Shown one piece after another: positions 1 to 64,000 of a DNA stretch of 64,000 nucleotides. The notes under the pieces are model-generated. The model saw nothing but the letters and a program-made list of their open reading frames with translations. It made no database searches and was not told the origin of the DNA. The stretch is from the IMG/VR virus record IMGVR_UViG_3300037067_011978. One strand, given 5' to 3'. This stretch comes from an uncultured virus (IMG/VR IMGVR_UViG_3300037067_011978) (Duplodnaviria; Heunggongvirae; Uroviricota; Caudoviricetes). A program made the translations under genes and the position numbers. Positions within the stretch are counted from its first letter, which is position 1. Every line of letters starts with the position of its first letter.

Positions 1-897
1 CTATAAAATGATTCTGTATTAGAAACATATTGTCTATCAATATCATTTTTATATCTTTCATAATTACGCTTATATTCAATTTCTAAATCAGTTTCTTTTA
101 ATTCAATATTTTCGTCATTTACCTTTTCAACATCTAAACCTTTTTCTTCCTCTTTAAAGTTTTCCTTTTTCATCTTGTTCCCCTTTTTGCTTTGATAAAA
201 TTTCTATATAGCTTCCAATAAATAGATTCAAATTATTCAATTCTTTTAATACAATTCTAACTGACTTATCCCATTCTTTTAACATTATAAATAATTCATC
301 AATTTTATTATCATTATTAGTTTTTAAATAAAAATCTGTTGGTTCCCATAAATTATAATCTTTACAAGAGTCAAAATCTTTACAAATAGTCCCAGATAAT
401 TTGTTACAATTTCCACAAAAATGTTCTTTTATCATTTCTTTTTCCAATATATTTCCTCCCATTCACTAAACATTTCAATAAAAAAATGGATAAGCAAAAT
501 TAACCCATACGTAATAATAATCATACAGAAAACGATTATCGGTATCGAAGTCATAAACCAGCCCCAATGTATCAAACCAATCGCTTCTAGGAATAACAAT
601 ACGATCTGTAAAATAAATAATAAAGATAAAACAATATAAACTTCCTTATCATACTTTCTCATTATCTTCTCCTTCATCAGAATACGTATAAACAAGAGGA
701 AGGTGATTATCTAACCCTAAATTATTATAACGGTTATTCTCGAAATCTTTACCTAATCTTTCATCAAATCCTTTTATCCTTAATTCCAATATTTTATTAT
801 TCATTTTTGCATCTTCAATAATCATATTGAATGAGGGTATTTGCAACGCTTCAAATAATGTCCCTATGCTAATTTGCAACGTTGCTGTTTTCTTCAT

Positions 898-2328
898 TTA
901 TTCCTTTTTAGGAAGATACTTTTTTATTCTATCCATATTTTTATCTATATCAACAAAAACATTTTTATGTATCTTACCTTTTTTGCATACAGGGCATTCT
1001 TCATTTTCATGTTCCATATCAATAACATTTACTATATCAATAACAGGAATTATTTTATCTTTATTTTTTAATTCTACATAACGATTAATCATTGCATTCC
1101 CATCAGCAAAATCTTCACTTTTATCATTATAACTTAATTTATAAATAACTTGATTGATTGTTAAATCTACATGGCAAACATCACAAGAATATCTTAACAT
1201 TAACTGTTTCATAAACACAGGCAAAACATCTAAAGGATTTAAACTTTCAATAAATGAATTTCCTTTAGATGTTTCTATAACAAATGCTCCTACCATTGCT
1301 AAATATTTATCACAAGTTTCATTAATAAAAAACTTAGTTTGTATTGGAAAATCTCCTTGTTTTTTTACTACCGCTTTTATATCGTGAAATGGAACTTGAG
1401 TCATTGCACCTTTATCGGTAGAATAAACTGTCCTTCCACATAGACGCCAAGCTGAAATAAGATTTTTTAAATAATATAAATGAATGTTTTTTGTATGTAA
1501 ACCATTATTTGTTAAAACTAAATCTTTATCATTCAAATATTCATCATCCATTAAATGTTCGTGTTTAATCCAAGAAATAAAATCTCCTTCTTCCCCATGT
1601 TTTTCTATTTCTTCTGATATTGTATAATCAGTAAATCTATATTTTCCATCATGAGCGGCAAAATCGCAACCCATTAAATAAAACTTTTCATATCCTAATA
1701 AATCACCCGCAAATAATTGCATTGGTGGACTGCAAGCAAAAATAGTCATTGCCGTTCTTATATAATAATGAAATGTACTTTGCCTGAAATCCCCTGTTCT
1801 ATAACTATACATTTTTTGTTGAACTTCTTGATAAAAACTATCAGCCCTTCCTGCATTTTGTAAATACAATAATATTTCATTTGGCCAATTTTCAAAAATA
1901 TCAGGATAACATCCGGGATGAGTAATTAATTTTGTTTTTGTTTTTGACCAATCAACTCCTTTTAATTCATCCCATCTACAAAAAGGATCAAGGACTAAAA
2001 TATGACTTGGTTCAATTCCATAATGCATAAAAGTTAATGCATGAGAAGTTGTGCAAATAATTCCACCTTCCCAATCTTTTAGATATTCAATATTCAAATC
2101 TATAGACATTCCAGAACCAATAATAAAACAAGCTTTATTTCCTATAGCTTTAGGTTCATCAGAAATATCTCTTGCTTTACCTTCTTTTATTTTATCTATA
2201 ATAATTTTCCAATTAGAAGCCGTATTCAAATATTCATGGACAAGTTGGGCATTTTTTGTTCCTTGATTATATAGATTAGATTCTTCTTTTGGCTTAGCTT
2301 CGGCATTTTCTAATTTTTTTTCTTCCAT
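898..2328 (-). CDS. Maf/DUF115 (MptE-like) family putative glycosyltransferase with C-terminal Cys-rich extension
   Basis: ACFIIGSGMSI...IICTTSHALTFMHYGIEPSHILVLDP and GYEKFYLMGCDF resemble the DUF115/motility-associated factor core; CxxC pairs (CDVC, CPVC) near the C-terminus. Confidence 0.7.
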   Translation of the reverse strand: MEEKKLENAEAKPKEESNLYNQGTKNAQLVHEYLNTASNWKIIIDKIKEGKARDISDEPKAIGNKACFIIGSGMSIDLNIEYLKDWEGGIICTTSHALTFMHYGIEPSHILVLDPFCRWDELKGVDWSKTKTKLITHPGCYPDIFENWPNEILLYLQNAGRADSFYQEVQQKMYSYRTGDFRQSTFHYYIRTAMTIFACSPPMQLFAGDLLGYEKFYLMGCDFAAHDGKYRFTDYTISEEIEKHGEEGDFISWIKHEHLMDDEYLNDKDLVLTNNGLHTKNIHLYYLKNLISAWRLCGRTVYSTDKGAMTQVPFHDIKAVVKKQGDFPIQTKFFINETCDKYLAMVGAFVIETSKGNSFIESLNPLDVLPVFMKQLMLRYSCDVCHVDLTINQVIYKLSYNDKSEDFADGNAMINRYVELKNKDKIIPVIDIVNVIDMEHENEECPVCKKGKIHKNVFVDIDKNMDRIKKYLPKKE

Positions 2329-2334
2329 TTTTTT

Positions 2335-2718
2335 CTACCTTAATAATTCTGGATTTTCATGAATGTTACCAATTACTTCAATATCATTTGGAATTCTATT
2401 TTCTCCACAAAAAAAACTATTGTATTTATATAATATTTCCTCTTTATAAGCACTATCATAAGAATGTTCACCTTCATAAAAACAACTTACTATATCTCCT
2501 TCATATATTTCTTTGTTATTTTTATCTTTTCTGCCGATGTACTGTCCTATAGTTTTTTTAATTACAATATTACAATCTTCTAAATATCCATAATCTATGT
2601 CTTTTTTAAAACAAGAAATAAAACATAATTCATCGTTCTTTTCTGGATAATAAGGAAGGTATCCGCCATACACCCATTCACCAGATTTTGTTAATCCTCT
2701 AAATTTAATTTCTCTCAT
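2335..2718 (-). CDS. YopX family phage protein
   Basis: MREIKFRG...GQYIGRKDKNNKEIYEGDI...EVIGNIHENPELL. Confidence 0.9.
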   Translation of the reverse strand: MREIKFRGLTKSGEWVYGGYLPYYPEKNDELCFISCFKKDIDYGYLEDCNIVIKKTIGQYIGRKDKNNKEIYEGDIVSCFYEGEHSYDSAYKEEILYKYNSFFCGENRIPNDIEVIGNIHENPELLR

Positions 2719-2722
2719 TTTT

Positions 2723-3436
2723 CTACCTTATTGGGCTATTCATATTTTTTGCATATTCATAAATATTTAAACTAGAAGCTTCGTCTTTTCTTTCGTAATC
2801 ATTTTCAAATATAGTATCGTTTAATATAGTAAAAAACTTTTCATCATCTATTTTCAATAGTAAGTCTAAATGTAATTTTCTTATTTTGCCAACTAATTGA
2901 ATTATTCCAGGAATTATTTCTCCCCATTTTGTAGCAAATTCATTTTTAAAAGAATCAAAAAATTGGTTATCATCCATACATCGAGTCATTGCATAAACTA
3001 CCCAGCATGTCATTATCTTTTCAAAATCATCATTCTCATGAAAAAGATTAATTTGTTTCCTTTTAAGATACCAATTCCCATTTATTAAATTAACACTTCC
3101 TGCCCATGGATCACGAGTAGCATAGCATAAGTTTTTAATTCTCGCAACATTGATAGCACCAAAACACATAGGGCAAGGTTCAACGGTAGTATATAAAGTT
3201 AAATTATTATCCTTATCTATTTCTGATAAAGGTATTTTCGATAATGCTATCATTTCAGCATGTTGAGTAATATTACTTTTATTCCCTCCATAAACCATTT
3301 TAGCGAATGAATCTGAAAGTATTTTATTATTGCTGTCTAATACTAAACAACTAATCGGTAATGCTCCGCCATAAAAAGCTTTTCTTGCTAATTTAAAACA
3401 ATGCTTCCATTCATTGGTTAAATCATTATATTGCAT
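2723..3436 (-). CDS. zinc-dependent nucleoside/tRNA deaminase (TadA-like)
   Basis: HAE motif and LYTTVEPCPMC motif. Confidence 0.85.
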   Translation of the reverse strand: MQYNDLTNEWKHCFKLARKAFYGGALPISCLVLDSNNKILSDSFAKMVYGGNKSNITQHAEMIALSKIPLSEIDKDNNLTLYTTVEPCPMCFGAINVARIKNLCYATRDPWAGSVNLINGNWYLKRKQINLFHENDDFEKIMTCWVVYAMTRCMDDNQFFDSFKNEFATKWGEIIPGIIQLVGKIRKLHLDLLLKIDDEKFFTILNDTIFENDYERKDEASSLNIYEYAKNMNSPIR

Positions 3437-3828
3437 TATTTATTTTCCTTTTCATCTTTAAAATATTCTTTTGCGAAATTAATAGGATCATAAGTAAAAA
3501 GTCTTATTGTTTCTTGATTAGAAAATTTAATCGGAGGGTCTAACAAAACATCTTTTGCAGTTAATTTAAATACTTTTGAAATGGTTATTGTCCTTTGTTT
3601 TTTAAACAACCAATCAGTAAACTTTGGGTGATCAATTACAATATCAAATGTTTTAGTTATATCGGCTTCTTGTTTAGTCATAAAATAAATATAATTTGTC
3701 ATTTCTAAAATCATATTTTCTTTAATATATTGCTTATCTATTAAATCAAAATGTGGATCAACAATCAATCTTTTCTTTATTTCTTCTCTTGTTATTTCAA
3801 ATTGTTCTATTCCTAAAACATCTTTCAT
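3436..3828 (-). CDS. hypothetical phage protein
   Basis: 130-aa ORF abutting both neighbours through TAATG overlaps. Confidence 0.6.
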   Translation of the reverse strand: MKDVLGIEQFEITREEIKKRLIVDPHFDLIDKQYIKENMILEMTNYIYFMTKQEADITKTFDIVIDHPKFTDWLFKKQRTITISKVFKLTAKDVLLDPPIKFSNQETIRLFTYDPINFAKEYFKDEKENK

Positions 3829-4568
3829 TATTTGTTTTCCTTATTATAAACTTCTATTCCTTTGCCTTTTAGTATATATGCTTCCATTAAAACTTCCGCC
3901 ATTTCAAACTCAGGTAATGTATCGGTATCAGCATATTGCCATATTTCTACTGGGAAATAATTAGTTAAACCTGGTTTAAATTCGTCCATTGTAGGATCAG
4001 GCCAATCTGTATTTTTATCATAATCAGTTTCTAACACATAATCGACTTTTGCAATTCCCCAATTTCCGCCTTCGCGTAAATATTCATAGCCTTTTGAAAA
4101 TATTTCTGTTCTACCTATAAAAGAAGTCAATCTCCTTGTTAAGACAATTTCACGTAAAGGAATCATAGGAAGTAAACTTTCTAACTTCAATCTATCAAAT
4201 AATTCAAACGCATCATCTAATTGTCCGGGTAACACTAATGGATTAGTGCACATCATCGATAACATAATATTAATTGTAGGATCAATTTTTAAACATTCTT
4301 TCAATGCATAACTAACTGCCATACCGCCATGAGGTTTTCTTTCTTTCATCCAATCAGGTTGAATAATAACTTCCGCACCATAATTTCTTGATACATCTGA
4401 TATTTCTTGATCGTCCGTTACAACTACAACTTTATTTACATATTTACATGCTTTTGCTTGCACTATCGACCAAGCAATGAGCGGAACATTACAAAACAAC
4501 TTCACATTCTTTCTAGGAAGCCTTACTGAACCACCGCGCGCAGGAATTATACATATTGCATTATTCAT
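3828..4568 (-). CDS. acylneuraminate cytidylyltransferase (CMP-nonulosonate synthetase, NeuA/PseF-like)
   Basis: IIPARGGSVRLPRKN motif, VVVVTDD, C-terminal DTDT; start placed at the second Met, which follows GGAGG. Confidence 0.85.
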   Translation of the reverse strand: MNNAICIIPARGGSVRLPRKNVKLFCNVPLIAWSIVQAKACKYVNKVVVVTDDQEISDVSRNYGAEVIIQPDWMKERKPHGGMAVSYALKECLKIDPTINIMLSMMCTNPLVLPGQLDDAFELFDRLKLESLLPMIPLREIVLTRRLTSFIGRTEIFSKGYEYLREGGNWGIAKVDYVLETDYDKNTDWPDPTMDEFKPGLTNYFPVEIWQYADTDTLPEFEMAEVLMEAYILKGKGIEVYNKENK

Positions 4569-4714
4569 CTGCTTTCCTCCCATTTAGTTAACATTTCTAT
4601 ATATTTTTTATTATCATCTTTTAATATTTCGTTTTCTTTTTTCATTTCATAAATTTTAATATTTAAATCAACGATCATTTTAATGAAATATTCCATTAAA
4701 TCGTTATCTTTCAT

Positions 4715-5053
4715 TTATTTTTCTCCATTATAAATATGTGCTTTTATAAAATTAACCCACCCAGGAAAAGGCGGATAACTTCTATCGTCTAAATATAAAT
4801 CTGCATAAACTTTATTTGAAGTTTTAAAATCAGTTTGTATATTTTCATTTACTGCATCAGGCCTAAAATGCCTATCGTCTAACCATTGAATCATTGGATC
4901 AACATATTTGCCTTCTCTACACGTCCATATAATTATTTTATGTCCTAATTTTTGTAATAAGCTTAATGCGAATATTGCACCTTCTTTTTCTTCACCTATT
5001 TCTGGAAACTTATGTTCTACTATTGTTCCGTCAAAATCCACGGCTATTATAAT
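4715..5053 (-). CDS. minimal HAD-superfamily hydrolase
   Basis: IIAVDFDGT, IIIWTCR, K..ADLYLDDR motifs; probable ATT start at 5053, 7 nt after AGGAG. Confidence 0.8.
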   Translation of the reverse strand: MIIAVDFDGTIVEHKFPEIGEEKEGAIFALSLLQKLGHKIIIWTCREGKYVDPMIQWLDDRHFRPDAVNENIQTDFKTSNKVYADLYLDDRSYPPFPGWVNFIKAHIYNGEK

Positions 5054-6086
5054 TTTATTTCTCCTAAAATTTTTCTACTACTGAACCAATTGATTTTCTT
5101 TCATCAATATATTCTTCATCATTATTTTTATATTTACAACCTGGACGGCATTCATCATTAAATATTTCACAAGGAAACAAACCATCATTAAAACAATAGC
5201 ACTCTTCATTCTTTAAAAATAAACCATCATATCCATCTTCTTCTAACTTCTTTTTTATATACGTTTTTATATTCACTTTGTTTCTTCCTTATCTGAATAA
5301 ATACTTTCTACATATTGTAAAGCAGAAATTATTTGATGCTTATCTAAATAATCTCTATAATATAATTTAATAATCTCTATGAATCCTATAATAATATCTA
5401 CTTTAGGATCACCGACAATTTTATAATTTATTGATTGCATTAATTGACTCATTATTTTCTCCATTATTTTCTCCTTTTCCCATTTAGATAAACGTTAATA
5501 ATCTTCCATCCTTCATCATAACAATCTTTTACAAATAATTCATTAAACCTTTCTTCAAGCATAAACCAATATTTAAATAAATTAATTTCTTCACCTGAAT
5601 CTAATTTCGCTTTTCCTTCAAATATATTACCATGTGTAATTATTTTTTCTATAAATACCCCATATCCTATAAAATAACATAACCTTTTCGTTACATCGTT
5701 TTTATATATTACTGCAATTCGTTCACCTTCTTTAATCGGTTCCATTTTTCTTATCCTTATCTTTCATATTCTTATAATTTAATATTGAAATAGTTAAATT
5801 AGAACCTATAAAAATTGTAGATATAAAAGTCATTATTAACATTTTAGTTTCATAACACATTATTTTGTTCCTTTTCCCATAAATTACATATTCCATTAAA
5901 TATACTAGGATAATAAACATGACTACCATCAATAATTTTCATTTTATCGTTTGAACATTCATAAGCATCTTCATCAATACCAACATTATTACAGTATTTA
6001 CAATTTAAACAACAGTTAGCTTCTCTATAATTATATTTAGATAAACATTCATTTAATTTATTTATCCTTTCTTTATAATTCACTAT

Positions 6087-6899
6087 TTACTCCTTCATCG
6101 CCCCGGAAATACCTTGAACAAAAAACTTATTAGCGATTAAAAATATAACAATCAATGGCAACATTAAAACCGTACCTATTGCCATTGATTGTCCATAAGG
6201 GAATCCTGCTAATAATCCATCTTTTAATACCCTTATACTTTTTGTTAACCCTATCAATAATGTTTGATTTTGATCTTTTTGTAAAACTAACATTTGCCAA
6301 ATATAATCTTGTAAATATCCAATAGAACTAAATACAGAAACGGCAGAAATAATCGGCGCGCTTATTGGAATTATTATATGAAATAATATTTGTACTTCAT
6401 TCGCCCCATCTAATCTCGCACTTTCTAATAAACTATTCGGAACAGTTTCAAAATAATTCCTTACTAAGTATAAAAGAAAAGGTGAAAAAATACTAGGCAA
6501 AATAGTAGCTAATAAACTGCCTTGTAAACCTATTTTTTTTATTATTACAAACATAGGAATAATTAATGATATTCTTGGAATCATCAATCCCAATAAAAGT
6601 ATTGTCCATAAAATATTCTTAAATTTGAATTTGTAAAAAGCAAAAACATACCCGCTTGAACATACCGTAATAACAGTCAAAATTACCGTCAATAAAGTAC
6701 CTATCAAAGAATTAATTAACCAAGGAAAAACATTCCATTTTGTCATTCTTAAATAATTTTCTAAAGTAGGATGTAAAGGAAATAAATTAGGGGGCATTTT
6801 CATTATTCCACGCATATTTTGTAATGATCCAACTAGCATAAAATACATAGGGAATAATAGAACAATAAAGAATAGAATTAGTAATATTTTTTTAATCAA
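6087..6899 (-). CDS. carbohydrate ABC transporter permease (MalG-type)
   Basis: Multiple TM segments; EAA loop LLESARLDGA; C-terminal KFFVQGISGAMKE. Confidence 0.92.
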   Translation of the reverse strand: MIKKILLILFFIVLLFPMYFMLVGSLQNMRGIMKMPPNLFPLHPTLENYLRMTKWNVFPWLINSLIGTLLTVILTVITVCSSGYVFAFYKFKFKNILWTILLLGLMIPRISLIIPMFVIIKKIGLQGSLLATILPSIFSPFLLYLVRNYFETVPNSLLESARLDGANEVQILFHIIIPISAPIISAVSVFSSIGYLQDYIWQMLVLQKDQNQTLLIGLTKSIRVLKDGLLAGFPYGQSMAIGTVLMLPLIVIFLIANKFFVQGISGAMKE

Positions 6900-7486
6900 A
6901 TTGTATCTCTCTTATTTAATATGTATTTTTGAATATCAATAAATCTAATTATTGGTTCTTTATATTCTGGAGTTTTAGAAAAGTGATACCACGCATATAC
7001 CATCATCCCGGTTCTAATCTTCATATCTTTTCTTAATTTATCACCTAACATTGGATAACGGTCAAACACATAAATACAATTTAATGGAAAATCTTTATCT
7101 TTATAAATATAATCTAATCGTTGCTTTCCATGTAAATAACTCAATGGTAATAGAAAATAAAAATCATTACAAAGTGTTTTGCTTTTTTGTATAAACTGGA
7201 AAGCTTTTGAATATGGCGGATTAGTAATGATCGTTCTATATTTTCTTTTTTCTTGTAAAAAATCCTGCCCGGTTTCCAAATCATAACTATCAATATTCCT
7301 TTCATCATATTCATTTTTAATTAAAATATCTACTATTGCATTATTCCCACAAGCAGGTTCTAATATTGGTTCTTTTAATTTGACTACATTTAACAATTCT
7401 TGAGTAAGACAAAAAGGTGTTTCGTAAAAATCGGATTTTTTACGTTGTCCAATATTGTTGCAGGAGAAATTTTTACCTTTAATCAT
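6896..7486 (-). CDS. DNA N6-adenine methyltransferase
   Basis: DFYETP, ILEPACGNNAI (motif I), ITNPPY (motif IV). Confidence 0.85.
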   Translation of the reverse strand: MIKGKNFSCNNIGQRKKSDFYETPFCLTQELLNVVKLKEPILEPACGNNAIVDILIKNEYDERNIDSYDLETGQDFLQEKRKYRTIITNPPYSKAFQFIQKSKTLCNDFYFLLPLSYLHGKQRLDYIYKDKDFPLNCIYVFDRYPMLGDKLRKDMKIRTGMMVYAWYHFSKTPEYKEPIIRFIDIQKYILNKRDTI

Positions 7487-7714
7487 CTAATCTCCGCGAA
7501 TACAATGTTATTATCTATTTTAATAGGTAAACCAAGCAATCTTCCTACAACTCCTTTATCAAAAACTTCATTACTTTTTGTTATACAAAAATCACATGCC
7601 ATTAATTCTGAATAAGTTTCGTCATTTAAATAAAAACATTTATTTTTTAAATCAAGATTCATTTCTCTTTCACTTAGAAGTAAATAAAGAAGTATTTCTA
7701 AAACAGGCTTCTTT

Positions 7715-8536
7715 TCATTCATTTTCAAACCTCTTTTTTACTAATGACAAACCAATAACCATTACTAATAAAACTATTGCCTCTGCGGCTCCAATTCCAT
7801 ATTTAGAATATTGAAATGAATCTGCATATATGCGAAAAGACATAGTGGCTGTATAATAATTAGGTGACAGAATAAAAATGTATTCGAAAATCATGAATGC
7901 AGTTATAGCTGATAACAACCCAATCAATATCAAAGTATCTTTTATTAACGGAATTATAATCATTCTTTTTATTTGACTTTCGCTTGCACCATCTATTTTT
8001 GCGGCTTCCAATATGCTTTTATCAATAGATAATATCGAAGATAAAATTATTATTACATTACTTCCAAACGTAGAAAAAATAAGTATAAAACTTATTGCAG
8101 GAATTGACGTATACCATTGACCAAACCAATTTATAGGAGTTATTTTTACTAAAGATAAAAGCCAATTCATAGGGCCTTCGAATTTAAATATCCATTGCCA
8201 AGCTTGAGAAATAATAATTCCTGATGATAATACTGGAATATAGGTTATTATCCTAGTATTATCTAACCAATGTTTTTCCATATTATAAACCCATAATGAT
8301 ATTAATAATGAAACTATTATTTGCCCCGGAACTAGAATTATTACATATATTAGACTATTTGATATTGATAATAAAAAATCCTTACTTGTAAATATTGATA
8401 AGTAATTATCAATTCCTACAAAACTAGAAGTGATAAAATTGGTTTTATGTAAAGATAAAGAAAAAACCTCGACTAGAGGCCATAAAGTAAAGAGTATAAA
8501 AAAAATCAATGTAGGTATGAGCAATATTTTTTTCAA
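7715..8536 (-). CDS. carbohydrate ABC transporter permease (MalF-type)
   Basis: FVGIDNY, multiple TMs, EAA loop ILEAAKIDGA, YGIGAA. Confidence 0.92.
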   Translation of the reverse strand: MKKILLIPTLIFFILFTLWPLVEVFSLSLHKTNFITSSFVGIDNYLSIFTSKDFLLSISNSLIYVIILVPGQIIVSLLISLWVYNMEKHWLDNTRIITYIPVLSSGIIISQAWQWIFKFEGPMNWLLSLVKITPINWFGQWYTSIPAISFILIFSTFGSNVIIILSSILSIDKSILEAAKIDGASESQIKRMIIIPLIKDTLILIGLLSAITAFMIFEYIFILSPNYYTATMSFRIYADSFQYSKYGIGAAEAIVLLVMVIGLSLVKKRFENE

Positions 8537-8547
8537 ATTATTCCCTT

Positions 8548-8898
8548 CTAAAATATTTCTTTTGCATCATATAATATTTGCTTTTTATGAATCAACAATT
8601 CTTTTCTCATATTATCTGTTCCACTGTTCCCCTTAAACAACATTCCATAATCAGTATAACTTGCCATTTCTCTATTCCGTAACGGTCCAGCTCTTTCCCC
8701 ATATTTATCCCAATTAGCAGGGAATATTTTTAATTTAATATCTAATAAATCAGCCATTTCTTCGCCAAAAGCATCAGCGCCTTTAGCTCCACCAGATACT
8801 ATTTCAGTAATATTAAAATCTTTTACTAAATGTCTAACTATTTTATAATCATTTTTACTTGGAACAAAATCTCTTCCTCCAGCAATAATACACTTCAA
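8548..8898 (-). CDS. SLOG/DUF2493 (YspA-related) protein
   Basis: IIAGGRDF, IVSGGAKGAD, FPANWDKYG..AGPLRN..MA, GT.NM. Confidence 0.85.
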   Translation of the reverse strand: MKCIIAGGRDFVPSKNDYKIVRHLVKDFNITEIVSGGAKGADAFGEEMADLLDIKLKIFPANWDKYGERAGPLRNREMASYTDYGMLFKGNSGTDNMRKELLIHKKQILYDAKEIF

Positions 8899-9374
8899 AT
8901 TATATTTTCCCTGTAAAAATAAACTTTAATCTATTAATAAAATTACCATTAGAGATTACCTTATAAAAATCTATTTCATCACGTAATTTTATAATTTCTT
9001 TATCCAGTTCATGGATTGTTTTATTATATTTTTCATCTATTTCTTTAATAATAAAATCTTTTGTATAATATTTATGTGAATTTAAACGAAAAGGATTTAA
9101 ATCAATATAAATTACTGGACATTGATCCTTGATCTTTTTTAATTCTTGCCAATTTTCCAAAGAATCTTCTTTTATAAAACTTTGTAATTTAATATATTCA
9201 TCACTATCCATTTCAAATGTTACTTTAGCCATTATTTCCTCCAATATTATCAAGTTTATTTTGTAACAAATCTATATTCATTTTTAATCTTTCTATTTTA
9301 TTATAATTATCTCTATTTAGAATGCATAAAACAATAATAGCAATAGTAACAGTAATATTAAAAACCATTAACAT

Positions 9375-9689
9375 TTATTTCCTCCAATATTCCATAATTT
9401 CTTCTATTGTCAATTTTCTTTTTGATCCATATTTATATCTTGGTATTCCATCTATTTTTCTAAATTTAAATAAATTATTCACTATATCATAAATATTGTA
9501 TCTGTCATAAACCTTTTTATAGTTTCCATTGTCACTTACTTCGCTATTTCTTACTTTTTTATTTGCTAAATGTTTCCCTAATTTTCCATATCCACCTTGC
9601 TTAATTATAGGAACTTTCTTTTCGCTTCTGCTCATTAGTTCCCTCCTTGAAAAAGACAAGGCGGTTTTTATAGGTTTCTCCACCGCCAA
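9375..9689 (-). CDS. hypothetical basic protein
   Basis: Lys/Arg-rich ORF; the real start is probably the internal MSRSEKK after AAGGAGG. Confidence 0.55.
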   Translation of the reverse strand: MAVEKPIKTALSFSRRELMSRSEKKVPIIKQGGYGKLGKHLANKKVRNSEVSDNGNYKKVYDRYNIYDIVNNLFKFRKIDGIPRYKYGSKRKLTIEEIMEYWRK

Positions 9690-9700
9690 ACCTTCGCTTA

Positions 9701-10963
9701 TTACTTCTTCACTTTCGACAATGCCTTTTCATATTCCTTGATAGCGTTTTCTGGAGTAATCTTGAAATTAAAAAGCTTTTGCAAAATAGGGAACTGTAAA
9801 GCGCGCCTTTCGCTAAACCGGCCATCAGTTAATCCAGCATCATAGATACCATATTCAGAAGCGATCTTTGTAGTTAACTTTACATTTTTATCCGTAGAAG
9901 GAATTACGTCAACACGATTCGGAACAGTCGATTCATACTTTGCAGAAAGCCCTTGAGCCTCAGGTCCGTTTGCATATTCAACCCAACGTGCCGCAATCTC
10001 ATTAGCTTTTTTATCAGGTGAATTATAAACAACATATACCCCATTATTAACATACGTAGGAACACCATTGACGCCTACTCCACGAGGAAGCGGAACGAAA
10101 GTAAAATTAAACGGCTTCTTAATAATGCCCTGATCCATTCCTTGCTTTAGATACATTTCAGTCCAATTTGGGAAAAAAGTAGTAGCCGCAAGATTCCCTG
10201 AAAGCCATTGCAAACAATAATCATCATCATTTAATGTTGCGGCATTCTTAGGAACATATTCATTTTTAATTAGCAATTGATAAAATTCATAAGCCTTAGC
10301 TCCGCCAGTCTTTGCTACTACGGAATTATCATAATCTCCATTTACATAATACTTCGTCCCAAATGCAGAAAACCAATTATGCAAAAGATAATCACCAGAA
10401 GGATTGGCCGCAAAAAGCATCGTTGCCCATTTCTTTCCACCATACTTTTGCTTTACCATTTCAGCCATTTCTAAATAATCAGTAATAGTCCAATCCCATT
10501 TTACCGTATATCCAATTTCATCCATGATATCAAGGTTAATGCACATGGCCTGAGCCCCGCCATATTGAGGGATACCTAAAAGCTTTCCCTTAAACTTATA
10601 TGGATCAAGCACACCTTTATTATATTTATCTAAATCGCGAACATATTTATTTAGATCAAGCGCAAAATTAGCATCCATATATTTCCCAGCCCGAACGGTA
10701 GAATCCACATAAACATTAGGCGGGGTTCCTGCGGCTAACTGAGCATCCATCGTCATAGTAGAACCTGCCGTGACATCAATAATAGAATAAACGATTTTAA
10801 CATCAGGAAAATCTTTCTTTAGCTTTTCTTCCGCAATCGTATAAATAGTTTTCCCATCATACGGTGCAGGAAGACCACCAGTCAAAATAGTAATTGTTTG
10901 GGCGGTTAGTCCAAAACAAATACACAAAAGAATCATTCCAATAAAAATCCTCTTCATCATCAT
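9701..10963 (-). CDS. carbohydrate ABC transporter substrate-binding protein
   Basis: Cleavable signal peptide; AAGTPPNV, LDLNKY, GKLLGIP, WDWT..DY pattern of CUT1 binding proteins; 420 aa. Confidence 0.88.
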   Translation of the reverse strand: MMMKRIFIGMILLCICFGLTAQTITILTGGLPAPYDGKTIYTIAEEKLKKDFPDVKIVYSIIDVTAGSTMTMDAQLAAGTPPNVYVDSTVRAGKYMDANFALDLNKYVRDLDKYNKGVLDPYKFKGKLLGIPQYGGAQAMCINLDIMDEIGYTVKWDWTITDYLEMAEMVKQKYGGKKWATMLFAANPSGDYLLHNWFSAFGTKYYVNGDYDNSVVAKTGGAKAYEFYQLLIKNEYVPKNAATLNDDDYCLQWLSGNLAATTFFPNWTEMYLKQGMDQGIIKKPFNFTFVPLPRGVGVNGVPTYVNNGVYVVYNSPDKKANEIAARWVEYANGPEAQGLSAKYESTVPNRVDVIPSTDKNVKLTTKIASEYGIYDAGLTDGRFSERRALQFPILQKLFNFKITPENAIKEYEKALSKVKK

Positions 10964-11517
10964 TCTCCCTTAAACATTATTATTTTAGACTTACATACAT
11001 AAGCCTTTAATTTTCTAAATATATAAATAAACATTCCTAAAATTTTTTGCCTTATATTAATCTTATAATTACTTTGTATTAAATCCAATTTTTCTTTATC
11101 GTATTCAAACATTTCAAATATAACCTTATTTTTCAATATCTTTTCCTAACTGTATTTCAAAATACCATTTAATCCATTGAATTGTAATATGAAAATGCCA
11201 AGGTTCACCATAAAAATGCTTATGAAAATAAACATCTAAACAAGGAAGAATATCTATCTGGTATTTAAACTTTCCATATCTAATCATTTGCATATTATAC
11301 TCCTTAAAAACCAAACTCTCCACCAACATAAATAGATCCATCTTCTTCATCATCAGTTACAATATTCAAATGATACAACGATTGTCCTTCTTTAGATTTT
11401 TTATTAAATTCAAAACAAGGAGTGAATATTCTGCTTTTTCTAAAACATAAACTTTCCTTCCAATATCTAATTGTATTTTTTTGGTTTAAAGTATAATTCA
11501 TTTCTATTTGATTCATT

Positions 11518-11712
11518 TTATACTCCATTAACAAAACTATCAATTTCTTCTTTGCTTTTCAAAAAACTATCTTTATCAAAAAAGCCTTCATTACATTTAG
11601 TACAATATAACCCTTCTTGAATAAAACTTTTCTTTTTACCTAATTTATTTGTATATTCATTTTGCCTAGTTTCAAACACTAATTTCCCACCACATTCAGG
11701 ACAAATTTCCAT
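11518..11712 (-). CDS. YgiT/MqsA-type zinc finger protein
   Basis: CPECGG...GLYCTKCNEGFF. Confidence 0.7.
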   Translation of the reverse strand: MEICPECGGKLVFETRQNEYTNKLGKKKSFIQEGLYCTKCNEGFFDKDSFLKSKEEIDSFVNGV

Positions 11713-11713
11713 A

Positions 11714-12361
11714 TTATATTCTCTCCTTTACTTTAGATACATAATATTTTTTGCCATTAATCTCTTCTTTAACTTTTTCAACTTCAAAAACTTTATCAGA
11801 AATATCTATAAGATTTTCACTCCCTAATGAATTATTTACTAATATAAATTGCAAATTAAGCTTTTTAGAAAGATTCTTTATTACTTCAAAACCTAATCTA
11901 TTTAATTCTAATGGTTGTAAGTTTTTCAATGGTTCATCTAAAATAATAACGTTATCAGTTTTTCCAATTGACCATAACGCAATACGAAGGGCGAACGCAA
12001 TTAAATCAGAAAGCCCTCCCCCGTTTTGTAACAAAGGTTTTCTTTCATAACCATTTTTAGTTTTTATTTTTAATTCTGCTACGGTTCTATTATTTGATAT
12101 TTTAAAATCAATAATAAAATCATATTCATCAGGGAACACTGCGTCAATAGCTAATTGCATTATTGGTTCTAAATTGTATTTAAGTTTCTGTTGTGTTTGC
12201 TGTGCAATAGCTTGTATAAATATCTGTGCCTCTTCTATTGCTATCATCGTTTTTGATAATTCTAATAATTTATCATCTATATTTGACTTTCGTTCAATTA
12301 ACGATTCATACTTACCTTTGTTTTTGAGAAGTATATTTTGATATTCTTTTATGTTAGTCAT
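11714..12361 (-). CDS. SbcC/Rad50 (gp46-like) C-terminal half
   Basis: Coiled coil, ABC signature-like NGGGLSDLIAFALR, Walker B IILDEP. Confidence 0.85.
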   Translation of the reverse strand: MTNIKEYQNILLKNKGKYESLIERKSNIDDKLLELSKTMIAIEEAQIFIQAIAQQTQQKLKYNLEPIMQLAIDAVFPDEYDFIIDFKISNNRTVAELKIKTKNGYERKPLLQNGGGLSDLIAFALRIALWSIGKTDNVIILDEPLKNLQPLELNRLGFEVIKNLSKKLNLQFILVNNSLGSENLIDISDKVFEVEKVKEEINGKKYYVSKVKERI

Positions 12362-12536
12362 TTATCTATAGTTAAAAACATATTATTGGGTAAAAGCTTC
12401 TTTACTTTTTCAAACAAATCAATATCGGCATTATTAACAATTGTTATTTCGTCATTCATCAATCTTATACAAATCTTTTTTTGTTCACTATCATAACTAA
12501 TAGTTAATATATTATTAAAATTAATATAAGTAGATT

Positions 12537-12779
12537 TCATAATTGGCTCCAATCTGTCACAGCATCCAATTTCGTCATTAATTTATCACGCTTTTCCTTG
12601 TCAGACTCGATTTCAGATTCAAGTTCAATTAACTTGCTTTCTACTTCCTCTTGCGTAGAAATATCAAATGACTTTTTCCATTCTTCTACAATTTTCTGCT
12701 TGGCTCCTTCGGCCATATCGCGCTTTTTTGTGGCAGATACGATGGAATTTTTTATCGATTCAAACTTAGCGATAGTCAT
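12537..12779 (-). CDS. small coiled-coil protein (possible SbcC linker subunit)
   Basis: 80-aa heptad-rich ORF inside the sbcCD-like cluster. Confidence 0.5.
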   Translation of the reverse strand: MTIAKFESIKNSIVSATKKRDMAEGAKQKIVEEWKKSFDISTQEEVESKLIELESEIESDKEKRDKLMTKLDAVTDWSQL

Positions 12780-13054
12780 TTAACCTTCCTAACGTCATAG
12801 TCTAACCATGATTCTCTTTCCTCATTATAAATCTGTTCTGCTTCATCTTCATCTTCAATATTATCTTCTTCCATAATTTGCTCAATATCTCTTAATCCAT
12901 GTAATCCTGCATAAGAATCATATTCTTGACAAGCCATTTCATAGGCATAAGTATTAGCTTCGTCTTCATTTTTAGCATCGATGATTTCTTCATCTTTATA
13001 TTTAATTCCACCAAATCCACCACCTAACCCATACCTAATAGCAAATTTAATCAT

Positions 13055-13945
13055 TCATTTTTCCTCCTTTTCCTCACATAAAAATCTAATCATCTTTACA
13101 GTATCCTTTGACAGTTTCTTGTTTGCCAATAACCCATTTTCTATATTTTCTAAAAAATCCAAATTGACAGATTCATTATTCCTTAACTTCTCCACGAAAG
13201 CCGATATCCTATTTTCTTTTTCGTCTCGCTCTATTATATATGAATCATCAATTATTTTTTCATCATCAGGGATAAAAATTTGTTCAATCGTTCCTTTATC
13301 AGTATCCACATAATAGATAGAAGACGAATATTCCTTTTCATCGACCGATCCGCGATACATTGCGCCAGGATTGCAAACTGTCCTTCCTTTTCTTTCATAA
13401 ATAAAACTCCTATGCATATCTCCGGTAAATATCCATTTTGCATTAGGGTATTCATTTAACAAATCATTAGCGGTAACGGCATTTACATTAGGCGGAATAG
13501 TCTTGCTATTCTCAAATGTCAATCTATGAATAAATAATAGTCCTGTTTCCTTGCCTTTCAATTCCTCATTGAAATGTGCATATTTCCCTATATCATCAAA
13601 ATACTGTATCCGCTTATCACCACTTTTTACTATCTTATCAATTATTCCAAATGACGATTCTGCCATATTATCTATATTGTGATAAAGGAGTGAATGATTA
13701 CCTGCCAATATCCTTATACCAGCATTTACAGAAAAAGCAAACTCTAAAAACATTGAAACAATAATACTTGGTACTCTGGCAGTATCAAAGATATCACCTA
13801 GATCGAATACTGGACATTTTCTTTTATTCGCTTCATCGGCAATAAATTGTAATAATCTTTTTTGTGTTCCTAGCCAATCTTCATCTTGACGACATCTTGG
13901 AAGGAGAAGCGTAAGATGCTTATCGCTTGAAGCTATGAATTTCAT
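13055..13945 (-). CDS. SbcD/Mre11 (gp47-like) nuclease
   Basis: SDKH, GDIFD, GNH, GDMH and NPG metallophosphoesterase motifs. Confidence 0.88.
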   Translation of the reverse strand: MKFIASSDKHLTLLLPRCRQDEDWLGTQKRLLQFIADEANKRKCPVFDLGDIFDTARVPSIIVSMFLEFAFSVNAGIRILAGNHSLLYHNIDNMAESSFGIIDKIVKSGDKRIQYFDDIGKYAHFNEELKGKETGLLFIHRLTFENSKTIPPNVNAVTANDLLNEYPNAKWIFTGDMHRSFIYERKGRTVCNPGAMYRGSVDEKEYSSSIYYVDTDKGTIEQIFIPDDEKIIDDSYIIERDEKENRISAFVEKLRNNESVNLDFLENIENGLLANKKLSKDTVKMIRFLCEEKEEK

Positions 13946-14509
13946 TTATCTTTTTATTCCAAAATCACATTTTCTAATTTTGCACATTCTTCCTTGCCCA
14001 GTTTTATCGTGGAATACTATTCCTTCAATATCTAATTCAGGATCAGAAAAATATTTTCTTAATCCTTCAAATGATAAATCAGTAATATTTAATTTTTCTA
14101 TTCCATGTTTAATTAATTCATGCCCATTTATACACTCTGGATTGCCTTGTACTTTTTCTCCACATAATTCATAAGTATTATCTCCCCATTTTTCTTTTTT
14201 ATCAAAAGCTTGAAAAGCCCATCTATCTTGAGGATTATTTCTATCACATTTAATCCAGTGGGGCCAATGTCCAGTTATAGAATCAGGGTCATCGCAAGGT
14301 ATAGCACCTTCAGGAGGGACTTTCCCTTTTTTACAATCATAACGTCTATATAATTCACCATTAATTATTGCCATTGCAGTCCCGTCAAATTTTCTAGTCG
14401 GAATACCAAACTCAAAAACCCAACTATTTTCTTCATTTATTATATTAATAACCTTGCTTAAATCATTTGGATCTTTTTTATAAAGTGTAGACATCTTTTT
14501 CATTTGCAT
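13946..14509 (-). CDS. RNA-ligase-like nucleotidyltransferase (DUF5565-like)
   Basis: RKFDGT (KxDG), YELCG, EGIVF, terminal K.R..DFG. Confidence 0.7.
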   Translation of the reverse strand: MQMKKMSTLYKKDPNDLSKVINIINEENSWVFEFGIPTRKFDGTAMAIINGELYRRYDCKKGKVPPEGAIPCDDPDSITGHWPHWIKCDRNNPQDRWAFQAFDKKEKWGDNTYELCGEKVQGNPECINGHELIKHGIEKLNITDLSFEGLRKYFSDPELDIEGIVFHDKTGQGRMCKIRKCDFGIKR

Positions 14510-15591
14510 TTATCTCCTTTTAATGGTTTATTGCACATTGGGCACATTGAAGGTAATTCTTTTTCTAATTCTATAATCTGTACTTCACAAGCTTCTTTTT
14601 CCATATATTTAGCTAAATATTGTTCATTGCTTTCTTTCAATTCCTCATATTCATTTTCTTTTGTTTCTATCTTATCATTCAATTCATCTATCTGCTTTAT
14701 CAACTTCTCTGCATTAGAAAAATCCGCCATCCCTATAATCTGATTTTGTTCTAGATACTCTTCATACAGATTTTGTAATCGCTCATATTTTTCAATTTTT
14801 TCTTCTAGCGATTCCTGTATTAAATCTATTTTATTTATGATAGGGATGGCTGATAGAATAACCTCCTGCTCTTGAATAATAAGCATAGAACTTTCATAAG
14901 CGTCTTTTTGAAACTCTAGTTTTTCTTTTATTTCATTATTGCTTTCAATCCTATTTTCTATCTTCACAATCCTATCAATCAATATTTCAGCATCTTCTAG
15001 CCAATCAAACTTCGCTATTTCATTGTTTATGATATCTTGTTCAATTTCTAATTTCTTTTTATCTTTATTTGTTTCTAGCCTTTTGCTATCTGCCTTTGAC
15101 AATATTCTATCAATTAAATCTAACCTAATTGTTGAATTGAAAAACCTAGCCACTTCTCCCGCGCTATTTGACAATAAAAAGCTAGGATCAAATTGCCCTT
15201 GGAAATTAACTTCATCTAGATTAAACATTTTAGTAACTATATCAGGAACAGAAGTGCCAACAGCTTCTAAATAATTCCCATCGACTATATATCCATTAAA
15301 CTTTTTACTTTCATCTGAAACTTTTACTTTACCTTTCCTTCGCTCAATTATTCCTTTATCTGTAGTGATTCTTACAAATGTTGATTTTATTGACTCTTCA
15401 TTATCATCTTTATTCCAATCAGAAATATCGGCATTGCCTAAAGGACGATTATTTATTGCCCAATATAAAGCACGTAGGATCGCGGTTTTCCCTGAATCAG
15501 AAATCCCAACAATTGAGTTGATTCCATTAGAAAATGAGATATTTGTCTTTTTGTGAGATTGGAAATTTTGAATAGATAATTCGTTAAACAT
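14500..15591 (-). CDS. SbcC/Rad50 (gp46-like) N-terminal half
   Basis: IQNFQSH, Walker A GISDSGKT, Q-loop NFQGQFD, coiled coil ending in CPMC zinc hook. Confidence 0.88.
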   Translation of the reverse strand: MFNELSIQNFQSHKKTNISFSNGINSIVGISDSGKTAILRALYWAINNRPLGNADISDWNKDDNEESIKSTFVRITTDKGIIERRKGKVKVSDESKKFNGYIVDGNYLEAVGTSVPDIVTKMFNLDEVNFQGQFDPSFLLSNSAGEVARFFNSTIRLDLIDRILSKADSKRLETNKDKKKLEIEQDIINNEIAKFDWLEDAEILIDRIVKIENRIESNNEIKEKLEFQKDAYESSMLIIQEQEVILSAIPIINKIDLIQESLEEKIEKYERLQNLYEEYLEQNQIIGMADFSNAEKLIKQIDELNDKIETKENEYEELKESNEQYLAKYMEKEACEVQIIELEKELPSMCPMCNKPLKGDKCK

Positions 15592-15892
15592 TGTTTTTCT
15601 TATATCTTTCTAAACATTTAGGGCAAAGGTATTTTTTATCAGATTCATGATTTATATAAAAATGTAAATATTCAACGGCATTACTGCTTTCACAATGAAT
15701 ATGGCAATATGCCTGTACTTTTTCTGATTTTGAATTATACGGAAAAGGAGGGTTTTGAATTATCTCTTTAATTATATGATATTGATTTCCGCCAGTCGTT
15801 TTGAAACATTCTTCTATTTTATCTAAATCCATTATTTTCTCCTTACGGTATTCCGTTCAGGCAAACATAAAGTATTATATATCAATATTCAA

Positions 15893-15924
15893 TAAAAGAA
15901 AAGTGGCCGGTTACGTTATCCGGC
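15893..15924 (-). terminator. intrinsic terminator
   Basis: Minus strand GCCGG-ATAACGTAA-CCGGC hairpin followed by CACTTTTCTTTT. Confidence 0.65.
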
Positions 15925-16126
15925 TTGCTATTTTCTCATCGCTATAAGCGAATTGATATTGGGTTTTGATCGTAAAAAGACGATCTAACCGCAACGATTT
16001 CATAAGGAGGCATTGAAGGCAGGTACGGTATCATCCGTTAACGCACCAGCTATGATCTATCCATGGTTTCATAGCATTTCGCGGCATCCCATGTTCCTTT
16101 TACTTTCCTTACCTTCATTAGCCTCC
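15901..16126 (-). ncRNA. candidate structured non-coding RNA (family unknown)
   Basis: GC-enriched gap with no long ORF between a promoter motif and a terminator; long-range stem plus four local hairpins. Confidence 0.5.
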
Positions 16127-16130
16127 ATTA

Positions 16131-16150
16131 CTATTATACATCATCTTTCA
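16131..16150 (-). promoter_or_regulatory. AAAGAT-N4-TATAAT class promoter
   Basis: TGAAAGATGATGTATAATAG; motif recurs about nine times in the window. Confidence 0.7.
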
Positions 16151-16988
16151 AAAATTTTTCAACCTTTTTTGCTTTTATTTATTATATGATAATCGATATA
16201 TCCAGCATGAACTCCTATTTTTATTTCTTCTAATGTAACTAGCCTAGTGAACTTTTCCCTAGGATTTCTTTCACATTCAACAATACATAGATTTTTTGAT
16301 TTTATCTTAGTTATCATTGCCTTTGTTTTCTTATCGTCTAATAAAATCATATCACCTTTTTTCATACTTCCTCGATTATTTCAAAACAATTATCTGCAAA
16401 AGGTGTTTCAATCATTTTTCTACCAAAAATATCAAATGCTGATAATAACGGCATAATCACTTCGTTATTTTCATCTATAGGGAATTGTTTCATGACTATA
16501 TAAAAATACGACCCTTTTAATCTTGATACTCCTGTATCGGTCAATTTTATTTTTATTGTTGAATATAAATTAACTATCATTATTCACTCGCCTTTTCCAT
16601 TAGTTTAACTATTTTGTTTTTTAACACATTCATATCTTTTATTCTATTAACATAAAGTGTTTTAAATTCATAAATAGAATCTTTTATGTCTTTTTTAGTC
16701 GTATAACCATCTTCTAACATTAATGTAAAATCATTTTGGATAATTTCTTTTAAGCAATTTAATCTATTACAAGCATTTTCCCACTCGATAAACAAACCTC
16801 TTTGATTCATATTTCCTCCTTATCTATTTCTAAAAACCCTGAACAATTACCATATTTATGATAAAAAACAGATTTCCAAATAACGTTTTCTTTATCATCT
16901 TTATCATATATAGTAACATTTCTTTTACATTCATTACATATACTATAAATATTAGGATTTTTACAATAACTAATATCAGTATTTAATT

Positions 16989-18029
16989 TCATACTTCCTC
17001 CTTTTTCTTTAAAAACAAAGATATACAAAATGACGTAGGCGCGATTAAATCCAAAAATATAGCAGGTAAAATATCAATAATAAATTGCGTTGCTTCCCTC
17101 CCTTTCTTGAAAATCTTATTTATATAATCATAAAAGTTATTTTTCTTTTCAACCTCTACATTAAAAACTTTTCCTGAATCTAAATATTCTGATTCTTTAT
17201 CTCGAATCTTTTTTAATTCAATATTTTTATTATCTATTTCCTTTATAATCGAAACTTTCCTATTTTGTAAAGAATCCCATTGATAATCATCTTTAGTATA
17301 TTTTAATAATTCTATATCTACCTCTGATAATCTTCCTTTCAAAACTTCCTTAGCATCTAATAAATCTTGTTTTGTTTCTAACAATAATTCTACTTTTTTA
17401 TCAATAATAATTGCATCTTGTGAAACTTCTTGTTTTTCGGCAGAAGCTATTTTCGTTTGATTATATTGTCCAGCAACAGTTGAAATTATTGATAAAAACA
17501 ACGTTATAATCAAAACAATAACTAGCCCTGGAATTATAACCCATTTATACCATTGTTTCATATGAATAAAAATATATGTAATGGCAACAAATAATGCAGA
17601 AATAAACAAAACAATTACTGATGAAAAAACCCATGACCAAAATAATGATAAACGTTCATTAAACCAAACTTGAGTATATTTCATACTTAATATCGAAGCA
17701 AAAATACCTACAATAAAAAATATTCCCTTAATAAAATAAATCGTATATGTATCTTTATTTTTTGTTAATGCTACTGTTTTATTCCCTAATTCAAAATCAT
17801 TATGGTTTTCTTCAATAGCATTTTCTAACGGAGTCTCTTTAACAAAAGAAAACCAATTTCCAACACGATTAAGATATCCAATTTCTACTAATTGCTTTAA
17901 CAATTTAGTGACGCGGTATTTAGGCATATTCAATTTTTCTGATATCTCTTTTATTTTAGGAAATCTTCCTGGATTAACAGGAATGGTATGAAGAGTATAA
18001 AGCAATGATTCTGCATAGGTTTTATTCAT
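16989..18029 (-). CDS. membrane protein with N-terminal winged-HTH and coiled coil
   Basis: IKEISEKLNMPKYRVTKLLKQLVEIGYL wHTH; three hydrophobic segments, coiled coil, C-terminal hydrophobic segment. Confidence 0.65.
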   Translation of the reverse strand: MNKTYAESLLYTLHTIPVNPGRFPKIKEISEKLNMPKYRVTKLLKQLVEIGYLNRVGNWFSFVKETPLENAIEENHNDFELGNKTVALTKNKDTYTIYFIKGIFFIVGIFASILSMKYTQVWFNERLSLFWSWVFSSVIVLFISALFVAITYIFIHMKQWYKWVIIPGLVIVLIITLFLSIISTVAGQYNQTKIASAEKQEVSQDAIIIDKKVELLLETKQDLLDAKEVLKGRLSEVDIELLKYTKDDYQWDSLQNRKVSIIKEIDNKNIELKKIRDKESEYLDSGKVFNVEVEKKNNFYDYINKIFKKGREATQFIIDILPAIFLDLIAPTSFCISLFLKKKEEV

Positions 18030-19005
18030 TTTATTGATAGCACCAACCGATTATTCCTGATAAACCAATTGCATCATCAGTAGCATTTGACCAAAACTTG
18101 CCATCAAAATAAGCTTTAGATATTTTATCAGCTTCATTTATACATAATACCCATCTTCTATTGGCAGGCTGATAATCTTCAATTTCATAAAATGTGATTT
18201 CTCGTTTAATCATTATAATCTCCTTAATAAACAATAGCTTCTATTTCAGTAGAATGGATTTGACAATTATTGAAAATAATAACTGAAGTATTTTCTAAAA
18301 ACGCTTCGCAGAAGACATCATTCCATTCTTCATCATTTATATATTCAGCATTGATAATGTTCCCGCTCTTTAGATATACCTTACAAGTCTTAATTTTATC
18401 TTTCATAATTTCTCCTTAGCAATTTAATAGATAATGTTTTCTATCTAAATATTTATCACATGTACAAGGATTAGTGTGTTCCCCATCTGAAAATATTTTA
18501 TCTTTTGATATTCTCCATTTAGAACTTATTCCAGTTGGATTTACAATATTCACTTCGTTTTCAATTTCTTTTTTAGTCAATTGTCCTTCTACACAAACTG
18601 AACATGAAACAGTACCGCTTGAATATACAATTACTTTTTTCATTTATTACTCTCTCATTTCTTCTGGATAATCTGCTACCCATTTTTCAAATTCATATTC
18701 ATTACTTGCTTTATATCCTTCATCGGTTTTTAGCCAATTTATTTTATCAATCAAAAATTGCTTTTGCTTATCATTTTCAGGAAAGGGTAAATTAATAGGA
18801 CATTTTGACCATTTATCAAAACAATCATTTCTATCTATTGCAATTTTGCCATTAAGATTTGGGTTTGATTGTCCATTATTTGATTCACAAAATCCAAACC
18901 ATAAATCTTGTTTATCTTTTGACGTTGCACCTAAAAAACTTTTACAATCTTCTACAAAAACTTCATATCCTAAACTTTTCATAAACTCTACCATTTCATT
19001 AAAAA

Positions 19006-19539
19006 TCATTTCTTTATCTCCTTCAATAAACTATTCATTCTCTTTTTTATCCAAATCTCTTTTTGATTTTCTAGATATTTATAATATTCATTTTCTAAAT
19101 AACAATAAAATGAAGAGTTTATTTTTTCTTTAATATTATTAATAAAATCAACGTTTAAAAGAACGCTAAAAATAAATCTTAAACTTGTTCTTTCACCAGC
19201 ATTATTGTTCCCATTACATATAGAAATAATACATTTTATAGAATCTTCATTAAGGTAGAAAAATTCTGCTATTCTACAACCTTGATAAGTCGACAATAAT
19301 TCATTATATCCACGGCCTGAATCTTTTGTTATTAAACTTTCCTTAGTAATTGGTTTTATCTTTTTATAATAATCATCTCTACGATCATTTATTTCCAATA
19401 TTTTTGCAGAATCATTTCTTATTTCTTCCATAACTCTTTCTGTCATATCATAATCATTACTTTCTATTGATTTGATAATCTTTAACTTCCTAACAAATTC
19501 TTTCTTAATAAACTCTTTCATAATTTCTCCTTTCATCAT
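19006..19539 (-). CDS. hypothetical protein, first gene of the left arm
   Basis: Long ORF directly after promoter and GGAG RBS. Confidence 0.65.
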   Translation of the reverse strand: MMKGEIMKEFIKKEFVRKLKIIKSIESNDYDMTERVMEEIRNDSAKILEINDRRDDYYKKIKPITKESLITKDSGRGYNELLSTYQGCRIAEFFYLNEDSIKCIISICNGNNNAGERTSLRFIFSVLLNVDFINNIKEKINSSFYCYLENEYYKYLENQKEIWIKKRMNSLLKEIKK

Positions 19540-19540
19540 T

Positions 19541-19560
19541 ATTATACACGATCTTTCACA
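19541..19560 (-). promoter_or_regulatory. AAAGAT-class promoter, leftward
   Basis: TGTGAAAGATCGTGTATAAT. Confidence 0.7.
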
Positions 19561-19585
19561 ATTTTTTATGTTTTTTATCTTTATT

Positions 19586-19607
19586 TATATTAACAAATGT
19601 TAAGTAG
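19586..19607. promoter_or_regulatory. operator-like site (imperfect copy)
   Basis: Reverse complement CTACTTAACATTTGTTAATATA shares its first 18 nt with the 23298 palindrome. Confidence 0.55.
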
Positions 19608-19659
19608 TTTGTAAAGAAATATGGAAAATATCGTCAATTAATTTATGTTAAAAAATATC

Positions 19660-19676
19660 AAAAGATAATATATAAT
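19660..19676 (+). promoter_or_regulatory. AAAGAT-class promoter, rightward
   Basis: AAAAGATAATATATAAT. Confidence 0.6.
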
Positions 19677-19759
19677 AATGATGAAAGGAGAAAAAATATA
19701 GAAATTGCCCACTTTCTAAAATTATTAGAAAGCATAATATTTTTTTAAGGAGAAAATGA

Positions 19760-20203
19760 ATGGAAATGCTCAAATGTTCAGGGAAGTATAGTGTTTGTGG
19801 TGAAACAAAACCTATCAGTGAATTTCACAAGGCTCTTATTTTTGCTGATAAGCCATTTGGAGTTGACCCCACTTGTAAAGCTTGCCGATATGCTCGGGTA
19901 AAGAATAGGAAGAAGTTTGAAAACAACGATAATATTAGCCAGCTAGTACAAGATGCGATCAATAAGGCTCTTAAAGAAAAAGGTATTAATAAACAATCAG
20001 CTACTAAAGAAAAAAAAGATGATTTTCGTCCTTTCTATATCAGGAATAAATATGAAAGATGGGCAATTTATTATCTTCATAATGGAAACGCTTCACAATC
20101 AGTCACAATGGAAACCGTTGATACAGAAGAAAAAGCAATAAACAGGGCTATTAGATATAAAGAAATTTTAGTAAAAATAATGGAATTTAACGGCTGGAAA
20201 TAA
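19760..20203 (+). CDS. putative DNA-binding protein (Zn ribbon plus AP2-like C-terminus)
   Basis: C..VCGETKPISEFHK...CKAC; C-terminal RWAIYY...DTEEKAINRA. Confidence 0.5.
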   Translation: MEMLKCSGKYSVCGETKPISEFHKALIFADKPFGVDPTCKACRYARVKNRKKFENNDNISQLVQDAINKALKEKGINKQSATKEKKDDFRPFYIRNKYERWAIYYLHNGNASQSVTMETVDTEEKAINRAIRYKEILVKIMEFNGWK

Positions 20204-20217
20204 TTCCTTCCTTAAAG

Positions 20218-20247
20218 TTTGCCAGGGAACTTCTAAAAACTGGCAAA
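20218..20247 (+). terminator. hairpin, possible terminator
   Basis: TTTGCCAG...CTGGCAAA followed by TTATTTT. Confidence 0.45.
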
Positions 20248-20265
20248 TTATTTTAAGGAGTATAT

Positions 20266-20705
20266 ATGAAAAAGTTTATGTTTCTTATCCCTATTGTTTT
20301 TCTTTCTTGCGAATTTTCCCTAATCCTGAACCTAGTCCAATCCCTTCACCAATCACAAGCCCTAATCCAAGACCATCACCAATTCCCATTGCTTCACCTA
20401 TTCCATCTCTAATAAAATCAGCAGAAGTTACTATCACAAGCATTATTCAAGAATATTACGAAACGTTGCATAAATATGAATATGTAGAAGTTTATTTTGA
20501 TATTAAAAATACTGGAAACTGCAATATTACTTATTACAAATTATTTTTTGAAGTAATATGCAAAGATAATTCTAAATATACTGAATGGACAAATGGATTA
20601 TATTTGAATATCGGAGAAACACAATCTGATTGGATACCCATAGAAACATATAATAAACAATATGATTCAGTTAGGTTTGTTTCAATGGAACTAGATAATT
20701 ACTAA
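20266..20705 (+). pseudogene. frameshifted lipoprotein with Pro/Ser-rich linker
   Basis: AAGGAG RBS and MKKFMFLIPIVFLSC lipoprotein signal (20266-20310) are out of frame with the PNPEPSPIPSP... body (ORF 20307-20705). Confidence 0.65.
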
Positions 20706-20708
20706 GTT

Positions 20709-20754
20709 TGGCCGTATACTATGGTATTCGCTGGCCGTATACTATGGTATTCGC
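20709..20754. repeat. 2 x 23-bp perfect tandem repeat followed by an AT-rich tract (possible origin)
   Basis: TGGCCGTATACTATGGTATTCGC at 20709-20731 and 20732-20754. Confidence 0.85.
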
Positions 20755-20865
20755 CCTATATAGAATATATAAATATGAATAGAGAATATCTAATAAATTA
20801 GATATATAGAAGCTTTCGCTTCTTATTATTTTATTTTTTAGGTACTTTTATTTTTTCTAGAGATA

Positions 20866-20998
20866 TGCTATAATACTTACGTTCAGAGGAAAAATTATCT
20901 AGTTATACAAGTTTTGACGACCTTGAATAATTAGTTCCTTTGATTCTAAAAACCCTTTAAGGCGAGTCGTCACGCCAAGAAGGGTTTTCCTTTTTTAT
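20866..20998 (+). promoter_or_regulatory. extended -10 promoter plus structured leader with complementary loops
   Basis: TGcTATAAT at 20866-20874; loop TGACGAC (20915-20921) complements loop GTCGTCA (20966-20972) of a terminator-like hairpin. Confidence 0.6.
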
Positions 20999-21014
20999 AA
21001 GGAGCTAAAAATCT

Positions 21015-21419
21015 ATGAAAGAAAATTTTAGTTTTATTATTCCTATTGGCGATAAATTAGATTCAATGATTGAATACAAACTATATGTTAATTTTTATGA
21101 AACTAAAAAAGAAATGTATGATGAGTTACATAAAGCAAAAAATAAGTCCGAATTAAGGATATTCTATCCTAGTGCATATTTTACTCCTGTTCTATTTGCA
21201 AAAGCTTCATATAGAAATATTGGGACCATATCGTTTTCAAAAGAAAAATTTGATATTGAATGTATTATCCATAAATCGTTTCATTGCATGTTAGAAGTTT
21301 ATAGAAAAATAAGTCCTGATTTTTTAAGTGATTATGAAGAAAGAATCGTTACTGGATGTGCTAGATTAGCGGGATTTTTATTTGAACAATTTGAAAATAA
21401 AATTACGAAAACAATATAA
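21015..21419 (+). CDS. hypothetical protein (degenerate zincin-like motif)
   Basis: 134 aa with AAGGAG RBS; IIHKSFH resembles HExxH but lacks the Glu. Confidence 0.55.
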   Translation: MKENFSFIIPIGDKLDSMIEYKLYVNFYETKKEMYDELHKAKNKSELRIFYPSAYFTPVLFAKASYRNIGTISFSKEKFDIECIIHKSFHCMLEVYRKISPDFLSDYEERIVTGCARLAGFLFEQFENKITKTI

Positions 21420-21422
21420 ATT

Positions 21423-22706
21423 ATGAATGATTTATCTATAAAACCAAAACAAGTATTACTAGGATTATATAGAAAAGAAATATGGGATAATTATCAATTT
21501 ACTATTGTTGAACTATTTGTTTTTGATAGATTTTTTAATTGGGCTTTATCTGAACAAATGGCATTTATTGAAATAAAAGACAATAGATTGTTTCTAATTG
21601 ATTATAAAACAATTGCACCATCATGGGGAATGACGACTTTCTATCTAAAGAAAATAATGCTTCATCTTTCTGGTTCACTTCCTAAAGATGTTTCAACTAA
21701 TCTAAAATACCCATTAATAAGAATAACTAAACAAAATACAAATAATAAATGGTATTCATATTATGGATTTGAAAAAGGCGTAATGAATACCATAATGTCA
21801 TGGGAAACAATAAATCCTAATCGAAGAAAATACTTGGAGGGATTTGTGAATAATAATGGATTATTTTCTAGTCAAGATTTGATAGCATTGAATCCACCTA
21901 AATATGATAAAAATAAAATAATAGGTAAATTACTCCCAAAGGTAGAATCTATTTTAATTGAAATGAAAAAATTGATGATAAATGATAAAAAAACATTGTT
22001 TAGTTTTACGTTGCCAATGGATCACAATATTCATACAGAAAGCATGAAACATTTTCAGAGTTATCTTTTAGACTTACACGAAGGAATCTTTATAAAAAAC
22101 AATAAGGTAAAAGATGAATTTATAGAAAGAAACAATTTCTATATTAATGATAAAAGTTACAATAAAATAAGAGAATGTAAAGGCAATTGGGATAAAATAT
22201 ATGAATTATTAATTTCTTCCTCAGGACATTTTCTCACGTGGTTTGAAACTGGACGAGAGCCACAAAGTAAAAAGTGGCTTTTTAATTATAGAGATATCGG
22301 GACTTATATGTTTGATCCTATGAATAAAAATTCTATGTTTCTTGTTTCATTATTAAAAGATTCTAGCTCATTACGTGAAGTAATTGCCGAAAATACCTAT
22401 AATCGTTTGCCTAGTTATATTCAAAACAAGTTTATAGATTTTTACAATGATGAATGGGATGGTCTAGCATATTGGAATAGAATATATTCAGTTTATAAAT
22501 GGTATAAAGACAACGCTGATGATTTGATTAAAGAAAATATTAATTACAGATATTGGCTAGATGGCGGAATTGAAAAGTTTATGGAAGAATATTATGATTT
22601 CATAAATAATTTGGGGCAGAAATTTTTGAAACATTTTGGAACGAAATGCAGAACTTGGAATTGGTTTATTAATGATAAAAAAGAAGAGCATGGAATAAAT
22701 GAATGA
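21423..22706 (+). CDS. large hypothetical protein (possible replication initiator)
   Basis: 427-aa ORF downstream of the tandem-repeat/AT-rich region; function inferred from position only. Confidence 0.45.
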   Translation: MNDLSIKPKQVLLGLYRKEIWDNYQFTIVELFVFDRFFNWALSEQMAFIEIKDNRLFLIDYKTIAPSWGMTTFYLKKIMLHLSGSLPKDVSTNLKYPLIRITKQNTNNKWYSYYGFEKGVMNTIMSWETINPNRRKYLEGFVNNNGLFSSQDLIALNPPKYDKNKIIGKLLPKVESILIEMKKLMINDKKTLFSFTLPMDHNIHTESMKHFQSYLLDLHEGIFIKNNKVKDEFIERNNFYINDKSYNKIRECKGNWDKIYELLISSSGHFLTWFETGREPQSKKWLFNYRDIGTYMFDPMNKNSMFLVSLLKDSSSLREVIAENTYNRLPSYIQNKFIDFYNDEWDGLAYWNRIYSVYKWYKDNADDLIKENINYRYWLDGGIEKFMEEYYDFINNLGQKFLKHFGTKCRTWNWFINDKKEEHGINE

Positions 22707-23297
22707 CTAAAAAAGAAAAAATATTAATTCAAAAAGCAATTGATCTAATACACATGGATGATAATTATGAAGAAGGTATGGATATTTTAAAAAGATTAAT
22801 TGATCCTAAATGGATAAGCCCTATTGATAATTTGCGTAATATTGATTTAAAAACTATTAATTCTAGAGAGATAGCCCTAAATAAAAGATGAATAAACCAT
22901 CTTATAAGGCATGTCAGCAAATCCATTTTAATAAACGCATGAGGCAACGCTTACATATAGATTTTAATAGGCATAAAACGCATGAAATTATTTTACAAAT
23001 TACAGAAAAGAAAAACAGAAAAGACAATTCTTTAACATTTTACAAAAAAGCATTTGAAAATCGGCAATGGTGGAAGGGAAAGATAAATGGAACTGAGGTT
23101 TATTTTTTATTTGATAAAAACACGAAGCGGATCGTAACAGTTTTGACAGAAAAGCCAAGATGAAAATCAAATCGCTATATAACGATCTAAAGCTTGGACG
23201 TATCCTTTTACCTTTTCGCGTAGAAAACGGCGTAGCACTTAAATAATTCTATCAATAAAAAAGATTTAATTAAGCAATGAAGATGAAAAAAGGCATT

Positions 23298-23319
23298 CTA
23301 CTTAACATTTGTTAAGTAG
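23298..23319. promoter_or_regulatory. 22-bp palindromic operator-like site
   Basis: CTACTTAACA-TT-TGTTAAGTAG with perfect 10-bp arms. Confidence 0.7.
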
Positions 23320-23367
23320 TTTTTTGAATAAATCGTATAAAATCGGTTAAATAATTGTTTTTAATCC

Positions 23368-23426
23368 TTTACAGGAAGCGCTTATATGATATAATTAGGG
23401 TAGGTTTTGATTGATAGGAGGTTGAT
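23368..23426 (+). promoter_or_regulatory. sigma70-type early promoter with conserved leader/RBS
   Basis: TTTACA-N16-TATAAT with TGn extension; TTGATTGATAGGAGG leader. Confidence 0.8.
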
Positions 23427-24141
23427 ATGAAAGTAGATTTAAGGAGTATATCGAAACGAAATAGCGGTGCTTTGAAGAGGAGTTTTGGAAAATGTGATAT
23501 AACCAAAACTCATTATATTTGGCTTGTTCCTGGAAAAGAAGATTTAATTTATACCAATAATAAAAACTATATCCCCGAAAACGGAACCTTACTTGATATG
23601 GTAAAAATATGACGCCTTGGCGAACCAAGTACAATCACAAGTTCATAAAGGCAGCGAAAATCTGTCAGTCATTCGGCATGGTCGAAACTGCCGATAGCGT
23701 AGCAGAGTTTTGCATTATGGCAGATGATGGTTTACTAGACCTTATCTCAGCTAGGGAAATTGCCGAGGAAATGGCGGAGTATTGCGGAGTTAATACTTTA
23801 GGATATGCGACGTTATAAAAGATCGCTTAGGACGGTCTTAAATCGAGGTTATGGAGTATAAAAGATGGGTAAGTTAACGCTGACGGAAGCGGTACAAATG
23901 ATGGAAAAAATCAACGAATCAAATAAAAATAAAAGGCCTTATGTTGGGATAAAAGATCGGGGTATTTGGGAATGGGAAGTTGAAGATAAATATATTCTTC
24001 GCTCTCATGTCAATGTTTATTCCAAAACCTGGTCTCGCCGAGTATCAAGACTCTATAACACCGAGGGAGAATTACCAAGATGGTTCAACCTCGCCGAAGC
24101 CAAAAGGCTTCTCAAAGTAGCCGTTTTAGCTTAATCGTTAT

Positions 24142-24175
24142 TAACCAGGGATGAAATATTCCCTGGTTATTTTTT
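24142..24175 (+). terminator. intrinsic terminator
   Basis: TAACCAGGGA...TCCCTGGTTA plus T-tract. Confidence 0.75.
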
Positions 24176-24379
24176 AAGGAAAACATGAAAGATATTCCAG
24201 AAGAAATTGTAAAATTGAAATCTTTATTGGATTCTTTGGAAGCGTTTATTATCGAAAATTCTGATGATTTTACTACCTATGAAGCAAATGCCTTTAGATC
24301 AGTGATGAATAATATTTTATCGATTCAAAACGTTAAAATAGAAGAAATTAGAAATAAAATGAAAAAATAAACAAAAAGG

Positions 24380-24444
24380 CTTTACAAAACAAAAATATAC
24401 GATATAATGTTATTAGGTTTTGATTGATAAGGAGTTTTGAATGA
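24380..24444 (+). promoter_or_regulatory. early promoter/RBS cassette, copy 1 of a 65-bp repeat
   Basis: CTTTACAAAACAAAAATATACGATATAATGTTATTAGGTTTTGATTGATAAGGAGTTTTGAATGA. Confidence 0.85.
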
Positions 24445-24974
24445 GACTTGAAAAGGCGGAACTTCGAGCGGCTTTTATAAAATCCTTTATTGATAAACTT
24501 GGCGACGTAAAAAATTGGAATCATACTGGAAATGTTATCGATCTTAAGAAACCTACCGGATTTTGTATTTGTGGACATGCTATCCGTTATATGTATGAAT
24601 TAAAAAACAACGAAAAACTAGCTTATGTTGGTTCTGAATGCATAAATCATTTTCAGGATTATTCACCTGAATTGTTTGATTCACTAAATAAAACAATCGA
24701 AAAAATGAAAGATGAAGAAAAAAGGGCAAAAGAACTTTTATTAAATGAAGAAATCCAAAAAATACTTATTCCTTATAGGGAAAATGTTATTAAGATAAAA
24801 AAATGGTTTAACAAAAAATACGAACACGCTTATTGTTATGATTATCCATTATATAAATCAATTCACGATCTAAAAATAGAACCCAAAAAGAACTATAAAT
24901 CCTTAAAAAGCCTATTAAACTGGTATAATAAAAACAATAAAATTACGTTAGAAATAATTGCTAAATATTTATAA
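24441..24974 (+). CDS. hypothetical early protein with putative Zn-binding motif
   Basis: CICGHAI...VGSECINHF. Confidence 0.65.
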   Translation: MRLEKAELRAAFIKSFIDKLGDVKNWNHTGNVIDLKKPTGFCICGHAIRYMYELKNNEKLAYVGSECINHFQDYSPELFDSLNKTIEKMKDEEKRAKELLLNEEIQKILIPYRENVIKIKKWFNKKYEHAYCYDYPLYKSIHDLKIEPKKNYKSLKSLLNWYNKNNKITLEIIAKYL

Positions 24975-24980
24975 AAAGTC

Positions 24981-25045
24981 CTTTACAAAACAAAAATATA
25001 TGATATAATGTTATTAGGTTTTGATTGATAAGGAGTTTTGAATGA
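24981..25045 (+). promoter_or_regulatory. early promoter/RBS cassette, copy 2
   Basis: One mismatch versus 24380-24444. Confidence 0.85.
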
Positions 25046-25200
25046 AGTTTGAATTTAGACTTTGTGAAGGTGATTATCCTCCTAAAATACTCGGAATATA
25101 TCCTAATAAAAAATCTGCTACTATCGCAGAAGAACAATTTTATAAAGAAAACGAAAATAACGATCGTCAATGTTCAATAAGAAAAGTTGGTGTAAAATGA
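25042..25200 (+). CDS. small early protein (not in ORF track)
   Basis: 52-aa ORF MKFEFRLCEGDYPP... directly after the cassette RBS; ATGA overlap with next gene. Confidence 0.7.
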   Translation: MKFEFRLCEGDYPPKILGIYPNKKSATIAEEQFYKENENNDRQCSIRKVGVK

Positions 25201-25868
25201 AGTTTTTTAGCAAGGCCAGAACGATTGAAGAAGCGAAAGCACTTTATAAAAAGTTAGCCTTGGAAAACCATCCTGATAAGGGCGGAGAAACTTCTGTAAT
25301 GCAGGAAATAAATGCCGAGTTCGAACTTGCCTTTTCCTTTCTCAAACATCAATCAAAAATAATCATAGAAAAAGAAGATACTTCCGAAAATTTCACAAGA
25401 CACTTTTATACTCAAAATGGTTGGGAAGGCTCAAGATATGACAGAAATCTTCGCACAAAGGATATTTCTAAAATCATGCGCGAATATGTAAAATCGGTTT
25501 ATCCTACCTGGAAATTTTCAATTCGTATGGATCATAGATCAATTTATATTTATGTCATGGAAGCGCCGATGGATATTTTTACTCTTGAGGGATACGAACA
25601 TATTACTAATGGTAATCATCAATTAAATCATTATTATTTAGAAAATGATTCTTGGATAACTGATTATTGCAAAATGGTTTTGAAAGACATTTATTCGATG
25701 CTTAATTCTTATAATTATGACGATTCAGATTCCATGATTGATTATTTTTCAACCAATTTTTATGTAAACATGGGAATCGGAAAATGGGATAAGCCTTTCC
25801 AGATAGTAGAAAAAACCGCGAGGATACAGAAAACTGAAGAGACAAATGCCAAAAGGATCGAGGCATGA
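25197..25868 (+). CDS. J-domain protein fused to an LPD29-like domain
   Basis: YKKLALENHPDKGG...MQEINAEF (HPD motif); C-terminal NSYNYDDSDSMIDYFSTNFY. Confidence 0.75.
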   Translation: MKFFSKARTIEEAKALYKKLALENHPDKGGETSVMQEINAEFELAFSFLKHQSKIIIEKEDTSENFTRHFYTQNGWEGSRYDRNLRTKDISKIMREYVKSVYPTWKFSIRMDHRSIYIYVMEAPMDIFTLEGYEHITNGNHQLNHYYLENDSWITDYCKMVLKDIYSMLNSYNYDDSDSMIDYFSTNFYVNMGIGKWDKPFQIVEKTARIQKTEETNAKRIEA

Positions 25869-26400
25869 AAAATAAATGCGAATATCTTATTTGGGAAGAT
25901 AAGACAGATTATAAGTGTTTAATAGGAGAATCAATAATCCCATATAAGGGTATGATTGGAAGATTGCGAGAATGTGGAGAAGAAGGTAAAGAATATTCTG
26001 TTTATAAAAAGATGAAGAAAGGAAAACCAGAAGGAGCAAAACACAATGTTTGCCTTTGTGAAAAACATTATGAATTGGTTTTAGATAATACTGTAAAGAT
26101 TAAGGAGGAAATATGAAACTATTTGGGTATGAAATCACTATTAAGAAAATACAAAGTTATAAAACTCCTATTGAAAAAGCAAAGGAAGTTATAATAAAAT
26201 ATTACAATGAAAACAAAAATTACTTTAATTGTGGTTCAGATATAGAAATATCAAATAGAAAAATAGAATTAATTAAAATGGCAAGAAGTAATTTAGGAAT
26301 AGACAAAAACGGCATTTGTCTTTTAGGATTAAAAGAATTAAAAGAATTAGTTGAAAGCATGTTTGATTCTAAAATAAAATTTCTAGAATAGTAAATAATT

Positions 26401-26474
26401 GGACCGTTAGCTCAGTTGGCTAGAGCAACACACTTTTAATGTGTAGGTTATTGGTTCGATTCCAATACGGTTCA
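26401..26474 (+). tRNA. tRNA-Lys(UUU)
   Basis: Cloverleaf: GGACCGT/ACGGTTC acceptor, ACACA-CTTTTAA-TGTGT anticodon arm, GTTCGATTC T-loop; no encoded CCA. Confidence 0.93.
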
Positions 26475-26482
26475 AGTTTCTT

Positions 26483-26556
26483 GGCTCCGTAGTCCAACTG
26501 GCAGTGACAAGGGACTTAAAATCCCTCAAGTATGGGTTCGAATCCCATCGGAGCTA
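26483..26556 (+). tRNA. tRNA-Leu(UAA) with short variable loop
   Basis: GGCTCCG/CGGAGCT acceptor, AGGGA-CTTAAAA-TCCCT anticodon arm, GTTCGAATC T-loop, discriminator A. Confidence 0.88.
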
Positions 26557-27501
26557 GTAAGTTTTATTTAGGAGGAAATTATGGATTTTGATAACGAAGA
26601 TAATGAATTGGATAATCTTTTAATGAATATGAATATGGGATTGCTTCCTGAGAATCTTTGTCAATCTGAAATAGAATTATTAGAACAAAAATATGGCAAT
26701 AATTGGTTTGAAAAATTAGGCTATTCCGAACCTAAATACAAGAAGCCATTAAATGCCTAAGCAAAAAAGAAAATCTCCCGTATGGCGATGGGCATTAGAA
26801 AATGACAAGGTGATGCCAGTATTTTATTCCGAAAAGGAAGAGTATAAGGATATTAAGACCTGGAAAAATATCAATGACGTTCCAATTAGGAGGAAAAAAT
26901 GAATCCAGATACCAAGGACGTTTATGAAGAAAATAAAGAATTAAAGGAAATTGTAAGTGAACTACAAAGGGAATTATCAATAGCTAAAAATAAAATTGCT
27001 GATCTTACATACGCAATTATGGGGCATTCTTTAAGTTATTAGGAGGAACTATGAAGAACAGTAAGCAAGAACAAATGTTTTATAATGTAGCAAAACAATA
27101 TGTATTAAAACAGGATTATCTATCAGGCGAAAAGGATGAAGGTGAAATTGAATTATTGAATGAAGAAATCAGGATTCTTTCAGGGAAAATAAAACATTAT
27201 CTTTTCAAACTATGGAAAGAACAAAAGATCATTATTGTTTGGGATAAGGAGGAAGTGAAATGAATAGCAGATATTTTGATAATGATTTATTTGAGAATTT
27301 AGTCAATCAGGTTTGTCAAAAGGAAACTAGAATACTTGGCGGGATATTAATAGGCCCGTCAGATAATAATGATTATATAGAAATGTGGGAAAGGCTTTTA
27401 ACAGAAAAGAAAAAGGAAATAAAGGATATGGAAATTGCGATCAGCCTATTAAAATTGGCTAATGAGTTAAAAGTAAAATATGTAGATTCAGAAGAAGACA
27501 A

Positions 27502-28086
27502 ATGACTAAAAAATATGCCACTAAACAGTTTACCCAATTTCTTCCCATGATTGAAAAAGCATGTTGGCATTATTATAGAAAATATCATTTAGATAGGGCA
27601 GATATCGAAAGTCAAGCGTTTTTAATTTTCTGTAATGCTATAGAAAAATTAGATATAAAAAAAGCTTCATTCTCTACATATTTATTTAATGAATTAAAAA
27701 GATTAGATAGGTATTGTAAATATGAATTTCAGAAAGAAAATAAGGATGTTATTAGGATAAAAAAAATGCATAAAAATGGTTATGGTAAAAATGTTTTTGT
27801 AGATAGAATTGAAGTCCCTGATATTTTACAATATGATATTTTTGATAAAGTAATAACGAAAATGGATTATGAAATCAGTTTATCAAATGATGCTAAGGAA
27901 ATCGTCAAATATATACTTTCAAGGGAATGGGAAAGAATTGAAACAAATTGGAAACCTAGTTTTAGTTATATACAAAAAAAGTATTTAGAAAATGATTGGA
28001 CAAAAAATAGAATTGTTAAGGCTTGGCAAGAAATAAAGGAATGGTGGCAAGGTTCTAATAAAGATCAATTTTGTATGGAGGTATGA
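27502..28086 (+). CDS. RNA polymerase sigma-factor-like protein
   Basis: Region-2-like pattern PMIEKAC...DIESQAFLIFCNAIEKLD..KASFSTYL. Confidence 0.6.
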   Translation: MTKKYATKQFTQFLPMIEKACWHYYRKYHLDRADIESQAFLIFCNAIEKLDIKKASFSTYLFNELKRLDRYCKYEFQKENKDVIRIKKMHKNGYGKNVFVDRIEVPDILQYDIFDKVITKMDYEISLSNDAKEIVKYILSREWERIETNWKPSFSYIQKKYLENDWTKNRIVKAWQEIKEWWQGSNKDQFCMEV

Positions 28087-28464
28087 AAATGAGAGATTTT
28101 GATATTGAAATTGTGGGTGGGACTATTTTTATTATCTATAATGAACAATCAATAGGTAGAATCATTCCAGTTGAAAACAATGAAAGCGAAAAATTAATAA
28201 AAGAATTCATAGAAAGAGTTAATAATGCCTAAAGGAAGGCAAAAAGGCTACAAGCGATCCCAGGCCGAAATTGACAAGGAGGTTTTATGATACCGTTTAA
28301 GATGGATTATTTTTGTAGAGGCATAGAAAATCATATTCTATATATTGAATCAAATATATTTCATACTTTTTGTTATTCAGAACATGGTGATTGCATATTT
28401 AATGAAGAAGATTGTTCAGCTGTTAAATTGGTTGATTTTATATTTAATCTAAGGGAAGGTAAAT

Positions 28465-28902
28465 ATGGGCAGGCCTAAAGGTTTTGTTTTAAGCGATGAA
28501 CAAAAAGCCAAGATGCAAGCAGGAAGAAAGAATAAAAAATTAAATGCTCCTAAGCCCATTAAAATAGTAACAAGCGGACATAAAGGAAGGCCGAAAGGCA
28601 CAAAACGTTCTCAAGAAGAAATTGATAAAGCTAGAATAACAAGAAAGGCAAATATAGAAAAAAGATCAAAAGAAAAAATCATAGGAAAACCCGTATTAAA
28701 AATAAGCAGAAAATGGAAAAATGGATTTGATTTTTGGCCAGCGATGAGAAATATTTTAAGACCATTACATAGAAATCTTGAATGTAAAAAGATAGAAAAA
28801 GAAATTGTAAACCCTAAAATATGGGAAGATAGAGATGAAGTAATAAAAATACTAGAAAATTATTTCATTCTTGAGAATAAAAAGGTTAAAGATAGTATAT
28901 AA
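28465..28902 (+). CDS. basic protein with repeated GRPKG (AT-hook/NUMOD3-like) motifs
   Basis: GRPKGFVLSDEQKAKM and GRPKGTKRSQEEIDK. Confidence 0.55.
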   Translation: MGRPKGFVLSDEQKAKMQAGRKNKKLNAPKPIKIVTSGHKGRPKGTKRSQEEIDKARITRKANIEKRSKEKIIGKPVLKISRKWKNGFDFWPAMRNILRPLHRNLECKKIEKEIVNPKIWEDRDEVIKILENYFILENKKVKDSI

Positions 28903-28903
28903 T
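28886..28903 (+). promoter_or_regulatory. AAAGAT-class promoter
   Basis: TTAAAGATAGTATATAAT upstream of AGGAGG. Confidence 0.6.
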
Positions 28904-30055
28904 ATCTTTTGATAGGAGGATATTATGGATTATGTTATTGGGAATCTTCACAACATTAAAACAAATAGATATCATCCAATTGTATTTAGAACAAATCCTA
29001 TACCTAGCGATCCTGAAAATGAAATGGGAAGAACAAAGTCAATCGGGCATCATACAACTGGATTTGATACTAGAGATTTAGCCATTGAGGAATGTAATAA
29101 TATTGCTAATAAAACTAATGGGCAATTATGTATTGAAAAAGATTTTATATGGGATGGTGAAGATATTCCAGTAATGGTAACTTTTTTCAAAGAAATAGAT
29201 AATAAGCTTATCCTAATAATGTGATGTTAATTAATTTTTTAAGGAGAATATTATGAACGATGAAATTGATTTTGAATCTGAAATTGCTAGTCACGAAAAA
29301 GCTGTTGTTTATTTTCGAGAATGTATCAATAAAGAAAATGATAAAATAAAATCATTGTATTTAGAATCCAATAATTTGCATGATTTTAAAAAAGGAAAAT
29401 TGTGTTGGTTTTGGGATAGTGAAGAAAACAACAAAAAAGTCAGGCCTATGATTCGCCCATATCATCATTCTGCAATTGTAGATAAAAAGAAAAGATATTA
29501 TTCTGCTGATTTGGAAGGTAATATAATTGGACATGGATGGAAAAATTGTAAAGAAGTCGAATTGATTGAAATAATAGATCGGCTTTTATAAGCAATATTT
29601 GATATTGCTATTTTGTTTTAAGGAGATTTTTATGGATCATCGAATGTACACGATAGCGAATGACGATCTTTTCTTCGCGGTACTAAAGCGGGCAAACATG
29701 GAAAAGTGTTGCGTAGAAAAAGTATTAGATGAATATACGCAAAAGGAACGAGATAGGGTTAACATTGGTGATCTTATTAAACTTTTGCTTGAAGTATATT
29801 CAAATGGTGATTATGCGATTAAAAATCTCGAATATTATAAAGAGAAATATAAGAAAAATAAGCTTGAAGGAAAGCTTATTACTATCGAAGAGAAAGTAGG
29901 AGCACCTGTTGAAGTACCGGCAGAAATGCCAGTTAATCCAATAGAGGAAAAGCCTAAGCGAAATCACAAAAAGAAGGCAGAAACTATTGAATCGACTATA
30001 CAAGAAGATTTTGATAGTGTAGCGGAAAAAGTGGGAGAATAATATGATAATGTTG

Positions 30056-30088
30056 TCCGCTTGCTAGATAATAAAGTTAGCAAGCGGA
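30056..30088 (+). other. intergenic stem-loop
   Basis: TCCGCTTGCTA/TAGCAAGCGGA 11-bp stem, no U-tract. Confidence 0.6.
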
Positions 30089-30988
30089 TATAAGGAAGTT
30101 AATATGAATGAATTAATTGAAATGCTTTATGGTTCAGAACTTACCAATAAAATATGGTTTCATTTTTGTAATTATATGAAACGTTGGTATTATAAAAAAG
30201 AAAAACATTTTTTATCAAAGGGGTGGTCAGATAGAGAATATAAGGCCTTTGATTCTTCTAAAATGTTAGGGTATTCCGCAATGCAAAAAGTTGAACGTTA
30301 TGAAAAGAAGTATGGTGGAATTAAAATCGTTTATGTAGATGATAATGTTTTTGCAGGATCAATGCTTGTTTTAATTCCTCACGATAAAATGGGAATAACC
30401 GTAATTTTCATTCCGCAATGTACTGATGAAAAAGATATTTTCTTTTTGTATCCTAATCATATAAAACAATTGAATAAAACTATTGATGAGATAAAAATAG
30501 AATATAGTTTGAAGGATTGGTGATAATATGACAACAAATAATTCTGAAATTGTACTAAATATTGGAGATGCTTTTTATGATAAGAATTATAAAAAATACG
30601 TTGTAATTATTTTAGATAAAGAAGATGAACCACAAATAGTTACTAAATATTATGGAAAAGTAAAACAATATTGGCATTATGAAATTGAAGATTTATATAG
30701 TTTTAACAGAAGATTTAGACTTGGATTATACAAATTGAGCAGGAAAGATTTTGATTAACAAGGAGTTATTATGAGAATATCTTATTGGATTTGTAGCAGA
30801 CGGAATGGAGCTTTATGCACTATCGATTTTTATAGAGAAAAACATCCATTTTTAGGCAAATTTATTCCTGAATATATTTTATACAACTTTTTTAGATGGT
30901 ATAGTAGTAGTAAAATTGGAAAATATAGAGCGAAGAATAAAGATAGCCCAACAATAACTTCAGGTGGGATTCATTATCCTAATTAATT

Positions 30989-31894
30989 ATGATTGATTTT
31001 ATAAGATTATTAGATGATAATAATATAGATCATAAACCAATAGTAAAAGGTTGGGAAAACTTTTTCTGCCCTTATCACGAAAACGGTTCAAGAGGTTATA
31101 AAGCGGGTTTCAATTTAGCTGGTGGGTATGTAAGTTGTTGGTCGTGTGGCTGGCACCCTATAGAAAATATTGTTTCTGAATTGCTTTCAATATCATTTTA
31201 TGAAGCTAGAAAACTATTGCAAGAATACGATACTGAAAGCAGGATCATACAAAAAGTAAAAAAGAAAGGTTTAGCAAAAAATATACAATTGCCAGGAAAT
31301 GAAATTGTCAAAGGTAGTAAGGCATGGAATTATTTAGTTAAAAGGAATTTTGACCCTGAATACTTGATGAAAGAATATAAAATAAAGGATGGAGGGATAA
31401 CAGGGCAATGGTCATTTAGAATAATAATCCCTATTTTTTATGGAAATAAAATTGTAAGCTACCAGGGCAGAAGTTTATATTCAAAGGAAAAATGTAAAGA
31501 ATTAGATATATTGCGCTATCATACTTTGGATATACCTTCCAGTGTTATTGATGCTAAAAGAATTTTATATAATTTAGATAATTGCTTAGAGGATTGGGCA
31601 ATATTAGAGGAAGGCGCTACGGATGTTTGGAGATTGGGGCCAAAAAATGTGTGTGCGACACTCGGCACGGAAATGTCTGAGGAACAGATTATTTTATTGG
31701 CAAATAGATTCAAGAAAATAATACTGCTTTTCGATAATGAAAAACCTGCTCAGGATAGGGCTAAAAAATATGGTGAAAGATTGGCAGGATTAGGCGTAGA
31801 AGTGGAAATATTTAACTCTGAGTTCGAGCATGATCCTGGTGATTATACGGAAAAGGAAAAATTATTTTGCCGAAAGGAGCTTGGACTAATATGA
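30989..31894 (+). CDS. DNA primase (Zn finger plus TOPRIM)
   Basis: CPYH...CWSCG; RIIIPI, YQGR; EEGATD; LFDNE. Confidence 0.88.
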   Translation: MIDFIRLLDDNNIDHKPIVKGWENFFCPYHENGSRGYKAGFNLAGGYVSCWSCGWHPIENIVSELLSISFYEARKLLQEYDTESRIIQKVKKKGLAKNIQLPGNEIVKGSKAWNYLVKRNFDPEYLMKEYKIKDGGITGQWSFRIIIPIFYGNKIVSYQGRSLYSKEKCKELDILRYHTLDIPSSVIDAKRILYNLDNCLEDWAILEEGATDVWRLGPKNVCATLGTEMSEEQIILLANRFKKIILLFDNEKPAQDRAKKYGERLAGLGVEVEIFNSEFEHDPGDYTEKEKLFCRKELGLI

Positions 31895-32429
31895 TAGAAA
31901 AAGTATTTTCTAATTATCTTACTTTTGATGATTGGGAAAATGACACAGAATATCATGTTAAGAAAGATGAAAAAGCAAAAATGGATCAATACGGAAGATT
32001 CGTTTTTGATATTAACCAAGTAAGTAAAAAGAAAAAGGATAGAATTAATTCAAATGTAGGACATAATGATATGAGTTGGGGAGATTTTGAAACTTGAAAT
32101 CATCTAAGCAATCACAAGCAATATCTGAAAAGCTATTGCAGGAATGTTTCAATAAAATACCTAATTTCATGCTTCGCAATAGGTCAGTAACAACGTCATC
32201 TATTTACTGCAGGATGCCGGACGGCTATAGCTTGCGAATTGGCGATCATAAAGGCAGGGAAAAATATTCATACAAATACAATTTAGATCCAAACATTAAA
32301 ATGAAAGGATATTGGTCAAAGGAATATAATAAAGTTGATAGAAGAGATTATTGGAGATATTATACAGGAAATGTAGATGATTTATTGGAAACATTGAATA
32401 GCAGGAAATGGAATAAGGGGGAAGTTTAA

Positions 32430-32942
32430 TTGCAATATTTTGTTTCTGATTTTCATTTTAATCACAAAAAGATGTTAGAAACTCGTCCTCAGTTTGTTTC
32501 ATTAGAAAATATGAATGATACTATGATCAATAATTTTAATACCAAAGTAACAAATAAAGACACTACTTATTTTTTAGGTGATTTCTCATGGACAAATCCT
32601 ATTGAGTTTCTAGATAGATTAAATGGGCATTTTATTTTTATCAAAGGTAATCATGATTCAAAAATACCAATTAGTAAAAAGATAATTTATAGTAATAATG
32701 GATATTATGATACTGAAATAAACAATCAAAAAATTACTGTTTGTCATTACCCATTACATAGCTGGAATTGTAGTCATTGGGGAAGTTGGTTATTTTATGG
32801 GCATCATCATTCTAAAACCGATTTTGGTGGTAAATCAATAAATTGTTCTGTAGACGCTTTAGACTTTATTCCTATTTCTTGGGATGAAGTAATTGAGTAT
32901 ATGAAGAATCGTCCGAATAATTGGGATTTAATTGAAAGATAA
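32430..32942 (+). CDS. metallophosphoesterase
   Basis: SDFHFNH, LGDF, GNHD, CHYP, GHHH. Confidence 0.9.
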   Translation: MQYFVSDFHFNHKKMLETRPQFVSLENMNDTMINNFNTKVTNKDTTYFLGDFSWTNPIEFLDRLNGHFIFIKGNHDSKIPISKKIIYSNNGYYDTEINNQKITVCHYPLHSWNCSHWGSWLFYGHHHSKTDFGGKSINCSVDALDFIPISWDEVIEYMKNRPNNWDLIER

Positions 32943-34332
32943 ACTCCGTCCATTTCAAAAAACTGGCGTGCAATGGCTTGATGAAAAAGTAAACGGCATT
33001 GGCTTGCTTGCCGATGAAATGGGTTTAGGAAAATCGGCACAAGCTATTACGTATGCATATATAAATCCCGAATTACGGCCAGTATTGGTTATTTGCCCAG
33101 CCTCAATCAAAATAAATTGGACAAAAGAAATAATTAAATGGTCAGGTGAAGAATCATTATTATTGTATGGAAAGAAATCGTCTCATGTTGCAAATTATCC
33201 TTGGTATATTATCAATTACGATATATTGGCTGAGGAAATAAAAATAGATAAAAAGAAAGTATTGAAAGATACTTCATGGATATATAAATTAGCATCATTA
33301 GGAATAAAGGTGATTATCATTGATGAGTGCCAAGCAATAGTTAATCCCTCCGCCGTCCGTTCTAAAGCAGTAGTGACATTAAAAAAAATATTGCCTAATG
33401 TTAAATTCATAGCATTATCAGGAACACCAATAAAAAATAGACCAAAAGAATTTTTTACTGTATTGAATCTATTAGCTCCCAAAATATTTTCTAATAGATG
33501 GAGATATTTACATAAATTTTGTTTGCCAAAATATAATGGATTTGGATGGACTTTTGATGGTGCAACTAATATAGATCAATTACAAGAATTGATAAAACCG
33601 TTAATGCTTAGGAGAACGAAAGAAGAAGTATTGAAGGATTTGCCGCCTAAACAGAGAATAATTATCCCATTAGAAACTGATAAGGTGGCTTTGAAAAATT
33701 ACATCGATGCAACTAATCAATTTATTCTATGGGCAAAGGATCATATCGACAAAGGACTTGATTTACAAATAAATATAGATCGCTTAAAGCAACTAGCATA
33801 TTTGTCTAAAAGGAACAGTTGTATAAAATGGCTAGAAGAATATTTAGATTCAGATAATAAATTGGTGATTGCCACATATCATAAAAATACTTTGGAAGAT
33901 TTATACAACCATTTCAAGGATATTTCTGTTTTCATTGATGGAGGAATTACAGGAGAAAAAAGGCAATTAGCTATTGATACTTTTCAAACAAATAGAAACA
34001 TTAAATTTATATTCTTACAAATATTATGTGCACCAGGAATGACATTAACGGCGGCTAATGCTACTTGTACTATAGAATTTGCATGGTCTCCTGCCGATCA
34101 TTTTCAATTCGAGGATCGTGTTCATAGATTGACACAAGAAGCTGATTCTGTTTTTGCTTATTATTTGATTGCCCCACAAACTATCGAGGAAGAAATCATA
34201 AAATTAATTGACAAGAAACAAGAAGTATTGGGGCGAATATTTGACAATAAAATAGACGATAAATTATTCAATAAAAACGATATAGTAAAAACTATATTAA
34301 ACAAGTTGAAAATAAATGCTAAAAATTGTTAA
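32932..34332 (+). CDS. SNF2-family (HARP-like) helicase
   Basis: LLADEMGLGKS, IIDECQ, LSGTP, LRRTKEEVLKDLPPK, QFEDRVHR. Confidence 0.92.
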   Translation: MKDKLRPFQKTGVQWLDEKVNGIGLLADEMGLGKSAQAITYAYINPELRPVLVICPASIKINWTKEIIKWSGEESLLLYGKKSSHVANYPWYIINYDILAEEIKIDKKKVLKDTSWIYKLASLGIKVIIIDECQAIVNPSAVRSKAVVTLKKILPNVKFIALSGTPIKNRPKEFFTVLNLLAPKIFSNRWRYLHKFCLPKYNGFGWTFDGATNIDQLQELIKPLMLRRTKEEVLKDLPPKQRIIIPLETDKVALKNYIDATNQFILWAKDHIDKGLDLQINIDRLKQLAYLSKRNSCIKWLEEYLDSDNKLVIATYHKNTLEDLYNHFKDISVFIDGGITGEKRQLAIDTFQTNRNIKFIFLQILCAPGMTLTAANATCTIEFAWSPADHFQFEDRVHRLTQEADSVFAYYLIAPQTIEEEIIKLIDKKQEVLGRIFDNKIDDKLFNKNDIVKTILNKLKINAKNC

Positions 34333-34346
34333 AGATGATGTATAAT
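34329..34346 (+). promoter_or_regulatory. AAAGAT-class promoter
   Basis: TTAAAGATGATGTATAAT(ATAG). Confidence 0.7.
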
Positions 34347-36446
34347 ATAGATAGGAGAAATAAATGACCGATATCCAATACAGATTTTTGGAAAACATTA
34401 AATTATATGTACAATCAGATCCTGAAATAGCACCATACATTTCTGATTTCGTTGCTAAAGGATTAAAAGAAGCCTTAGATGAAGCCAATCAGCGAGCAGC
34501 GGATATGGAAATTGTTGCTTCAGTGATGATGTATAAAAAGAAGTGGAAAGGCCAAGATGAATTAGTTATGAGCAAAATAAACAAATGGAAAAATAAGGCA
34601 AGCTTGAATTGGGATGGGCTTCTAAAAGAAGTTAAATGAATCATTATATCGTAACCATATCTAAAAATATGTTTAAATATTATCTGCAAAAAGTTGTTTC
34701 ATACAAAAGGAACAAGGTTATTTTGACGATTGATTTTGACAAAGCATATAAATATGTTTCTAATGATTCTGCCATCAAGGCTTCAAATGCTTTCAATGGG
34801 GAGGTAAAGGTAATATGAAAAAAATATTGACGATGGAAGAAAGAATATTAAGAATTGAAAAGCAAATTCCTGTTTCAGTACAAGGTACTATTTTACAAAG
34901 GATTTTAACCGAAACAGGAAAAGCTTGGAGCTTAGGATTGGGTGGACTGCAAGAGCCTAAAATATTTTTTATTGGGGACGATATAAATATATGTCTTAGA
35001 AAAGCAGAGAAAGAGCTAATTAAATAAATGAAATATCCATTTGGCACTATCAAAGATGGAAGGCGAAAGGATATATTTTCTATAATCATTTTTGGCTTTC
35101 CTATTTTCTCATATTTTGTAATTGATTTTCGCAGGGAAATGATTACTTCAAAAGATAAATGGCAAGTAGGATTTTTATATATTCTAGGATTCCATATCTG
35201 GACAAAGGATATAAAATAATGGAAATCGAAAAAGGAAGATGGTATTTATGTGAAGACGAATTACCTCCATTTGAATTTCCAGTTATAGGAATGTATTCTG
35301 GTGGATGTTGGTTTGCAGGAACTAGAGAAAAAGATGAACAATGGTTTGACGGAGAATATTATTGTAAATGTCCTGATTATTGGATGATACCTAAAAAACC
35401 AGATTTTGCACCAGTAAAAGGTAAATGCTAAATATATGAATTATTATCGTTATGATGATCCTATGTGGTATGAAGGCGAATATGAACCATATGAATTATT
35501 ATTAAATGAATATAAAGTATTGAAAATAACGCCTCGCGGAGTATGGATCAAATATCCTAGAAATGATAAATATCCAGTAGGAAAATATATTGAAGGTAAG
35601 AAATTTATATTAGAAAAGATAGGTTATTTTAATAAAGAAAAAACTAAAAAACGTTTTGCTTGGCCTACAAAAGAGGAAGCATTAATTTCATATAAAAAAC
35701 GAAAAGAAGGTCAAATATGGATTATAGAAAATCAATTAAGAATAGCAAAATTAAATTTAGAATTAGCTAAAGGAATAAATAATGCCTAGTATATATAAAA
35801 ATCCATTTACATTTAAACCTAATAATGTTATTGAACCAATAGAAATTGAATTATATGAATGCCCAAATTGTAAATATAGAATACCAATTTTACCTGAACA
35901 TTTTGATTATAGAGAAATGTATGAAGAACAAATATTTATTACCCAACAATTAGTAAAAAAGTATGAATTATTTTTAGAAGAAATAGCAATGTTAAATCCT
36001 GATGCAGAAGTTTTAGTTGAGAAAAGAAGATCAAAAATGAAAGAATTAATAAAACAATTAAGAGAAATGGCGTATAGAGCAAGGAATAATAAGGAAAAAG
36101 AATAAAATATGCCATATTTAGAAACGCCACAAGATTTAGCAGAAGACATAGCCGATAAATTAGGAATATATGGAAATATTCCAGAGAATGATGAACATCT
36201 TGATAATTGTAATTGTAGACTTTGCTTTGTTGAAATTATGATAGACAGAATTAAAAATAGTGTTATTAATAATCTATCTATTATAAATAAGGAATAAAAT
36301 GAATTTAAATAATTATAAAATGTATCATATTTATAAATATAAATGGATGAATAAATATTTGCCTAAAAAATTTGTAAAACTTCCTGGTTATAATAAAGGA
36401 ATTGAATTTTTAGGTAAAGAATACTTTGTAACTAGGATAATATAAT

Positions 36447-37877
36447 TTGACGCGAGAGAAAATAAAAATTGATAGTGAAGTTTCTATCCTCATAAATTGC
36501 ATAACCAATGATAGATTTTTGCAAGAAATGATTCCTATAATAAGGCCAAATTATTTTAAACTTGGTTATTCAAAAGTTATTTATAAATGGATAAAGGAAT
36601 ATTGGGAAGCATATTCTTGTGCTCCAAAAAAATATATTACAAATATTTATAAACAAAAATATGCTTTGTTAAAAGAAGATTCAGATGAAAATGATGAAAT
36701 TAAATTATTCTTAACTAACTTATCAAAAAAATATGAAGAATATTCTGATAATAATAACATTAAACCATTAATAGATGAAGCTGAAAATTATTTAGGTATT
36801 AGATCAGGTGAAGTATTAAAAGAACAAATTGAAGATGCATTGTTATCTAACGATAAGAAAAAACTTGAAACTGTTATAGCTAATTATAAAAGAGTAGAAA
36901 AACCAACTGGTGAAGGTATCGATCTTTTACATGACCATACAAAAATATTAGAAGCATTGACAAAAGAACATAATGAAATAATTGTTTTCCCTGGTGCAGT
37001 AGGAAAAATAATTCCACCTATTTGTCGTGGCGATTTTATGTCATTTTTTGGACCAGCTAAGCGTGGAAAAAGTTTTTGGCTTTGGTATACAGCCGAAGTA
37101 GCAATGGGACAAGGATGTAAAGTTATTTATATCCCATTAGAAATGAACGATACTGCAATAATAAAAAGGAGTTGGCCATCAATAACAGGTAAGCCATTAT
37201 TTAATAGGATAGTGCATTCAGCACATTTTGAAGAAGATGGAGAGAAGTTTTCAATAATTCAAGATGAAAAAGAAATGGAAGGTTTCAATTTAGAATCAAT
37301 TGAAGATATGCAGAAAAAATTAAGGAGACTTTATAGAAAAGGTAGAATAAAAATAATTCCTATGGTAGGGGCTACGTGCAAAAAGATTGAATCAATTTGT
37401 GATAATCTATATTATTATGAAAATTTTGTACCTGATGCAATAGTTATTGATTATGCTGATTATATGGAAACAGAAGGAAAATATACAGATAACAGAGATA
37501 AGATAAACAAGATATGGAAAGGAGTAAGAGATTTTGGAAATGAACGAAATATTGCAATGATAACCGCGAGCCATACGGAAAAGAAAACTTTCAACGAGGA
37601 TATAAAGACTTCGCAGGCATCAGAGGACATAAGAAAAATAAACCATGTAACATTGGCAGTGAGCTTGAATGCCACTGATAAAGAAAATGAAAATAATATA
37701 ATTAGGTTAGGAATGATGGAGATTAGGGAAGGCAGGCATATATCAGATCAAGCCGTAGTATTGCAATGCCTGGATTTAGGTAGGCCATGCATAGATAGTA
37801 AGATGAAGAAGGAAGTCAATGGGTATAATAATTCGGAAGAAAAAAAGCAGTATCGAAGAAAAAATGTTGAAAGATAA
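36447..37877 (+). CDS. dnaB: replicative DNA helicase, DnaB-like
   Basis: Walker A GPAKRGKS, LEM, IVIDYAD, TASH; 476 aa. Confidence 0.85.
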   Translation: MTREKIKIDSEVSILINCITNDRFLQEMIPIIRPNYFKLGYSKVIYKWIKEYWEAYSCAPKKYITNIYKQKYALLKEDSDENDEIKLFLTNLSKKYEEYSDNNNIKPLIDEAENYLGIRSGEVLKEQIEDALLSNDKKKLETVIANYKRVEKPTGEGIDLLHDHTKILEALTKEHNEIIVFPGAVGKIIPPICRGDFMSFFGPAKRGKSFWLWYTAEVAMGQGCKVIYIPLEMNDTAIIKRSWPSITGKPLFNRIVHSAHFEEDGEKFSIIQDEKEMEGFNLESIEDMQKKLRRLYRKGRIKIIPMVGATCKKIESICDNLYYYENFVPDAIVIDYADYMETEGKYTDNRDKINKIWKGVRDFGNERNIAMITASHTEKKTFNEDIKTSQASEDIRKINHVTLAVSLNATDKENENNIIRLGMMEIREGRHISDQAVVLQCLDLGRPCIDSKMKKEVNGYNNSEEKKQYRRKNVER

Positions 37878-37885
37878 TGTATAAT
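37868..37885 (+). promoter_or_regulatory. AAAGAT-class promoter heading the modification cluster
   Basis: TGAAAGATAATGTATAAT. Confidence 0.7.
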
Positions 37886-37895
37886 AAGGATAAGC

Positions 37896-39284
37896 ATGAA
37901 AATAAACAAACTTATTGAAAGAGAAGTGACTTTTGAATGTGTTCCAAGTGTCATTGGCTCTGGTTATGAAGTGCAAGTAGCGGATTTGGCTTTGCGTGAT
38001 GGTGTAGCATATCGAGCCGCTAGAAAAAATATGCAGATTCATTCCGCTATTATCCTAAAGATAGATGGAAAGTTTAGCGGATTTTTTACGTTCCAAATAA
38101 ACCATGAAGTTGGCGAATTTTGCCTATTACAATCAGCAATGGAATTAGACAGGAAAGACAAGGAAATATATAAGGATATGTTACGTGAGATAATCAAGCA
38201 AAATACATTTGGCTATCCAATGATTATGACGGTTAGCACAAAACATGATCTTGAAAGACCAGATGTATTAGAAGCCGTTGGATTCAAAACATATCTTAAT
38301 TTAAGTGGATTTGCCTATATGGTTTACGGAACTATGGAACAGGTCAGGATGAAGCGACTTGCACATGCTACCATGACAAATACTTGGACTTCTACCAAGG
38401 CTGATTGGTTGAAAATGAAACATGAATGGAACGATAAAATAGAGGCTATGGGCAAAAAGTATAATATCAAAAATCCTAAGTTTGCTTCGCGTGATGGTTG
38501 TTGGCAAGGTAAACAGGGAATGGCTAATATCGTAATGGCTTCACAGAAAATAGTAGATGGAAAGATAAAAAATAAAACTGATAAAACATTGAATGGGAAC
38601 GCATCGGTACTCGATCCTGTAGCTTGCGAAGTTATATTAAGATTTTTCATGCCTACAAATGGTAAGCGGGTTTATAATCCTTTTGGTGGTGGTGTTCAAT
38701 TTGGATTTGTTGCAGGATCATATGGGTATAAATATATATCAAGTGAAATTAGGCAAAATCAATGCGATGCTAACAATGCATTGTGCCAGGATTTCAAGAA
38801 TGTAAAATGGATAAAAAGTGATAGTTCAAAATACATTCCTAAAAATAAAGTTGATTTAGTTTTTTCATGTCCACCATATTACCAGGTGGAAGAGTATTTA
38901 GATTATGATGGAAAATCTCCAGAAGGCGAATTGAATAAAATACCTACTTATGAACAATTCAGGGATACACTTTTTGAAGGATATAAAAAAGCAATAAGTG
39001 TATTAAATAATAATTGTTTTGTAATAATAATGACTGGAGATTCAAGAAATAAAGATGGCGCTTATTATGGTTGTGAAGCCGAGCATGAATTATTTTTTAG
39101 AGAACAAGGATTGCACATCTATAACAAGATAATTTATTTGGAATGTGAGTTTACTAGATTGGCGCAAGCCAAGGTTACATTGAATTATAGAAAGTTCCCT
39201 AAGCGTGAACAGAAAATATTGGTTTTTTACAAAGGAGATATAAAGAAAATATCAGAATTATATCCTAAAATAGGCAGGCTATAG
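37896..39284 (+). CDS. DNA amino-methyltransferase with N-terminal GNAT-like domain
   Basis: VYNPFGGG (motif I) and FSCPPY (motif IV); first ~145 aa show a GNAT-like pattern (IILKIDGKFSGFFTF...CLLQSAM...LEAVGF). Confidence 0.75.
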   Translation: MKINKLIEREVTFECVPSVIGSGYEVQVADLALRDGVAYRAARKNMQIHSAIILKIDGKFSGFFTFQINHEVGEFCLLQSAMELDRKDKEIYKDMLREIIKQNTFGYPMIMTVSTKHDLERPDVLEAVGFKTYLNLSGFAYMVYGTMEQVRMKRLAHATMTNTWTSTKADWLKMKHEWNDKIEAMGKKYNIKNPKFASRDGCWQGKQGMANIVMASQKIVDGKIKNKTDKTLNGNASVLDPVACEVILRFFMPTNGKRVYNPFGGGVQFGFVAGSYGYKYISSEIRQNQCDANNALCQDFKNVKWIKSDSSKYIPKNKVDLVFSCPPYYQVEEYLDYDGKSPEGELNKIPTYEQFRDTLFEGYKKAISVLNNNCFVIIMTGDSRNKDGAYYGCEAEHELFFREQGLHIYNKIIYLECEFTRLAQAKVTLNYRKFPKREQKILVFYKGDIKKISELYPKIGRL

Positions 39285-40195
39285 TGGAACGATTCAAGGA
39301 TAAAATAACATTGATTGAAAATAATCGTGGTTGTTTTATCCTTGATACTATTAAAGGATGTAGTGGCTGCAATGAAAAAAGGCCACGGGGATGCTATGAT
39401 GATTGCTATGCAAAAAATATAACTTCAAGATATAAGCAGATAGATTTCACCATTCCTGTAAAAAGAATGTTCATTGAGAATAAATCAAAATATGCCTTAT
39501 TTGATTTCGATGATACTAGGCACATAAAAGAAATAATTGGCAAGATAGAAAAAATAAATATGCCATTTGTTAGAATTGGGGAAATGGGAGATCCTTCTGA
39601 AGATTGGGAACACACAATAAATATTTGTAAGCAAATTTCAATTACTAATAAATATATAGTAATTATAACTAAGCACTGGAAAATAATTAACAACAAATTA
39701 TTGGATAAATTAAAATCAAATTCAAATTCAAATATTTGTATTAATACTTCTATATCCGCACTTGATACAGAAAGGGAAATTGAATATCGATTAAAACAAT
39801 ATAATAGATTGAAGGAATTATGTAATTCAGTATTAAGGATTGTAACTTGTGACTTCAATATTAAAAATAAAGAAGGCAATGTTAGAAACAAAATACAAAA
39901 TGAGTTATTGTCAATTCCTAATCATATAGATACAATATTCAGGCCAAGTAATAATAATCCATTGGTCATTAATAAAATCATAAATGTTAATAATGTAAAA
40001 TTCTTGAAAAAGGAAGTGCTGGCGAGTATGCATGATAAAAATGCTTATCTAGGATTTTGTAATACTTGTCCTGATATGTGCGGGATTCCAATTGAATTGA
40101 AGGAAAGTTATTACAAGCAAACCGTGGAGAACCTGAAAATTGCTAATAAGAAAAAAGGTATGTCATTGATCGGGCAATCATTATTTATAGAATAA
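39284..40195 (+). CDS. radical-SAM-like Fe-S protein
   Basis: KGCSGC...GCYDDCYAK Cys cluster, VRIGEMGDPS, IITKHW, terminal CNTCPDMCG. Confidence 0.6.
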   Translation: MERFKDKITLIENNRGCFILDTIKGCSGCNEKRPRGCYDDCYAKNITSRYKQIDFTIPVKRMFIENKSKYALFDFDDTRHIKEIIGKIEKINMPFVRIGEMGDPSEDWEHTINICKQISITNKYIVIITKHWKIINNKLLDKLKSNSNSNICINTSISALDTEREIEYRLKQYNRLKELCNSVLRIVTCDFNIKNKEGNVRNKIQNELLSIPNHIDTIFRPSNNNPLVINKIINVNNVKFLKKEVLASMHDKNAYLGFCNTCPDMCGIPIELKESYYKQTVENLKIANKKKGMSLIGQSLFIE

Positions 40196-40207
40196 TATGC
40201 AAAAAAT

Positions 40208-40225
40208 TGAAAGATAGTGTATAAT
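40208..40225 (+). promoter_or_regulatory. AAAGAT-class promoter
   Basis: TGAAAGATAGTGTATAAT(ATAG). Confidence 0.7.
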
Positions 40226-40425
40226 ATAGATATGGAAACTTCATACAAGCAATTTTTCTTCGATCTTAGGGGCAAATTGTTGACTGGTCAAGTAACCTAT
40301 GATGAAGCAATAAAGATTGTACAGCCTGTATTAGATGAGATGAACAAGAAAGGCGAATTGATAGCTAAGAAGTATGATAGAAAATATAGAAAAGTAAGTT
40401 ATATTACTGTATTAAAAGGATAAAA

Positions 40426-41358
40426 ATGGACAAAGTATTAGTAACTGGTGGGGCTGGATTTATAGGCAGTCATTTATGTAAAAAACTAATTGACCAAGGG
40501 AATATTGTCTATTGTTTAGATAACCTATTTACAGGAAATAAAAAAAATATAAAAGAACTTCTTGACAACCCCAAATTTTCTTTTCTGGAATATAATATAA
40601 TCGTGCCATGTGATTTGGATGTCAATAAGGTATATAACCTGGCTTGTCCTGCTAGTCCTATTCATTATCAGTTATTCCCTGTAGAAACCTTAAAGACAAG
40701 TATTCTTGGATCTATAAATATGCTTGATTTGGCGAATAAGAATAAAGCCAGAATTCTACAAACATCGACTTCTGAAATATATGGTAACCCATTTGTTCAT
40801 CCTCAAAAAGAAGATTATTGGGGGAATGTAAATCCGATTGGTGTTCGTTCTTGCTATGATGAAGGAAAACGTTGTGCCGAGACATTATTTTTTGATTATA
40901 ATAGACAATATGGGACAGATATTAGAGTTGTAAGGATATTCAATACTTATGGTCCTAACATGAATATTAATGATGGCAGGGTTGTAAGTAATTTCATAAT
41001 TCAAGCCTTAACAAACGAGGATATAACGATTTATGGTAGTGGATTACAAACAAGGTCTTTTTGTTATATAGATGATATGATAGATGCTTTGCTATTGATG
41101 ATGGGTAATGATTTTATTGGCCCTATAAATCTCGGAAATGAGAATGAATTTACAATTATTGAATTGGCAGAGTTGGTGTTATCTATAACTAATAGTAAAT
41201 CTAAGATAACATTTAATGAACTTCCACAGGATGATCCTAAACAGCGAAAACCAGATATAAGTCTTGCTAAGAACAAGCTGGGATGGGGACCAAAAATTCA
41301 ATTGAAAGAAGGATTGATAAAAACCATAGAATATTTTGAGGAACAATTATGCAAATAG
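40426..41358 (+). CDS. uxs: UDP-glucuronate decarboxylase (UDP-xylose synthase)
   Basis: [68 protein letters not shown]. Confidence 0.93.
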
Positions 41359-42659
41359 CGGTTATAGGAACTGGATATGTTGGCTTGGTTACTGGAGCAT
41401 GTTTTGCTGAATTGGGAAATATTGTTACTTGTATTGATATAGATAAACAAAAAATAGATAATCTAAAAAATGGAATTATTCCAATTTATGAACCAGGATT
41501 ATCAGAACTTGTAAAAAGGAATATAGAAGAAAATAGATTGATATTTTCTACAGAATATTCAGATATAAATAATTCAGAAGTTATTTTTATAGCTGTAGGG
41601 ACTCCATCAAATGAAGATGGTTCGGCCGATCTTAAATATATTAAATCTGTAAGCAGGTCAATTGGTAAATATATAAATGGATACAAAATAATAGTAAATA
41701 AATCCACGGTTCCTGTTGGAACATATAAATTGGTAAAAAATATAATAAATGAAGAGATAGAAAATAGAAAGGCTTTTATTGTATTCGATATTGTATCAAA
41801 CCCAGAATTTTTAAGAGAAGGAACTGCAATAAATGATTTTATGAGACCAGATAGAATAGTTATTGGGTGTAGTAATAGTGTATCTGAAAATGCAATGAGA
41901 AAATTATATGAACCTTTTATAAAAAATCAACATCCATTTATTGTTATGGATAATATTTCTGCAGAGTTGACAAAATATGCTGCTAATACAATGTTAGCAA
42001 CTAGAATCAGTTTTATGAATGAATTAGCAAATCTATGTTCTAAAGTTGATGGTAATATTGATAATGTTCGTTTAGGTATTGGAAGTGATTCAAGGATAGG
42101 ATTGCCGTTTTTATATTCAGGTATCGGCTATGGTGGATCCTGTTTCCCAAAGGATGTCAAGGAACTTATTAATTTTGGGAATAAAAATGGAATCGATATG
42201 AGTATAGCCAAGGCAGTTGAGGATATAAACTATAACCAAAAAAGAATACTATTGAAAATGATAAAAGACAGATTTGGGAATGATTTAAGCAATAAGACCT
42301 TTGCTATTTGGGGGTTATCATTTAATCCACAAACAGATGACATACGGGAATCTCCATCATTAGTTATAATTCAAGGTTTACTTGATATTGGAGCTTCTAT
42401 ACAAGTATATGATCCAGAAGCCATGGAAAACACCAAACAAATATTTGGAAATTCTGTAAAATACATATATAATATGTATGATGTATGTAAAGATTGTAAT
42501 TGCTTGTTATTGCTTACAGCTTGGAAACAATTTAGGCAACCAGATTTTTCTCTTATTAAAAACAATTTAAAAGAACCAATTATTTTTGATGGCAGGAATC
42601 AATATAAATTAGAAGATATGAATGAACTTAGTTTTGAATATCATAGCATAGGACGATAA
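41349..42659 (+). CDS. ugd: UDP-glucose 6-dehydrogenase
   Basis: [48 protein letters not shown]. Confidence 0.95.
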
Positions 42660-42660
42660 T

Positions 42661-42933
42661 GTGAAAAAGAAATTTGTAAAGAAAAATGCTTTATTGGAAA
42701 TCGAAGATAATGAAGAGTGGAGAGAACATTGGAAGGGGATGCCAGAATTTTCCCATAAGGATATTACTCCATATTTTTCCATAAAGATACATTTCAATAC
42801 GAAAGAAAGCATAAAGCAATTTTCAGAATTGGTTGGGCAAAATATTACTGAAAATACCAACTCTATTTGGTATCCAAAACAGAAAATCACCCATGTTGCA
42901 AATAAAAGATATATAGATGAATCAGAAGTATAA
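42661..42933 (+). CDS. small protein coupled to the glycosyltransferase
   Basis: WKGMPEF...LVGQNIT..T.SIWYP; overlaps the glycosyltransferase start. Confidence 0.6.
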   Translation: MKKKFVKKNALLEIEDNEEWREHWKGMPEFSHKDITPYFSIKIHFNTKESIKQFSELVGQNITENTNSIWYPKQKITHVANKRYIDESEV

Positions 42934-43783
42934 ACCAAAGTATCCGATTTATATTATCTCTAAAGGAAGGGCTGATACTGGATTAACATATAAATTCTTG
43001 GAGGAAATGAACCAACCTTATCATATAGTCATAGAGAAACAGGAATATAAACAATATAGGAAATATATAGATAAAGAAAAAATATTAGTATTACCTTTTA
43101 GCAATTTAGGACAAGGTGGGATTCCAGCAAGAAATTGGGTATGGGAACATGCAATTGCTACTGGGTCTTTTCGTCATTGGATTATGGATGATAATATAGA
43201 TGGATTTTGGCGATCAAATCATAATAGAAGGGTAAGGGTAAGGACACCGGCATTATTCAGATGCCATGAGGATTTTATAGATAGATATGAAAATGTTGCT
43301 ATGTCTGGACTTAATTATTATATGTTTTGTCCGGATAAAGTTATAAAACCACCATACGAATTGAATACAAGGATTTATTCATGTATTCTTTTACGAAATG
43401 ATCTTCCTTATCGATGGAGAGGAAGATATAATGAAGACACTGATTTATCAATTAGAATATTAAAAGATGGTTGGTGTACTATATTATTCATGGCAATGCT
43501 AGCTAAGAAAATGCCTACCATGACTATGAAAGGTGGGAATACAGAAGATTTATATGAAATAGAAAATGGAAGATTATTAATGGCTCAGTCACTTGAAGAA
43601 CAGCATCCAGATATAGTTACTATTACTAGGAAATGGGATAGATGGCAACATCAAGTTGATTATTCTAAATTCAAAAATAATAAATTGATATTAAAGAAAG
43701 ATGTAAAAATTCCAGATGGCATAAATAACTATGGAATGAGATTAATCAAATGGGATAAGGAGAAAAATTGTGCTATTAGATGA
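42917..43783 (+). CDS. GREB1/TAGT-like GT-A glycosyltransferase (DNA-base glycosyltransferase family)
   Basis: YPIYIISKGR, ARNWVWEHA, HWIMDDNI, RIYSCIL, YNEDTDLS, KGGNT, WQHQVDY. Confidence 0.8.
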   Translation: MNQKYKPKYPIYIISKGRADTGLTYKFLEEMNQPYHIVIEKQEYKQYRKYIDKEKILVLPFSNLGQGGIPARNWVWEHAIATGSFRHWIMDDNIDGFWRSNHNRRVRVRTPALFRCHEDFIDRYENVAMSGLNYYMFCPDKVIKPPYELNTRIYSCILLRNDLPYRWRGRYNEDTDLSIRILKDGWCTILFMAMLAKKMPTMTMKGGNTEDLYEIENGRLLMAQSLEEQHPDIVTITRKWDRWQHQVDYSKFKNNKLILKKDVKIPDGINNYGMRLIKWDKEKNCAIR

Positions 43784-44585
43784 AGATAGAAATAAATCAT
43801 TTGAAAATTTTTTAATTAGGTGTAGTAAATATCGCAATATAAATGTGGATTTAATTAGAAATATTTTTAATACTACAATAAAATATTTGTTTGCTAATAA
43901 AGAAAAAAGACAAGAATTAAAACTAAACCAAAATCTTGAAAATAGATGGTATAAAGAATTAGATACTGGTAATATAGATTATTCTGTTTATGATACAGAT
44001 GAATATATAGCGGAGCTTTGGGCTTGTTGGATAGTATATTCAAAAAAATATTTACTTTCGATTCAAAAGGAATCATCATTCCCACCGTATGGGATAGTTA
44101 ATAATTTTGGAAAAGTTAAAAAAATAGTTGATTTGGGATGTGGTTTTGGCTATACTACGTTAGCATTAAAACAAATATTCCCTAATGCGGAAGTTTATGG
44201 AACTAACATAGAAAATACAATACAAATTAAATTTGCTAAACAACTTGGTAAAGAAAATAATTTTAATATAGTTAGTAATATTAAAGAGATAAAAGGTAAA
44301 ACCGATCTAGTATTTGCTAGTGAATATTTTGAACATATTTTAGAACCAATTAAGGATTTACATAAAATAGTCAAATATTTAGAACCAAGAAATTTTCTTA
44401 TTGCTAATGCTTTTGGAACAAGAGCTATAGGACATTTTATAAATTATTTATATAATGAGAATGAAATAGACGGGGAATTAATTTCTAGATTATTTAATAA
44501 GGAACTAAAAGAATTTGGATATGAAAAAGTAAAAACAAAACTATGGAATAATAGACCAGCATACTATAAACTAAAGGAGAAATAA
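43770..44585 (+). CDS. class I SAM-dependent methyltransferase
   Basis: IVDLGCGFG; DLVFASEYFEHI..P. Confidence 0.85.
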   Translation: MLLDEDRNKSFENFLIRCSKYRNINVDLIRNIFNTTIKYLFANKEKRQELKLNQNLENRWYKELDTGNIDYSVYDTDEYIAELWACWIVYSKKYLLSIQKESSFPPYGIVNNFGKVKKIVDLGCGFGYTTLALKQIFPNAEVYGTNIENTIQIKFAKQLGKENNFNIVSNIKEIKGKTDLVFASEYFEHILEPIKDLHKIVKYLEPRNFLIANAFGTRAIGHFINYLYNENEIDGELISRLFNKELKEFGYEKVKTKLWNNRPAYYKLKEK

Positions 44586-45664
44586 TGCAACTAAACAAAA
44601 ACGAATTCTTATCCGCAATGAAAAAGGCAATGCCTGGCGTCGAAAGTTCCAATACCATCCTGCAAGGTGCGGATACTTATATTTTTCATAACGGGTATAT
44701 CTATACCTATAATGACGCCATCAGCGTATCTGTACATTTTCCAATCACCAATAAAGCTGGCGAGAATATTTCAGCAGCCATCAAGGCAAAGGATTTTTAT
44801 GATCTGATTTCCCGCTATGAAGGCGATTCACTTACCATCATTCCTAAAAATGATATGTGGATCATCAAGTCAGAAAACGCTAGGGCAGAAATTACGTTAC
44901 TAGAAAATAATCTCATCGAGCGAATCGAAGGCATAAAGATCGATCCTAAGCAATTCAAGAAAATTCCTGATAGGTTCATGGAAGGAATGGCAATATGCAA
45001 TTTTTCTTCTAAGTCACAATTATCAGGATTATTCTGCTCAGATCAGGTTATGGTATCTGCTGATGAGCTGAAGATTAATTGGTATGGATTGAATGATGCT
45101 TTTACTACTAGTTTCTGGATTACCAATGATGCCGTTAATAACCTATTGAAGTTAAATGAAATTACCAAATACCATGTATCTGATTCATGGGTTCATTTTA
45201 TGACTAAGGATAAAACCATTTTTTCCTGCAAGCGATTAGTCCAGGATAAGTACCCGTTTGATAAAATAAATGAGTTGGTTGATAGTCATAAAAAGGTAAA
45301 AGAAGATATTTCAAATGAATTGCCAAATAAGCTGATTGACGCGGTGAATAGGGCGGCGGCGCTAAGCACCAATATTGAAAGTTTCGATACAGTGAAATTG
45401 ACATTCACCCCAGAGATGATAGAAGTATTTGCGCAAAGGCCAAGTGGCAAGTATACAGAAAATGTTCCATGGGAAAAGCCATTTAAGAAGGAATTTGATC
45501 CAATCAGCATTTTCGTTGATTACCAAATGATAGAGAATGGGATAAAATATAGTAAGAGCTTTTATTTACATAATACTTTGGTAAATGAAAAAAATAGGAC
45601 CAGAGTTATTTTCGTATCAGAGTTTGGAATCCAGCTTATTTCTACTTTTGATGGAGGAGAATAA
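44585..45664 (+). CDS. DNA polymerase III beta-clamp-like protein
   Basis: 359 aa; N-terminal LNKNEFLSAMKKA...ILQG; KYP..; LIDAVNRAA; lies just before dnaE. Confidence 0.7.
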   Translation: MQLNKNEFLSAMKKAMPGVESSNTILQGADTYIFHNGYIYTYNDAISVSVHFPITNKAGENISAAIKAKDFYDLISRYEGDSLTIIPKNDMWIIKSENARAEITLLENNLIERIEGIKIDPKQFKKIPDRFMEGMAICNFSSKSQLSGLFCSDQVMVSADELKINWYGLNDAFTTSFWITNDAVNNLLKLNEITKYHVSDSWVHFMTKDKTIFSCKRLVQDKYPFDKINELVDSHKKVKEDISNELPNKLIDAVNRAAALSTNIESFDTVKLTFTPEMIEVFAQRPSGKYTENVPWEKPFKKEFDPISIFVDYQMIENGIKYSKSFYLHNTLVNEKNRTRVIFVSEFGIQLISTFDGGE

Positions 45665-45882
45665 AAATGAAATGTTGGAAATGCGGAATAAATGAATTGA
45701 ATACAGGAGATGGCGATGGAATTTGTTTATCTTGTAAAAACAAATTAAATCCAAACTACATAAAGCCTATTTATTATCAATCAGGATGGATATGTCCTAA
45801 ATGTGGTTCGGTATATGGACCAGGACAAAATGAATGTATAAGATGTAATCCGCCAATTATTCCACAGGTTACTTGCTAATAA

Positions 45883-48609
45883 ATGAATAATTTTATCCAT
45901 CTACATTGCCACAATGAATATTCTCTCCTTGATGGATTCGGAACATCTAGTAATTACGCAAAAAAGATTATAGAAAATAATCAATTAGGCATGGCACTGA
46001 CAAATCACGCTAATGTAGATGGCAATATAAAATTTCAAAATGAGTTTATCAAAAATAATTTAATCCCTATTCATGGCGTAGAATTTTATATAGTTAATAA
46101 TATTTCAGAGCATCCAAAAGGTGAGAAGCGAAGTCATTTACTGGCATTAGTAAAAAATGAAATTGGCTGGACAAATATTTTACAAATGCTTACTATTGCT
46201 AATTTAGACGGGCAATATTATCGCCCTCGCATTTCTCCAGAAATATTATTAGAGCATTGCGAAGGGCTAATTATTTCAACTGCTTGTTCTTCATCATTTA
46301 TAAAAGAAAAATGGGGAAGGAAACTATTAAAGGATTTATACAATAAAATTGGGAATGATTTATATACAGAAGTAATGCCTTTCAATATGCAAGATCAAAT
46401 AGAAGTAAATGAATTATCAATTAAATATGCAAATGCTTTAGGATTAAAAACAATAGCCACTAACGATTGCCACTATATCAATAAAGACGACGCGCAAGCC
46501 CAAGAAGTATTATTAGCTATTCAAACAAAAAAACGATGGAATGATTCTGACAGATGGAAGTTTCAAGTTGACGGATTATATGCAAAAAATTATGATGAAA
46601 TGTTTTTAGCATTTAAGAAGCAAAAGCAATTTAATAATAAGCAAATAGAAGAGTATTTGGATAATACTTTAGAAGTATTTGAGAAGTGCAAGGATTTTCG
46701 TATTCCAGAAAGAAAAGTTGCTTTGCCAAAAACACCAGAACTAAAAGAATATAATGGTACGGCAGAAGAATTATTATGGGAAAAATGTTTAGTAGGATTT
46801 GAAAAAATAACGGAAAATAAATCAGTATATAAAAAACGCCTTAACGATGAAATGAAGTTAATAGTTAGTCAAGGATTTTGTGAATATTTTCTAATTGTTG
46901 AAGAAGTGATTAGATGGTGCAAAGAAAATAATATAATGACAGGGCCAGGGCGAGGAAGCGCGGGTGGTTCATTAGTTTGCTATTTATTAGATATTACTAA
47001 AATTGATCCAATTAGATTTGATTTATTATTCTCGCGCTTTATTTCTCCTGATCGTATAGACCTTCCTGATATTGATAATGACTTCCAAGATAATAAGAGG
47101 CAATTGGTTATAGAACATTTCAAGGAAATATATGGCGAAAATCACGTTGCTTGCGTTTCTACTTTTATGTCGATGAAAGGCAAAGGCGCTTTACGAGATG
47201 TTTCAAGGGTATTTGATATTCCATTAAATGAGGTAAATGAAGCATCTAAAAATATAGATGAAGGTGAGGATGAAGATTCAGAAAGTGAAAGTATTATTGG
47301 TCAATTAAACAATACTTCTGATGGGAAATTATTCATAAAAAAATATCCTACTGTCTATAAAATGGCATCTAAACTTGAAAATCAGATTCGCGGGAAAGGA
47401 ATGCACGCCGCCGCAGTAGTAATTTCAAAAGACAATCTAAGGAATGGTGACAAGGTATATTTACAGAAAACTCCGAATAAGAATAAAAATGATATAGTAG
47501 TAAATTGGGATAAATATGATATTGAATATGAAGGTTTGATGAAGTTAGATATTCTAGGGATAAACGCGCTAACAGTATTGAATGAAGCTAGGGAACTGAT
47601 AAAAATAAATACTGGGGAAGATATTGTATATGAGGATATTGATTTGAACGATCCTAAAATATTCAAAGAATTTTCAAAAGGTAATAATGATGGAGTTTTT
47701 CAATTTGGTACTTATGGACTAAAAAAACTTTGTAAGGAAATGGGAATAGAAACATTTATGCATTTATCAGATGCCAATGCATTGTGTAGACCTGGAACCG
47801 CCCATTCAGGATTAACCGATTTATATATTCAAAGAAAGCATGGACAAAAAATACCTAAGCAAGATTCGATAATTGAAAAAATAACTAAGAATACATTTGG
47901 AATTATTTTATATCAAGAGCAACTAATGCAGATAGTAAACGAAGTGGCAGGGCTTGATTGGAAAATAGCAGATAAAGTTAGAAAGGTTGTAGCAAAAAGT
48001 AAAGGAAGTGAAGAGTTTCTAAAATTCAAAAAGACATTTGCAAGCGGTTGCGTAAAGAATAATACATTAAGTAAAATAGAAGCCGAAAAATTATGGGATG
48101 AATTGGCGGCATTTGGTTCATACTCGTTCAATAAATCACATTCTGTTGCTTATTCTGTAATTTCGTACTGGGATATGTTCATTAAATTATATTACCCTAC
48201 AGAGTTTATTTGCGCTTCATTAACTTGTGGAAGTAAAACTGGCAAGCAAAGTTTAATTGAAGATGCTTTGAAAAAAGATATTGATATTAGACCGCCTAAA
48301 ATTGGAAAATCAGATAGCCACAAATGGATAGTAAAAAATGATGTTATGTATTGTCCATTTATTGAGGTAAAAGGATTTGGCGATGGATCGGCTAAGGAGG
48401 CAATGAATAAGAAAAATAAAGTTTCTACTAATCAAGGATTTTTTGATTTAGGAGAAAATATTGGCAATGGCAAGAAAACAAAAGTTGAACAAATATTATC
48501 AGATATAGATGCATATAAAGATGTTACGATTACTTCAAGCCAAGATAACAAGATAAAAGATTATTTTGATTTTAGATTCAAATTAGTGGAAAGGAGTAGA
48601 TATGATTGA
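45883..48609 (+). CDS. dnaE: DNA polymerase III alpha subunit (C-terminally short)
   Basis: PHP HLHCHNEYSLLDG, GPGRGSAGGSLV, PDIDND, HAAAVV, KLDILG, YSFNKSHSVAY. Confidence 0.95.
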   Translation: MNNFIHLHCHNEYSLLDGFGTSSNYAKKIIENNQLGMALTNHANVDGNIKFQNEFIKNNLIPIHGVEFYIVNNISEHPKGEKRSHLLALVKNEIGWTNILQMLTIANLDGQYYRPRISPEILLEHCEGLIISTACSSSFIKEKWGRKLLKDLYNKIGNDLYTEVMPFNMQDQIEVNELSIKYANALGLKTIATNDCHYINKDDAQAQEVLLAIQTKKRWNDSDRWKFQVDGLYAKNYDEMFLAFKKQKQFNNKQIEEYLDNTLEVFEKCKDFRIPERKVALPKTPELKEYNGTAEELLWEKCLVGFEKITENKSVYKKRLNDEMKLIVSQGFCEYFLIVEEVIRWCKENNIMTGPGRGSAGGSLVCYLLDITKIDPIRFDLLFSRFISPDRIDLPDIDNDFQDNKRQLVIEHFKEIYGENHVACVSTFMSMKGKGALRDVSRVFDIPLNEVNEASKNIDEGEDEDSESESIIGQLNNTSDGKLFIKKYPTVYKMASKLENQIRGKGMHAAAVVISKDNLRNGDKVYLQKTPNKNKNDIVVNWDKYDIEYEGLMKLDILGINALTVLNEARELIKINTGEDIVYEDIDLNDPKIFKEFSKGNNDGVFQFGTYGLKKLCKEMGIETFMHLSDANALCRPGTAHSGLTDLYIQRKHGQKIPKQDSIIEKITKNTFGIILYQEQLMQIVNEVAGLDWKIADKVRKVVAKSKGSEEFLKFKKTFASGCVKNNTLSKIEAEKLWDELAAFGSYSFNKSHSVAYSVISYWDMFIKLYYPTEFICASLTCGSKTGKQSLIEDALKKDIDIRPPKIGKSDSHKWIVKNDVMYCPFIEVKGFGDGSAKEAMNKKNKVSTNQGFFDLGENIGNGKKTKVEQILSDIDAYKDVTITSSQDNKIKDYFDFRFKLVERSRYD

Positions 48610-49000
48610 ATTAGAATTTAGATTGATTTATCAACATGAAGAAACTGGGTATATTCAAGAACGATATATTTTATTAGGGGAGTTAATTCCAGAAATTGCT
48701 AGATATAGGTTAGTCACAAAAAATCAATATATTGGATATCATGATAAAAATGGTAAAAAACTTTATTTAGGTGATATATTAAAAGTCCCATATGGATGGT
48801 CAGGCGATTATGAAGAAAAAGAACATTTAGCAGAAATATTTAATGATGATGAAGATGGTATAGGGTTTTACTATTCAAGACCTGATGATGTTTCTATACG
48901 AGATTGCGAAAAAGTAGGAGATATTTATAATAATCCAACTATGATTGAATATGAAAATGCAATGAAAGAATTGAATAAACAATACCCGACCAAAAAATGA
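48602..49000 (+). CDS. YopX-like protein
   Basis: QYIGYHDKNGKKLYLGDIL...VGDIYNNP. Confidence 0.75.
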   Translation: MIELEFRLIYQHEETGYIQERYILLGELIPEIARYRLVTKNQYIGYHDKNGKKLYLGDILKVPYGWSGDYEEKEHLAEIFNDDEDGIGFYYSRPDDVSIRDCEKVGDIYNNPTMIEYENAMKELNKQYPTKK

Positions 49001-49496
49001 ACTATCTAAAAATAACTAAAGAGCAAGCCTATTATCTAGGCATTACCATGTGGGGATTCTTGTATTTGTTCCCTGAAATTGATTATAAATGGGAATTGCC
49101 TAAAAGATTATACGCCATTATTAAGCAATTATATTATTGGTGCCCATGTTGCGCAGTATATAATTTGCATGATGGAACTAGGAATTGCCCTGGATGCCCA
49201 TTAGAAAACAATTGCATCGAAGGCGAGCATTTATATAAAACTTGGTCAGAGACAAATAATATAAAAGTAAGAAAACAATATGCTAAAAAGATATTAGATA
49301 GAATAATCAAAGGAGGATATTAAATGAATGCAAAACTACTATCATATAATATAAATAGAATATGTGATATTTGCGATAATAAAAACGAAAAAGTAACTGC
49401 GCATATTCAAGACGTAATTGGAAATATTCATGTATTTTGTATTGAGTGCTTAAATAAAATAGTTTTAGAATCTCCAAGTAAAGTTGAAATAGAAAA

Positions 49497-49778
49497 ATGA
49501 TTGATAAATTAAAAATTGAAAAACGATGTATTAAGATACGAGGAAAAGAATGGTGTTTGAAAAAATTAGCCGAGGAATGTTCAGAATTAAGCGCTGCTAT
49601 ATTGCAATATTTAACCAAAGAAGCATCTGAAATAAACATATTGAAAGAAAGTGCTGATGTAGAAATAGCCATAAGGATAATAAAATTGATATATAACAAT
49701 AGTTTAATAGAGTATAAAGAAAAGAAATATTTAAGGATTGATAAAAAATGTTCAGAGTTGGAAAATGCTGATTCCTGA
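49497..49778 (+). CDS. MazG-like nucleotide pyrophosphohydrolase
   Basis: KLAEECSEL...ESADV acidic motif. Confidence 0.65.
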   Translation: MIDKLKIEKRCIKIRGKEWCLKKLAEECSELSAAILQYLTKEASEINILKESADVEIAIRIIKLIYNNSLIEYKEKKYLRIDKKCSELENADS

Positions 49779-49909
49779 TTATATTGAAGAGTCTATCTTA
49801 TGGGCAGAAAATTGCATAAAGCAGAATCGGTGAGGAAAAGGCGAGATAAAACATTTGAAAAACCTGTTGGAACTGATAAAAATATTTACAGAAAATGAAG
49901 TAAAAAATA

Positions 49910-49927
49910 TGAAAAATAATGTATAAT
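49910..49927 (+). promoter_or_regulatory. AAAGAT-class promoter (variant)
   Basis: TGAAAAATAATGTATAAT(ATAG) before AAGGAG. Confidence 0.55.
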
Positions 49928-50077
49928 ATAGATAAGGAGAAAAATATGGATGACGATATTGTTCCTTTTTGGGATGATGAAGAAATGTATAATAGAAATG
50001 AAGTATTAGGCGATGATGAGTCAATAGATTATGGTGAATCTGATTATGATATTGATCCATATATGGGAGATCATTAA

Positions 50078-51001
50078 TTGTCTAATTTATATGTCAAATA
50101 CAGACCAGAATCATTCGAGGATATGGTGGGCAATGAAGCCCAGATAAAGGCATTGCAAAACTCATTAAAGAAGAAAAACCATTCCCATACATTTTTATTC
50201 AGCGGGCCAAAAGGTTGTGGAAAAACTTCATCGGCTAGAATATTGGCAACGATGCTTGATGCTACAAGTTGGGACGTACAGGAAATAAATTGTGCTAATC
50301 TAAGGACTATTGACGATGCTCGCGCTATTGAATCATCCATTAGAACAATGCCTAATGGAAAGAATCGCGTTATTATCATGGATGAGGCCCATCAGCTTAC
50401 AGGGGCAGCACAATCAGTTTTATTGAAGCCATTAGAAGAACCACCCGAGTTCTGTTATTTTGTTTTATGCACTACCGACCCTAACAAGTTATTGAAAACA
50501 ATCCGATCTCGCTGCACTGAAGTAAAGTTTACTTCATTGCCAATTGACAGCATTAAGGAAATTATCAATAGGGTCTGCAAGTTAGAAAAGATAAAACTAT
50601 CAGAAGATACAATTGAAAGCATTGCAGAAAAATGCGAAGGAAGTCCTAGAAATGCTTTGGTAATACTAGAGCAAATATCGAATGCTGATGATGAAAAGGA
50701 TATTGAGAAAATACTTGATTCAAAAGGTTCTGAGGATGATATTGAAATAATAGAATTAGCAAGGGCATTACTTAATAAAAAGCCATGGGATACGATAAAA
50801 GGCATTTTATCTAAACTCAAGGAAAATGGGAAATTAGATGATGCCGAGACAGTTAGATATATTGTTCTAGGATATATGTCAGCGGTATTATTAAAATCAA
50901 ATAATAAGCAGGCCGCAATAACAATGGAAGCATTTATTGAACCTACATATAATAGCGGAAAGTTTGGAATTATTTTAGATTGTTTCAACGCTATTTGCTA
51001 A
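50078..51001 (+). CDS. dnaX: clamp-loader ATPase (Pol III gamma/tau-like)
   Basis: LYVKYRPESF, GPKGCGKT, IMDEAHQL, LLKPLEEPP, TIRSRC, GSPRNAL. Confidence 0.88.
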   Translation: MSNLYVKYRPESFEDMVGNEAQIKALQNSLKKKNHSHTFLFSGPKGCGKTSSARILATMLDATSWDVQEINCANLRTIDDARAIESSIRTMPNGKNRVIIMDEAHQLTGAAQSVLLKPLEEPPEFCYFVLCTTDPNKLLKTIRSRCTEVKFTSLPIDSIKEIINRVCKLEKIKLSEDTIESIAEKCEGSPRNALVILEQISNADDEKDIEKILDSKGSEDDIEIIELARALLNKKPWDTIKGILSKLKENGKLDDAETVRYIVLGYMSAVLLKSNNKQAAITMEAFIEPTYNSGKFGIILDCFNAIC

Positions 51002-51007
51002 AAATTA

Positions 51008-51025
51008 TTAAAGATGATGTATAAT
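51008..51025 (+). promoter_or_regulatory. AAAGAT-class promoter
   Basis: TTAAAGATGATGTATAAT(ATAG). Confidence 0.7.
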
Positions 51026-51325
51026 ATAGATGAGGAGGAAATATGAAAATATATTTGATTGCAGAATGTAATAGACATACTTGCGGTCATGGGGAATCTT
51101 GTGAAACTTGGGAATTAACTGAACAAGAAGCATATAATCCAAAACCATTTCCTGCTTTTCTATCTAAAGAAAAAGCTATTAAATATTATAAAGAATGCAA
51201 AATCAAACAAAACCCTAATATGAAAGATTATTATGAAAGAGATTCCCCTGATATTTTAGTATTGGATGTAATCGAGTAAATAATCTATTCGTATGAATAG
51301 ATAATAATATTTTTAGGAGAATTTT

Positions 51326-51736
51326 ATGGCATCTGTACGCGATCTTGTAGAGAATGGTTTTGATGAGGGGCTTGTCAAGCAGGCGGTTGATGCGGCCGGT
51401 TTCGAGCGCAAGCGCGGGCGTGGTGGGCTGAATCTTGATGCGAAGGGCGTTACTAAGGTAGTCAAGGCTTATAACGCTTTGCTTGCCAAGCTTACTGCTA
51501 AGGCTTCCAAGTTTAATCCTGATAAACTTGACTATGGAACTGATGAAGATGAAGCCCCTGCCCCGAAGGCTAAGGCCGAGAAGAAGACCGCGCCCAAGGC
51601 TAAGGCCCCTGCAAAAGCTCCGAAGGCAAAGGCAAAGCCAGTAGATGAGGATGAAGACGAGGATGACGAGATTGAAGACCCGGTAGATGATGACGATGAT
51701 GTTGAGGAAGCCGATACGGATGATGATGATGAGTAA
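51326..51736 (+). CDS. Ala/Lys/Pro-rich protein with acidic tail
   Basis: APKAKA repeats then D/E-rich C-terminus; clearly higher GC than flanks; AGGAG RBS. Confidence 0.75.
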   Translation: MASVRDLVENGFDEGLVKQAVDAAGFERKRGRGGLNLDAKGVTKVVKAYNALLAKLTAKASKFNPDKLDYGTDEDEAPAPKAKAEKKTAPKAKAPAKAPKAKAKPVDEDEDEDDEIEDPVDDDDDVEEADTDDDDE

Positions 51737-52244
51737 ATAAAAGAATGTAAAAATAATGTAAAAATATCTTTTTTTAAAAACAATATGAAAATATTCTATA
51801 TATCTATTATTAAAAAATATAACTGACCTAAAATATATAATGAAAAAGATAGGATTCATATTTTTATATTCAATTTATTTATTACTTATTTCAAGAAAGA
51901 AGAATAAATGATTGTTTTAATTCCATTTTTAATTTTTATCATCATCGATATTATTGTAGAAAAAATTAAAGAAAACAAAAGACAAAAGCAAATAGAATTA
52001 TTTTTTGAATCTATAGTTAAATATTATAATAACAATCCTAATTACTTAGTAAAATTAGAATATAAATAAGGAGAAAATGGAAACATATTGGGATGCTTTT
52101 ATTCATGAATACACAAAAGAATATTTAGATAAACTAGATTTAAGTATTATATTACAAGCTTTTTGGGAATATTGTAGAACCGATATTAACAGATCAACTA
52201 ACGATTCTATTATTATATCTAATAAAATATTAAAAGGAGAATGA

Positions 52245-52712
52245 ATGGGTAGAATTTTTGAAGAGGATATCAAGTTCAATAAATACCAGCTTGACGAGGT
52301 TTGCGAGAAGCACGCAAGTACCTATTGGTATTGGGCGAATAAACTTGCAGAAGCCAAGAATGCTTTAGGTGATTCCGAGGACAAGTTCAAGCTTACCTCT
52401 GCACAGCGAGAAATGTTTATCAGGCAGCATTGGGACGAGTCATGGGGCAAGCAGACAGAGGCAGGAGTTAAGGCGCAACTAGAAAGCGATTCTGATTATA
52501 TTTCTGCCAAGGAAGAAATCAGGAATAACCAACATGAAGTAAATACCTTGATTGCCGGAGTATCTGCAATGGAACATCGCAAGGGAATGATTGACAATGA
52601 AGTAAAATTGCTAATTGGTGGATTTTATGCAACACCAACAGGAGGGAAAAAGGAAGGCGGAACGGAACAGGCGGAACGTGAAGTCAGAAGCAAGCTAAAG
52701 AAGAAGGTATAA
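52245..52712 (+). CDS. UvsY-like helical recombination mediator (putative)
   Basis: 155-aa coiled-coil protein (TEAGVKAQL..D..Y) upstream of SSB and RecA. Confidence 0.55.
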   Translation: MGRIFEEDIKFNKYQLDEVCEKHASTYWYWANKLAEAKNALGDSEDKFKLTSAQREMFIRQHWDESWGKQTEAGVKAQLESDSDYISAKEEIRNNQHEVNTLIAGVSAMEHRKGMIDNEVKLLIGGFYATPTGGKKEGGTEQAEREVRSKLKKKV

Positions 52713-53100
52713 AATGCCAATCAAAGATGATACTCCTAATGTGATTCAAGTTTCATTTAGACGTAAATTCAACATGGGGAATTTTGAGACAGAAGATATT
52801 GAATTTGTTGCCACCGTTGCTAATGGGCAAGACCCTGCAAAAGTATTATCTGCCCTTGATGCCGCTACGGTAAAGTATAGAAAATATCAAATGTCAGATA
52901 AGGGAAAGTAAAATGTATCCCCAATTTTGGTGTAATAAATGTGGTAAATATCACGATTCAGTAACTATTTGTCCTGATGAGCAAGGTAAAATTATTTTTA
53001 GTCCTATGGATCAAATTAAAAAAGATAGGAATGATTTAGCTACTAAAAAGGAAATTGATTTTTTCTGTAACCCACACAATTTTGGAAGATAAGGAGAAAC

Positions 53101-54252
53101 ATGAAAAAGAGTAATTCGCTAAAGGATCGGCTAAAGAAGTCGTATGAGTCAAAGGATCGCGGGGCAGGCACTAGGCCATCTGCAATGAATTGGAAGCTTG
53201 TGGAGGATATTAAGTTTTATAAGCCCAAGGAAGGCAAGAATAAGATTGATATTATCCCCTATGTAATCAAAACGAAAAATGATCCTCTTGTTAAGACTGG
53301 CGATGCAAAAGTTGGCGATCAGTCTTATATGCTTGATCTTTGGATTCATTCAAACATCGGCCCAACGCAAGCCCAAATTATTTGCAATAAAGAAAATTTC
53401 AATAAGCCTTGCCCGATTTGCGAACAGCGTCAACAATTTTATAATGAAGGTAAAAAGAATGAAGCTGGTGCATTAAAAGCAAAGCGTCAATGTTTTTACA
53501 ATGTTAGGGAATATGAAAAAGTTGTAAAGGATAAAAAGGAAACTTGGGCTCCTTCTGATGAAATTACAATTTTTAATATTTCTCATTTCTTATTTGAAAA
53601 GGAATTGATAGAGGAAGCCAAGGCGAGCTCTGATGATGGCGGAATAATTGATTTCGTCGATATTGATGAAGGAAAATCAATTATTTTTAGGGCGGCAAAA
53701 ACTGAATCCGTTATTAATGAAAAATCAGTTAATTTCCTAGAATATAAATCTTTTAGTTTTGTCGATAGAAAAAATGCTATTGATGAATCATGGTTAGAGA
53801 AAGCAGTTAGTTTTGATGAATTAATGATTTTAAATACTTATGATGAAGCTAAGAAAATATTATTTGGTGATGAAGATGATGATTCTGATAATGATGATGA
53901 AGAAGATGATGAAGATGAAAAGCCGGTAAAAAGTAAAACTAAAAAACCAATGATTGAAGATTCTGATAATGATGATGAAGATTCTGATGATGATACCAAT
54001 GATAACGAGGATGAAGATTCTGATGATGAAGAGGATGAAGATTCTGATGATGAAGAGGATGATGATGAACCAACACCAAAGGCTAAGGCAAAGCCAATAG
54101 CTAAGAAAGTTACAATTGGCAAACCTGTTACTGTTTTAAAATGTCCTCACAAGCATAAATTTGGAATTGATTGTGAAAAGAAAGAGGAATGTGATGATTG
54201 TGATGATTGGGCTGATTGCAAGAAGGAAAACAGAAAACTAAAGGCAAAGTAA
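53101..54252 (+). CDS. single-stranded DNA-binding protein (gp32-like)
   Basis: FYKPKEGKNKIDIIPY, H..., C...CPIC, FYNV, long acidic tract, Cys-rich C-terminus. Confidence 0.75.
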   Translation: MKKSNSLKDRLKKSYESKDRGAGTRPSAMNWKLVEDIKFYKPKEGKNKIDIIPYVIKTKNDPLVKTGDAKVGDQSYMLDLWIHSNIGPTQAQIICNKENFNKPCPICEQRQQFYNEGKKNEAGALKAKRQCFYNVREYEKVVKDKKETWAPSDEITIFNISHFLFEKELIEEAKASSDDGGIIDFVDIDEGKSIIFRAAKTESVINEKSVNFLEYKSFSFVDRKNAIDESWLEKAVSFDELMILNTYDEAKKILFGDEDDDSDNDDEEDDEDEKPVKSKTKKPMIEDSDNDDEDSDDDTNDNEDEDSDDEEDEDSDDEEDDDEPTPKAKAKPIAKKVTIGKPVTVLKCPHKHKFGIDCEKKEECDDCDDWADCKKENRKLKAK

Positions 54253-54259
54253 CAATCTG

Positions 54260-54319
54260 CCCGGAAGGTATGGTAAGAAACATTACTATATACAAAAATA
54301 TAGACCTTCCGGGTTTTTT
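54260..54319 (+). terminator. terminator-like hairpin with structured loop
   Basis: CCCGGAAGGT/ACCTTCCGGG plus T-tract. Confidence 0.65.
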
Positions 54320-54750
54320 AAGGAGAAAATAATTGAACATAAATACCGGGGAAATAATAGATAATGTTGAATATATGAGATTATTAAAAAAAGATAATTT
54401 TGTAGAAATAGATAGTGACGAAATGACTAATAAACAAAAAGAAAAAAAGCAAGTTTCGTTAAAAGATCATACTTCAAGACTCGGCAAAAAATTAACAAAC
54501 ATTAGATCAATAAAAGGTTTAACTAAAAATCAATTACGCAATTTAAAGAAGAAAGGTTTTATTAGATAAACAAAGGAGAAAATAATGGGATTAAAAGAAG
54601 ATATTGAATATTTATTAAATTCATATTCAAGAAATAATAACAGTATTACACCTGATTTTATTTTAGCGGATTATATTGAAAATTCTTTACAAGCTTTTGA
54701 AAAAGCAACTAGACAAAGGGATATTTGGAATAAATCGTTTAAGGAAAATA

Positions 54751-55866
54751 ATGAATAAAGAAACTACAAATATAGAAAAAACTATATTAACTAAAAAAGT
54801 TAAAAAACTTTCTCCTAATAGATATTTAACAGGTTCTGAATTACTGGATATTCAAGTTGGTGGCGGCGAAGGGGCTGGATATCCATTAGGCAAAATAATA
54901 AATCTGGTCGGGGATAAAAGTTCAGGAAAGACATTTTTAGCTTGTGAAATAGTGGCATCAGCACATTATCGATATTTAGATAAATTAAAATGGATATATG
55001 ATGATTGTGAATCAGGATTTTCTTTCAATACCAAAAAATTATATGGTTTTGAAATAATGCCTTTAGATAATTCTAAAAGGACAAAATCAAAAACAGTTGA
55101 AGATTTGTATTGTAATGTTAGAATTTTTTTAGAATCATTAAAGGATAATGAGTTTGGTATTTATGTAATTGACTCGTTGGATGGTCTTGATAGTATTGAA
55201 GGAAAAAAGATAGCAGATCAACAATATAAAAGATTTATTGAAGAATTAAAAAAGAAAAATAAAAAAGTAACGCAACAAGATAAGGAAAAAATAGAGAAAA
55301 AGGTTGCCGGATCTTATCGAATGGGGAAACCAAAATATCTATCAAATACTTTTTTCCCACAATTAACAGATTTAACAGAAAGGAAAAATGCCTTAGTAGT
55401 TGTTATTTCTCAAATTAGATACAATATTACTCCAGGTAGTTTTGAAAAATATACTCGATCTGGTGGAAAGGCAATGGATTTTTATGCTCATACTGTTTTG
55501 TGGCTTGCCAATATAAATAAAATATTAAATAAAGGAATACCTATTGGCATTACGGTAAAGGCTAAAAACACTAAATCAAAAACACCTAGACCTTATAGAA
55601 GTTGTTTTATCAAGTTATATTTTGAATACGGTCTTGATGATATTACTACCAATATTGATTATCTCTATGATTTTTTGACTCCACAAGGAAAGCTAGTAAA
55701 GAATCCTCGCGGAAATTGGGATGATAAGTCAATGTCTAGGAATGAGCTTGTAAAATATATTGAAGAAAATAATGTATCAAAAGAACTAAAGAAAAAGGTA
55801 AAGGATAAATGGGAAGAGATAGAGAACAGCGTCAAGCTAAATAGGAAGCCAAAATATGAAAATTAA
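54751..55866 (+). CDS. recA: RecA/UvsX-like recombinase
   Basis: TGSELLD, GYPLGKI, GDKSSGKT, VIDSLD, ISQIR, SGGKAMDFYA; start moved to the ATG after AAGGA. Confidence 0.88.
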   Translation: MNKETTNIEKTILTKKVKKLSPNRYLTGSELLDIQVGGGEGAGYPLGKIINLVGDKSSGKTFLACEIVASAHYRYLDKLKWIYDDCESGFSFNTKKLYGFEIMPLDNSKRTKSKTVEDLYCNVRIFLESLKDNEFGIYVIDSLDGLDSIEGKKIADQQYKRFIEELKKKNKKVTQQDKEKIEKKVAGSYRMGKPKYLSNTFFPQLTDLTERKNALVVVISQIRYNITPGSFEKYTRSGGKAMDFYAHTVLWLANINKILNKGIPIGITVKAKNTKSKTPRPYRSCFIKLYFEYGLDDITTNIDYLYDFLTPQGKLVKNPRGNWDDKSMSRNELVKYIEENNVSKELKKKVKDKWEEIENSVKLNRKPKYEN

Positions 55867-56518
55867 AAGACGTAAATATGCTAGATGGTCAAATGGAATT
55901 GGATTAGTTTTGCCCACAATTATGGTTTATGGATTTGGTAAATTACTAGGAACTAAATACAATAATTTAGAATATATTTGGTGGATTACTATTTCAGTAT
56001 TAATTTTAATATATCTATGTATTCAATTTGAGATTACTAATGACTAAAAAAGTAGAAAGCCTCATCAAGGATTTAGGACTGACAAAAGCACAATTATATT
56101 CAGTATGGAAGGAATATAATCTATTGTCAAGTGAAGTCGGCAAGGCAAATGCCATTAGCGAAATGATATTATCTGTTGAAGGAATAAATTATGATGCGTT
56201 TAAATATTTTATAGTATTAGGATTTGAAAGTATAAACAAAGAATATTTCAAGGAGATAGAAAATGAAAAATAATTACGTTCATAGATTCTCATTTTATTT
56301 AAGACCAATTTACAAATTAACCGTTTTTATTCAATGGGTATTATGGAAAAATAATATTCATTGGCATAATTCTATTTTCAATGAATGTACTCCTGATTTT
56401 TCTTGCTGTATTAATAAATATCCAGTAGGAAGTAATGAACGATTTATTTTAGGACAAATTGCTAATGGGGCTATGCATAAAGAACCAATTATTCATATTA
56501 ATTTACCATTAGATAAAA

Positions 56519-56905
56519 TTGAATAAACCTAAAAAACCTCCTAAGCTAAAAACATTAAAAAATAAGCTAGACAAAACTTTCAATCTATATATTCGCCTGC
56601 GTGATAAAAAATGTATATTATCTAAAAAGAAAGATCATCTGCAATGTTCGCATTATTATGATTATATGCAAACGCCTAGTCTAAGATGGGATGAGCGGAA
56701 TGCCCATGCGATGACAAACAGAATCCATTATAAGCATCATCATGGCAAGGCGGCTGATTATGCCCATTTTATGTATGAAAAATATGGAATGGAGAAGATG
56801 CATCAATTATATTTAGACAACAAAAAGCCATTTATTGCCACTAGAGAATTTTATATAGAAAAGATTAGATACTTCCAAAACAAAATAGATAGATTAAAAC
56901 GATAA
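56519..56905 (+). CDS. NinG/Rap-like recombination nuclease
   Basis: LDKTFNLYIRLRD..C, QCSHY, LRWDERNAH. Confidence 0.75.
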   Translation: MNKPKKPPKLKTLKNKLDKTFNLYIRLRDKKCILSKKKDHLQCSHYYDYMQTPSLRWDERNAHAMTNRIHYKHHHGKAADYAHFMYEKYGMEKMHQLYLDNKKPFIATREFYIEKIRYFQNKIDRLKR

Positions 56906-56940
56906 AAAATTATAGATATAATGATCGATTAAGGTTAAAA

Positions 56941-57067
56941 CTACTTAACATTTATATAGTAGTTTTAATCTTTTTTATATAAAATCGGCTAAATAATTGT
57001 TTTTAATCCTTTACAAAAACTATTTATATGATATAATGTTATTAAGGTTGATTGATAGGAGGAAGAT
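56941..57067 (+). promoter_or_regulatory. operator-like site plus early promoter (paralogue of 23298-23426)
   Basis: CTACTTAACATTTATATAGTAG ... TATAAAATCGGCTAAATAATTGTTTTTAATCCTTTACA-N16-TATAAT ... TTGATTGATAGGAGG. Confidence 0.8.
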
Positions 57068-57241
57068 ATGATTATTAGTAGGGAAATGAGAGAAAAGGCC
57101 GAAAAGATTGCCAATATGGATTTTTCTGAAAAGAAGCAAGATAATAGCTGGTACGGGAAAAGACTTAGGGCTGAGATTCGTCAAGCAGAAGCCGATCATG
57201 CTGAGTCTCGGGCCATGAATGATTATTTAGAAAATGAATAA
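57068..57241 (+). CDS. small early protein (not in ORF track)
   Basis: 57-aa ORF MIISREMREKAEKIA... after AGGAGG. Confidence 0.7.
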   Translation: MIISREMREKAEKIANMDFSEKKQDNSWYGKRLRAEIRQAEADHAESRAMNDYLENE

Positions 57242-57283
57242 CATGCAAAAACTGATAGCAGATATCCGAGCCGCCGCGCATAA

Positions 57284-57487
57284 TATCCCGAATGGCACTT
57301 TCCCATCCGTGTTCCGCAGAATAAAATGTTCGTCGTCATATTGATGTTGCGTCATTTCCAAAAAAACATAGCCCCAGACTCCGGATGGCCGGGGCGATTA
57401 GAGTCGCTTATCGCCGAATTCCCCGAGCTTCCGATCAGTTGGATGGGTTTTCCAGAAAAATGGAAGGAACATATCCTTTGGCGATAA
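57284..57487 (+). pseudogene. 3' fragment of an Abi_2 (AbiD/AbiF-like) family gene
   Basis: Translates to YPEWHFPIRVPQNKMFVVILMLRHFQKNIAPDSGWPGRLESLIAEFPELPISWMGFPEKWKEHILWR*; in-frame TAA immediately upstream; raised GC. Confidence 0.72.
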
Positions 57488-57772
57488 ATAAATCCGAGCT
57501 TTCCCGAAAACTTTTCCAACTCCCCTCAGAAGGGCGGTCGTTAACAAGTCAAATCCCTGTAAAGCTCCCAGCGATCAGGAACCTCCAGTGTAGCCGAGCG
57601 CAGGATGAAGTGGATGAAAAAAGGAATGAAATAATTAGGGGAATTGAGGTAGAGCTGAATGTCATATTATCTCTAGAAAATCTATTCTTGATCCATTGGA
57701 TTTTATGCTAAAATTAAATTCATAAGGCTATTATGTCTTTTTGTATTATCTTTTTCTAGAGAGGGGAGTGCC

Positions 57773-59176
57773 ATGAAATTCAAGTTTAGTAGTTTAGGTC
57801 CTCTAGATGAGGCTGAAGTAGATTTAGCAAAGCTGACAATAATTTGTGGAAAGAATAATACAGGTAAAACTTATGTTTCATATACAATTTATGGCTTTTT
57901 CGCTAATTGGTATCGAATTGCAAATATAAAGGTTAACACAGCCGACTTTCGTCGACTTCTAGAACAAGGAAGTATTGGAATTGATTTAGAAGATAAAGTT
58001 GCCAATAAATGGATGGATTCAAAAGAAAAATTCGAGATGCGTTGGCAAGAATCTCTTCCAGATATTCTTGCCGCCCCTCCAGCGCGTTTTACTAATACAA
58101 AACTAACATTTGATTTTAGTCTTGACTCGGCCTGGATTGAACGTCCATATACAAAAGAATTTATGAGTGAAAGTGGTAAAGTAATACTATCAGCAAATAA
58201 ACCAGCCAATTGCAAAACAATGGAGCTCGTAGCAATAAAGGATGAAACCGACGATCGTAGTCCTAGATTTATTTTAGAAAGCATGGTTTCTCAAACCCTA
58301 ATGGAGGCAGTTTTTTCACCTTACATTCCGAATGTATTTATGGTTAGCTCTGAAAGAACGGGGGCGGTTACATTTAAAGAAGAATTGAATCTTACAAAAA
58401 ATAGACTAGTTAGTTTTTTATCTAAAACCGATGTGGGGAAAGAATCATTCAATATGGAAGGTCTCTTTAATGCAGTATATAAACATGGATATCCTATTCC
58501 CGTAGAGCATAATGTAATCTATGTTAATCGTTTTGCATCTCTTGAAAGTCGAAGTGGTTCGTTAATAATTGAAAGACCAGATATTCTTGAATACTTTGAA
58601 TCGATTACCGGAGGTCGATATGAGACAAATAAAGATGGAGTAACACATTTCGTACCAATTGGTACAAAAGTCAAGCTTCAGTTAAGTGAAGCATCAAGCT
58701 CTGCTCGTAGCTTAGTCCTATTATGGTATTGGTTAAATTTCGAGGCAACAAATGATTCTATACTAATTATTGATGAGCCTGAAATGAACCTTCACCCCGA
58801 GAATCAAAGAGCTTTTGCACGATTTATTGCTCTATTAACTAATGCTGGTGTTTCAGTATTCATTACGACACATAGTGATACTATTGTAAGGGAAATTAAT
58901 ACCCTCCTTATGTTATCAAGAAATTCAAGTCATTTCAGGGAAATAATGGATAAATATAATTATAAGAAAGAAGAGCTTCTATCCTTATCAGATGTAAGGT
59001 TATATGTCGCGAATGGCAAGCAACGCACTTTATTAAATCGGGTAAAAAAAGGTTCAAAGGCTTGCTTGATAGAAATTAAGCCGACAGAGTCCATGGGACT
59101 TACTGCAGATATTTTCGATGAAACAATCGAAACTATGTCATCAATCCAAGATGCCATTCGATACGGAGCCGAATAG
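57773..59176 (+). CDS. ABC/AAA ATPase of the defence-associated AAA_15/AAA_21 type
   Basis: LTIICGKNNTGKT, LSEASSS signature, IIDEPEMNLHP, ITTHS. Confidence 0.88.
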   Translation: MKFKFSSLGPLDEAEVDLAKLTIICGKNNTGKTYVSYTIYGFFANWYRIANIKVNTADFRRLLEQGSIGIDLEDKVANKWMDSKEKFEMRWQESLPDILAAPPARFTNTKLTFDFSLDSAWIERPYTKEFMSESGKVILSANKPANCKTMELVAIKDETDDRSPRFILESMVSQTLMEAVFSPYIPNVFMVSSERTGAVTFKEELNLTKNRLVSFLSKTDVGKESFNMEGLFNAVYKHGYPIPVEHNVIYVNRFASLESRSGSLIIERPDILEYFESITGGRYETNKDGVTHFVPIGTKVKLQLSEASSSARSLVLLWYWLNFEATNDSILIIDEPEMNLHPENQRAFARFIALLTNAGVSVFITTHSDTIVREINTLLMLSRNSSHFREIMDKYNYKKEELLSLSDVRLYVANGKQRTLLNRVKKGSKACLIEIKPTESMGLTADIFDETIETMSSIQDAIRYGAE

Positions 59177-59269
59177 ATGCCACAATTAAATCCTACAGAT
59201 CTTGAAAACATACTAGAAAAATGTATTATCAGTAAACCTAAAGGTGGCATATTGGTTGTTAAATCATAA
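59177..59269 (+). pseudogene. probable truncated 5' end of the ATPase partner gene
   Basis: ATG abuts the ATPase stop; the ORF ends after 30 aa. Confidence 0.45.
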
Positions 59270-59852
59270 ATATATTTATATAGGTAATGGTTCTCCAATG
59301 ATGGAATCTTTTAAAAGACATATTACAAAAGAAATAATTAAACATGAATAACATGAAAAAACTAAATCCTGATATCCATTACGTAAATAAATCTAAAACA
59401 AAACACTATTACAATAATTTAATTATGACTAATGATGAATGGTCAAAATATATCCATGGGGAATTTATCCAAGGGTATAAACAAATATATGCGAATGACA
59501 AACATAAAAAAGCTACAAAATTATGTGAGCGATGGTATAATCAAGACGATCATAAAACGGCAATTGCAAAACATTGCCCGAATGCTCCGATATATAAAAA
59601 CGATCTTTACCCAATGTTTGTTTGCGGATTTTGCGCTAGGGCAATTTCTAAAATAAACCCTAATGCAAGTTTTTCTAAGATAAAGGAGAAAGACAAATGA
59701 TCGAATGGATTAAGGAAAGAATTGAACAAGCTGAAAATAATCTAAAATATGCCGAAACAGAAAGCGAAAAAGCATATGTTCATGGACAATTATATGAATT
59801 AAAAGATATTTTAGAAGCGTTGAAATCTCAGTAAACAGGGTGAAACATTTTA

Positions 59853-60223
59853 TACTGAATAGCGGGAAATAAGGAGGAATGAAAATGTACGATCTTATTT
59901 ATGGTGACTCTGAAATTGAAACTGAAGTAAGGGAAATGTTTAAGGATTATCCAAAACTAAAAATAGAAGATGCCCAAGATGAAGTACACGAAGAAAGGTT
60001 TTCTATAGAACTTGAAATCGAGGATAAGGACTATTACAAACAAATGATGATTCATGGGTTACATGGGTTTTCATTATCAATGGGATTAATGGCTGGAGAT
60101 GAGGATAAAAAGAAATTAATAAAAGAATTAATTACAGAATTGAGAATAAGCAATCCTGAAATATTCGTAAAATGAAACTAGAAAAGCCTACTGAATTGCA
60201 TGGAATAAGGAGGAATGAAAATG
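59853..60223 (+). repeat. 35-bp leader repeat (two copies)
   Basis: TACTGAAT-N7-AATAAGGAGGAATGAAAATG at 59853-59887 and 60189-60223. Confidence 0.8.
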
Positions 60224-60609
60224 AAAAAGAAAACCAAGGTAATTTATTCTGGATTAGTAAGAAAAGATATAGAAGGACAATGGGATGATGTTGCTAGGGG
60301 TATTTGGATTGGTGAAGATTGTTTAGGTGAAACTACTGCCGATTTTCTTTGGTATGATTATAAAGGGAAGAATATAAAAATAACTATTGAAGAATTGGAT
60401 TAAAATGAAGCTAGAAAAAGTTTGCATTATAGTGAGGTATATATGAAAGAAAAATACCGAATGGTAGGAACTAAAATAACTTCAATTAGAAAAGGATATG
60501 AATGTCAAGGAATAATCGTAGCTTCATTTGTAAATCATGATTATGAAATAAAACCAATAATAGGTTCTAAAATAAAAGATAATTTTATAGTACATATTGA
60601 TGAAATTAA

Positions 60610-61002
60610 ATGAAATTAGAAAAAGTCTATCAAAAATTGATTGATACTCTTTCGCCTACCATTGATTCTACAAAAAAGTATTGGGTAATAGCCGCATCCT
60701 TGGATCATCATAATAATATCATTTCGATAGGCGAAAATAGCTACCAGAAAACTCATCCCATGCAAAGTCGTTTAGCAATAAAAACAGGGAATAGAACAAA
60801 AGAATATCTACATGCTGAAATTGCTTCATTAGTAAAAAACAATAAAAAGCCTGAAAGTATTGTTATAATAAGAATGATAAATAACGGTAAAGTGAAAATG
60901 GCCAAACCGTGTCAAGTATGTATGCTAGCGATAAAAGAAGCAAAGATAAAGTATATTTATTATACAAATGATAATTCTGAAATTATTAAGGAGAAAATAT
61001 GA
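60610..61002 (+). CDS. CMP/dCMP-type zinc deaminase
   Basis: LHAEIA...AKPCQVC. Confidence 0.8.
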   Translation: MKLEKVYQKLIDTLSPTIDSTKKYWVIAASLDHHNNIISIGENSYQKTHPMQSRLAIKTGNRTKEYLHAEIASLVKNNKKPESIVIIRMINNGKVKMAKPCQVCMLAIKEAKIKYIYYTNDNSEIIKEKI

Positions 61003-62125
61003 AATTATTAAGATGTAATGATTGTAAAGATATTTTTTCTTTGTCATCAAGAGAAGAAAAAACTTGTTTTTGCGAAAGATCAAAAGGAAAATATTTAGAT
61101 AGTTTAAATGCTGTTTATTCTGGACCTTGTACCCCATTAGGATTTGATAATATGAGTTTTAATCATGCAATAATGAACCAAAAAGAAAAAGGAAATGGAA
61201 CAGAATTTAAAGCATTTATAATTCCCAAAAATTGCAGTACGTTTATTAAGGAGGATATATGAAAGTAGAAATTGAAATTGATGAAGATTTGATAAAAAGA
61301 ACTATTATTGATTTATCTAAAAAACAAATAACTTCATATTTAAATGATTATACTGTTGAAAGGAATATAAGAAATAAAATTGATGAATATGGGAAAGATA
61401 TAATTGAAGAAATAATTAAAGAAGAACTTAAAAATATTCCTGCAATACGGGAAGTTGTAAAATTAAAGCTTGAAAATAAAATAAGAATGCAATTAACTAA
61501 AATAATGAATGAGGTTGAATAATGAATAAGGAAACTATAAAAGAAAATTTAGGAAATTCTGGTTTAATTCTTATTGTGTTAGCAATATTGATTGGATCAG
61601 GAATTGGTTATGTAATTAACGATCAAGCAAAACCGGCTAGACCAGAAGCACAATGGATTTCTCCTAATGAAAAAATGCCTGAATTAGATAAAACTATTTT
61701 TGGTTTATATCGAGTCAAAAAACAGGGCAACAGCAAAATGATAGTAAATAGTTTTTATAAAGGAAACGATTGTGAAAAATATTTAGAAGCTGTTAACATA
61801 AAATGCACAAAAATGGATTGGGGAGTTGGAAAAACAGAATTGTATTGGGTATTTGATGAAACAGAAGATATCGCACTAGAAAATTTAGGTCCACCTATTA
61901 GATGGAGTGAATTACCAATTTTGCATGACAGAATATTGGAGTAATATCATGGGGCCAATTTTTAATTGTATGGGAAATAATAAGTTTAAAGAATATTGTA
62001 AAAAATGTATTAGATATCCTACAAATAAAAAAGATGAATTAAATGATAATTGGTTAAAGCATGAAAATATGATAAGTGTTAATGGCAAATGCAGAGCGTT
62101 TATTGAAAGATAATAAGGAGGAATC

Positions 62126-62797
62126 ATGGTAACGCGCGAGCAGTATGACAACGCGGTAAAGATTAGGGATAATGGGTATAGGTGTAGCGATTTGGGGCCT
62201 AATGGGCTTTCTTGTTGTAAGAGTCAATGCTTTGACTCTATTTCTTTTAATTGTGGAAGCAGCTCCGAACCAAATGGACGCCGAAAACAAGTAGTCGATG
62301 ACCGCATCTCCACCTACGAAACCGAGCATCCCGAGGATTTCGGCCCCGGCGAGGGGTGGCGATGGCTGAAACCTGAGGCAGATATCCTATGCAAAGGGGA
62401 TGAGAACTATTTCAGATCGGTTGAGTTTAGGCCGATAAATCCAGAGTTATTCGGCCAGATTGTCAAGCTCCAAAATGGCTTCCGTCGCCGCATCTCAAAG
62501 CCTCGCATATACACCTATGAGGACGTAAACCTACCCGAGGTTCAAGCGTTAGTGGGGAAAATGGTTTATGTGTGCGATTGTTACCGAAAGATAAACGAAG
62601 AACCAGAAAACCAAGTAATATTGTATGAAATAAAGGTAGATAAATGGCACCCATTTATTGATAAATCGAGGAACTGGTGGCAATTCATCCGCGCGATTGA
62701 TCCTATCCGCCTCACCCGTGCCGAGCTTATCGCCATAGCTGCCAAGGCTCGCGGCGTCAACCCTGAACAGATCGTAGTGGAGGATGAATCGAAATGA
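62126..62797 (+). CDS. hypothetical protein, elevated GC
   Basis: 223 aa with AAGGAGG RBS; Cys-rich N-terminus. Confidence 0.65.
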   Translation: MVTREQYDNAVKIRDNGYRCSDLGPNGLSCCKSQCFDSISFNCGSSSEPNGRRKQVVDDRISTYETEHPEDFGPGEGWRWLKPEADILCKGDENYFRSVEFRPINPELFGQIVKLQNGFRRRISKPRIYTYEDVNLPEVQALVGKMVYVCDCYRKINEEPENQVILYEIKVDKWHPFIDKSRNWWQFIRAIDPIRLTRAELIAIAAKARGVNPEQIVVEDESK

Positions 62798-63443
62798 TTT
62801 GTGAAACATGCGGAAACCTTATCGAGGATTGCGAATGTGAACGAGATGAAGATCAAGGTCCATTATCAGACGATATAGGAGAAACTGATTATGACGGGGA
62901 TGGTATCTAGCCGCCCAGCGCTCAACCCTAGAGGCGGCGGAGAGATTTTGCAGAATTTGTCCGGTTCCGATAGATGATTGTCAATGCCCTACACGGTTCA
63001 ACATCGAAACAGAATGCGATTATTACCAGGCCATCCTCGAACCGATCAAGGAGTAAATATGAAATTAACAAATGAACAGTCAAATCTAAAAGATAATATT
63101 CAAGAAGATTTAGTAAAAATAACTTATTTAGAGGAGAAAATAAAAGCAAATAAAAAACATATTAAAAATATTGTATCAAGGATAAATAATATTTTTACTG
63201 CATTGAATACTATAAGGGGCTATCTATGAAATGTATTTGCGGATATGATGAAAACGATGAATTTAGATGGTTTTCTCACCCTTCACATATAGAAAAGGAT
63301 TTGCCAAAATTTAAAAGAATAGATGGAAGATTTTTTGTTGGTGATGAAAAAGAAATTGAACTTTTTATGTGCCCAAAATGTGGGACTATTCAAGGCAGAT
63401 AGTTAATCATCTTTTAACTTCCTATAATAAAAATACTAACGCT

Positions 63444-63479
63444 ATGAGGCTTTATACAAGAAAAGGTATAAAGCCTCAT
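63444..63479. terminator. hairpin between convergent transcription units
   Basis: ATGAGGCTTTATAC/GTATAAAGCCTCAT 14-bp stem. Confidence 0.75.
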
Positions 63480-63483
63480 TTCT

Positions 63484-63963
63484 TTATAACAAACCCCTTA
63501 AAATCGTGTTTTGAAGCCATATCCACAAACCTTCAAGGACCATTATCGATCCCGTTATTCCCGCTATCCATATTAATGCTTTTTGTACCTTCAATGATTT
63601 CTGATAATTCTTGTTCAATGTCAAATATAATTTTTCCTGCTTCGTCGTTTCCAGTTGTAAGCTTTCGATATATTTCTGTTTCTCTTCTATATCTATCTTC
63701 AAGCTTTTTATAATCAAGCTCAAATCGTCTTGCACTTTCTGATTTGATTCTTTCAAGCTCGATAATTCTTTTTCTTTCAATTGCAATTCCATCGTTAAGC
63801 TTTCCAATAATATCGTTTGATTGCTTAATAGAGTTTTCATATTTGAAACTTTCAATTGAATACTTATCAGTTTCGATTTTGAAACAAGTATAGAATCCTC
63901 CGAAAAAAGTAATGAGTAAAACGATGATACCAATACTAATATATATAAGTATTTTTTTATCAT
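63484..63963 (-). CDS. exported coiled-coil protein with C-terminal hydrophobic anchor (spanin-like partner)
   Basis: Signal-like N-terminus, heptad-rich middle, ALIWIAGITGSIMVL segment; overlaps the next ORF in another frame. Confidence 0.55.
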   Translation of the reverse strand: MIKKYLYILVLVSSFYSLLFSEDSILVSKSKLISIQLKVSNMKTLLSNQTILLESLTMELQLKEKELSSLKESNQKVQDDLSLIIKSLKIDIEEKQKYIESLQLETTKQEKLYLTLNKNYQKSLKVQKALIWIAGITGSIMVLEGLWIWLQNTILRGLL

Positions 63964-63967
63964 TCAA
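63533..63967 (-). CDS. N-terminal TM plus coiled-coil protein (i-spanin-like)
   Basis: KKILIYISIGIIVLLITFFGGF then coiled coil. Confidence 0.55.
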   Translation of the reverse strand: MNDKKILIYISIGIIVLLITFFGGFYTCFKIETDKYSIESFKYENSIKQSNDIIGKLNDGIAIERKRIIELERIKSESARRFELDYKKLEDRYRRETEIYRKLTTGNDEAGKIIFDIEQELSEIIEGTKSINMDSGNNGIDNGP

Positions 63968-64000
63968 TTTTTATTCCTTTACTCATCGCAAATAATTTAT

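Follow-up and report, generated by a model that had tools for sequence, protein, structure and literature searches.

The TAGT family of glycosyltransferases includes the T2/T6 glucosyl-HMC glucosyltransferase and phage 5hmC glycosyltransferases, as set out in parts of PMC13390438 and bioRxiv 2023.12.21.572611. Pentose also decorates the DNA of RB69, NP and the Shewanella phage Thanatos, as arabinosylation of 5-hydroxycytosine, and sections of PMC13390438 and PMC12838424 describe the sugar-nucleotide enzymes that these phages encode. Their acceptor is made by an enzyme of the thymidylate-synthase family, and their transferases are other than TAGT. Elsewhere, ParB-like proteins activate phage thymine dioxygenases on DNA, according to passages of PMC13229309.

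The window analyzed here is a stretch of 64,000 nucleotides from the genome of an uncultured siphovirus, reconstructed to about 90 kb. The locus it carries is best read as a mosaic in which two cassettes are independent of each other and separately mobile. Our preferred reading, to which we assign a probability of about one half, is that cassette B pentosylates DNA post-replicatively and that cassette A carries out a second, independent base modification. Both cassettes would shield phage DNA from host nucleases.

Organization of the locus

Eight closely packed, real genes (g1 to g8) lie on the + strand of the ORF listing, either separated by gaps of no more than 21 nucleotides or overlapping by 1 to 17 nucleotides. 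The left flank is a DnaB-like replicative helicase gene (36447..37877, + strand). On the right are genes for a phage-encoded DnaN-like sliding clamp (44585..45664, + strand), which the initial annotation already named, whose match to TIGR00663 is weak (E 6e-4) and whose place before DnaE fits, and for a DnaE-type DNA polymerase III alpha (45883..48609, + strand). All three flanking genes serve as context only. This arrangement agrees with the initial annotation, which placed the cluster inside the replication module, and Pfam scans and structural models likewise confirm its gene identities, including the GNAT fold of g1 and the radical-SAM-like fold of g2. However, the two phage promoters said to head the cluster find no support: sigma-70-like sites number 68 versus 69 +/- 7.3 in shuffled sequences. 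A 13-mer from a site just before g1 has 22 matches with at most 2 mismatches versus 5.7 +/- 2.6 expected, a comparison in which the pattern was derived from the site itself. Its 3' half also serves as a ribosome-binding site, and recurrent copies precede g1, g3 and g4.

Cassette A spans positions 37896-40195 (g1 and g2) and cassette B spans positions 40426-44585 (g4 to g8). Between them is g3 (40217..40423, + strand), a small ORF of at most 68 amino acids that matches phrog_10302 (E 4e-5) and may instead start with the ATG at 40232. It is not kept with either cassette, and is present in only one non-self g1 locus, on the opposite strand. Elsewhere in the same phage genome are a second sugar cluster at 898-5041 and two deaminase-like genes.

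The eight genes had been proposed to act as one multi-step system, but the cassettes travel apart in other phages. TAGT, Ugd and g8 are found in none of 49 g1 loci, and g4 matches there are confined to two loci that derive from the genome of the window itself. Conversely, g2 is absent from all 79 TAGT loci, just one of which has a g1-like gene. The separate occurrence of the cassettes in other phages argues that A and B do not form one pathway.

The TAGT glycosyltransferase cassette

The g7 gene (42917..43783, + strand) codes for a GT-A glycosyltransferase that matches TAGT (PF20691; E 7e-51, 173.5 bits) and phrog_842, with invariant residues R18, D91-D92-N93 and E173-D174-x-D176. It is preceded by g6 (42661..42933, + strand), which codes for a predicted 90-amino-acid docking partner that is outside any named family and has the core motif W..MPEF ... 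F ... W.P. The g6 family adjoins TAGT on the same strand in 74 of 80 sources, and natural g6-TAGT fusions are present in loci L053 and L031, phiAS5 ORF0218 and PTm1 gp209. A modelled g6-g7 complex scores 0.86 versus 0.01 for the best of three controls, with at least 88% contact agreement between runs and a partner pLDDT of at least 77, and sets the C-terminal NNYGM tail of g7 against g6. Among solved complexes 116 of 157 attained that mark, and among mismatched pairs 2 of 215 did; as our own alignments were used, these counts are only approximate. Since no solved TAGT relative was found by sequence, the score is unlikely to reflect memory of a solved complex. Adjacency, fusions and the predicted complex together show that g6 and g7 are paired.

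The initial annotation also gave the TAGT-family enzyme its own sugar-nucleotide supply, and homology identifies g5 and g4 as that supply. The g5 product (41349..42659, + strand) has three Pfam UDP-glucose 6-dehydrogenase domains and matches TIGR03026 at 454 bits. The g4 product (40426..41358, + strand) matches human UXS1 chains over its full length (residues 3-308; E 1e-110, 373 bits), whereas the next-best SDR reaches only 140 bits. Judging from these relationships, g5 would convert host UDP-glucose to UDP-glucuronate, and g4, a UDP-glucuronate decarboxylase (UDP-xylose synthase), would decarboxylate this product to UDP-xylose. Xylose is the most likely sugar to be transferred, glucuronate a possible one. 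Among the 79 loci, TAGT is accompanied by an SDR gene in 18 and by Ugd in 15. The last gene of the cassette, g8 (43770..44585, + strand), is predicted to encode a class I SAM-dependent methyltransferase (Methyltransf_31, 38.4 bits versus a cut-off of 27) and is present with TAGT in 7 of 79 other loci. In our preferred reading, g7, held by g6, would transfer the sugar onto phage DNA after replication, and g8 would subsequently methylate either that sugar or a carboxyl group.

DNA is the inferred target of glycosylation on three grounds: the family to which g7 belongs, the setting of its gene and the joining of the partner domain to domains of the ParB type. Characterized phage members of the TAGT family act on DNA, and among 88 longer g6-domain proteins 13 carry TAGT and 13 carry ParB_N. 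In addition, unrelated phages consistently have the g6-TAGT pair in the company of replication or recombination genes, and g7 appears by eye to have neither a signal peptide nor a membrane segment. These features weigh against the most resilient alternative, less likely yet plausible, wherein TAGT/g6, fed by the UDP-xylose genes, glycosylates a phage or host protein (a replisome or defense protein, for example), RNA or a cell-envelope polymer, and only cassette A, if either, touches DNA.

One point that sustains this alternative is the matter of the acceptor. Canonical DNA bases offer no hydroxyl group, and therefore DNA glycosylation here would need previously undescribed chemistry. The TET/JBP dioxygenase and hydroxymethylase reported as missing from the window are indeed missing, and their absence extends to the full 90-kb genome: no TET/JBP or thymidylate-synthase-like gene turned up when 72 window ORFs and 33 ORFs from the genome remainder were scanned with Pfam. 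In a search whose positive control worked, Tet_JBP is found in none of 37 records, and the thymidylate-synthase family in two of the 37 and in none of the 10 complete records. TET/JBP and thymidylate-synthase-type hydroxymethylases are absent from all 10 other complete genomes with this TAGT type. On our preferred reading, the acceptor is not hydroxymethyl-cytosine or hydroxymethyl-uracil from any known route. Moreover, no BLAST-detectable family beyond TAGT/g6 is common to more than five of 11 complete genomes. One carrier (G003) is a 36-kb temperate phage that has an integrase and no polymerase, and the second sugar cluster of the window phage could likewise fit a non-DNA target. Precedents come from GREB1, which has a TAGT-family domain and is reported in part of PMC7968844 to O-GlcNAcylate a protein, and from passages of bioRxiv 2023.12.21.572611 that name the teichoic-acid glycosyltransferase TarP as the top solved structural homologue of the phage GT-A enzymes treated there and regard orphan GT contigs as doubtful.

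The amino-methyltransferase and radical-SAM-like cassette

The g1 gene (37896..39284, + strand) codes for a two-domain protein. Its C-terminal half matches N6_N4_Mtase at 20.9 bits in the window copy, under the Pfam cut-off of 26.7; across the family the match reaches E<=0.1 in 21 of 22 members, with 2e-14 as the best value. An AF2 model (pLDDT 79.5) shows a GNAT fold at residues 10-146 (Z 14-15.2, with an rmsd of 2.3-2.6 over 128-136 residues), while its residues 150-450 are similar to amino-methyltransferases of the Trm11/TrmN type (Z 16.3-17.7). We place the domain bounds at residues ~10-146 and ~150-460, the latter including motif I (NPFGGG) and an invariant FSCPPY. Pfam GNAT models match none of the 22 family members, and the GNAT domain, judged by eye, lacks the usual acetyl-CoA loop. 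Full-length relatives with 62-81% identity are present in 44 viral contigs, and the methyltransferase half also occurs in phage ParB-methyltransferase proteins, some annotated as DNA adenine methyltransferase.

The g2 product (39284..40195, + strand), a radical-SAM-like Fe-S protein, had zero matches in a Pfam scan. The nearest fold to its AF2 model (pLDDT 87.8) is that of spore photoproduct lyase (Z 11.5, with an rmsd of 4.0 over 218 aligned residues), and dozens of radical SAM enzymes rank next. The canonical CX3CX2C motif is absent, and the invariant cysteines are C26, C37 and C41 (CX10CX3C) together with C259, C262 and C266. The family comprises 1868 clusters, and the best 120 of these have no Pfam family or functional name on record. 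The g2 gene is the neighbour of g1 at 33 of the 44 loci with full-length g1, and in four (L127, L129, L130 and L131) the two are fused in the order g2-g1, which shows that they are paired.

A clamp-binding-like peptide, Qxx[LMIF][FL], is found in 12 of 18 g1 N-termini versus a background of 56/735, and in 10 of 22 g2 C-termini versus 24/735. It is missing from the window's own g1 and g6, and the g2 tail there (...GQSLFIE) contains QSLF, missing the pattern by a single residue. The structural likeness of g2 to a DNA-repair enzyme as its top fold hit, the shared methyltransferase half of g1 and the clamp-like peptides suggest that cassette A acts on DNA. Together, g1 and g2 would probably install a second modification, unrelated to glycosylation, on a DNA base at an exocyclic amine, with the replication fork as the probable site.

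A single integrated pathway, in which cassette A makes the acceptor (a radical enzyme functionalizing a methylated exocyclic amine, for example), the TAGT enzyme xylosylates it and g8 caps the product, strikes us as quite doubtful. The nearly gapless, single-strand arrangement of eight genes between DnaB and the clamp is in keeping with it, as are a complete record (G029) with an N6_N4 methyltransferase directly upstream of g6-TAGT and the fact that the genome shows no other acceptor route. However, cassettes A and B occur together only here, the 13-mer copies weakly hint at separate transcription units, and TAGT/g6 does not need cassette A, since it is the only family common across 11 complete genomes. 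Fainter still is the prospect that Pfam missed a divergent 5-methylpyrimidine dioxygenase or hydroxymethylase (candidate ORFs 9701-10963, 21423-22706, 53101-54252 and 16989-18029) that supplies 5hmU/5hmC to the TAGT enzyme: several genome ORFs of 300-430 amino acids have no family match, the deaminase-like genes might fit, and PF12851 annotation is missing from 5-17% of the contigs that phage 5mYOX profiles retrieve, according to parts of PMC13229309, but the 11 complete genomes have no BLAST-detectable family in common besides TAGT/g6, nothing dioxygenase-like is present among 108 scanned ORFs of three small complete genomes, and the TET-linked enzyme of Nonlabens phage P12024L falls in another TAGT subfamily, being just 25% identical with no g6 match by tblastn in the surrounding 14.7 kb.

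Comparison with known systems

Among known systems, g7 is most like the T2/T6 beta-glucosyl-HMC-alpha-glucosyltransferase and the GT-A 5hmC glycosyltransferases of TET/5mYOX operons. It shares PF20691 (173.5 bits), phrog_842 and a position beside replication genes with them, and its R, DD(N) and EDxD residues are comparable with the R...DDD...EDY/F motifs given in part of bioRxiv 2023.12.21.572611. Unlike those systems, the genome has no gene 42-type hydroxymethylase, alpha-glucosyltransferase or TET, and tblastn with the g7-type TAGT reached no T-even phage at E<=1e-5. Furthermore, g7 has an obligatory 90-amino-acid partner, whereas none was detected by tblastn near the TET-linked enzyme of P12024L, and T2/T6-type enzymes use host UDP-glucose, whereas the window phage has its own UDP-xylose supply. 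The pairing of a DNA-modifying enzyme with an adjacent small or ParB-type accessory protein recalls the ParB-dependent thymine dioxygenase 5mYOX176/ParB176, as portrayed in portions of PMC13229309, although the window enzyme is a glycosyltransferase rather than a dioxygenase and its g6 has no ParB domain.

For cassette A, the g2 product and Pseudomonas phage M6 gp53, a radical SAM glycinyl-thymine isomerase (PMC8989533), share a radical-SAM fold in a phage DNA-modification context, with spore photoproduct lyase as the best structural match of both and two putative Fe-S sites each. However, g2 carries CX10CX3C where gp53 and spore photoproduct lyase carry CX3CX2C, and has no tblastn match at E<=0.01 among 50,697 phage records. 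Where gp53 has a kinase, an amino-acid transferase and a PLP enzyme as partners, g2 has a GNAT fold and an amino-methyltransferase, and the window genome, unlike the M6 setting, has no 5hmU source. The methyltransferase half of g1 aligns at ~30-33% identity with phage ParB-N6/N4 DNA methyltransferase fusions (phrog_498; for example Enterococcus phage phiFL3A gp36), and the FSCPPY and FGGG motifs are invariant in both. In g1, however, a GNAT-fold domain stands where those proteins have ParB, and g2 is its coupled or fused companion. Finally, in contrast to RB69, NP and Thanatos, the window genome has no thymidylate-synthase homologue, and its donor route runs via Ugd and UXS.

Two cassettes between the helicase and the clamp

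The eight plus-strand open reading frames (ORFs) between a DnaB-like helicase gene (36447-37877) and the genes for a DnaN-like clamp and DnaE polymerase (44585-48609) are called here g1 to g8 (37896-44585). They are separated by gaps of at most 21 nucleotides or overlap by 1-17 nucleotides, in a window with a G+C content of approximately 30%. Family scans, a search of solved structures, and structure models of g1 and g2 uphold the gene set named in the initial annotation. In the family scans, g1 (462 aa) weakly matches N6_N4 methyltransferase over its C-terminal half and g3 (68 aa) matches only phrog_10302, while g2 (303 aa) and g6 (90 aa) are assigned to no family.

The initial annotation also treated the eight genes as one system, and here a survey of gene neighborhoods leads to a different conclusion. 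Relatives of g7, which codes for a TAGT-family glycosyltransferase, were collected as 79 non-self viral loci at 53-68% identity from 268 matching stretches. By tblastn, g6 is present in 67 of these loci, an SDR gene in 18, a UDP-glucose 6-dehydrogenase (Ugd) gene in 15, g8 in seven, a g1-like gene in one, and g2 in none. In 74 of 80 sources, family clustering places a g6-family ORF adjacent to the TAGT gene, without exception in the same orientation, and no other family occurs nearby in more than 19 of the 80.

A second set of 49 non-self loci was fetched via g1 or g2. Full-length g1 is found in 44 of them (62-81% identity), with g2 next door in 33 of the 44. In four loci (L127, L129, L130, and L131) the two are joined in the order g2-g1 as a single ORF of 742-768 aa. 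TAGT, Ugd, and g8 occur in none of the 49 loci, and the only two matches to g4 are both pieces of the window's own genome. Because the locus surveys show almost no shared carriage, we consider cassette A (g1 and g2) and cassette B (g4 to g8) to be independent and to be neighbors here by chance of position.

Two phage promoters had been proposed at the head of the gene set, and this part of the annotation is not borne out. Sigma-70-like sites number 68 in the window versus 69 +/- 7.3 expected, and the scan for sigma-70 promoters and terminators gave counts at chance level. A 13-mer from the site before g1 recurs, with 22 matches versus 5.7 +/- 2.6 expected for a pattern picked from that same site. 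The 13-mer TGTATAATATAGA has four exact copies on the plus strand (34339, 40218, 49920, and 51018), each just upstream of or at an ORF start, and akin sites precede g1 (37878), g4 (40408), and the clamp gene (44491). Such an element could serve as an extended -10 phage promoter, and its sites may mark separate transcription units for cassettes A and B.

The 6.7-kb region has no megablast match among 50,697 phage records. The phage itself is represented in IMG/VR by two contigs of 63,498 and 26,743 bases. The larger record (G001) is 100% identical to window positions 1-14057 and 40846-64000 and carries 26,286 further bases between them, and part of the smaller one is identical to the window between the primase gene and g4, which it enters (approximately 30.9-41.4 kb). 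Taken together, the window and these two contigs imply a genome of approximately 90,286 bases that is circular or circularly permuted. The extra 26 kb consists of siphovirus structural genes, including those for terminase, an SPP1-type portal, capsid, and tape measure.

Several other genes of the window merit mention. Two ABC-transporter permease-like genes on the minus strand (BPD_transp_1; 6087-6899 and 7715-8536) are unusual cargo for a phage. Between them lies a 196-aa ORF that matches phrog_799, a family labeled DNA methyltransferase, and has no Pfam match. The stretches 26400-26557 and 27502-28086 carry tRNA-Lys(ttt), tRNA-Leu(taa), and a gene for a small protein with sigma-70 region 2. 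The phage may redirect transcription by its own sigma factor. An OLD/AbiEii-like ATPase of 467 aa (AAA_15/AAA_21; 57773-59176) and an SMC-like ATPase encoded next to an RNA ligase gene (14500-15591, minus strand) are possible defense or counter-defense genes.

A glycosyltransferase with a partner and a sugar supply

The g7 protein matches the TAGT profile PF20691 with 173.5 bits (cut-off 27.5; E 7e-51), residues 9-207 covering profile positions 1-205. The GT-A motifs (R ... DxD ... ED) are present as R18, D91-D92-N93, and E173-D174-D176, all invariant in 34 sequences. Compared with the motifs in bioRxiv 2023.12.21.572611, the third residue of the DDD triplet is N. When solved structures were searched by sequence with the g7 profile, only Beclin was returned (E 0.17).

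The partner g6 is naturally fused to TAGT in loci L053 (348 aa) and L031 (518 aa), and in two annotated proteins, Aeromonas phage phiAS5 ORF0218 and Tenacibaculum phage PTm1 gp209, in each of which a single coding sequence spans the two parts. The stretch 7907-9463 of L031 was noted apart. A modeled complex of g6 and g7 scores 0.86, compared with 0.01 for the best of three controls. In a benchmark that is only rough here, since our alignments were self-made, 116 of 157 solved complexes attained that mark, as did 2 of 215 mismatched pairs. Model runs agree in at least 88% of contacts, with a partner pLDDT of at least 77, and place the conserved g6 residues W24 and M27-P28-E29 against the conserved C-terminal NNYGM tail of g7 (residues 265-281). 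Because no TAGT relative has been solved, as judged by sequence, memory of a solved complex is unlikely to lie behind this model. Adjacency, natural fusions, the modeled complex, and its interface provide evidence that g6 and g7 form a single two-part enzyme.

The g6 domain also occurs in 88 longer proteins. TAGT is fused in 13 of these and a ParB N-terminal domain likewise in 13, with one protein carrying both, and for 63 no Pfam domain is recorded. ParB_N matches adjoin TAGT in 6 of 37 whole viral records. Recent work showed that phage thymine dioxygenases are activated on double-stranded DNA by ParB-like proteins (PMC13229309). A protein atlas queried with g6 returned only unnamed viral clusters. 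The dipeptide LF is found in 25 of 52 g6 N-terminal tails versus 384 of 2504 background ORFs, and strict QxxLF in 4 of 52 versus 14 of 2504. The tail of the window copy has neither, and clamp docking is therefore not claimed for this g6. In T4-like marine phages, a family of approximately 312-347 aa with no Pfam match is encoded directly downstream of TAGT (L076 6255-7298 and relatives; 16 of 80 TAGT loci), and it is a candidate for a further component of the system.

The g4 product is classified, on sequence grounds, as a UDP-glucuronate decarboxylase (UDP-xylose synthase, an extended SDR). In the solved-structure search it aligns at full length with human UXS1 chains (373 bits, E 1e-110), the next SDR family reaching 140 bits, and it falls under the cut-offs of NCBIfam equivalogs for related enzymes. 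Similarly, g5 is assigned as a UDP-glucose 6-dehydrogenase. Its three-domain architecture (PF03721, PF00984, and PF03720) scores above all cut-offs, and it reaches 454 against TIGR03026 (cut-off 189.8) and 519 against the TuaD equivalog, under the cut-off of 700. Together, g5 and g4 would convert UDP-glucose to UDP-xylose. Thus, UDP-xylose is the likely donor for g7, with UDP-glucuronate as the alternative. Family scans identify g8 as a class I SAM methyltransferase, whose nearest NCBIfam models, all sub-threshold, are carboxyl- and O-methyltransferases. Our literature search found no paper on a UDP-xylose synthase together with a TAGT enzyme.

A second sugar cluster is located on the minus strand at 898-5041. 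It codes for a 476-aa MptE-like (Maf-type) protein (898-2328), a TadA-like deaminase that is extended at its C-terminus (2723-3436), a PseF/KdsB-like cytidylyltransferase (3828-4583), and a BT0820-type HAD phosphatase (4715-5041). This cluster may provide another glycosylation with a CMP-activated acidic sugar.

The two proteins of cassette A

The structure model of g1 (pLDDT 79.5) contains both folds expected of the GNAT-like/amino-methyltransferase fusion originally proposed. Residues 10-146 form a GNAT fold that matches Naa30, RimI, Ard1, and Naa50 (Z 14-15.2, rmsd 2.3-2.6, 128-136 residues), and residues 150-450 form a Trm11/TrmN-like amino-methyltransferase (Z 16.3-17.7). The window copy scores 20.9 bits against PF01555, under the cut-off of 26.7, and 21 of 22 family members match this profile at E<=0.1 (best 2e-14). 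Motif I is kept as FGGG and motif IV is an invariant FSCPPY, in which the first residue of CPPY is unusual. The methyltransferase half is approximately 30% identical to its counterpart in phage proteins that have a ParB rather than a GNAT domain.

Pfam GNAT models match none of the 22 family members at E<=0.1, and the protein atlas offers only a weak language-model lead for the N-terminal domain (0.81, Acetyltransf_1). The acetyl-CoA pyrophosphate-binding loop of GNAT proteins has the form Q/R-x-x-G-x-G/A, and inspection of the g1 family alignment by eye revealed no such loop after strand 4.

The clamp-binding-like peptide Qxx[LMIF][FL] is found in 12 of 18 g1 N-termini versus 56 of 735 background ORFs, in 10 of 22 g2 C-termini versus 24 of 735, and in the linker of the fused g2-g1 forms. 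The window's own g1 lacks it, and the tail of its g2 (GQSLFIE) is one residue short. Judged from sequence, these peptides fit a model in which cassette A would act at the replication fork.

The suggestion that g2 is radical-SAM-like gains support from its structure model (pLDDT 87.8), which most resembles spore photoproduct lyase (Z 11.5, rmsd 4.0 over 218 residues), followed by dozens of radical SAM enzymes at Z 6-9.7. Radical SAM enzymes account for all 19 chains at Z>=8 and for almost every one of the top 45 rows, and the model has the partial TIM-barrel of this superfamily. This all-against-all structural search gave a clearer result than Foldseek, whose probabilities were 0.97-0.99 with E-values of only 2e-3 or worse. 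Two cysteine triads are invariant in 22 sequences: C26, C37, and C41 (CX10CX3C), and C259, C262, and C266 (CX2CX3C) near the C-terminus. The canonical CX3CX2C cluster motif is absent.

Sequence searches with g2 gave no match in Pfam (including PF04055), PHROG, NCBIfam, or the 50,697 phage records, and its profile returned only spurious PPR matches among solved structures. Relatives are found in at least 1868 metagenomic sequence clusters, the best 120 of which carry no Pfam domain or functional name. Spore photoproduct lyase and M6 gp53 have CX3CX2C where g2 has CX10CX3C (PMC8989533). M6 gp53 was rejected as a relative of g2, given no sequence match and a different cysteine motif; only the fold is alike. 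With a g2-type enzyme, the types of radical SAM enzyme with a link to DNA would number only three.

The acceptor and its possible chemistries

Pfam scans of 72 window ORFs and 33 ORFs of the extra 26 kb detected no TET/JBP or other 2OG dioxygenase, thymidylate synthase homolog, or ThyX, and searches of the G001 record for TET/JBP and thymidylate-synthase-type enzymes were likewise negative. Because these scans cover the window and the extra 26 kb (105 ORFs), the earlier remark that no TET or hydroxymethylase is visible extends, at Pfam sensitivity, to the whole genome. Among 37 whole records carrying a g7-type TAGT, Tet_JBP is found in none and the thymidylate synthase family in two (phiAS5 and PTm1), with none among the 10 records that are at least 90% complete. 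The TET search gave no signal with its built-in control, whereas the annotated TET of Nonlabens phage P12024L, run as a positive control, was found at E 2.8e-29. When 108 ORFs of three small complete genomes (G003, G021, and G029) were scanned with Pfam, TAGT was detected, but no dioxygenase, thymidylate synthase, or ThyX; one of these genomes, G003, belongs to a temperate phage that encodes an integrase but no polymerase. [quoted passage not shown] Aeh1 and the related phiAS5 carry the fused g6-TAGT form, and only the TAGT part was matched in phage 65.

The phage has a transferase, a seemingly obligatory docking subunit, and its own UDP-xylose factory, but no first step, and the same missing step characterizes all 10 other complete genomes with a g7-type TAGT. 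In the most likely reading, to which we give roughly even odds (probability approximately 0.5), cassette B pentosylates phage DNA after replication by no known acceptor route, while an exocyclic amine receives a separate modification from cassette A. The missing step leaves two outcomes: new acceptor chemistry, or a different target for an extensive and widely distributed branch of 'DNA' glycosyltransferases. The latter, in which the target of TAGT and g6 is something other than DNA, is unlikely but is the alternative we take most seriously. Either outcome alters the annotation of thousands of metagenomic phage glycosyltransferase genes; one preprint counts approximately 16,000 orphan phage glycosyltransferase contigs.

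An integrated pathway, with the acceptor made by cassette A, has little chance of being correct given the near-absence of shared carriage. The only other hint linking an amino-methyltransferase with a g7-type glycosyltransferase comes from a complete 39.8-kb phage (record G029, L164 7226-9719), where g6 and TAGT are immediately preceded by a gene for a 460-aa N6_N4 DNA methyltransferase. A hidden divergent hydroxylase has the slimmest prospects. Some phage 5-methylpyrimidine dioxygenases do escape Pfam (PMC13229309). All-against-all BLASTP (1e-4, at which very distant homologs would escape) of 11 complete genomes (34-93 kb, 30-69% G+C) revealed no hidden enzyme common to them, with TAGT/g6 as the sole family in all, the next most widespread reaching five genomes and including antisense ORFs.

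Returning to pentosylation of DNA by cassette B, a bolder and rather doubtful version holds that the partner-dependent TAGT needs no hydroxymethylated base and places a pentose straight onto a canonical DNA constituent (an exocyclic amine, ring oxygen, or the backbone). Beside it, a GNAT/amino-methyltransferase/radical-SAM machine would write a second, previously undescribed base modification. If true, direct pentosylation would represent a novel form of DNA glycosylation, found in environmental phages by the thousand. New DNA modifications also have a practical side as a source of tools for restriction-resistant DNA, sequencing chemistry, and phage engineering.

The acceptor gap has already been flagged in the literature. 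In P12024L, the annotated TET protein gp26 is encoded directly before a TAGT. This TET-linked enzyme differs from g7, with which it shares 25% identity, and the stretch fetched around its gene has no g6 match by tblastn. To our knowledge, in all described phage DNA glycosylations the base is first hydroxylated or hydroxymethylated by an enzyme of either the thymidylate-synthase type or the TET dioxygenase type. In RB69, NP, and Thanatos, whose pentose-modified cytosines are the comparison for a pentose on DNA, the first step is of the thymidylate-synthase type, unlike in the system proposed here (PMC13390438 and PMC12838424).

Follow-up and report, generated by a model that had tools for sequence, protein, structure and literature searches.

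Elp3, the catalytic subunit of Elongator, which is also present in archaea and bacteria, makes cm5U and ncm5U on tRNA, and in eukaryotes the SAM-dependent methyltransferase Trm9 completes this pathway. Cytosine hypermodification of the TET/JBP-TAGT type in phages proceeds by way of a C5-methyltransferase (C5-MTase), a TET dioxygenase and a glycosyltransferase. To our knowledge, hardly any radical SAM enzymes are known to install modifications in DNA. Gp53 of Pseudomonas phage M6, an SPL-like radical SAM glycinyl-thymine isomerase that acts on DNA bases, is described as the first of them (excerpt of PMC8989533). The Mom protein of phage Mu is a GNAT-fold, iron-dependent DNA modifier that makes N6-carbamoylmethyl-adenine and for which a radical, Elp3-like mechanism is discussed (excerpt of PMC7261163). 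Finally, enzymes of the TAGT family in T6-like phages also modify bases that are already glycosylated (excerpt of PMC13390438).

The window, that is, the whole stretch of 64,000 nucleotides analysed (64 of the ~90 kb of the source contig), carries two adjoining genes that combine folds found in these systems: a fusion gene, XMT, and a partner gene (Table 1). A single base is common to the TAG stop of the former (39282-39284) and the GTG start of the latter (39284-39286), the junction reading ...GGC AGG CTA TAG TGG..., as the preliminary description had stated, and this overlap points to translational coupling of the two genes. At related loci, the partner starts at most a few bases past the end of the fusion, with an overlap in some of them.

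Table 1. Features of the fusion and partner genes and of the neighbouring sugar-nucleotide and TAGT genes in the window
Feature	Position	Strand	Basis
XMT gene, predicted GNAT-fold/SAM-methyltransferase fusion, 462 aa	37896..39284	+	ORF
Partner gene, predicted radical-SAM-fold Fe-S-type protein, non-canonical, SPL/PA0069-like branch, 303 aa, GTG start	39284..40195	+	ORF
GNAT-fold domain of the fusion, residues ~10-146, degenerate motif A	37923..38333	+	Predicted structure
Class I SAM methyltransferase core of the fusion, residues ~236-448	38601..39239	+	Structure match
Motif I FGGG, SAM-binding glycine loop, NPFGGGVQ	38682..38693	+	Translation
Motif IV CPPY of the fusion	38868..38879	+	Translation
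TAGTG, fusion stop overlapping partner GTG start	39282..39286	+	Sequence
Partner N-terminal Cys triad C26-X10-C37-X3-C41	39359..39406	+	Translation CSGCNEKRPRGCYDDC
Partner C-terminal CX2CX3C (C259, C262, C266)	40058..40081	+	Translation CNTCPDMC
End of partner C-terminal tail, ...IGQSLFIE, lineage-specific	40172..40192	+	Translation
UDP-glucuronate decarboxylase-like SDR	40426-41358	+	Pfam, NCBIfam
UDP-glucose 6-dehydrogenase	41349-42659	+	Pfam, NCBIfam
TAGT-family DNA glycosyltransferase	42917..43783	+	Pfam PF20691, PHROG 842
Class I methyltransferase overlapping the TAGT gene end	43770-44585	+	Methyltransf_31/23/11

The C-terminal domain of the fusion is a class I SAM methyltransferase according to its AlphaFold2 model (pLDDT 82.8, pTM 0.81). 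The closest solved structures listed for this domain are the tRNA m2G methyltransferases Trm11, TrmN and Trm14 (Z 15.7-16.9); its core scores Z 16.9 against aTrm11 (5e72), 16.4 against Trm11 (6zxv), 16.1 against TrmN (3tma) and 13.5 against PrmC (2b3t). The fusion matches PHROG 12517 (E 1.3e-41) and PHROG 498, 'DNA methyltransferase' (E 8.8e-40), both scored by E-value, PHROG having no curated cutoffs, and gives 20.9 bits with Pfam N6_N4_Mtase (PF01555), under the cutoff of 26.7. Homologues of the fusion number 2341, the best 120 of which lie at 78-95% identity. Amino-methyltransferases are recognised by motif I, FxGxG, and motif IV, (D/N/S)PP(Y/F/W). Motif I is present in the fusion, with F263, G264, G265 and G266 invariant in 34/34 sequences, while motif IV reads CPPY, an invariant cysteine replacing the usual D/N/S (C325, P326, P327 and Y328 in 34/34 sequences). 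This (S/T)CPPY motif is also found in relatives from phages phiFL3A, Funu2 and P2559S in which the methyltransferase is fused to ParB; one of them, gp36 of Enterococcus phage phiFL3A, is annotated 'DNA adenine methyltransferase'. These ParB-methyltransferases (PHROG 498) belong to the same clade (~30-34% identity), share the FxGG form of motif I and occupy the same genomic niche near the terminase, whereas their N-terminal domain is ParB rather than GNAT and, in the three phages checked, their neighbours include no annotated radical SAM protein. The methyltransferase domain is probably of the base-flipping amino-methyltransferase type, from a phage DNA methyltransferase clade otherwise fused to ParB. 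Since these cultured-phage relatives have ParB and no annotated radical SAM, GNAT and radical SAM travel together.

The N-terminal domain of the fusion has, in the same model, a GNAT alpha/beta fold. It superposes on Naa30 (7l1k) and Ard1 (4r3k) with Z 15.0 and an rmsd of 2.2-2.3 over 130-131 residues (VIA-align), and about half of the 50 structure matches listed for the fusion are GNAT enzymes, aligned over residues ~9-146. Because a Pfam search with the domain alone gave no match even up to E 10, its membership of GNAT at the sequence level is one of transitive homology through P0299, a distant relative of the same architecture that is 31% identical to it (E 2.5e-7) and exceeds the Pfam GNAT cutoffs (39.3 bits for Acetyltransf_7, cutoff 27; 37.7 bits for Acetyltransf_1, cutoff 20.7). 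Motif A of GNAT enzymes, Q/R-x-x-G-x-G/A, forms the loop that holds the acyl-CoA pyrophosphate. It is absent from the domain in the window, which reads LDRKDKEIY opposite YQGNKIGS of P0299 (alignment A3), and the loop is lost in 33/34 aligned fusion sequences. Hence, acyl-CoA binding, although predicted, is uncertain in this clade. In the 34-sequence alignment, few parts of the fusion are as strongly conserved as the GNAT domain. The preliminary description, an FGGG/CPPY SAM methyltransferase bearing a GNAT-like N-terminal domain, is thus borne out for both halves, by the translations with FGGG as motif I, by the fold matches and by homology via P0299. Its analogy with Mu Mom stands for the fold and goes no further: the GNAT fold is common to both, and Mom modifies DNA bases with a two-carbon unit derived from acetyl-CoA, whereas Mom as there described is a single domain with no radical SAM partner and no methyltransferase (excerpt of PMC7261163).

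The sequence of the partner, which has 659 homologues, found no match in Pfam, PHROG, NCBIfam or PDB; this holds for Radical_SAM (PF04055), for the NCBIfam radical SAM models and, with 0 matches, for the NCBIfam PA0069, Rv2578c and SPL models. Within the partner family, weak DUF5131 matches occur in 8/26 members (best E 8.8e-4). Its structure model (pLDDT 84.9) is a partial TIM-barrel of the radical SAM fold, and the radical-SAM-like nature claimed for it earlier is in this respect upheld: among 48,161 chains searched, the best match is SPL, an enzyme that acts on DNA (4fhc; Z 11.5, rmsd 4.1, 219 residues), and ranks 1-42 consist entirely of radical SAM enzymes and proteins of their fold, those after SPL scoring Z 9.9-6.4. 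Foldseek matches in PDB and BFVD are weak and mostly radical SAM proteins (E 5e-4 or worse in BFVD). Elp3 is absent among the 50 structure matches listed for either model.

The CX3CX2C cluster motif expected after strand 1 is absent from the partner. The same loop, between strand 1 (residues 18-25) and helix 1 (42-48), which is the cluster-binding place in radical SAM enzymes, instead holds the triad C26 (190/191), C37 (191/191) and C41 (191/191). Alignment of this triad against GC..GCQHDCKYCYAK of the canonical radical SAM proteins found beside other fusions suggests that the middle cysteine of CX3CX2C was deleted and the upstream cysteine of GC retained. C259, C262 and C266, each kept in 190/191, could form a second metal or cluster site, and the residues conserved in the family lie where those of radical SAM active sites typically do, at the ends of strands. 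From the fold and the conserved cysteines, we infer that the partner may bind a cluster and cleave SAM. The preliminary description had called it a Cys-cluster protein; it is indeed Cys-rich, but the cluster then implied does not hold, as C29 is poorly kept (91/191) and the conserved sets are C26/C37/C41 and C259/C262/C266.

Comparison of the partner family with the canonical partners by hhalign gave E 8.3e-5 and a probability of 60.7% over strands 2-4, and the motifs LDT..GC, CYA, (I/M)G.M.D and TK(H/S) are common to both, which argues that the non-canonical partner is homologous to canonical radical SAM proteins. All seven canonical partners scanned have CX3CX2C and lie above the PF04055 cutoff of 29.5, at 33.8-45.8 bits. 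They also match the PA0069, Rv2578c and SPL models of the 'DNA repair photolyase' group, far under the NCBIfam cutoffs (L126 scores 82.6 bits with PA0069, cutoff 360, and 39.7 with Rv2578c, cutoff 430). The partner in the window differs from SPL, PA0069 and Rv2578c in having C-X10-C-X3-C for CX3CX2C and an additional C-terminal CX2CX3C. Gp53 of phage M6 resembles it as a phage-encoded, SPL-like radical SAM protein that acts on DNA bases in hypermodification; it differs in its canonical CX3CX2C (CTVGCAFC) and in belonging, as there described, to a pathway of 5-hmdU kinase, amino-acid transferase and PLP enzyme, none of whose genes is in the window (excerpt of PMC8989533).

Fusion and partner are adjacent far beyond chance. 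In viral loci seeded with the partner, the fusion gene lies directly upstream in 80/80. Conversely, 77/80 fusion-seeded loci have an adjacent radical-SAM-family partner, which is the non-canonical type downstream in 57, a canonical PF04055-type protein downstream in the same slot in 12, and upstream of the fusion in 8; each of the three partner-free loci is cut off on one side. In six of the eight loci with an upstream partner, one ORF of 727-751 aa encodes all three domains, arranged as radical SAM-GNAT-MTase, and P0144 (748 aa) and P0244 (746 aa) show the same arrangement. The two genes therefore form an obligate module, and the functional coupling proposed earlier is strengthened by this adjacency, by the start/stop overlap and by the recurrent gene fusions. 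Between contigs with different flanking genes the fusion keeps 65-85% identity, and the partner is 40-62% identical between relatives with its motif residues invariant, which indicates strong purifying selection on the pair. The family is nearly absent from 185,579 cellular genomes, but hundreds of metagenomic proteins belong to it, and the viral contigs that carry it come from many separate metagenome samples. Neither the GNAT-MTase fusion nor a partner of the type in the window (the latter sought by tblastn) was found in 50,697 deposited phage records; we found the pair in no cultured phage, and a literature search returned no paper on it. Most carriers are small phage contigs, on which the pair lies among NinG, RusA, helicase and terminase genes.

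Short peptides at the ends of both proteins favour DNA as the target, as do the replication, recombination and terminase genes nearby. Qxx[LMIV]F precedes the GNAT domain in 103/184 fusions, against 5.5 expected, and, of the long C-terminal tails of partner-family proteins, 24/33 finish with Qxx[LMIF][FLI], where shuffled sequences predict 1.1. We take such Qxx-type end peptides, among them the ...IGQSLFIE of the partner in the window, to resemble the sliding-clamp-binding motif consensus. Such QxxLF-like ends, N-terminal in the fusion or C-terminal in the partner, suggest tethering of the enzyme to the sliding clamp, and so to newly replicated DNA.

Since the GNAT, methyltransferase and radical-SAM folds and the coupling of the genes are all supported, the first option of the preliminary description, an acyl/methyl base-modification module, fits the evidence. 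We consider it rather probable that the two genes are a DNA hypermodification module, and the pair is probably a self-contained, replication-coupled enzyme that hypermodifies DNA bases. Such an enzyme would put a complex, larger-than-methyl mark onto the DNA of the phage itself, whose likely purpose would be escape from host nucleases. The iron-sulfur partner would split SAM to give a 5'-deoxyadenosyl radical; this radical would activate the base directly or else an acyl group bound in the GNAT-fold domain, whose fold usually handles acyl-CoA; the flipped-out DNA base would be gripped and methylated by the methyltransferase domain; and a methylated base of the acyl or carboxymethyl type would result. 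Tethering to the clamp would let the enzyme work on newly replicated DNA.

The model for this chemistry is Elp3, in which a radical SAM domain and a GNAT-type acetyl-CoA domain are likewise combined, in the radical SAM-then-GNAT order that the fused relatives of 727-751 aa share; the methyltransferase step of the Elp3 pathway also has its counterpart, here built into the fusion. The window differs in having two genes with GNAT-MTase first, where Elp3 is one polypeptide with radical SAM first, in the non-canonical, SPL/PA0069-like nature of its radical SAM part and the degenerate motif A of its GNAT domain, and in its target, which is probably DNA. That the chemistry is specifically Elp3-like is a tentative proposal by analogy. 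Taken as a whole, a hypermodification pair with an Elp3-like mechanism is the best explanation we can offer, its chances being somewhat below even. A fuller version, which we regard as rather unlikely in all its details, would make the pair a clamp-tethered DNA counterpart of Elongator: a carbon radical derived from acyl-CoA, generated on the GNAT domain by the derived, three-Cys radical SAM protein, would be joined to the flipped-out base by a C-C bond, and the built-in methyltransferase would then methylate the product to a (methoxy)carbonylmethyl-type base, with neither O2 nor a modified nucleotide precursor, and in the phage of the window TAGT would add xylose or glucuronate without TET or a hydroxymethylase.

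The degenerate motifs leave room for a simpler enzyme, a plain m6A/m4C methyltransferase whose GNAT-like domain and Cys-rich partner would be non-catalytic, serving DNA binding, regulation or structure (with Zn or Fe-S) as ParB may do. The hallmark motifs of GNAT and of radical SAM are both degenerate in the clade of the window, no family model matches its N-terminal domain or its partner, and the (S/T)CPPY ParB-methyltransferases of cultured phages act alone. Against this, a fully canonical radical SAM protein fills the same slot in the 12/80 loci given above, P0299 retains the canonical GNAT motif, and the partner triad and strand-end residues as well as the GNAT domain are strongly conserved. 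These observations lead us to expect catalysis rather than a scaffold, and we judge the plain methyltransferase improbable.

The genes downstream of the pair bear on the second option of the preliminary description, an oxygen-independent substitute for TET that creates the handle for glycosylation. TAGT (PF20691, E 7e-51, 173.5 bits, cutoff 27.5) lies 2.7 kb downstream of the pair, with the UDP-sugar genes between them: the SDR matches Pfam Epimerase/GDP_Man_Dehyd (E 1e-45) and NCBIfam models of the UDP-xylose-synthase type, and the dehydrogenase matches the UDPG_MGDP_dh domains (E 6e-70) and NCBIfam TuaD (519 bits). Here the methyltransferase would methylate the base, the radical SAM protein would hydroxylate the methyl group or functionalise it in another way without O2, and TAGT would glycosylate this handle with the UDP-sugar from the adjacent genes. 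The window resembles the TET/JBP-TAGT systems in having TAGT and a methyltransferase in one gene block and differs from them in that neither TET/JBP nor a C5-MTase was found and the methyltransferase is probably of the amino type. The window ORFs include no TET/JBP, thymidylate-synthase (TS)-like hydroxymethylase or C5-MTase (PF12851 is absent among the 59 scanned with Pfam), a 63.5-kb relative, G001, has no TET/JBP or TS family, and the L037 lineage (fusion 58-72% identical) also has TAGT, with the same small ORF, ~1.2 kb downstream of the pair. However, the window aside, TAGT accompanies the pair in only 1/52 related loci having at least 3 kb downstream, the GNAT domain would be left without a role, and the ~26 kb of the phage genome outside the window could encode a hydroxymethylase. 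Because a single further lineage has TAGT close to the pair, the evidence does not support this option as what the module does in general, and we hold it to be quite improbable, with some chance left for it in the particular phage of the window. No glycosyltransferase was found near the pair on most carrier contigs, which argues that the function of the pair is complete in itself. Neither need TAGT use its product, since enzymes of that family act on already glycosylated bases (excerpt of PMC13390438). In the phage of the window and in one other lineage, TAGT may extend the mark or modify the DNA in parallel.

A radical chemistry devoid of acyl transfer, resembling that of RlmN/Cfr or following methylation, would take the CPPY cysteine or the methylated base as its substrate, with GNAT acting later or idle, and would lead to C-methylation of an sp2 carbon or to further tailoring of the methyl group. 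Cys325 is invariant, and the motif IV position lies beside the SAM methyl group. In record MT835521, a relative of the canonical partners (58.5% identity) adjoins a short C5-MTase-like protein that bears a catalytic-type PDC motif and has no GNAT domain; this pair suggests that the conserved core may be radical SAM with a Cys-bearing methyltransferase fold rather than radical SAM with GNAT, but it is a single example. The cysteine itself is not tied to the partner, as ParB-methyltransferases without radical SAM share it, and the near-perfect co-occurrence of GNAT and partner would be left unexplained. We give this chemistry little credence beside the hypermodification pair. An RNA target, by Elp3/Trm11-like modification of tRNA such as wobble U34 of phage tRNA-Lys(UUU)/tRNA-Leu(UAA) or of host tRNAs, for translation tuning or evasion of anticodon nucleases, is very improbable: Elp3 is a tRNA enzyme (excerpt of PMC7261163), Trm11, TrmN and Trm14 are the nearest structures of the methyltransferase domain among the matches listed, and the window encodes both tRNAs with an RNA ligase and a phosphoesterase, but DNA is favoured by the ParB-methyltransferase clade, the replication, recombination and terminase neighbours, the clamp-like peptides frequent in both proteins and the scarcity of tRNA genes near the module (2/60 loci), and the nearest fold of the partner is the DNA enzyme SPL.

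The module thus joins three folds, GNAT, methyltransferase and radical SAM, conserved as an obligate pair or as a single fusion. Its C-X10-C-X3-C site, with canonical paralogues in the same slot, offers a natural experiment on the evolution of the cluster motif. Should a new base be its product, the module would provide these phages with a new route to hypermodified DNA that takes only two genes and neither oxygen nor a changed nucleotide pool; it would be the first example of Elp3-type chemistry on DNA, and a compact means of producing DNA that resists restriction or carries a special tag.

The window is phage-like, with a low GC content (27–37%) and two transcription arms that diverge near 19.6 kb. 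The fusion of a GNAT-fold domain to a SAM methyltransferase (MTase) and its Cys-rich partner sit within the plus-strand replication block. The TAGTG overlap between the stop of the fusion and the start of the partner was confirmed in the sequence, and FGGG and CPPY lie in the fusion where the preliminary description had placed them. We scanned 2.9 million viral contigs for co-occurrence, seeding separately with the partner and with the fusion. Firstly, in the partner-seeded scan the fusion gene was directly upstream in all 80 kept loci. Secondly, the fusion-seeded scan, also of 80 loci, returned a window-type partner directly downstream in 57 and a partner directly upstream in 8; none was detected at 3, each of which ends within 900 bases on one side. 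Thirdly, at 12 loci a different protein of 278–298 aa occupies the partner slot. These proteins are canonical radical SAM proteins: all seven scanned pass PF04055 (33.8–45.8 bits vs a cutoff of 29.5) and carry GC..GCQHDCxYCYA, and their best NCBIfam matches, all well below the cutoffs, are PA0069, 'mobile pair B', Rv2578c and spore photoproduct lyase (SPL). Fourthly, where the partner lies upstream, six of the eight loci have one continuous ORF of 727–751 aa, ordered radical SAM-GNAT-MTase; two further homologues, P0144 and P0244, are fused in this way as well. Adjacency, the start/stop overlap, the swap of partner type within one slot and repeated gene fusion show that the fusion and the partner work together. 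Recurrent neighbours of the pair elsewhere include DUF6291, the large terminase, primase-helicase, RusA, NinG, DnaB, ERF and RecT; phages usually keep their DNA-modification genes in such surroundings, where the early region ends. In a scan of 185,579 cellular species genomes, the pair turned up on only two 8-kb MAG contigs.

Features of the window around the gene pair and on the other arm
Feature	Coordinates	Strand	Remarks
MptE-like/Maf-like protein	898-2328	-	PF01973
dCMP-deaminase-like protein, 237 aa	2723-3436	-	adjoins second sugar set
CMP-sugar cytidylyltransferase	3828-4583	-	PF02348
Phosphoheptose-isomerase-like ORF	4715-5041	-	PHROG 1238
ABC-permease-like ORF	6087-6899	-	PF00528
ORF, 196 aa	6896-7486	-	PHROG 799 'DNA methyltransferase', E 1.2e-36
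ABC-permease-like ORF	7715-8536	-	PF00528
Metallophosphoesterase	13055-13945
RNA ligase	13946-14509		PHROG 14301, E 7e-61
AAA/SMC-like ATPase	14500-15591
tRNA-Lys(UUU), tRNA-Leu(UAA)	26400-26557		wobble U in both
DnaB-like helicase	36447-37877	+
Fusion, 462 aa	37896-39284	+
Partner, Cys-rich, 303 aa	39284-40195	+	GTG start
ORF, 68 aa	40217-40423	+
UDP-glucuronate-decarboxylase-like (UDP-xylose-synthase-like) SDR	40426-41358	+
UDP-glucose 6-dehydrogenase	41349-42659	+
ORF, 90 aa	42661-42933	+
TAGT glycosyltransferase	42917-43783	+
Class I methyltransferase	43770-44585	+	overlaps TAGT gene; 110-aa N-terminus
Clamp-like protein	44585-45664	+
Pol III alpha	45883-48609	+
NTP-pyrophosphohydrolase-like ORF	49497-49778		PHROG 2245
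Second, small dCMP-deaminase-like ORF	60610-61002

A homologue-based AlphaFold2 model of the fusion (pLDDT 82.8, pTM 0.81) has two domains. In a fold search, residues ~10–146 matched GNAT N-acetyltransferases (Z 15.0, rmsd 2.2–2.3 over 130–131 residues), and GNAT enzymes make up about half of the 50 structural matches listed. This N-domain alone matched no Pfam family. When 1.84 billion representative proteins were searched exhaustively, only 70 relatives of it came back, and almost every one was this same fusion, complete or in fragments. P0299, a distant relative of full length with 31% identity in the N-domain, scores above the Pfam GNAT cutoffs, indicating that the domain is GNAT-derived; fold and homology thus bear out the GNAT-like reading of the preliminary description. 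Alignment revealed that P0299 retains a glycine-rich acyl-CoA loop, YQGNKIGS, which is replaced by LDRKDKEIY-like residues in the window's fusion and in all 32 others. P0299 is a 444-aa metagenomic protein of a divergent subfamily; its GNAT motif A is canonical, and it has no counterpart of the ~25 residues inserted between linker helix and MTase core. For residues ~155–448, the best match among those listed is aTrm11, a tRNA m2G methyltransferase (Z 16.9), along with Trm11 (16.4), TrmN (16.1) and Trm14 (15.7; tRNA m2G) and PrmC (13.5), all of which we take to be of the (D/N)PPY amino-methyltransferase group. In the alignment, the MTase part has an intact motif I (NPFGGGVQ), the acidic residue that follows strand 2, and a CPPY that does not vary. 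Cultured phages have relatives of this part, ~30–34% identical, that are fused to ParB, such as those of Funu2, P2559S and phiFL3A (gp36, which bears the annotation 'DNA adenine methyltransferase'); these share (S/T)CPPY and have no radical SAM gene annotated beside them. The CPPY cysteine was considered as a mark of radical SAM dependence and dropped, since these partnerless enzymes have the same Cys. Identity within the fusion family is strikingly high, at 78–95% for the best 120 of 2341 matches and still 65–85% for copies from unrelated viral contigs; in 50,697 phage records, no match spans 80% or more of the fusion.

The partner has 659 homologues of ~266 aa, none with a functional annotation. 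Its sequence gave nothing usable in Pfam, PHROGs, NCBIfam or the PDB and no tblastn match in the 50,697 phage records, and 8 of 26 relatives gave weak DUF5131 matches; GP88, Radical_SAM and DUF5131 clusters of the ESM Atlas (scores 0.90–0.96) are leads only. We compared a model of the partner (pLDDT 84.9, pTM 0.81) with 48,161 representative chains. SPL ranked first (Z 11.5, rmsd 4.1, 219 residues), and every one of ranks 1–42 is a radical SAM enzyme or a protein of that fold, which supports the radical-SAM-like character first proposed from the sequence; Foldseek against the PDB and viral models is in weak agreement. The CX3CX2C motif is absent. Over 191 distinct family members, C37 and C41 are each present in 191, C26, C259, C262 and C266 each in 190, C180 in 181, C189 in 176, C17 in 126 and C29 in 91. 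In the model, C26, C37 and C41 occupy the loop between the first strand (18–25) and the first helix (42–48), the site of the cluster in radical SAM enzymes. The window-type and canonical partner families align by hhalign over strands 2–4 only (E 8.3e-5, probability 60.7%), and a joint alignment matches their LDT..GC, CYA, (I/M)G.M.D, TK(H/S) and (T/S)S motifs; judged from these alignments, the two families are homologous. The correspondence of N-terminal cysteines, taken from one MAFFT alignment, suggests that the window's family has had the middle Cys of CX3CX2C deleted and has kept the upstream GC cysteine. Another arrangement was observed in MT835521.1 (3309–4831), where a canonical SPL/PA0069-like radical SAM protein, 58.5% identical to the canonical partners, directly follows a 210-aa truncated C5-cytosine-methyltransferase-like protein (PF00145, 29.2 bits; motifs FAGTRS, SPDC and ENPVG). 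No GNAT is present at this locus, which appears to hold another type of pairing between radical SAM and an MTase fold.

We weighed whether the module acts on RNA, namely tRNA, rather than on DNA. The nearest solved structures to the fusion MTase, among the matches listed, are tRNA enzymes, and the window encodes two tRNAs; however, any tRNA gene occurs at only 2 of 60 related loci, the clade of the MTase is that of the ParB-DNA methyltransferases, and the partner is closest in fold to SPL, which acts on DNA. Short peptides were also found that resemble the bacterial clamp-binding consensus, QL(S/D)LF. Of 184 distinct fusions, 103 have Qxx[LMIV]F ahead of the GNAT domain, where shuffling of the N-termini would give 5.5, and 164 of 181 have an [LMI]F dipeptide 10–24 residues upstream of that domain (34.7 expected). 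A Qxx[LMIF][FLI] ending, such as KQLKLF, closes 24 of the 33 partners with a C-terminal tail longer than 15 aa (1.1 expected). The N-terminus of the window's own fusion has no Qxx[LMIV]F-type peptide; its partner has a lineage-specific tail ending in GQSLFIE. These putative clamp-binding peptides point to action on replicating DNA. The window's tRNAs, RNA ligase, metallophosphoesterase and ATPase could serve together in repairing tRNA or as a counter-defence against anticodon nucleases.

The pair is followed directly by a sugar block (40426–44585) of SDR, UDP-glucose 6-dehydrogenase, 90-aa ORF, TAGT and methyltransferase. From this gene content, DNA is predicted to be glycosylated with glucuronate or xylose, which may be methylated. 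The TAGT enzymes were reportedly defined by Iyer et al. in 2013, and we know of no case of DNA glycosylation with glucuronate or xylose by them. The preliminary description had offered, besides base modification, the idea that the pair replaces TET, without need of oxygen, in creating the handle for glycosylation. Leaving the window aside, 52 loci extend 3 kb or more downstream of the pair; TAGT lies near it at one of them and UDP-sugar genes at none, implying that the module is independent of glycosylation. A TET substitute cannot be its general function, but the pair may have such a role in the window's phage. The one locus (L037, 10001–12840) belongs to the sole lineage besides the window's in which pair and TAGT were seen together. 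Its partner lacks C17 and keeps C26, C37 and C41; after ~1.2 kb come a small ORF (36% identical to the window's 90-aa ORF) and TAGT (46% identical), with no UDP-sugar genes within the locus. Neither TET nor a TS-like hydroxymethylase was found among the ORFs of the window (64 kb of a ~90-kb genome) or in a 63.5-kb relative, and no C5-MTase among the same window ORFs. The other arm holds a second sugar-nucleotide set (898–5041). The small dCMP-deaminase-like and NTP-pyrophosphohydrolase-like ORFs hint at pyrimidine-pool manipulation, though no hydroxymethylase is seen. Two ABC-permease-like ORFs flank the PHROG 799 ORF, an arrangement unusual in a phage.

As GNAT and radical SAM occur together here, but ParB-MTases have no radical SAM gene beside them, Elp3 is the closest functional analogy. 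In Elp3, the radical SAM domain converts acetyl-CoA bound to the GNAT domain to a carbon radical, which then attaches at uridine C5 (PMC7261163). Its domain order, radical SAM then GNAT, is that of the fused relatives of the module. By this analogy, the MTase domain would flip out and hold a DNA base and add a methyl group, while an acyl-derived group would come from the partner and the GNAT domain. Counting against Elp3-like chemistry are the degenerate acyl-CoA loop in the window's clade, the non-canonical cluster motif of the partner and the absence of Elp3 from the structural matches listed for both models. So does MT835521, whose canonical-type radical SAM protein is paired with a short C5-methyltransferase-like protein and no GNAT; this pairing keeps alive the alternative that the radical SAM enzyme acts on the methylated base or on an MTase-bound intermediate. 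No description of the gene pair was found in the open-access literature, where M6 gp53 (PMC8989533) is the only radical SAM enzyme found as a precedent for putting a modification on DNA. The fusion and its partner would be a variant among phage DNA hypermodification enzymes, with a real chance of new chemistry.

Follow-up and report, generated by a model that had tools for sequence, protein, structure and literature searches.

Gene content and genomic context of the locus

Between positions 40426 and 44585 of the window (the whole 64,000-nucleotide stretch of uncultured virus DNA that was analysed) lie five ORFs on the plus strand (Table 1). The initial annotation placed uxs, ugd, a small ORF, a glycosyltransferase gene and a methyltransferase gene here in one overlapping or abutting run, and both the coordinates and the identities of these ORFs are confirmed. 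The UXS and UGD ORFs overlap by 10 nt, a 1-nt gap separates UGD from the small ORF (hereafter s90), and overlaps of 17, 14 and 1 nt follow at the s90/TAGT, TAGT/methyltransferase (MTase) and MTase/clamp gene junctions, respectively. A DnaB helicase gene flanks the module on one side, and the clamp and PolIII alpha genes flank it on the other. Because packing is equally tight for all genes from DnaB through PolIII alpha, gene adjacency by itself does not define the limits of a functional unit. Some homologues of the DnaN-like clamp are labelled PolIII beta clamp in their source annotation or contain PF00712.

Table 1. Features of the gene run and of the adjoining replication genes
Feature	Position	Strand	Length	Basis of assignment
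UDP-glucuronate decarboxylase (UDP-xylose synthase, UXS)	40426..41358	+	310 aa	phmmer; Pfam Epimerase/GDP_Man_Dehyd
UDP-glucose 6-dehydrogenase (UGD)	41349..42659	+	436 aa	UDPG_MGDP_dh domains, TIGR03026
Predicted glycosyltransferase adaptor s90	42661..42933	+	90 aa	Co-occurrence with TAGT, fusions
TAGT-family (PF20691) GT-A glycosyltransferase, predicted catalytic subunit	42917..43783	+	288 aa	PF20691, phrog_842
Class I SAM methyltransferase with N-terminal helical domain	43770..44585	+	271 aa	Methyltransf_31/23/11/12/25
DnaN-like sliding clamp (context)	44585..45664	+		TIGR00663 dnaN, E 6e-4
PolIII alpha, adjoining the DnaN-like clamp	45883-48609			hmmscan
Clamp-loader-like AAA+ gene	50078-51001			hmmscan

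Both ends of the window are 100% identical to a second IMG/VR record (G001), which yields a circular map of 90,286 bp. Genes for terminase, SPP1-type portal, capsid and tape measure proteins lie in the remainder of this genome, and the source is a siphophage of approximately 90.3 kb.

A predicted route to UDP-xylose

The UXS protein aligns without gaps over residues 3-308 to human UXS1 (structures 4gll/2b69; phmmer E 1.2e-110, 373 bits), whereas among solved structures the runner-up family scores 140 bits and ArnA or UAXS approximately 84 bits. Extended SDR enzymes are marked by an NAD-binding GxxGxxG motif and a catalytic Thr/Ser...Tyr-x3-Lys arrangement. In the phage protein, motif segments comprising 16 residues (not shown) and YDEGKR are identical to the aligned residues of the human enzyme.

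All three UDPG_MGDP_dh domains are recognized in UGD (E 5.6e-70, 3.7e-33 and 1.2e-31), with scores of 235, 114 and 110 bits (cut-offs 27, 25 and 30, respectively). The protein also reaches 454 bits with TIGR03026 (cut-off 190) and 519 bits with TuaD, the latter below the equivalog cut-off of 700. Models for UDP-ManNAc and UDP-GlcNAc dehydrogenases return only 176, 156 and 59 bits, far below the UDP-Glc dehydrogenase models. The catalytic cysteine motif of UGD enzymes is GGxCxxKD, and the phage protein carries GGSCFPKD at residue 262. These profile and phmmer identities agree with the pathway proposed in the initial annotation, in that a complete route from UDP-glucose is encoded. Given the strong orthology, UGD would convert UDP-glucose to UDP-glucuronate and UXS would decarboxylate this product to UDP-xylose.

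A TAGT-family glycosyltransferase

The TAGT protein matches PF20691 across the entire profile (positions 1-205 of 205; E 7e-51, 173.5 bits, cut-off 27.5) and phrog_842 at E 3e-44. As reported in PMC13216743, the T2/T6 enzyme that adds glucose to glucosyl-hmC in DNA is a member of PF20691, and the earlier assignment of this glycosyltransferase to a DNA-type family is thus upheld. Solitary TAGT homologues of undefined function are reported there for 288 of 753 phage genomes. The T6 enzyme is missing among 25 tblastn matches at E <= 1e-5, and the clade examined here is therefore distinct from the T-even enzyme. Its members retain DDN and EDT variants of the motifs that read SKGR, HWIMDDNI and RYNEDTDLS in the window protein.

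For structure prediction, a natural s90-TAGT fusion that is 59% identical to the window protein was modelled in its place (pLDDT 86.5). The model has 240 PDB matches at E <= 0.001, and those listed are nearly all glycosyltransferases. The nearest solved folds are generic GT-A enzymes (TM approximately 0.35), with ColGalT1 first, LH3 also among the best and, at rank 9, TarP, a prophage enzyme that adds GlcNAc to wall teichoic acid. On the basis of this model, the window TAGT is predicted to have a GT-A fold.

In related phages, the module resides beside genes for DNA polymerase, clamp loader, UvsX and DnaB, and this placement within replication operons is kept across unrelated phage types.

The small ORF s90 is a predicted adaptor of TAGT

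The most informative gene of the run is s90, which the initial annotation passed over as a 'small ORF'. Profile searches of Pfam, PHROG and NCBIfam matched it to no family. The protein has a core of W-x-G-M-P-E-F ... TxSIWYP, preceded by the N-terminal tail KKNALLEIED. By tblastn, an s90 homologue adjoins TAGT in 69 of 81 TAGT-seeded loci (67 of 79 when the two loci of this phage are subtracted), and an s90-seeded scan recovered at least 532 IMG/VR loci. In the reverse direction, 49 of the 50 s90-seeded records searched, which were drawn from 77 new loci, contain TAGT, as do all 8 records that are at least 90% complete. The two proteins are fused in Aeromonas phage Aeh1, in Tenacibaculum phage PTm1, in locus L045 and twice in tandem in locus L090, and the pair is also carried by the cultured phages Aeh1, phiAS5, PTm1 and POP12. 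Because s90 and TAGT co-occur in both search directions and are naturally fused, they appear to constitute a conserved, often fused and obligate pair that would act as a two-part transferase.

Several s90 relatives carry additional features. A triple fusion, ParB_N-s90-TAGT, occurs in locus L058, and ParB_N is detected in 6 of 9 long s90 forms at E <= 3e-4, only one of which lies above Pfam's cut-off. At its C-terminus, one s90-TAGT fusion has a UDG-like domain, weakly matched and below the cut-off (PF03167, E 0.009). Of 121 distinct homologues, 22 have the sequence Q..[LMF]F no more than 30 aa before the s90 core, compared with 11 of 1526 ORF N-termini and 0.6% of random windows, and [LFM]F is found in 62 of 96 short forms versus 15-20% in controls. 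This N-terminal motif resembles a clamp-binding motif and may bind the clamp, such that the neighbouring DnaN-like protein is a possible docking partner of s90. The tail of this phage's own s90 is deviant and does not include the Q..LF motif.

Possible donors of the transferred sugar

Because the UGD and UXS genes adjoin those of the transferase, it is reasonable to infer that UDP-xylose serves as its donor. A different reading, which we consider quite improbable, holds that UGD and UXS are auxiliary metabolic genes acting on the host nucleotide-sugar pool or on surface polysaccharide, unrelated to a TAGT/s90 transferase that would draw on a host donor such as UDP-glucose. Consistent with such a role, most s90/TAGT loci carry neither UXS nor UGD, and a true UXS is missing from 150 of the 155 TAGT-bearing loci other than this phage. 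Moreover, no residue sets UXS-linked TAGTs apart from other TAGTs, so donor specificity finds no support in sequence, and the tight packing throughout the block makes adjacency weak evidence. However, in the other five loci (L073, L077, L078, L092 and L093) a true UXS with 49-64% identity directly adjoins TAGT, and these represent at least three further lineages (L073; L077/L078; L092/L093). Other TAGT loci place PMM, cytidylyltransferase, cupin, GT4 or other SDR and dehydrogenase genes at the same spot, which is the pattern expected if variable donor cassettes serve one transferase.

A methyltransferase accessory

The MTase matches several class I Methyltransf families (best E 1.3e-9) and has the motif I sequence IVDLGCGFG. 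Its structural model (pLDDT 92, pTM 0.90) resembles PDB structures of small-molecule O-, C- and N-methyltransferases, led by MppJ, TnmJ, CcbJ, SgvM, DnrK and AtmM, and the PDB matches listed are all small-molecule or RNA enzymes, with no DNA MTase among them. The initial annotation stated that the protein lacks a DNA-MTase PPY motif. Its conclusion that this is not an enzyme of the DNA amino-methyltransferase type stands, although an FPPY tetrapeptide does occur at about residues 103-106. We rejected this tetrapeptide as motif IV because of its position upstream of motif I and its absence from eight homologues; no conserved copy of the DNA amino-methyltransferase motif IV, (D/N/S)PP(Y/F), is found in the protein. 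Among non-self loci, 7 of 79 and 4 of 77 encode a homologue with 36-48% identity. In eight loci with no UXS match, a homologue is positioned between s90 and TAGT. Judged from this distribution, the MTase is a recurrent accessory of s90/TAGT modules, including those without UXS. It probably tailors the sugar.

Candidate acceptors

The sugars of characterised phage DNAs are reported to be attached to hmC, hmU or 5-hydroxycytosine, bases that are made by ThyA- or TET-family enzymes. An hmmscan of the reconstructed 90.3-kb genome covered all ORFs with a minimum length of 80-100 aa, and none matched Thymidylat_synt, Tet_JBP (PF12851) or C5-MTase/DNA_methylase. An association of TAGT with TET/JBP, from which the family takes its name, or with a ThyA-type hydroxymethylase was likewise not encountered in this genome. 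ThyA is also absent from all 42 related TAGT-bearing records by a search that was positive in 10 of 14 control genomes. The TET search gave no match in two sets of 42 and 50 related records (0 of 92), but it matched nowhere else either and hence has no positive control.

Palindromes are depleted in this genome. The median observed/expected ratio is 0.66 for the 52 6-mer palindromes versus 1.00 for non-palindromes, and 0.82 for the 16 4-mer palindromes versus 0.99. GGATCC occurs once where 10.7 copies are expected, and TGATCA three times where 24.7 are expected. Such avoidance is not expected for fully hypermodified DNA and argues against blanket protection.

The initial annotation raised the possibility that xylose, possibly O-methylated, is added to DNA, with hmC, hmU or hoC as candidate acceptors; such a modification would resemble T-even or RB69-type systems. 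In favour of this proposal, the TAGT family is reported to act on hmC-derived substrates in T2/T6 (PMC13216743), and no acceptors other than hydroxylated pyrimidines have been documented to date in the accounts of PMC13326640 and preprint 10.1101/2023.12.21.572611. However, the ThyA-type hydroxymethylase or hydroxylase and the TET/JBP dioxygenase required for these bases were not found in the complete genome, and the relatives yield no match either, with the limit on their TET search given above. Because these enzymes have no match and palindromes are avoided, neither an hmC, hmU or hoC acceptor nor blanket modification is supported, and we regard this proposal as most improbable.

A plausible, if somewhat unlikely, alternative is that the module glycosylates something other than DNA, for example a protein of the replisome or virion, or a polymer of the host envelope, in which case s90 would select that substrate. 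The genome encodes no known acceptor-making enzyme for DNA, and palindrome avoidance suggests that the DNA is unprotected. The best solved structural matches (ColGalT1, LH3 and TarP) act on protein or teichoic acid, and the top-scoring model for UGD, TuaD, is a teichuronic-acid UGD. Furthermore, preprint 10.1101/2023.12.21.572611 reports that approximately 65% of glycosyltransferase contigs recovered by GT-A and GT-B profile searches have no base-modification enzyme alongside, and its authors describe these as less obviously related to DNA. In contrast, the ParB_N fusions and the clamp-motif-like tails of s90 relatives point to DNA, as does the conserved position within replication operons of unrelated phage types. 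The weak UDG-like domain described above points the same way.

A model for replication-linked glycosylation

We tentatively favour a model in which phage DNA is xylosylated in a replication-linked manner, on an acceptor for which no maker enzyme is known. The gene run would form one glycosylation module built into the replisome operon. UDP-xylose from the UGD and UXS steps would be used by the s90 adaptor and the TAGT catalytic subunit, which together would move the sugar, and the neighbouring small-molecule-type MTase would probably tailor it. We infer that the target is DNA, most likely the phage's own, modified behind the fork. In this arrangement, s90 may tether the transferase to newly synthesised DNA, because s90 relatives carry a clamp-like motif or ParB_N, both of which are ways to ride DNA. 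Since the genome encodes no known enzyme for making hmC, hmU or hoC, the acceptor is predicted to be something else, probably a sparse or sequence-limited site. An extended and unlikely version of the model holds that the s90-TAGT holoenzyme glycosylates DNA without any hydroxymethyl or hydroxy pyrimidine, using a canonical constituent or a new minor base, and is coupled to replication via a clamp-type motif or ParB. In this phage, the sugar would then be methylated xylose.

Comparison with known systems

Phage gene clusters for sugar hypermodification that combine a C5-MTase, a 5mYOX (TET) enzyme and a GT-A glycosyltransferase were reportedly described by Burke in 2021. According to the preprint of Pyle et al. 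(10.1101/2023.12.21.572611), JGT-like GT-A transferases from such clusters modify DNA, which does not imply membership in PF20691. As at the present locus, the GT-A genes described there are flanked by variable sugar-nucleotide tailoring genes, and they often have ParB, clamp and polymerase genes nearby. However, the scanned ORFs of this phage include no match to 5mYOX or a C5-MTase, and the GT-A motif reads SKGR...DDN...EDT rather than the R...DDD...EDY/F reported for 5mYOX clusters. The words xylose, glucuronate and pentose do not occur in that preprint, and its sections 8 and 9 describe no adaptor protein.

The T2/T6 beta-glucosyl-HMC-alpha-glucosyltransferase shares the PF20691 family and the GT-A fold with TAGT (PMC13216743), and is also phage-encoded near replication genes. 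The T-even enzyme adds glucose to glucosylated hmC and relies on gene 42 (ThyA family) and alpha-GT, whereas this phage has no ThyA homologue and neither alpha- nor beta-GT. Conversely, the clade described here has its own adaptor, and this phage has its own UDP-xylose supply. Other phage systems are reported in which a DNA-modifying enzyme is tethered or activated by a clamp or ParB-fold partner. T4 alpha-GT binds the gp45 clamp, although this interaction is not the main determinant of glucosylation level (PMC13216743), and ParB activates phage DNA (thymine) dioxygenases (PMC13229309). Unlike in T4 alpha-GT, the putative tether is a separate 90-aa protein or a fused domain and not the enzyme itself.

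Shewanella phage Thanatos offers another parallel, with a pentose on its DNA and an enzyme that yields UDP-xylose in vitro (PMC12838424). That enzyme is a UDP-xylose pyrophosphorylase acting on xylose-1-phosphate, whereas UGD followed by UXS would be used here, and xylose transfer to DNA was not detected for Thanatos (PMC12838424). A subsequent study gives arabinose as the Thanatos sugar and shows that, in the related RB69/DLP3 modification, arabinose is carried by 5-hydroxycytosine, which a ThyA homologue makes (PMC13326640).

Implications

At this locus, a transferase from a DNA-glycosylating family is accompanied by an adaptor of its own and by genes predicted to suffice for UDP-xylose supply, while the complete genome has neither the ThyA nor the TET route. 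The s90 protein, its fusions and its tether-like motifs offer a concrete, testable mechanism for solitary TAGT orphans, and the cultured phages Aeh1, phiAS5, PTm1 and POP12 make the acceptor question directly answerable. If the target is not DNA, a large share of phage 'DNA glycosyltransferase' annotations would be wrong. If DNA is the target, the system would extend the known donor sugars, and possibly the acceptor chemistries as well, with a bearing on restriction and CRISPR evasion and on DNA-labelling tools. Should glycosylation prove to need no hydroxypyrimidine, it would be the first DNA sugar modification to do without ThyA-type or TET-type priming, with a distribution that spans hundreds of uncultured phages and several cultured ones.

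A small adaptor protein accompanies the glycosyltransferase

The 288-aa protein encoded in the five-gene run is a full-length member of the PF20691 (TAGT) glycosyltransferase family. IMG/VR was scanned with TAGT as seed; the best 80 of the 268 relatives so obtained were retained. When the module proteins of the window were compared with 81 TAGT loci by tblastn, the 90-aa ORF that precedes the TAGT gene, here called the adaptor, was the only widespread TAGT neighbour among them. It lies near TAGT in 69 of the 81 loci (67/79 if the two loci of the window phage itself are left out), and at least three of the 12 loci missed by tblastn (L066-L068) hold a copy recognizable by its core motif. Clustering of all 1,526 ORFs of the TAGT loci left the adaptor unrivalled, with no other family near. 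A small family (cluster 2) found upstream of TAGT in 19 T4-like loci was considered as a divergent adaptor and rejected, being a different protein with no Pfam match.

The reverse search, conducted with an alignment of 20 adaptor sequences, located the adaptor in at least 532 IMG/VR loci. Among 77 new loci, 50 adaptor records were searched for TAGT, and 49 carry it above the Pfam cut-off; it is present in all eight adaptor records that are at least 90% complete. The two proteins are also joined by nature. In the cultured Aeromonas phage Aeh1 (Aeh1p093) and Tenacibaculum phage PTm1 (gp209), one annotated gene comprises the adaptor as its N-terminal part and TAGT. The pair also occurs in the cultured phages phiAS5 (Aeromonas) and POP12 (Pectobacterium); Vibrio phage henriette 12B8 has a TAGT, but no adaptor was detected in it. 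In IMG/VR, locus L045 carries one fused gene and L090:9977-12509 two in tandem. Tandem adaptor domains precede TAGT within one protein each at L132:6489-8033 and L138:4135-5661, and L058 encodes a triple fusion of ParB_N, adaptor and TAGT. Because of such tandem fusions and tandem domains, we conclude that the module is frequently duplicated and reshuffled. Since co-occurrence holds in both directions and gene fusions exist, the 'small ORF' is best described as a predicted subunit or domain of the transferase. The adaptor has no match among Pfam, PHROG, NCBIfam or PADLOC models, the module proteins as a group have none in PADLOC, and no description of the adaptor was found in the literature searched.

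One further adaptor-TAGT fusion, L097:9286-11022, is a single case with an extra C-terminal domain. This domain gives a weak match to the uracil-DNA glycosylase superfamily (PF03167, E 0.009, 16.5 bits, below cut-off) that spans nearly the whole profile.

The structure of the transferase was approached through the natural fusion L090:9977-11098, whose TAGT part is 59% identical to that of the window. Its model (pLDDT 86.5) matches generic GT-A enzymes only, with ColGalT1 first, TarP at rank 9, and TM ~0.35. TarP is also the top PDB match reported for TET-linked phage GT-A enzymes (10.1101/2023.12.21.572611). Where those enzymes carry DDD and EDY/F, the clade of the window TAGT carries DDN and EDT. 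PDB sequence searches with TAGT, the methyltransferase (MTase) and the 303-aa protein encoded upstream returned nothing informative.

A predicted UDP-xylose pathway as a probable donor cassette

The UDP-glucuronate decarboxylase (UXS) aligns with human UXS1 without gaps over residues 3-308 (E 1e-110) and keeps the cofactor and catalytic motifs; the second PDB family scores 230 bits lower. In the UDP-glucose 6-dehydrogenase (UGD) the three domains typical of UGD are complete and the catalytic-cysteine motif is present; models of UDP-glucose dehydrogenases give it much higher scores than those of UDP-HexNAc dehydrogenases. On the strength of this orthology, the two enzymes are predicted to convert UDP-glucose to UDP-xylose.

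True UXS genes, with 49-64% identity across 250 aa or more, adjoin TAGT in loci L073, L077/L078 and L092/L093, and in L073 the UXS gene is followed by a UGD-like gene (34%). Elsewhere this position is occupied by sugar-nucleotide genes of other kinds, which supports an arrangement of a constant transferase with a variable donor cassette. No residue pattern divides the five TAGT rows from UXS-linked loci from the 130 other distinct rows. The sole difference found, R170K, occurs in four of the five, and the window TAGT keeps R.

A methyltransferase embedded in the module

Among non-self loci, 7 of the 79 seeded by TAGT and 4 of the 77 seeded by the adaptor contain homologues of the MTase (36-48% identity). 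Eight loci have the gene inserted between adaptor and TAGT, and none of these eight has a UXS match. We therefore count the MTase as an accessory to the transferase rather than to xylose synthesis. The enzyme was modelled at pLDDT 92 with a helical domain at the N-terminus. The model resembles O-, C- and N-methyltransferases of natural-product pathways, among them AtmM, which O-methylates a sugar, at TM values of only 0.36-0.51; there is no DNA MTase among the matches listed. It is plausible that this enzyme methylates the transferred sugar.

Genome and gene neighbourhood

The IMG/VR record G001 (63,498 bp) is from the same phage and is 100% identical to the window at 1-14057 and 40846-64000. 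Placed so that both overlaps join, the two close a circle of 90,286 bp, and a search with the clamp protein independently found the clamp on a 90,413-bp contig. In the 26 kb beyond the window lie genes for terminase, SPP1-type portal, capsid, tape measure and similar proteins. The phage is a siphophage of low GC content (29.9%). Among the sequencing runs listed, it was met in two DNA metagenomes, one from groundwater and one from landfill, both available as contigs, which cannot reveal base modification, and in no RNA data set. Cultured phages gave no megablast match to 36000-49000.

The ORF listing bears out the initial annotation in that the five genes overlap or abut, and they belong to a plus-strand run that continues without a break from 36447 to 49323 (see table). 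Operon limits cannot be defined within it, because promoter and terminator counts at 34000-50500 do not exceed those of shuffled sequences and no terminator-like site lies on the plus strand.

Features of the module neighbourhood and of other regions of the phage genome
Feature	Coordinates	Strand	Basis or remark
MptE-like/DUF115 protein	898-2328	-	898-8898 block
Cytidine/dCMP-deaminase-fold protein, 237 aa	2723-3436	-	898-8898 block
PseF/KdsB-like cytidylyltransferase N-terminal half	3828-4583	-	898-8898 block
Two ABC permease-like proteins	6087-6899, 7715-8536	-	898-8898 block
YopX, SLOG YAcAr protein	within 898-8898	-	898-8898 block
tRNA-Lys(UUU), tRNA-Leu(UAA)	26400-26557	+	adjacent
DnaB helicase	36447-37877	+	Pfam, PHROG, NCBIfam scans
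462-aa protein, N6_N4-type MTase half with FSCPPYY	37896-39284	+	Pfam, PHROG, NCBIfam scans
303-aa Cys-rich protein	39284-40195	+	ORF listing; followed by a 68-aa ORF, then the five-gene run
Five-gene run	40426-44585	+	UXS, UGD, adaptor, TAGT, MTase
DnaN-like clamp	44585-45664	+	3' of the five-gene run; Pfam, PHROG, NCBIfam scans
Zinc-ribbon ORF		+	between clamp and PolIII alpha in listed order; profile scans
DnaE-type PolIII alpha	45883-48609	+	Pfam, PHROG, NCBIfam scans
AAA_15 ATPase, 467 aa	57773-59176	+	PD-T4-4_A-like
118-aa ORF	59344-59700		beyond the AAA_15 ATPase
DUF4406 protein	L084:19470-19805		G001, beyond the window

Several other genes deserve mention. The 462-aa protein has an unassigned N-terminal half (residues 1-180); its C-terminal half (phrog_498; PADLOC models mad2 and MTase_II) is amino-MTase-like with NPFGGG and then FSCPPYY, in which CPPY is uncommon as a motif IV. 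In locus L020 a relative with 31% identity is encoded ~1 kb downstream of TAGT. The 303-aa protein has ten invariant cysteines, including C26...C37-x3-C41 and C259-x2-C262-x3-C266, and its family (~266 aa) has no Pfam model; in the ESM Atlas its model compares with SPL-family radical SAM clusters at TM 0.57-0.63. It was considered as a candidate acceptor-maker and rejected as a general partner, since it occurs in none of the 161 TAGT or adaptor loci; its family is widespread in phages, with 659 matches.

Over nearly its full length the AAA_15 ATPase resembles PD-T4-4_A, a protein of anti-phage defence (E 1.2e-139); as a defence component carried by a phage, it may serve to fend off competitors. 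The minus-strand genes at 898-8898 may form a second sugar-related block, and their annotations indicate that this could be a CMP-sugar transfer system. Both tRNAs read A/U-ending codons, which fits a 30% GC genome. Just after the large terminase gene lies the DUF4406 gene (E 7.5e-19), whose product we take to be related to nucleoside 2-deoxyribosyltransferases.

The target of the module

The main argument for DNA as the target comes from the N-terminal extensions of the adaptor. Long forms carry a ParB_N domain, detected at E <= 3e-4 in six of nine tested, of which L039 alone passes the Pfam cut-off. Free-standing adaptors have instead a short motif of a hydrophobic residue and Phe, with acidic residues after it: 62 of 96 short forms show [LFM]F in the 30 residues upstream of the core, compared with 15-20% in controls. 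The stricter pattern Q..[LMF]F (e.g. QESLF, QNSLF, QQLLF, QPMLF) occurs in 22 of 121 distinct adaptors, versus 0.6% of random windows and 11 of 1,526 ORF N-termini. The bacterial beta-clamp-binding pentapeptide has the consensus QL[SD]LF, which the adaptor motif resembles. T4-like loci show another tail variant (ANLFVLDG, SSLFVLDG).

Both kinds of partner have precedents: the gp45 clamp co-purifies with T4 alpha-GT (PMC13216743), and phage DNA dioxygenases are activated by ParB-fold proteins (PMC13229309). Clamp tethering of the adaptor is proposed here at the level of the motif. Together the two extensions suggest alternative ways in which the transferase might ride on DNA. This reading is weaker for the window phage, because the tail of its own adaptor is deviant (KKNALLEIED).

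The acceptor is less readily accounted for. With hmmscan of every ORF of at least 80-100 aa, no thymidylate-synthase family, Tet_JBP or C5-MTase protein was found in the 90.3-kb genome. ThyA is likewise absent from 42 related records (the 42 longer of 80 loci, ten at least 90% complete) by a search that was positive in 10 of 14 control genomes. TET/JBP was found in none of 92 related records (0/42 and 0/50), a result that carries little weight since the same search detected nothing in any control genome. Palindromes are strongly avoided in the window and G001, with a median observed/expected ratio of 0.66 for 6-mers, where non-palindromes have 1.00; there is one GGATCC (10.7 expected), with eight copies of GAATTC (33.1) and three of TGATCA (24.7). 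Such avoidance is expected of DNA exposed to type II restriction, and not of globally hypermodified DNA. Given this pattern and the lack of an acceptor-making enzyme in these searches, any DNA modification is likely to be sparse, sequence-limited or placed on an unrecognized acceptor. Alternatively, the target of the module is not DNA.

Relation to known phage DNA sugars

Apart from work on phage Thanatos, we found no report of a xylosyl base, or of UXS/UGD paired with a phage DNA glycosyltransferase, although preprint supplements may list such clusters. The phage DNA glycan preprint (10.1101/2023.12.21.572611) mentions neither xylose nor glucuronate nor pentose. In Thanatos, cytosine bears a pentose and the phage has a UDP-xylose pyrophosphorylase, but transfer of xylose to DNA was not detected (PMC12838424). 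Its sugar is called arabinose in a 2026 paper, which shows the related RB69/DLP3 modification to be arabinose on 5-hydroxycytosine (PMC13326640). Solitary TAGTs, present in 288 of 753 genomes, are described as uncharacterized in another study (PMC13216743).

The initial annotation had proposed xylosylated, possibly O-methylated, DNA. Its gene identities stand, as does the UDP-xylose route by orthology; its interpretation holds in part, as the 90.3-kb genome yielded no acceptor-making enzyme and palindromes are avoided. We read the genes as a new form of the phage sugar-modification module, which unites a predicted UDP-xylose donor, an adaptor of its own and a methyltransferase set within it.

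Follow-up and report, generated by a model that had tools for sequence, protein, structure and literature searches.

Evidence for the capture of a bacterial defence-locus segment with an intact PD-T4-4-type ATPase by an AT-rich phage

Some phage counter-defences are known to have arisen by theft of the harmless half of a host defence system. Phage PhiTE, for instance, is said to have captured the ToxI antitoxin RNA to escape ToxIN, which was reportedly shown experimentally. To our knowledge, natural examples of such theft caught near the capture event are few. Systems that combine an ABC ATPase with a nuclease are very widespread, and no case of a stolen-half counter-defence against them was found in the literature searched.

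WonAB of Vibrio cholerae is a prophage-borne two-gene system in which an OLD-type ABC ATPase and a nuclease act by abortive infection, and the available text of its authors describes its organisation as similar to that of PD-T4-4 (PMC12137116). AdfN, a DarG1-like NADAR protein of T4-like phages, is presented in the accessible part of its source as an orphan antitoxin-like counter-defence (PMC11825919). Defence genes embedded in DISARM have also been described, according to the available text of a preprint (bioRxiv 10.1101/2024.01.29.577857).

Here we analyse a locus within 64,000 nucleotides of DNA from an uncultured virus (IMG/VR record IMGVR_UViG_3300037067_011978), hereafter the window. Approximately 1,986 bases of bacterial origin are found at 57284-59269, between a sigma-70-like phage promoter and resumed phage DNA. 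The segment holds an ATPase gene, called A below, whose bacterial relatives are coupled to a nuclease gene, B.

The captured segment and its phage setting

The features of the locus are listed below in order of position.

57010-57037, + strand: sigma-70-like promoter, TTTACA-16 nt-TG-n-TATAAT (11 of 12 matches, top-scoring site of 56400-60700)
57068-57241, + strand: 57-aa phage ORF, its stop overlapping the next start (ATGAATAA)
57231-57267: left copy of a 37-nt imperfect direct repeat, 81% identical to 59341-59377
57234-57283, + strand: 5' part of a small phage ORF interrupted by the insertion; homology to the related phage L110 ends exactly at 57283
57284-57487, + strand: 3' end of an abortive-infection gene of the Abi_2 family (its last 67 codons and the stop), 47.5% GC (by homology)
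57488-57594: 107-nt stretch without assigned source, 49.5% GC
57595-57711, + strand: 3' end left over from drmD, the SNF2 helicase gene of DISARM; about 38 codons and the stop (by profile match)
57712-57772, + strand: 61-nt spacer with a ribosome-binding site GAGGGGAG ahead of the ATPase start (collinear with bacterial loci)
57773-59176, + strand: intact ABC ATPase of the PD-T4-4_A family, 467 aa, 35.4% GC (by PADLOC profile and Pfam)
59177-59269, + strand: ORF of 30 codons immediately after the ATPase stop, where bacterial loci have the start of the PD-T4-4_B gene
59270-59343, + strand: AT-rich phage-like stretch, 21.6% GC (by composition and ORF calls)
59341-59377: right-hand copy of the direct repeat (37 nt), lying over the start of the 118-aa gene
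59344-59700, + strand: 118-aa phage ORF without family match

On the basis of sequence comparison, it is well supported that this segment is bacterial defence-island DNA captured by the phage with its flanking genes broken, as the initial annotation had proposed, because its pieces are collinear with bacterial loci, the ATPase is nested in a bacterial clade, a related phage (L110) lacks the insert, and both junctions are bridged in two sequencing runs. The collinear pieces are three or four in number, namely the 3' end of drmD, the 61-nt spacer, the A gene and the start position of B; in one bacterial locus (L003), for example, the drmD gene stops at 3236 and the A gene begins at 3306. Of 156 bacterial loci, 144 have a coupled B after A, and in the closest bacterial clade the pair is flanked by DrmD (E 9e-196) on one side and a type III methylase (E 8e-218) on the other. 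It is very probable that roughly 1.9-2.0 kb of a bacterial defence locus was joined into this large AT-rich phage by illegitimate or micro-homology recombination. The donor would have been a DISARM-type locus, in which accessory defence cassettes lie between the helicase gene (drmD) and the methylase gene. These cassettes would have comprised an Abi_2 gene, next a residual 3' end of drmD, followed by a PD-T4-4-like A (ABC ATPase) and B (PD-(D/E)xK nuclease). Of these, the phage would have received the Abi_2 tail, the drmD leftover, the complete A gene and no more than 30 codons of B.

The left junction is placed at 57283|57284 by L110, whose positions 4720-4764 correspond to 57239-57283 with 97.8% identity over 45 nt; since the sequence up to 57283 occurs in this insert-less relative, the foreign DNA starts at 57284. 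A comparison with phages lacking the insert had been suggested at the outset, and it also corrects one detail. The short ORF MNNMQKLIADIRAAAH..., which spans 57234-57344 and ends at a chimeric stop at 57344, does run into higher-GC DNA as first described, but the GC-rich start up to 57283 belongs to the phage. Its uninterrupted counterpart in L110 is 39 aa. The right junction falls somewhere within 59177-59270. A degenerate pattern from 59283-59320 matched only the same virus, and the local alignment of 59240-59345 to L110 was not significant (its score was reached by 140 of 1000 shuffles and by 9 of 72 real window pieces).

The GC content is 42-49% in 57100-57700, about 35% over the ATPase gene, and 22-30% past 59270, where phage-like sequence had been expected to resume. 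Within the insert, the Abi_2/spacer part has 48-49% GC, as against 29-35% for the drmD tail, the ATPase and the stub. Use of this difference as an amelioration clock was rejected, since bacterial loci are internally heterogeneous in the same way, with the ATPase about 2-8 GC points below its own locus. The two sampled copies of the insert are 100% identical, and about 490 nt of gene debris remain attached to the ATPase gene.

The first piece of this debris, a 67-codon Abi_2 fragment (57284-57484), gave 273 matches at E≤1e-3 among 1.84 billion representatives (best 6e-17) and aligns to the extreme C-termini of proteins of 275-323 aa; all eight full-length relatives tested are Pfam Abi_2, in agreement with the initial reading of the last 67 codons of an Abi_2-like gene. 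It also matches positions 227-275 of 277 in PADLOC AbiD (E 6.6e-5). The fragment itself has no Pfam match, the Abi_2 domain (PF07751) being absent, and it covers only the tail after the domain in 8/8 full-length relatives, so it is a gene remnant and not a member protein. The GC-rich stretch that follows is not a known structured RNA, as a scan of 56500-60000 against Rfam gave no match at E≤1, and no remnant of a methylase N-terminus was found in 57250-57760. The drmD tail, which had been missed in the initial annotation, is the sole match of a profile built from six DrmD C-termini in a six-frame scan of the whole window (23.3 bits, E 1.8e-8). It matches only positions 52-87 of the 90-residue C-terminal profile, and tblastn to one bacterial locus (L007) gave E 2.5e-5; upstream helicase sequence (the SNF2-related and Helicase_C domains of DrmD) was not found in the window. 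The order of Abi_2, drmD tail and A has no sampled counterpart, since Abi_2 adjoins the ATPase in 0 of 189 bacterial loci (8 Abi_2 queries, E≤1e-5).

On the phage side, the insertion region consists of promoter-plus-small-ORF cassettes, and adjoins a family-B polymerase, clamp loader, primase and helicases, a gene set that represents a lytic replication module. The region is hyperplastic and tolerates variable content: the interval between the NinG-like and deaminase-like genes is 837 nt in L110 and 3,704 nt here. The phage looks virulent and is AT-rich. The promoter, leader and ribosome-binding site (to 57070) form a cassette that recurs in related phages, and 57011-57071 matches L110 at two places. 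Both the promoter and the 57-aa gene downstream of it were found as first described, and the promoter may fire early. The 57-aa ORF is without family match. Downstream, a 35-aa ORF has its tail within 59270-59343, and its stop codon overlaps the start of the following gene. This 118-aa gene, searched against viral contigs, found only the same virus, and its first residues (MNNMKKLNPDI) resemble the first codons of the truncated small ORF. For a 223-aa ORF at 62126, no usable match was obtained in the ESM Atlas. The 37-nt repeat, added in the present analysis, is the largest direct repeat pair within 56900-59800 and brackets the whole unit.

The ATPase, its relatives and the missing nuclease

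The open frame at 57773-59176 encodes an intact 467-aa ABC ATPase, as had been recognised from the letters. Residues 1-466 of 467 align to positions 1-458 of 460 in the PADLOC profile PD-T4-4_A (PDLC04033) with E 1.2e-139, and coverage is 100% in all close relatives. The protein also matches PDC-M47A of the PADLOC candidate system PDC-M47 (E 1.2e-127), Pfam AAA_15, and a PHROG family of unknown function (phrog_13167, E 1.6e-43). A PARIS identity was considered and rejected: AriA is matched with E 2.8e-25, as against 1.2e-139 for PD-T4-4_A, and the partner in the relatives is PD-T4-4_B, not AriB. Judged by these profile matches, the system is PD-T4-4-like and embedded in DISARM, rather than PARIS, Septu or AbiE, and the earlier pairing with PARIS AriA, Septu or AbiE-like nucleases does not hold.

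The AlphaFold model of the ATPase is confident (pLDDT 80.9, pTM 0.82). Among solved structures, the closest folds are those of PtuA chains (Foldseek E 2e-8, TM 0.31-0.38), and the weak PDB profile matches are confined to the Walker B region. The nucleotide-binding motifs are invariant columns in an alignment of 27 sequences; we take GKNNTGKT (residues 26-33) to be Walker A, IIDEPE (332-337) the Walker B region, and TTHS (365-368) the H-loop region. The phage protein keeps 67 of the 71 columns that are invariant in 26 homologues. It differs at 10 of the 112 columns that are at least 90% conserved, compared with 0-6 in close relatives. In the tree, it is nested inside a bacterial clade with support of 99-100, on a terminal branch of 0.49 versus 0.15-0.19 for its sisters. 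The longer branch and the changed conserved columns are compatible with some relaxation of constraint; the relative-rate excess (54 versus 40 unique changes) is not significant (chi-square 2.09).

It had been expected that the segment would also identify the host. It does not, because the nearest bacterial ATPase is only 62% identical and no DNA-level match was found in the collections searched. The closest relatives (P0002 and P0003) are at 62% and 60%. A single-protein scan of species genomes gave 14 pattern matches, none of them a relative; the profile scan of the same genomes recovered at least 547 relatives among at least 605 stretches (best 53% among the matches listed). In metagenomes, at least 458 relatives were found among at least 598 stretches, the best at 42% among the matches listed, the same record aside, and the contigs of P0002 and P0003 were not among the matches listed. 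In the phylum of the Sulfuricurvum MAG, 401 genomes gave 14 matches at E≤1e-50 (best 49%). A blastn search with 57000-59500 found no match in 50,697 phage records. ATPase relatives occur in 26 viral contigs, the next best being 35% identical, and in 3 of the 50,697 phage records (two of them named Vibrio phages), all with the same 29.9% match.

In bacterial relatives, the gene after A matches PD-T4-4_B, and their B carries a conserved D...ExK. Here, the position of B is taken by an ORF that directly follows the ATPase stop codon and ends after 30 aa, as the initial annotation had noted, far short of the conserved D78, E95 and K97. This ORF scored -0.7 bits against the B profile, and in a permutation test against B N-termini the observed scores were reached by 65 to 133 of 300 shuffles; it may be the start of the B gene, by position only. 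The B profile found nothing in the window (best 0.8 bits) or in record G001, and found B in 16 of 16 viral loci (L083-L098). Since all but at most 30 codons of B are missing, the locus does not qualify as a PD-T4-4 system. Where other viral contigs have a PD-T4-4_A-type ATPase of full length, B is kept in 16 of 16 cases (in L094, B lies beside the ATPase), and neither the 26 viral-contig relatives nor the three matches in the 50,697 phage records include a further orphan ATPase of this type. An orphan ATPase behind a phage promoter, as first described, is thus what the locus contains: a lone homologue of a defence subunit, placed for expression by the promoter and a ribosome-binding site, from which it would be expressed.

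Possible roles of the lone ATPase

We propose, at a probability of roughly 40%, that the orphan ATPase is a counter-defence decoy; the initial annotation had likewise suggested that it might titrate or neutralise the host effector. Transcription from the strong promoter at 57010 would read through into its gene, which has a ribosome-binding site of its own for translation, so that the ATPase would be made early in infection and without the nuclease. It would have come from a host with a complete system and, for that reason, would have matched the A and B of that host exactly at capture. Surplus effector-less A could then blunt the abortive response by raising the A:B ratio, through mixed or excess A assemblies, or by soaking up a phage-derived trigger. 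Taken as a whole, this mechanism of early, effector-less A blunting an abortive response is tentative, at somewhat below even odds. The most specific form, in which a virulent phage took the sensor ATPase of its own host as an early, nuclease-less and matched decoy (A:B buffer, assembly poison or trigger sponge), seems unlikely; if true, it would be a kind of counter-defence without precedent against the large nuclease-NTPase class, caught soon after capture with gene debris of the donor still in place.

A decoy is consistent with the intact ATPase, its retained invariant columns and confident ABC-ATPase model, with the upstream location of the region's top-scoring promoter and the absence of terminator-like sites on the + strand between it and 59344, and with the lack of a B effector in the window or G001. 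The available text on WonAB reports that its nuclease is toxic only in excess of the ATPase and that the ATPase alone gave no phenotype (PMC12137116). In the accessible parts of other sources, PD-T4-4 is described as forming higher-order complexes (bioRxiv 10.1101/2025.07.10.664194), and phages are described as carrying orphan antitoxin-like homologues of defence components (PMC11825919). On the other hand, the same WonAB text states that the ATPase is needed for nuclease toxicity and that simple sequestration is excluded (PMC12137116), so additional A might bring the phage no benefit or even harm it, and the 'antitoxin' framing of the initial annotation is too simple. Such an orphan was also seen in one phage lineage only in the collections searched, and an intact gene within a random 2-kb piece is not unlikely by chance. 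Further, the two sampled copies are identical and thus uninformative about purifying selection.

It may also be, with a chance not far from two in five, that the ATPase is a mere passenger, either neutral or of slight cost to the phage. Its gene would be whole only by the chance extent of the captured piece, and the time since capture would be too short for decay or deletion. The remains of two other genes, which keep their frames and have not been trimmed, look recent, and together with the identical copies point to an event that may be young; the hyperplastic insertion region, the single lineage, the longer branch and the additional conserved-column changes fit the same account and count against a decoy. 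A passenger is less easily reconciled with the retention of all catalytic-type motifs and with a defence component behind a strong promoter, as expected of a selected counter-defence capture. Moreover, the phage with the insert turned up in two studies and two habitats (runs of 2018 and 2022) at flank-like depth, so it is not a rare defective variant. Even as a passenger, the case documents that DISARM-embedded cassettes reach lytic phage genomes.

Some other benefit to the phage, either against competing phages or mobile elements with an unrecognised partner or as an ATPase of DNA metabolism, is improbable. Defence systems of this type are common on mobile elements and prophages, the A+B pair occurs in 16 viral loci, the neighbouring small ORFs are without known function, and PD-T4-4 is placed within an ICE-like element in the available text of one source (PMC9519451). 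But WonAB protection required both genes according to its available text (PMC12137116), no B-like nuclease was found in the window or G001, and the neighbouring ORFs, set in a lytic replication module, are phage-like in composition rather than co-captured.

The reverse direction, an old phage gene from which the bacterial cassettes descend, has the PHROG match in its favour, but it is highly improbable given the remnants of two bacterial defence genes flanking the ATPase in bacterial order, its position inside a bacterial clade, and the related phage without it. Least probable, to the point of being negligible, is an assembly chimera of wrongly joined phage and bacterial reads: although the window is of metagenomic origin and its composition changes abruptly at both ends, per-run contigs from two runs of two studies bridge both junctions (56000-60646 and 57041-60646 covered, 0 differences) at a depth continuous with the flanks (8.09 throughout in X1; 25.9 versus 18.6-31.3 in X2), a separately filed virus record is identical over 56000-60500, and the phage sequence is collinear with L110 on both sides, so the chimera named at the outset as a possible refutation fails.

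With both junctions and the neighbour genes of the donor visible, and a sister phage without the insert, the locus is a clean natural experiment for a putative decoy.

Comparison with known systems

The locus is most similar to PD-T4-4 of E. coli and PDC-M47, whose A profiles the ABC ATPase matches end to end; it differs in that B is absent save for at most 30 codons, the gene resides in a phage, and identity to sampled relatives is at most 62%. Cassettes embedded in DISARM, BREX and type I RM are comparable in that the closest bacterial loci hold A+B between drmD and the methylase gene, whereas the window holds only a 38-codon drmD tail without DISARM function. PARIS AriA, Septu/retron PtuA and Gabija GajA belong to the same ABC-ATPase superfamily, PtuA providing the nearest solved folds, but their matches are far weaker than that of PD-T4-4_A and their partner nucleases differ (TOPRIM, HNH).

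WonAB supplies the sole functional data on the dependence between A and B, and its likeness rests on the description in the available text of its authors (PMC12137116); it is a different, complete and prophage-borne system, in contrast to the lone phage ATPase here. AdfN, as presented in the accessible part of its source, resembles the present case in being a phage-borne, solitary homologue of the non-toxic partner in a two-part defence system, but it is enzymatic, reversing the DNA modification made by the toxin, and occurs in many phages (PMC11825919). The ATPase would act by stoichiometry or mixed assembly at most, and is seen in one lineage. PhiTE and ToxIN reportedly offer a parallel, in which the phage acquired, by recombination in one step, the neutralising half of an abortive-infection system belonging to its own host; what is said to have been captured there are RNA repeats, and here it would be a protein ATPase.

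Composition of the insert

Foreign DNA occupies at most 57284-59269, and we consider it very probable, at about nine in ten, that this is bacterial defence DNA captured by a phage. The initial annotation proposed such a capture, which is borne out by gene debris, nesting in the ATPase tree, an insert-less relative (contig L110) and bridged junctions. Every piece that it listed is present, namely the promoter, a 57-aa ORF, the GC shift, the Abi_2 tail, the ATPase and the 30-codon ORF.

Components of the insert
57284-57487: Abi_2 tail, 67 codons, with database matches to Abi_2 C-terminal ends; 47.5% GC
57488-57594: 107-nt stretch without recognisable origin by the comparisons made; 49.5% GC
57595-57711: drmD tail, a profile match; 35% GC
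Spacer: 61 nt, AT-rich, carrying GAGGGGAG and then the ATPase start, the same arrangement as in bacterial locus L003
57773-59176: ATPase, 467 aa, full-length PADLOC PD-T4-4_A match (E 1.2e-139); 35.4% GC, GC3 24.8%
59177-59269: 30-codon ORF (stub), beginning on the base following the ATPase stop; 29% GC

The 67 codons were described as Abi_2-like, and they matched 273 proteins at E<=1e-3 among 1.84 billion representatives (20 at <=1e-10; top 6e-17, 55% identity), always at the C-terminal end of the target. Nine matches were scanned: all eight full-length ones (275-323 aa) are Pfam Abi_2, and the ninth, a 98-aa fragment, is without a family. Pfam is silent on the 67-codon fragment itself because it lies past the Abi_2 domain. 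In bacterial loci, the gene preceding the ATPase encodes DrmD, the DISARM SNF2 helicase, by PADLOC (E 9e-196) and by the Pfam families SNF2-rel_dom and Helicase_C. A profile made from six of its C-termini had one match in the six-frame window, the drmD tail (23.3 bits, E 1.8e-8). Extra partial copies of the drmD 3' end are present in bacterial DISARM loci. For example, in L005 (5961-6197) one lies between two ATPase cassettes, joined to a remnant of a methylase N-terminus; in L004 (3087-3799) all that is left of drmD is two pieces of 156 aa and 83 aa. Cassette exchange may use the drmD and methylase ends as recombination flanks.

The ATPase gene is intact. Its relatives all align at 100% coverage, and the protein keeps 67 of 71 columns invariant among 26 homologues, deviating at 10 of the 112 conserved at >=90%. 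The structure model is confident (pLDDT 80.9, pTM 0.82); PtuA chains and Rad50/SMC heads come closest among solved folds (TM 0.31-0.38), and no solved structure was found for a close relative. The gene has its own ribosome-binding site, and the best sigma-70-like site of the region (57010-57037; TTTACA, 16 nt, TG-n-TATAAT; 11/12) lies upstream of it and of the 57-aa ORF. No terminator-like site was found on the + strand between promoter and ATPase, and an Rfam scan of 56500-60000 matched zero families.

The window has ~30% GC. Local values are 42-49% at 57100-57700, ~35% in the ATPase and 22-30% beyond 59270, and four phage genes have a GC3 of 20-24%. The use of GC differences as a clock was rejected, as bacterial loci have the same kind of internal heterogeneity.

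Phage setting and left junction

A family scan, which took in 33 of the 64 window ORFs of at least 100 aa, revealed a phage replication and nucleotide-metabolism module, with a family-B DNA polymerase, clamp loader, primase and two helicases, and further matches to a DNA methyltransferase, sugar-nucleotide enzymes and a glucosyltransferase. RecA/UvsX-like and NinG-like proteins are encoded just upstream of the insert region.

L110 is a phage lacking the insert, of the kind named for comparison in the initial annotation, and collinear stretches lie on either side of the insert (window 54745-55860, 56531-56883 and 60608-60877); its NinG-like protein is 89% identical to the window copy. The distance from the NinG-like to the deaminase-like gene is 3,704 nt in the window versus 837 nt in L110, and this interval is a hyperplastic region. 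Window 57239-57283 equals L110 4720-4764 (97.8% identity), there part of a 39-aa ORF (MDIIDPNMQKLIADIRAAAHKERQ...), and similarity ends at 57283. Because L110 shares these positions, the GC-rich letters GAGCCGCCGCGCATAA are phage sequence and the foreign DNA starts at 57284.

Mobile early-promoter cassettes are known from T4-type phages, and the promoter-leader-RBS cassette is reminiscent of these. Its promoter-leader part (57011-57071) occurs twice in L110, and in related phages small ORFs of different kinds follow the full cassette (window 57011-57071; L110 4503-4564 and 4920-4977). In sequencing run X3, several contigs terminate at 57071. The unit lies between two copies of a 37-nt direct repeat (57231-57267 and 59341-59377; 81% identity), the left of which is a hybrid of a 118-aa gene start (ATGAATAACATG) and the L110-type small ORF. 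Short-homology shuffling of cassettes would account for the hybrid, and the repeat would permit recombinational loss of the unit.

Elsewhere in the window, PHROG matches at 40426-45661 (nucleotide-sugar epimerase, UDP-glucose dehydrogenase, beta-glucosyl-HMC-alpha-glucosyltransferase) suggest sugar hypermodification of phage DNA, an anti-restriction trait. Phage genes for tRNA-Lys(TTT) and tRNA-Leu(TAA) lie at 26400-26557; a virally encoded tRNA is reported to neutralise PARIS (PMC11464382), and these two may act in the same way. There are two separate dCMP-deaminase-like genes, 2723-3433 (-) and 60610-61002 (+), and two paralogous ORFs, 6087-6896 (-) and 7715-8533 (-), matching phrog_1577 (function not known). 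A second high-GC island (62100-62800, 45-53%) may be another foreign insertion; its 223-aa ORF (62126-62797) matches nothing in Pfam, and the ESM Atlas gave no usable match.

Bacterial counterparts and the missing nuclease

After six loci of the window's virus or L110 (L001, L082, L108-L111) were left out, 156 loci remained with the ATPase C-terminus aligned on the + strand, 144 of which have an ORF of >=120 aa beginning -30 to +80 nt from the ATPase stop. Such downstream ORFs match PD-T4-4_B (L025 1.3e-84, L005 2.7e-18, L003 7.6e-16, L004 1.2e-12, L012 1.6e-9), with a Pfam family in none of four tested. D78, E95, K97 and Q109 are common to these B ORFs, which fits the assignment of such partners as PD-(D/E)xK nucleases in the available parts of two reports (bioRxiv 10.1101/2025.07.10.664194; PMC12137116). 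In the clade nearest the phage protein, the A+B pair is flanked by drmD and a type III-like methylase; defence cassettes embedded in DISARM are described in an available portion of bioRxiv 10.1101/2024.01.29.577857.

The ATPase was initially called an orphan, and the B profile indeed has no match in 59100-60000, the whole window (best 0.8 bits) or G001, a virus record identical (100%) to window 56000-60500. In 16/16 viral loci that served as a positive control (L083-L098), this profile detects B beside an ATPase with just 28-35% identity to the phage one. L102 gave a weak B match; eight further viral loci (L099-L101, L103-L107), with weak or partial ATPase matches, gave none. The stub scores -0.7 bits against the B profile. 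Compared with 129 B N-termini by permutation, it gave three scores that 96, 65 and 133 of 300 shuffles also attained; this test is weak because these N-termini are poorly conserved. Since the stub is not demonstrable as B, the right junction is placed only within 59177-59270.

Competing readings and possible role

The capture is real and fairly recent: a lytic-type phage has taken up part of a PD-T4-4-like locus embedded in DISARM. Its outcome is an orphan sensor ATPase, for which a putative counter-defence role is proposed. The phage would make, early on, a copy of the host's sensor that lacks the effector; extra A could increase the A:B ratio, enter assemblies that do not work or soak up the trigger. 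Assembly into higher-order complexes is described for PD-T4-4 proteins (bioRxiv 10.1101/2025.07.10.664194). For the related WonAB system, the accessible part of the report (PMC12137116) gives defence as requiring both genes, with no phenotype from the ATPase alone, and the nuclease as toxic only in excess of the ATPase, which must be active.

Given capture, such a decoy role and a neutral passenger, an ATPase captured in the same way without benefit to the phage, would have roughly even odds. Against the decoy role, the orphan ATPase is seen in one lineage only among the viral relatives and phage records compared, ~490 nt of gene debris is still attached, and the protein has changed slightly more than its relatives (conserved columns; tree). 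Because the two sampled copies are identical, selection is not measurable. That the ATPase serves the phage in another use has small odds.

Transfer from phage to bacterium is likewise improbable. In a quick maximum-likelihood tree (73 rows), the phage ATPase is sister (support 99) to the metagenomic proteins P0002 and P0003, and all three together are sister (support 100) to a clade with Polaromonas and other betaproteobacterial MAG sequences; this position and the gene debris fix the direction of transfer, from bacterium to phage. Contrary to the initial expectation, the segment does not identify the host, since P0002 and P0003 are only 62% and 60% identical and all other sampled relatives <=55%. 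Among the matches listed, the closest were 53% in a genome scan and 42% in a metagenome scan, and 49% was the closest in 401 genomes of one phylum; closer relatives than those listed may exist. None of 189 loci has an Abi_2 gene close to the ATPase.

An assembly chimera is very unlikely. All sampled words of 56900-59700 are present in two runs of two studies (landfill metagenome, 2018; groundwater metagenome, 2022), both flagged as possible sources of the virus records, and their contigs (56000-60646, 6,614 nt; 57041-60646, 3,606 nt) cross both joints with 0 differences to the window and depths continuous with the flanks. In a third run, from the second study, a 3,422-nt contig shows the same joints as L110, the form lacking the insert.

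Events of this kind are already known, and phages carry orphan antitoxin-like genes against DarTG1, as the available part of one report describes (PMC11825919); this locus adds another case, with a proposed role that is easy to test.
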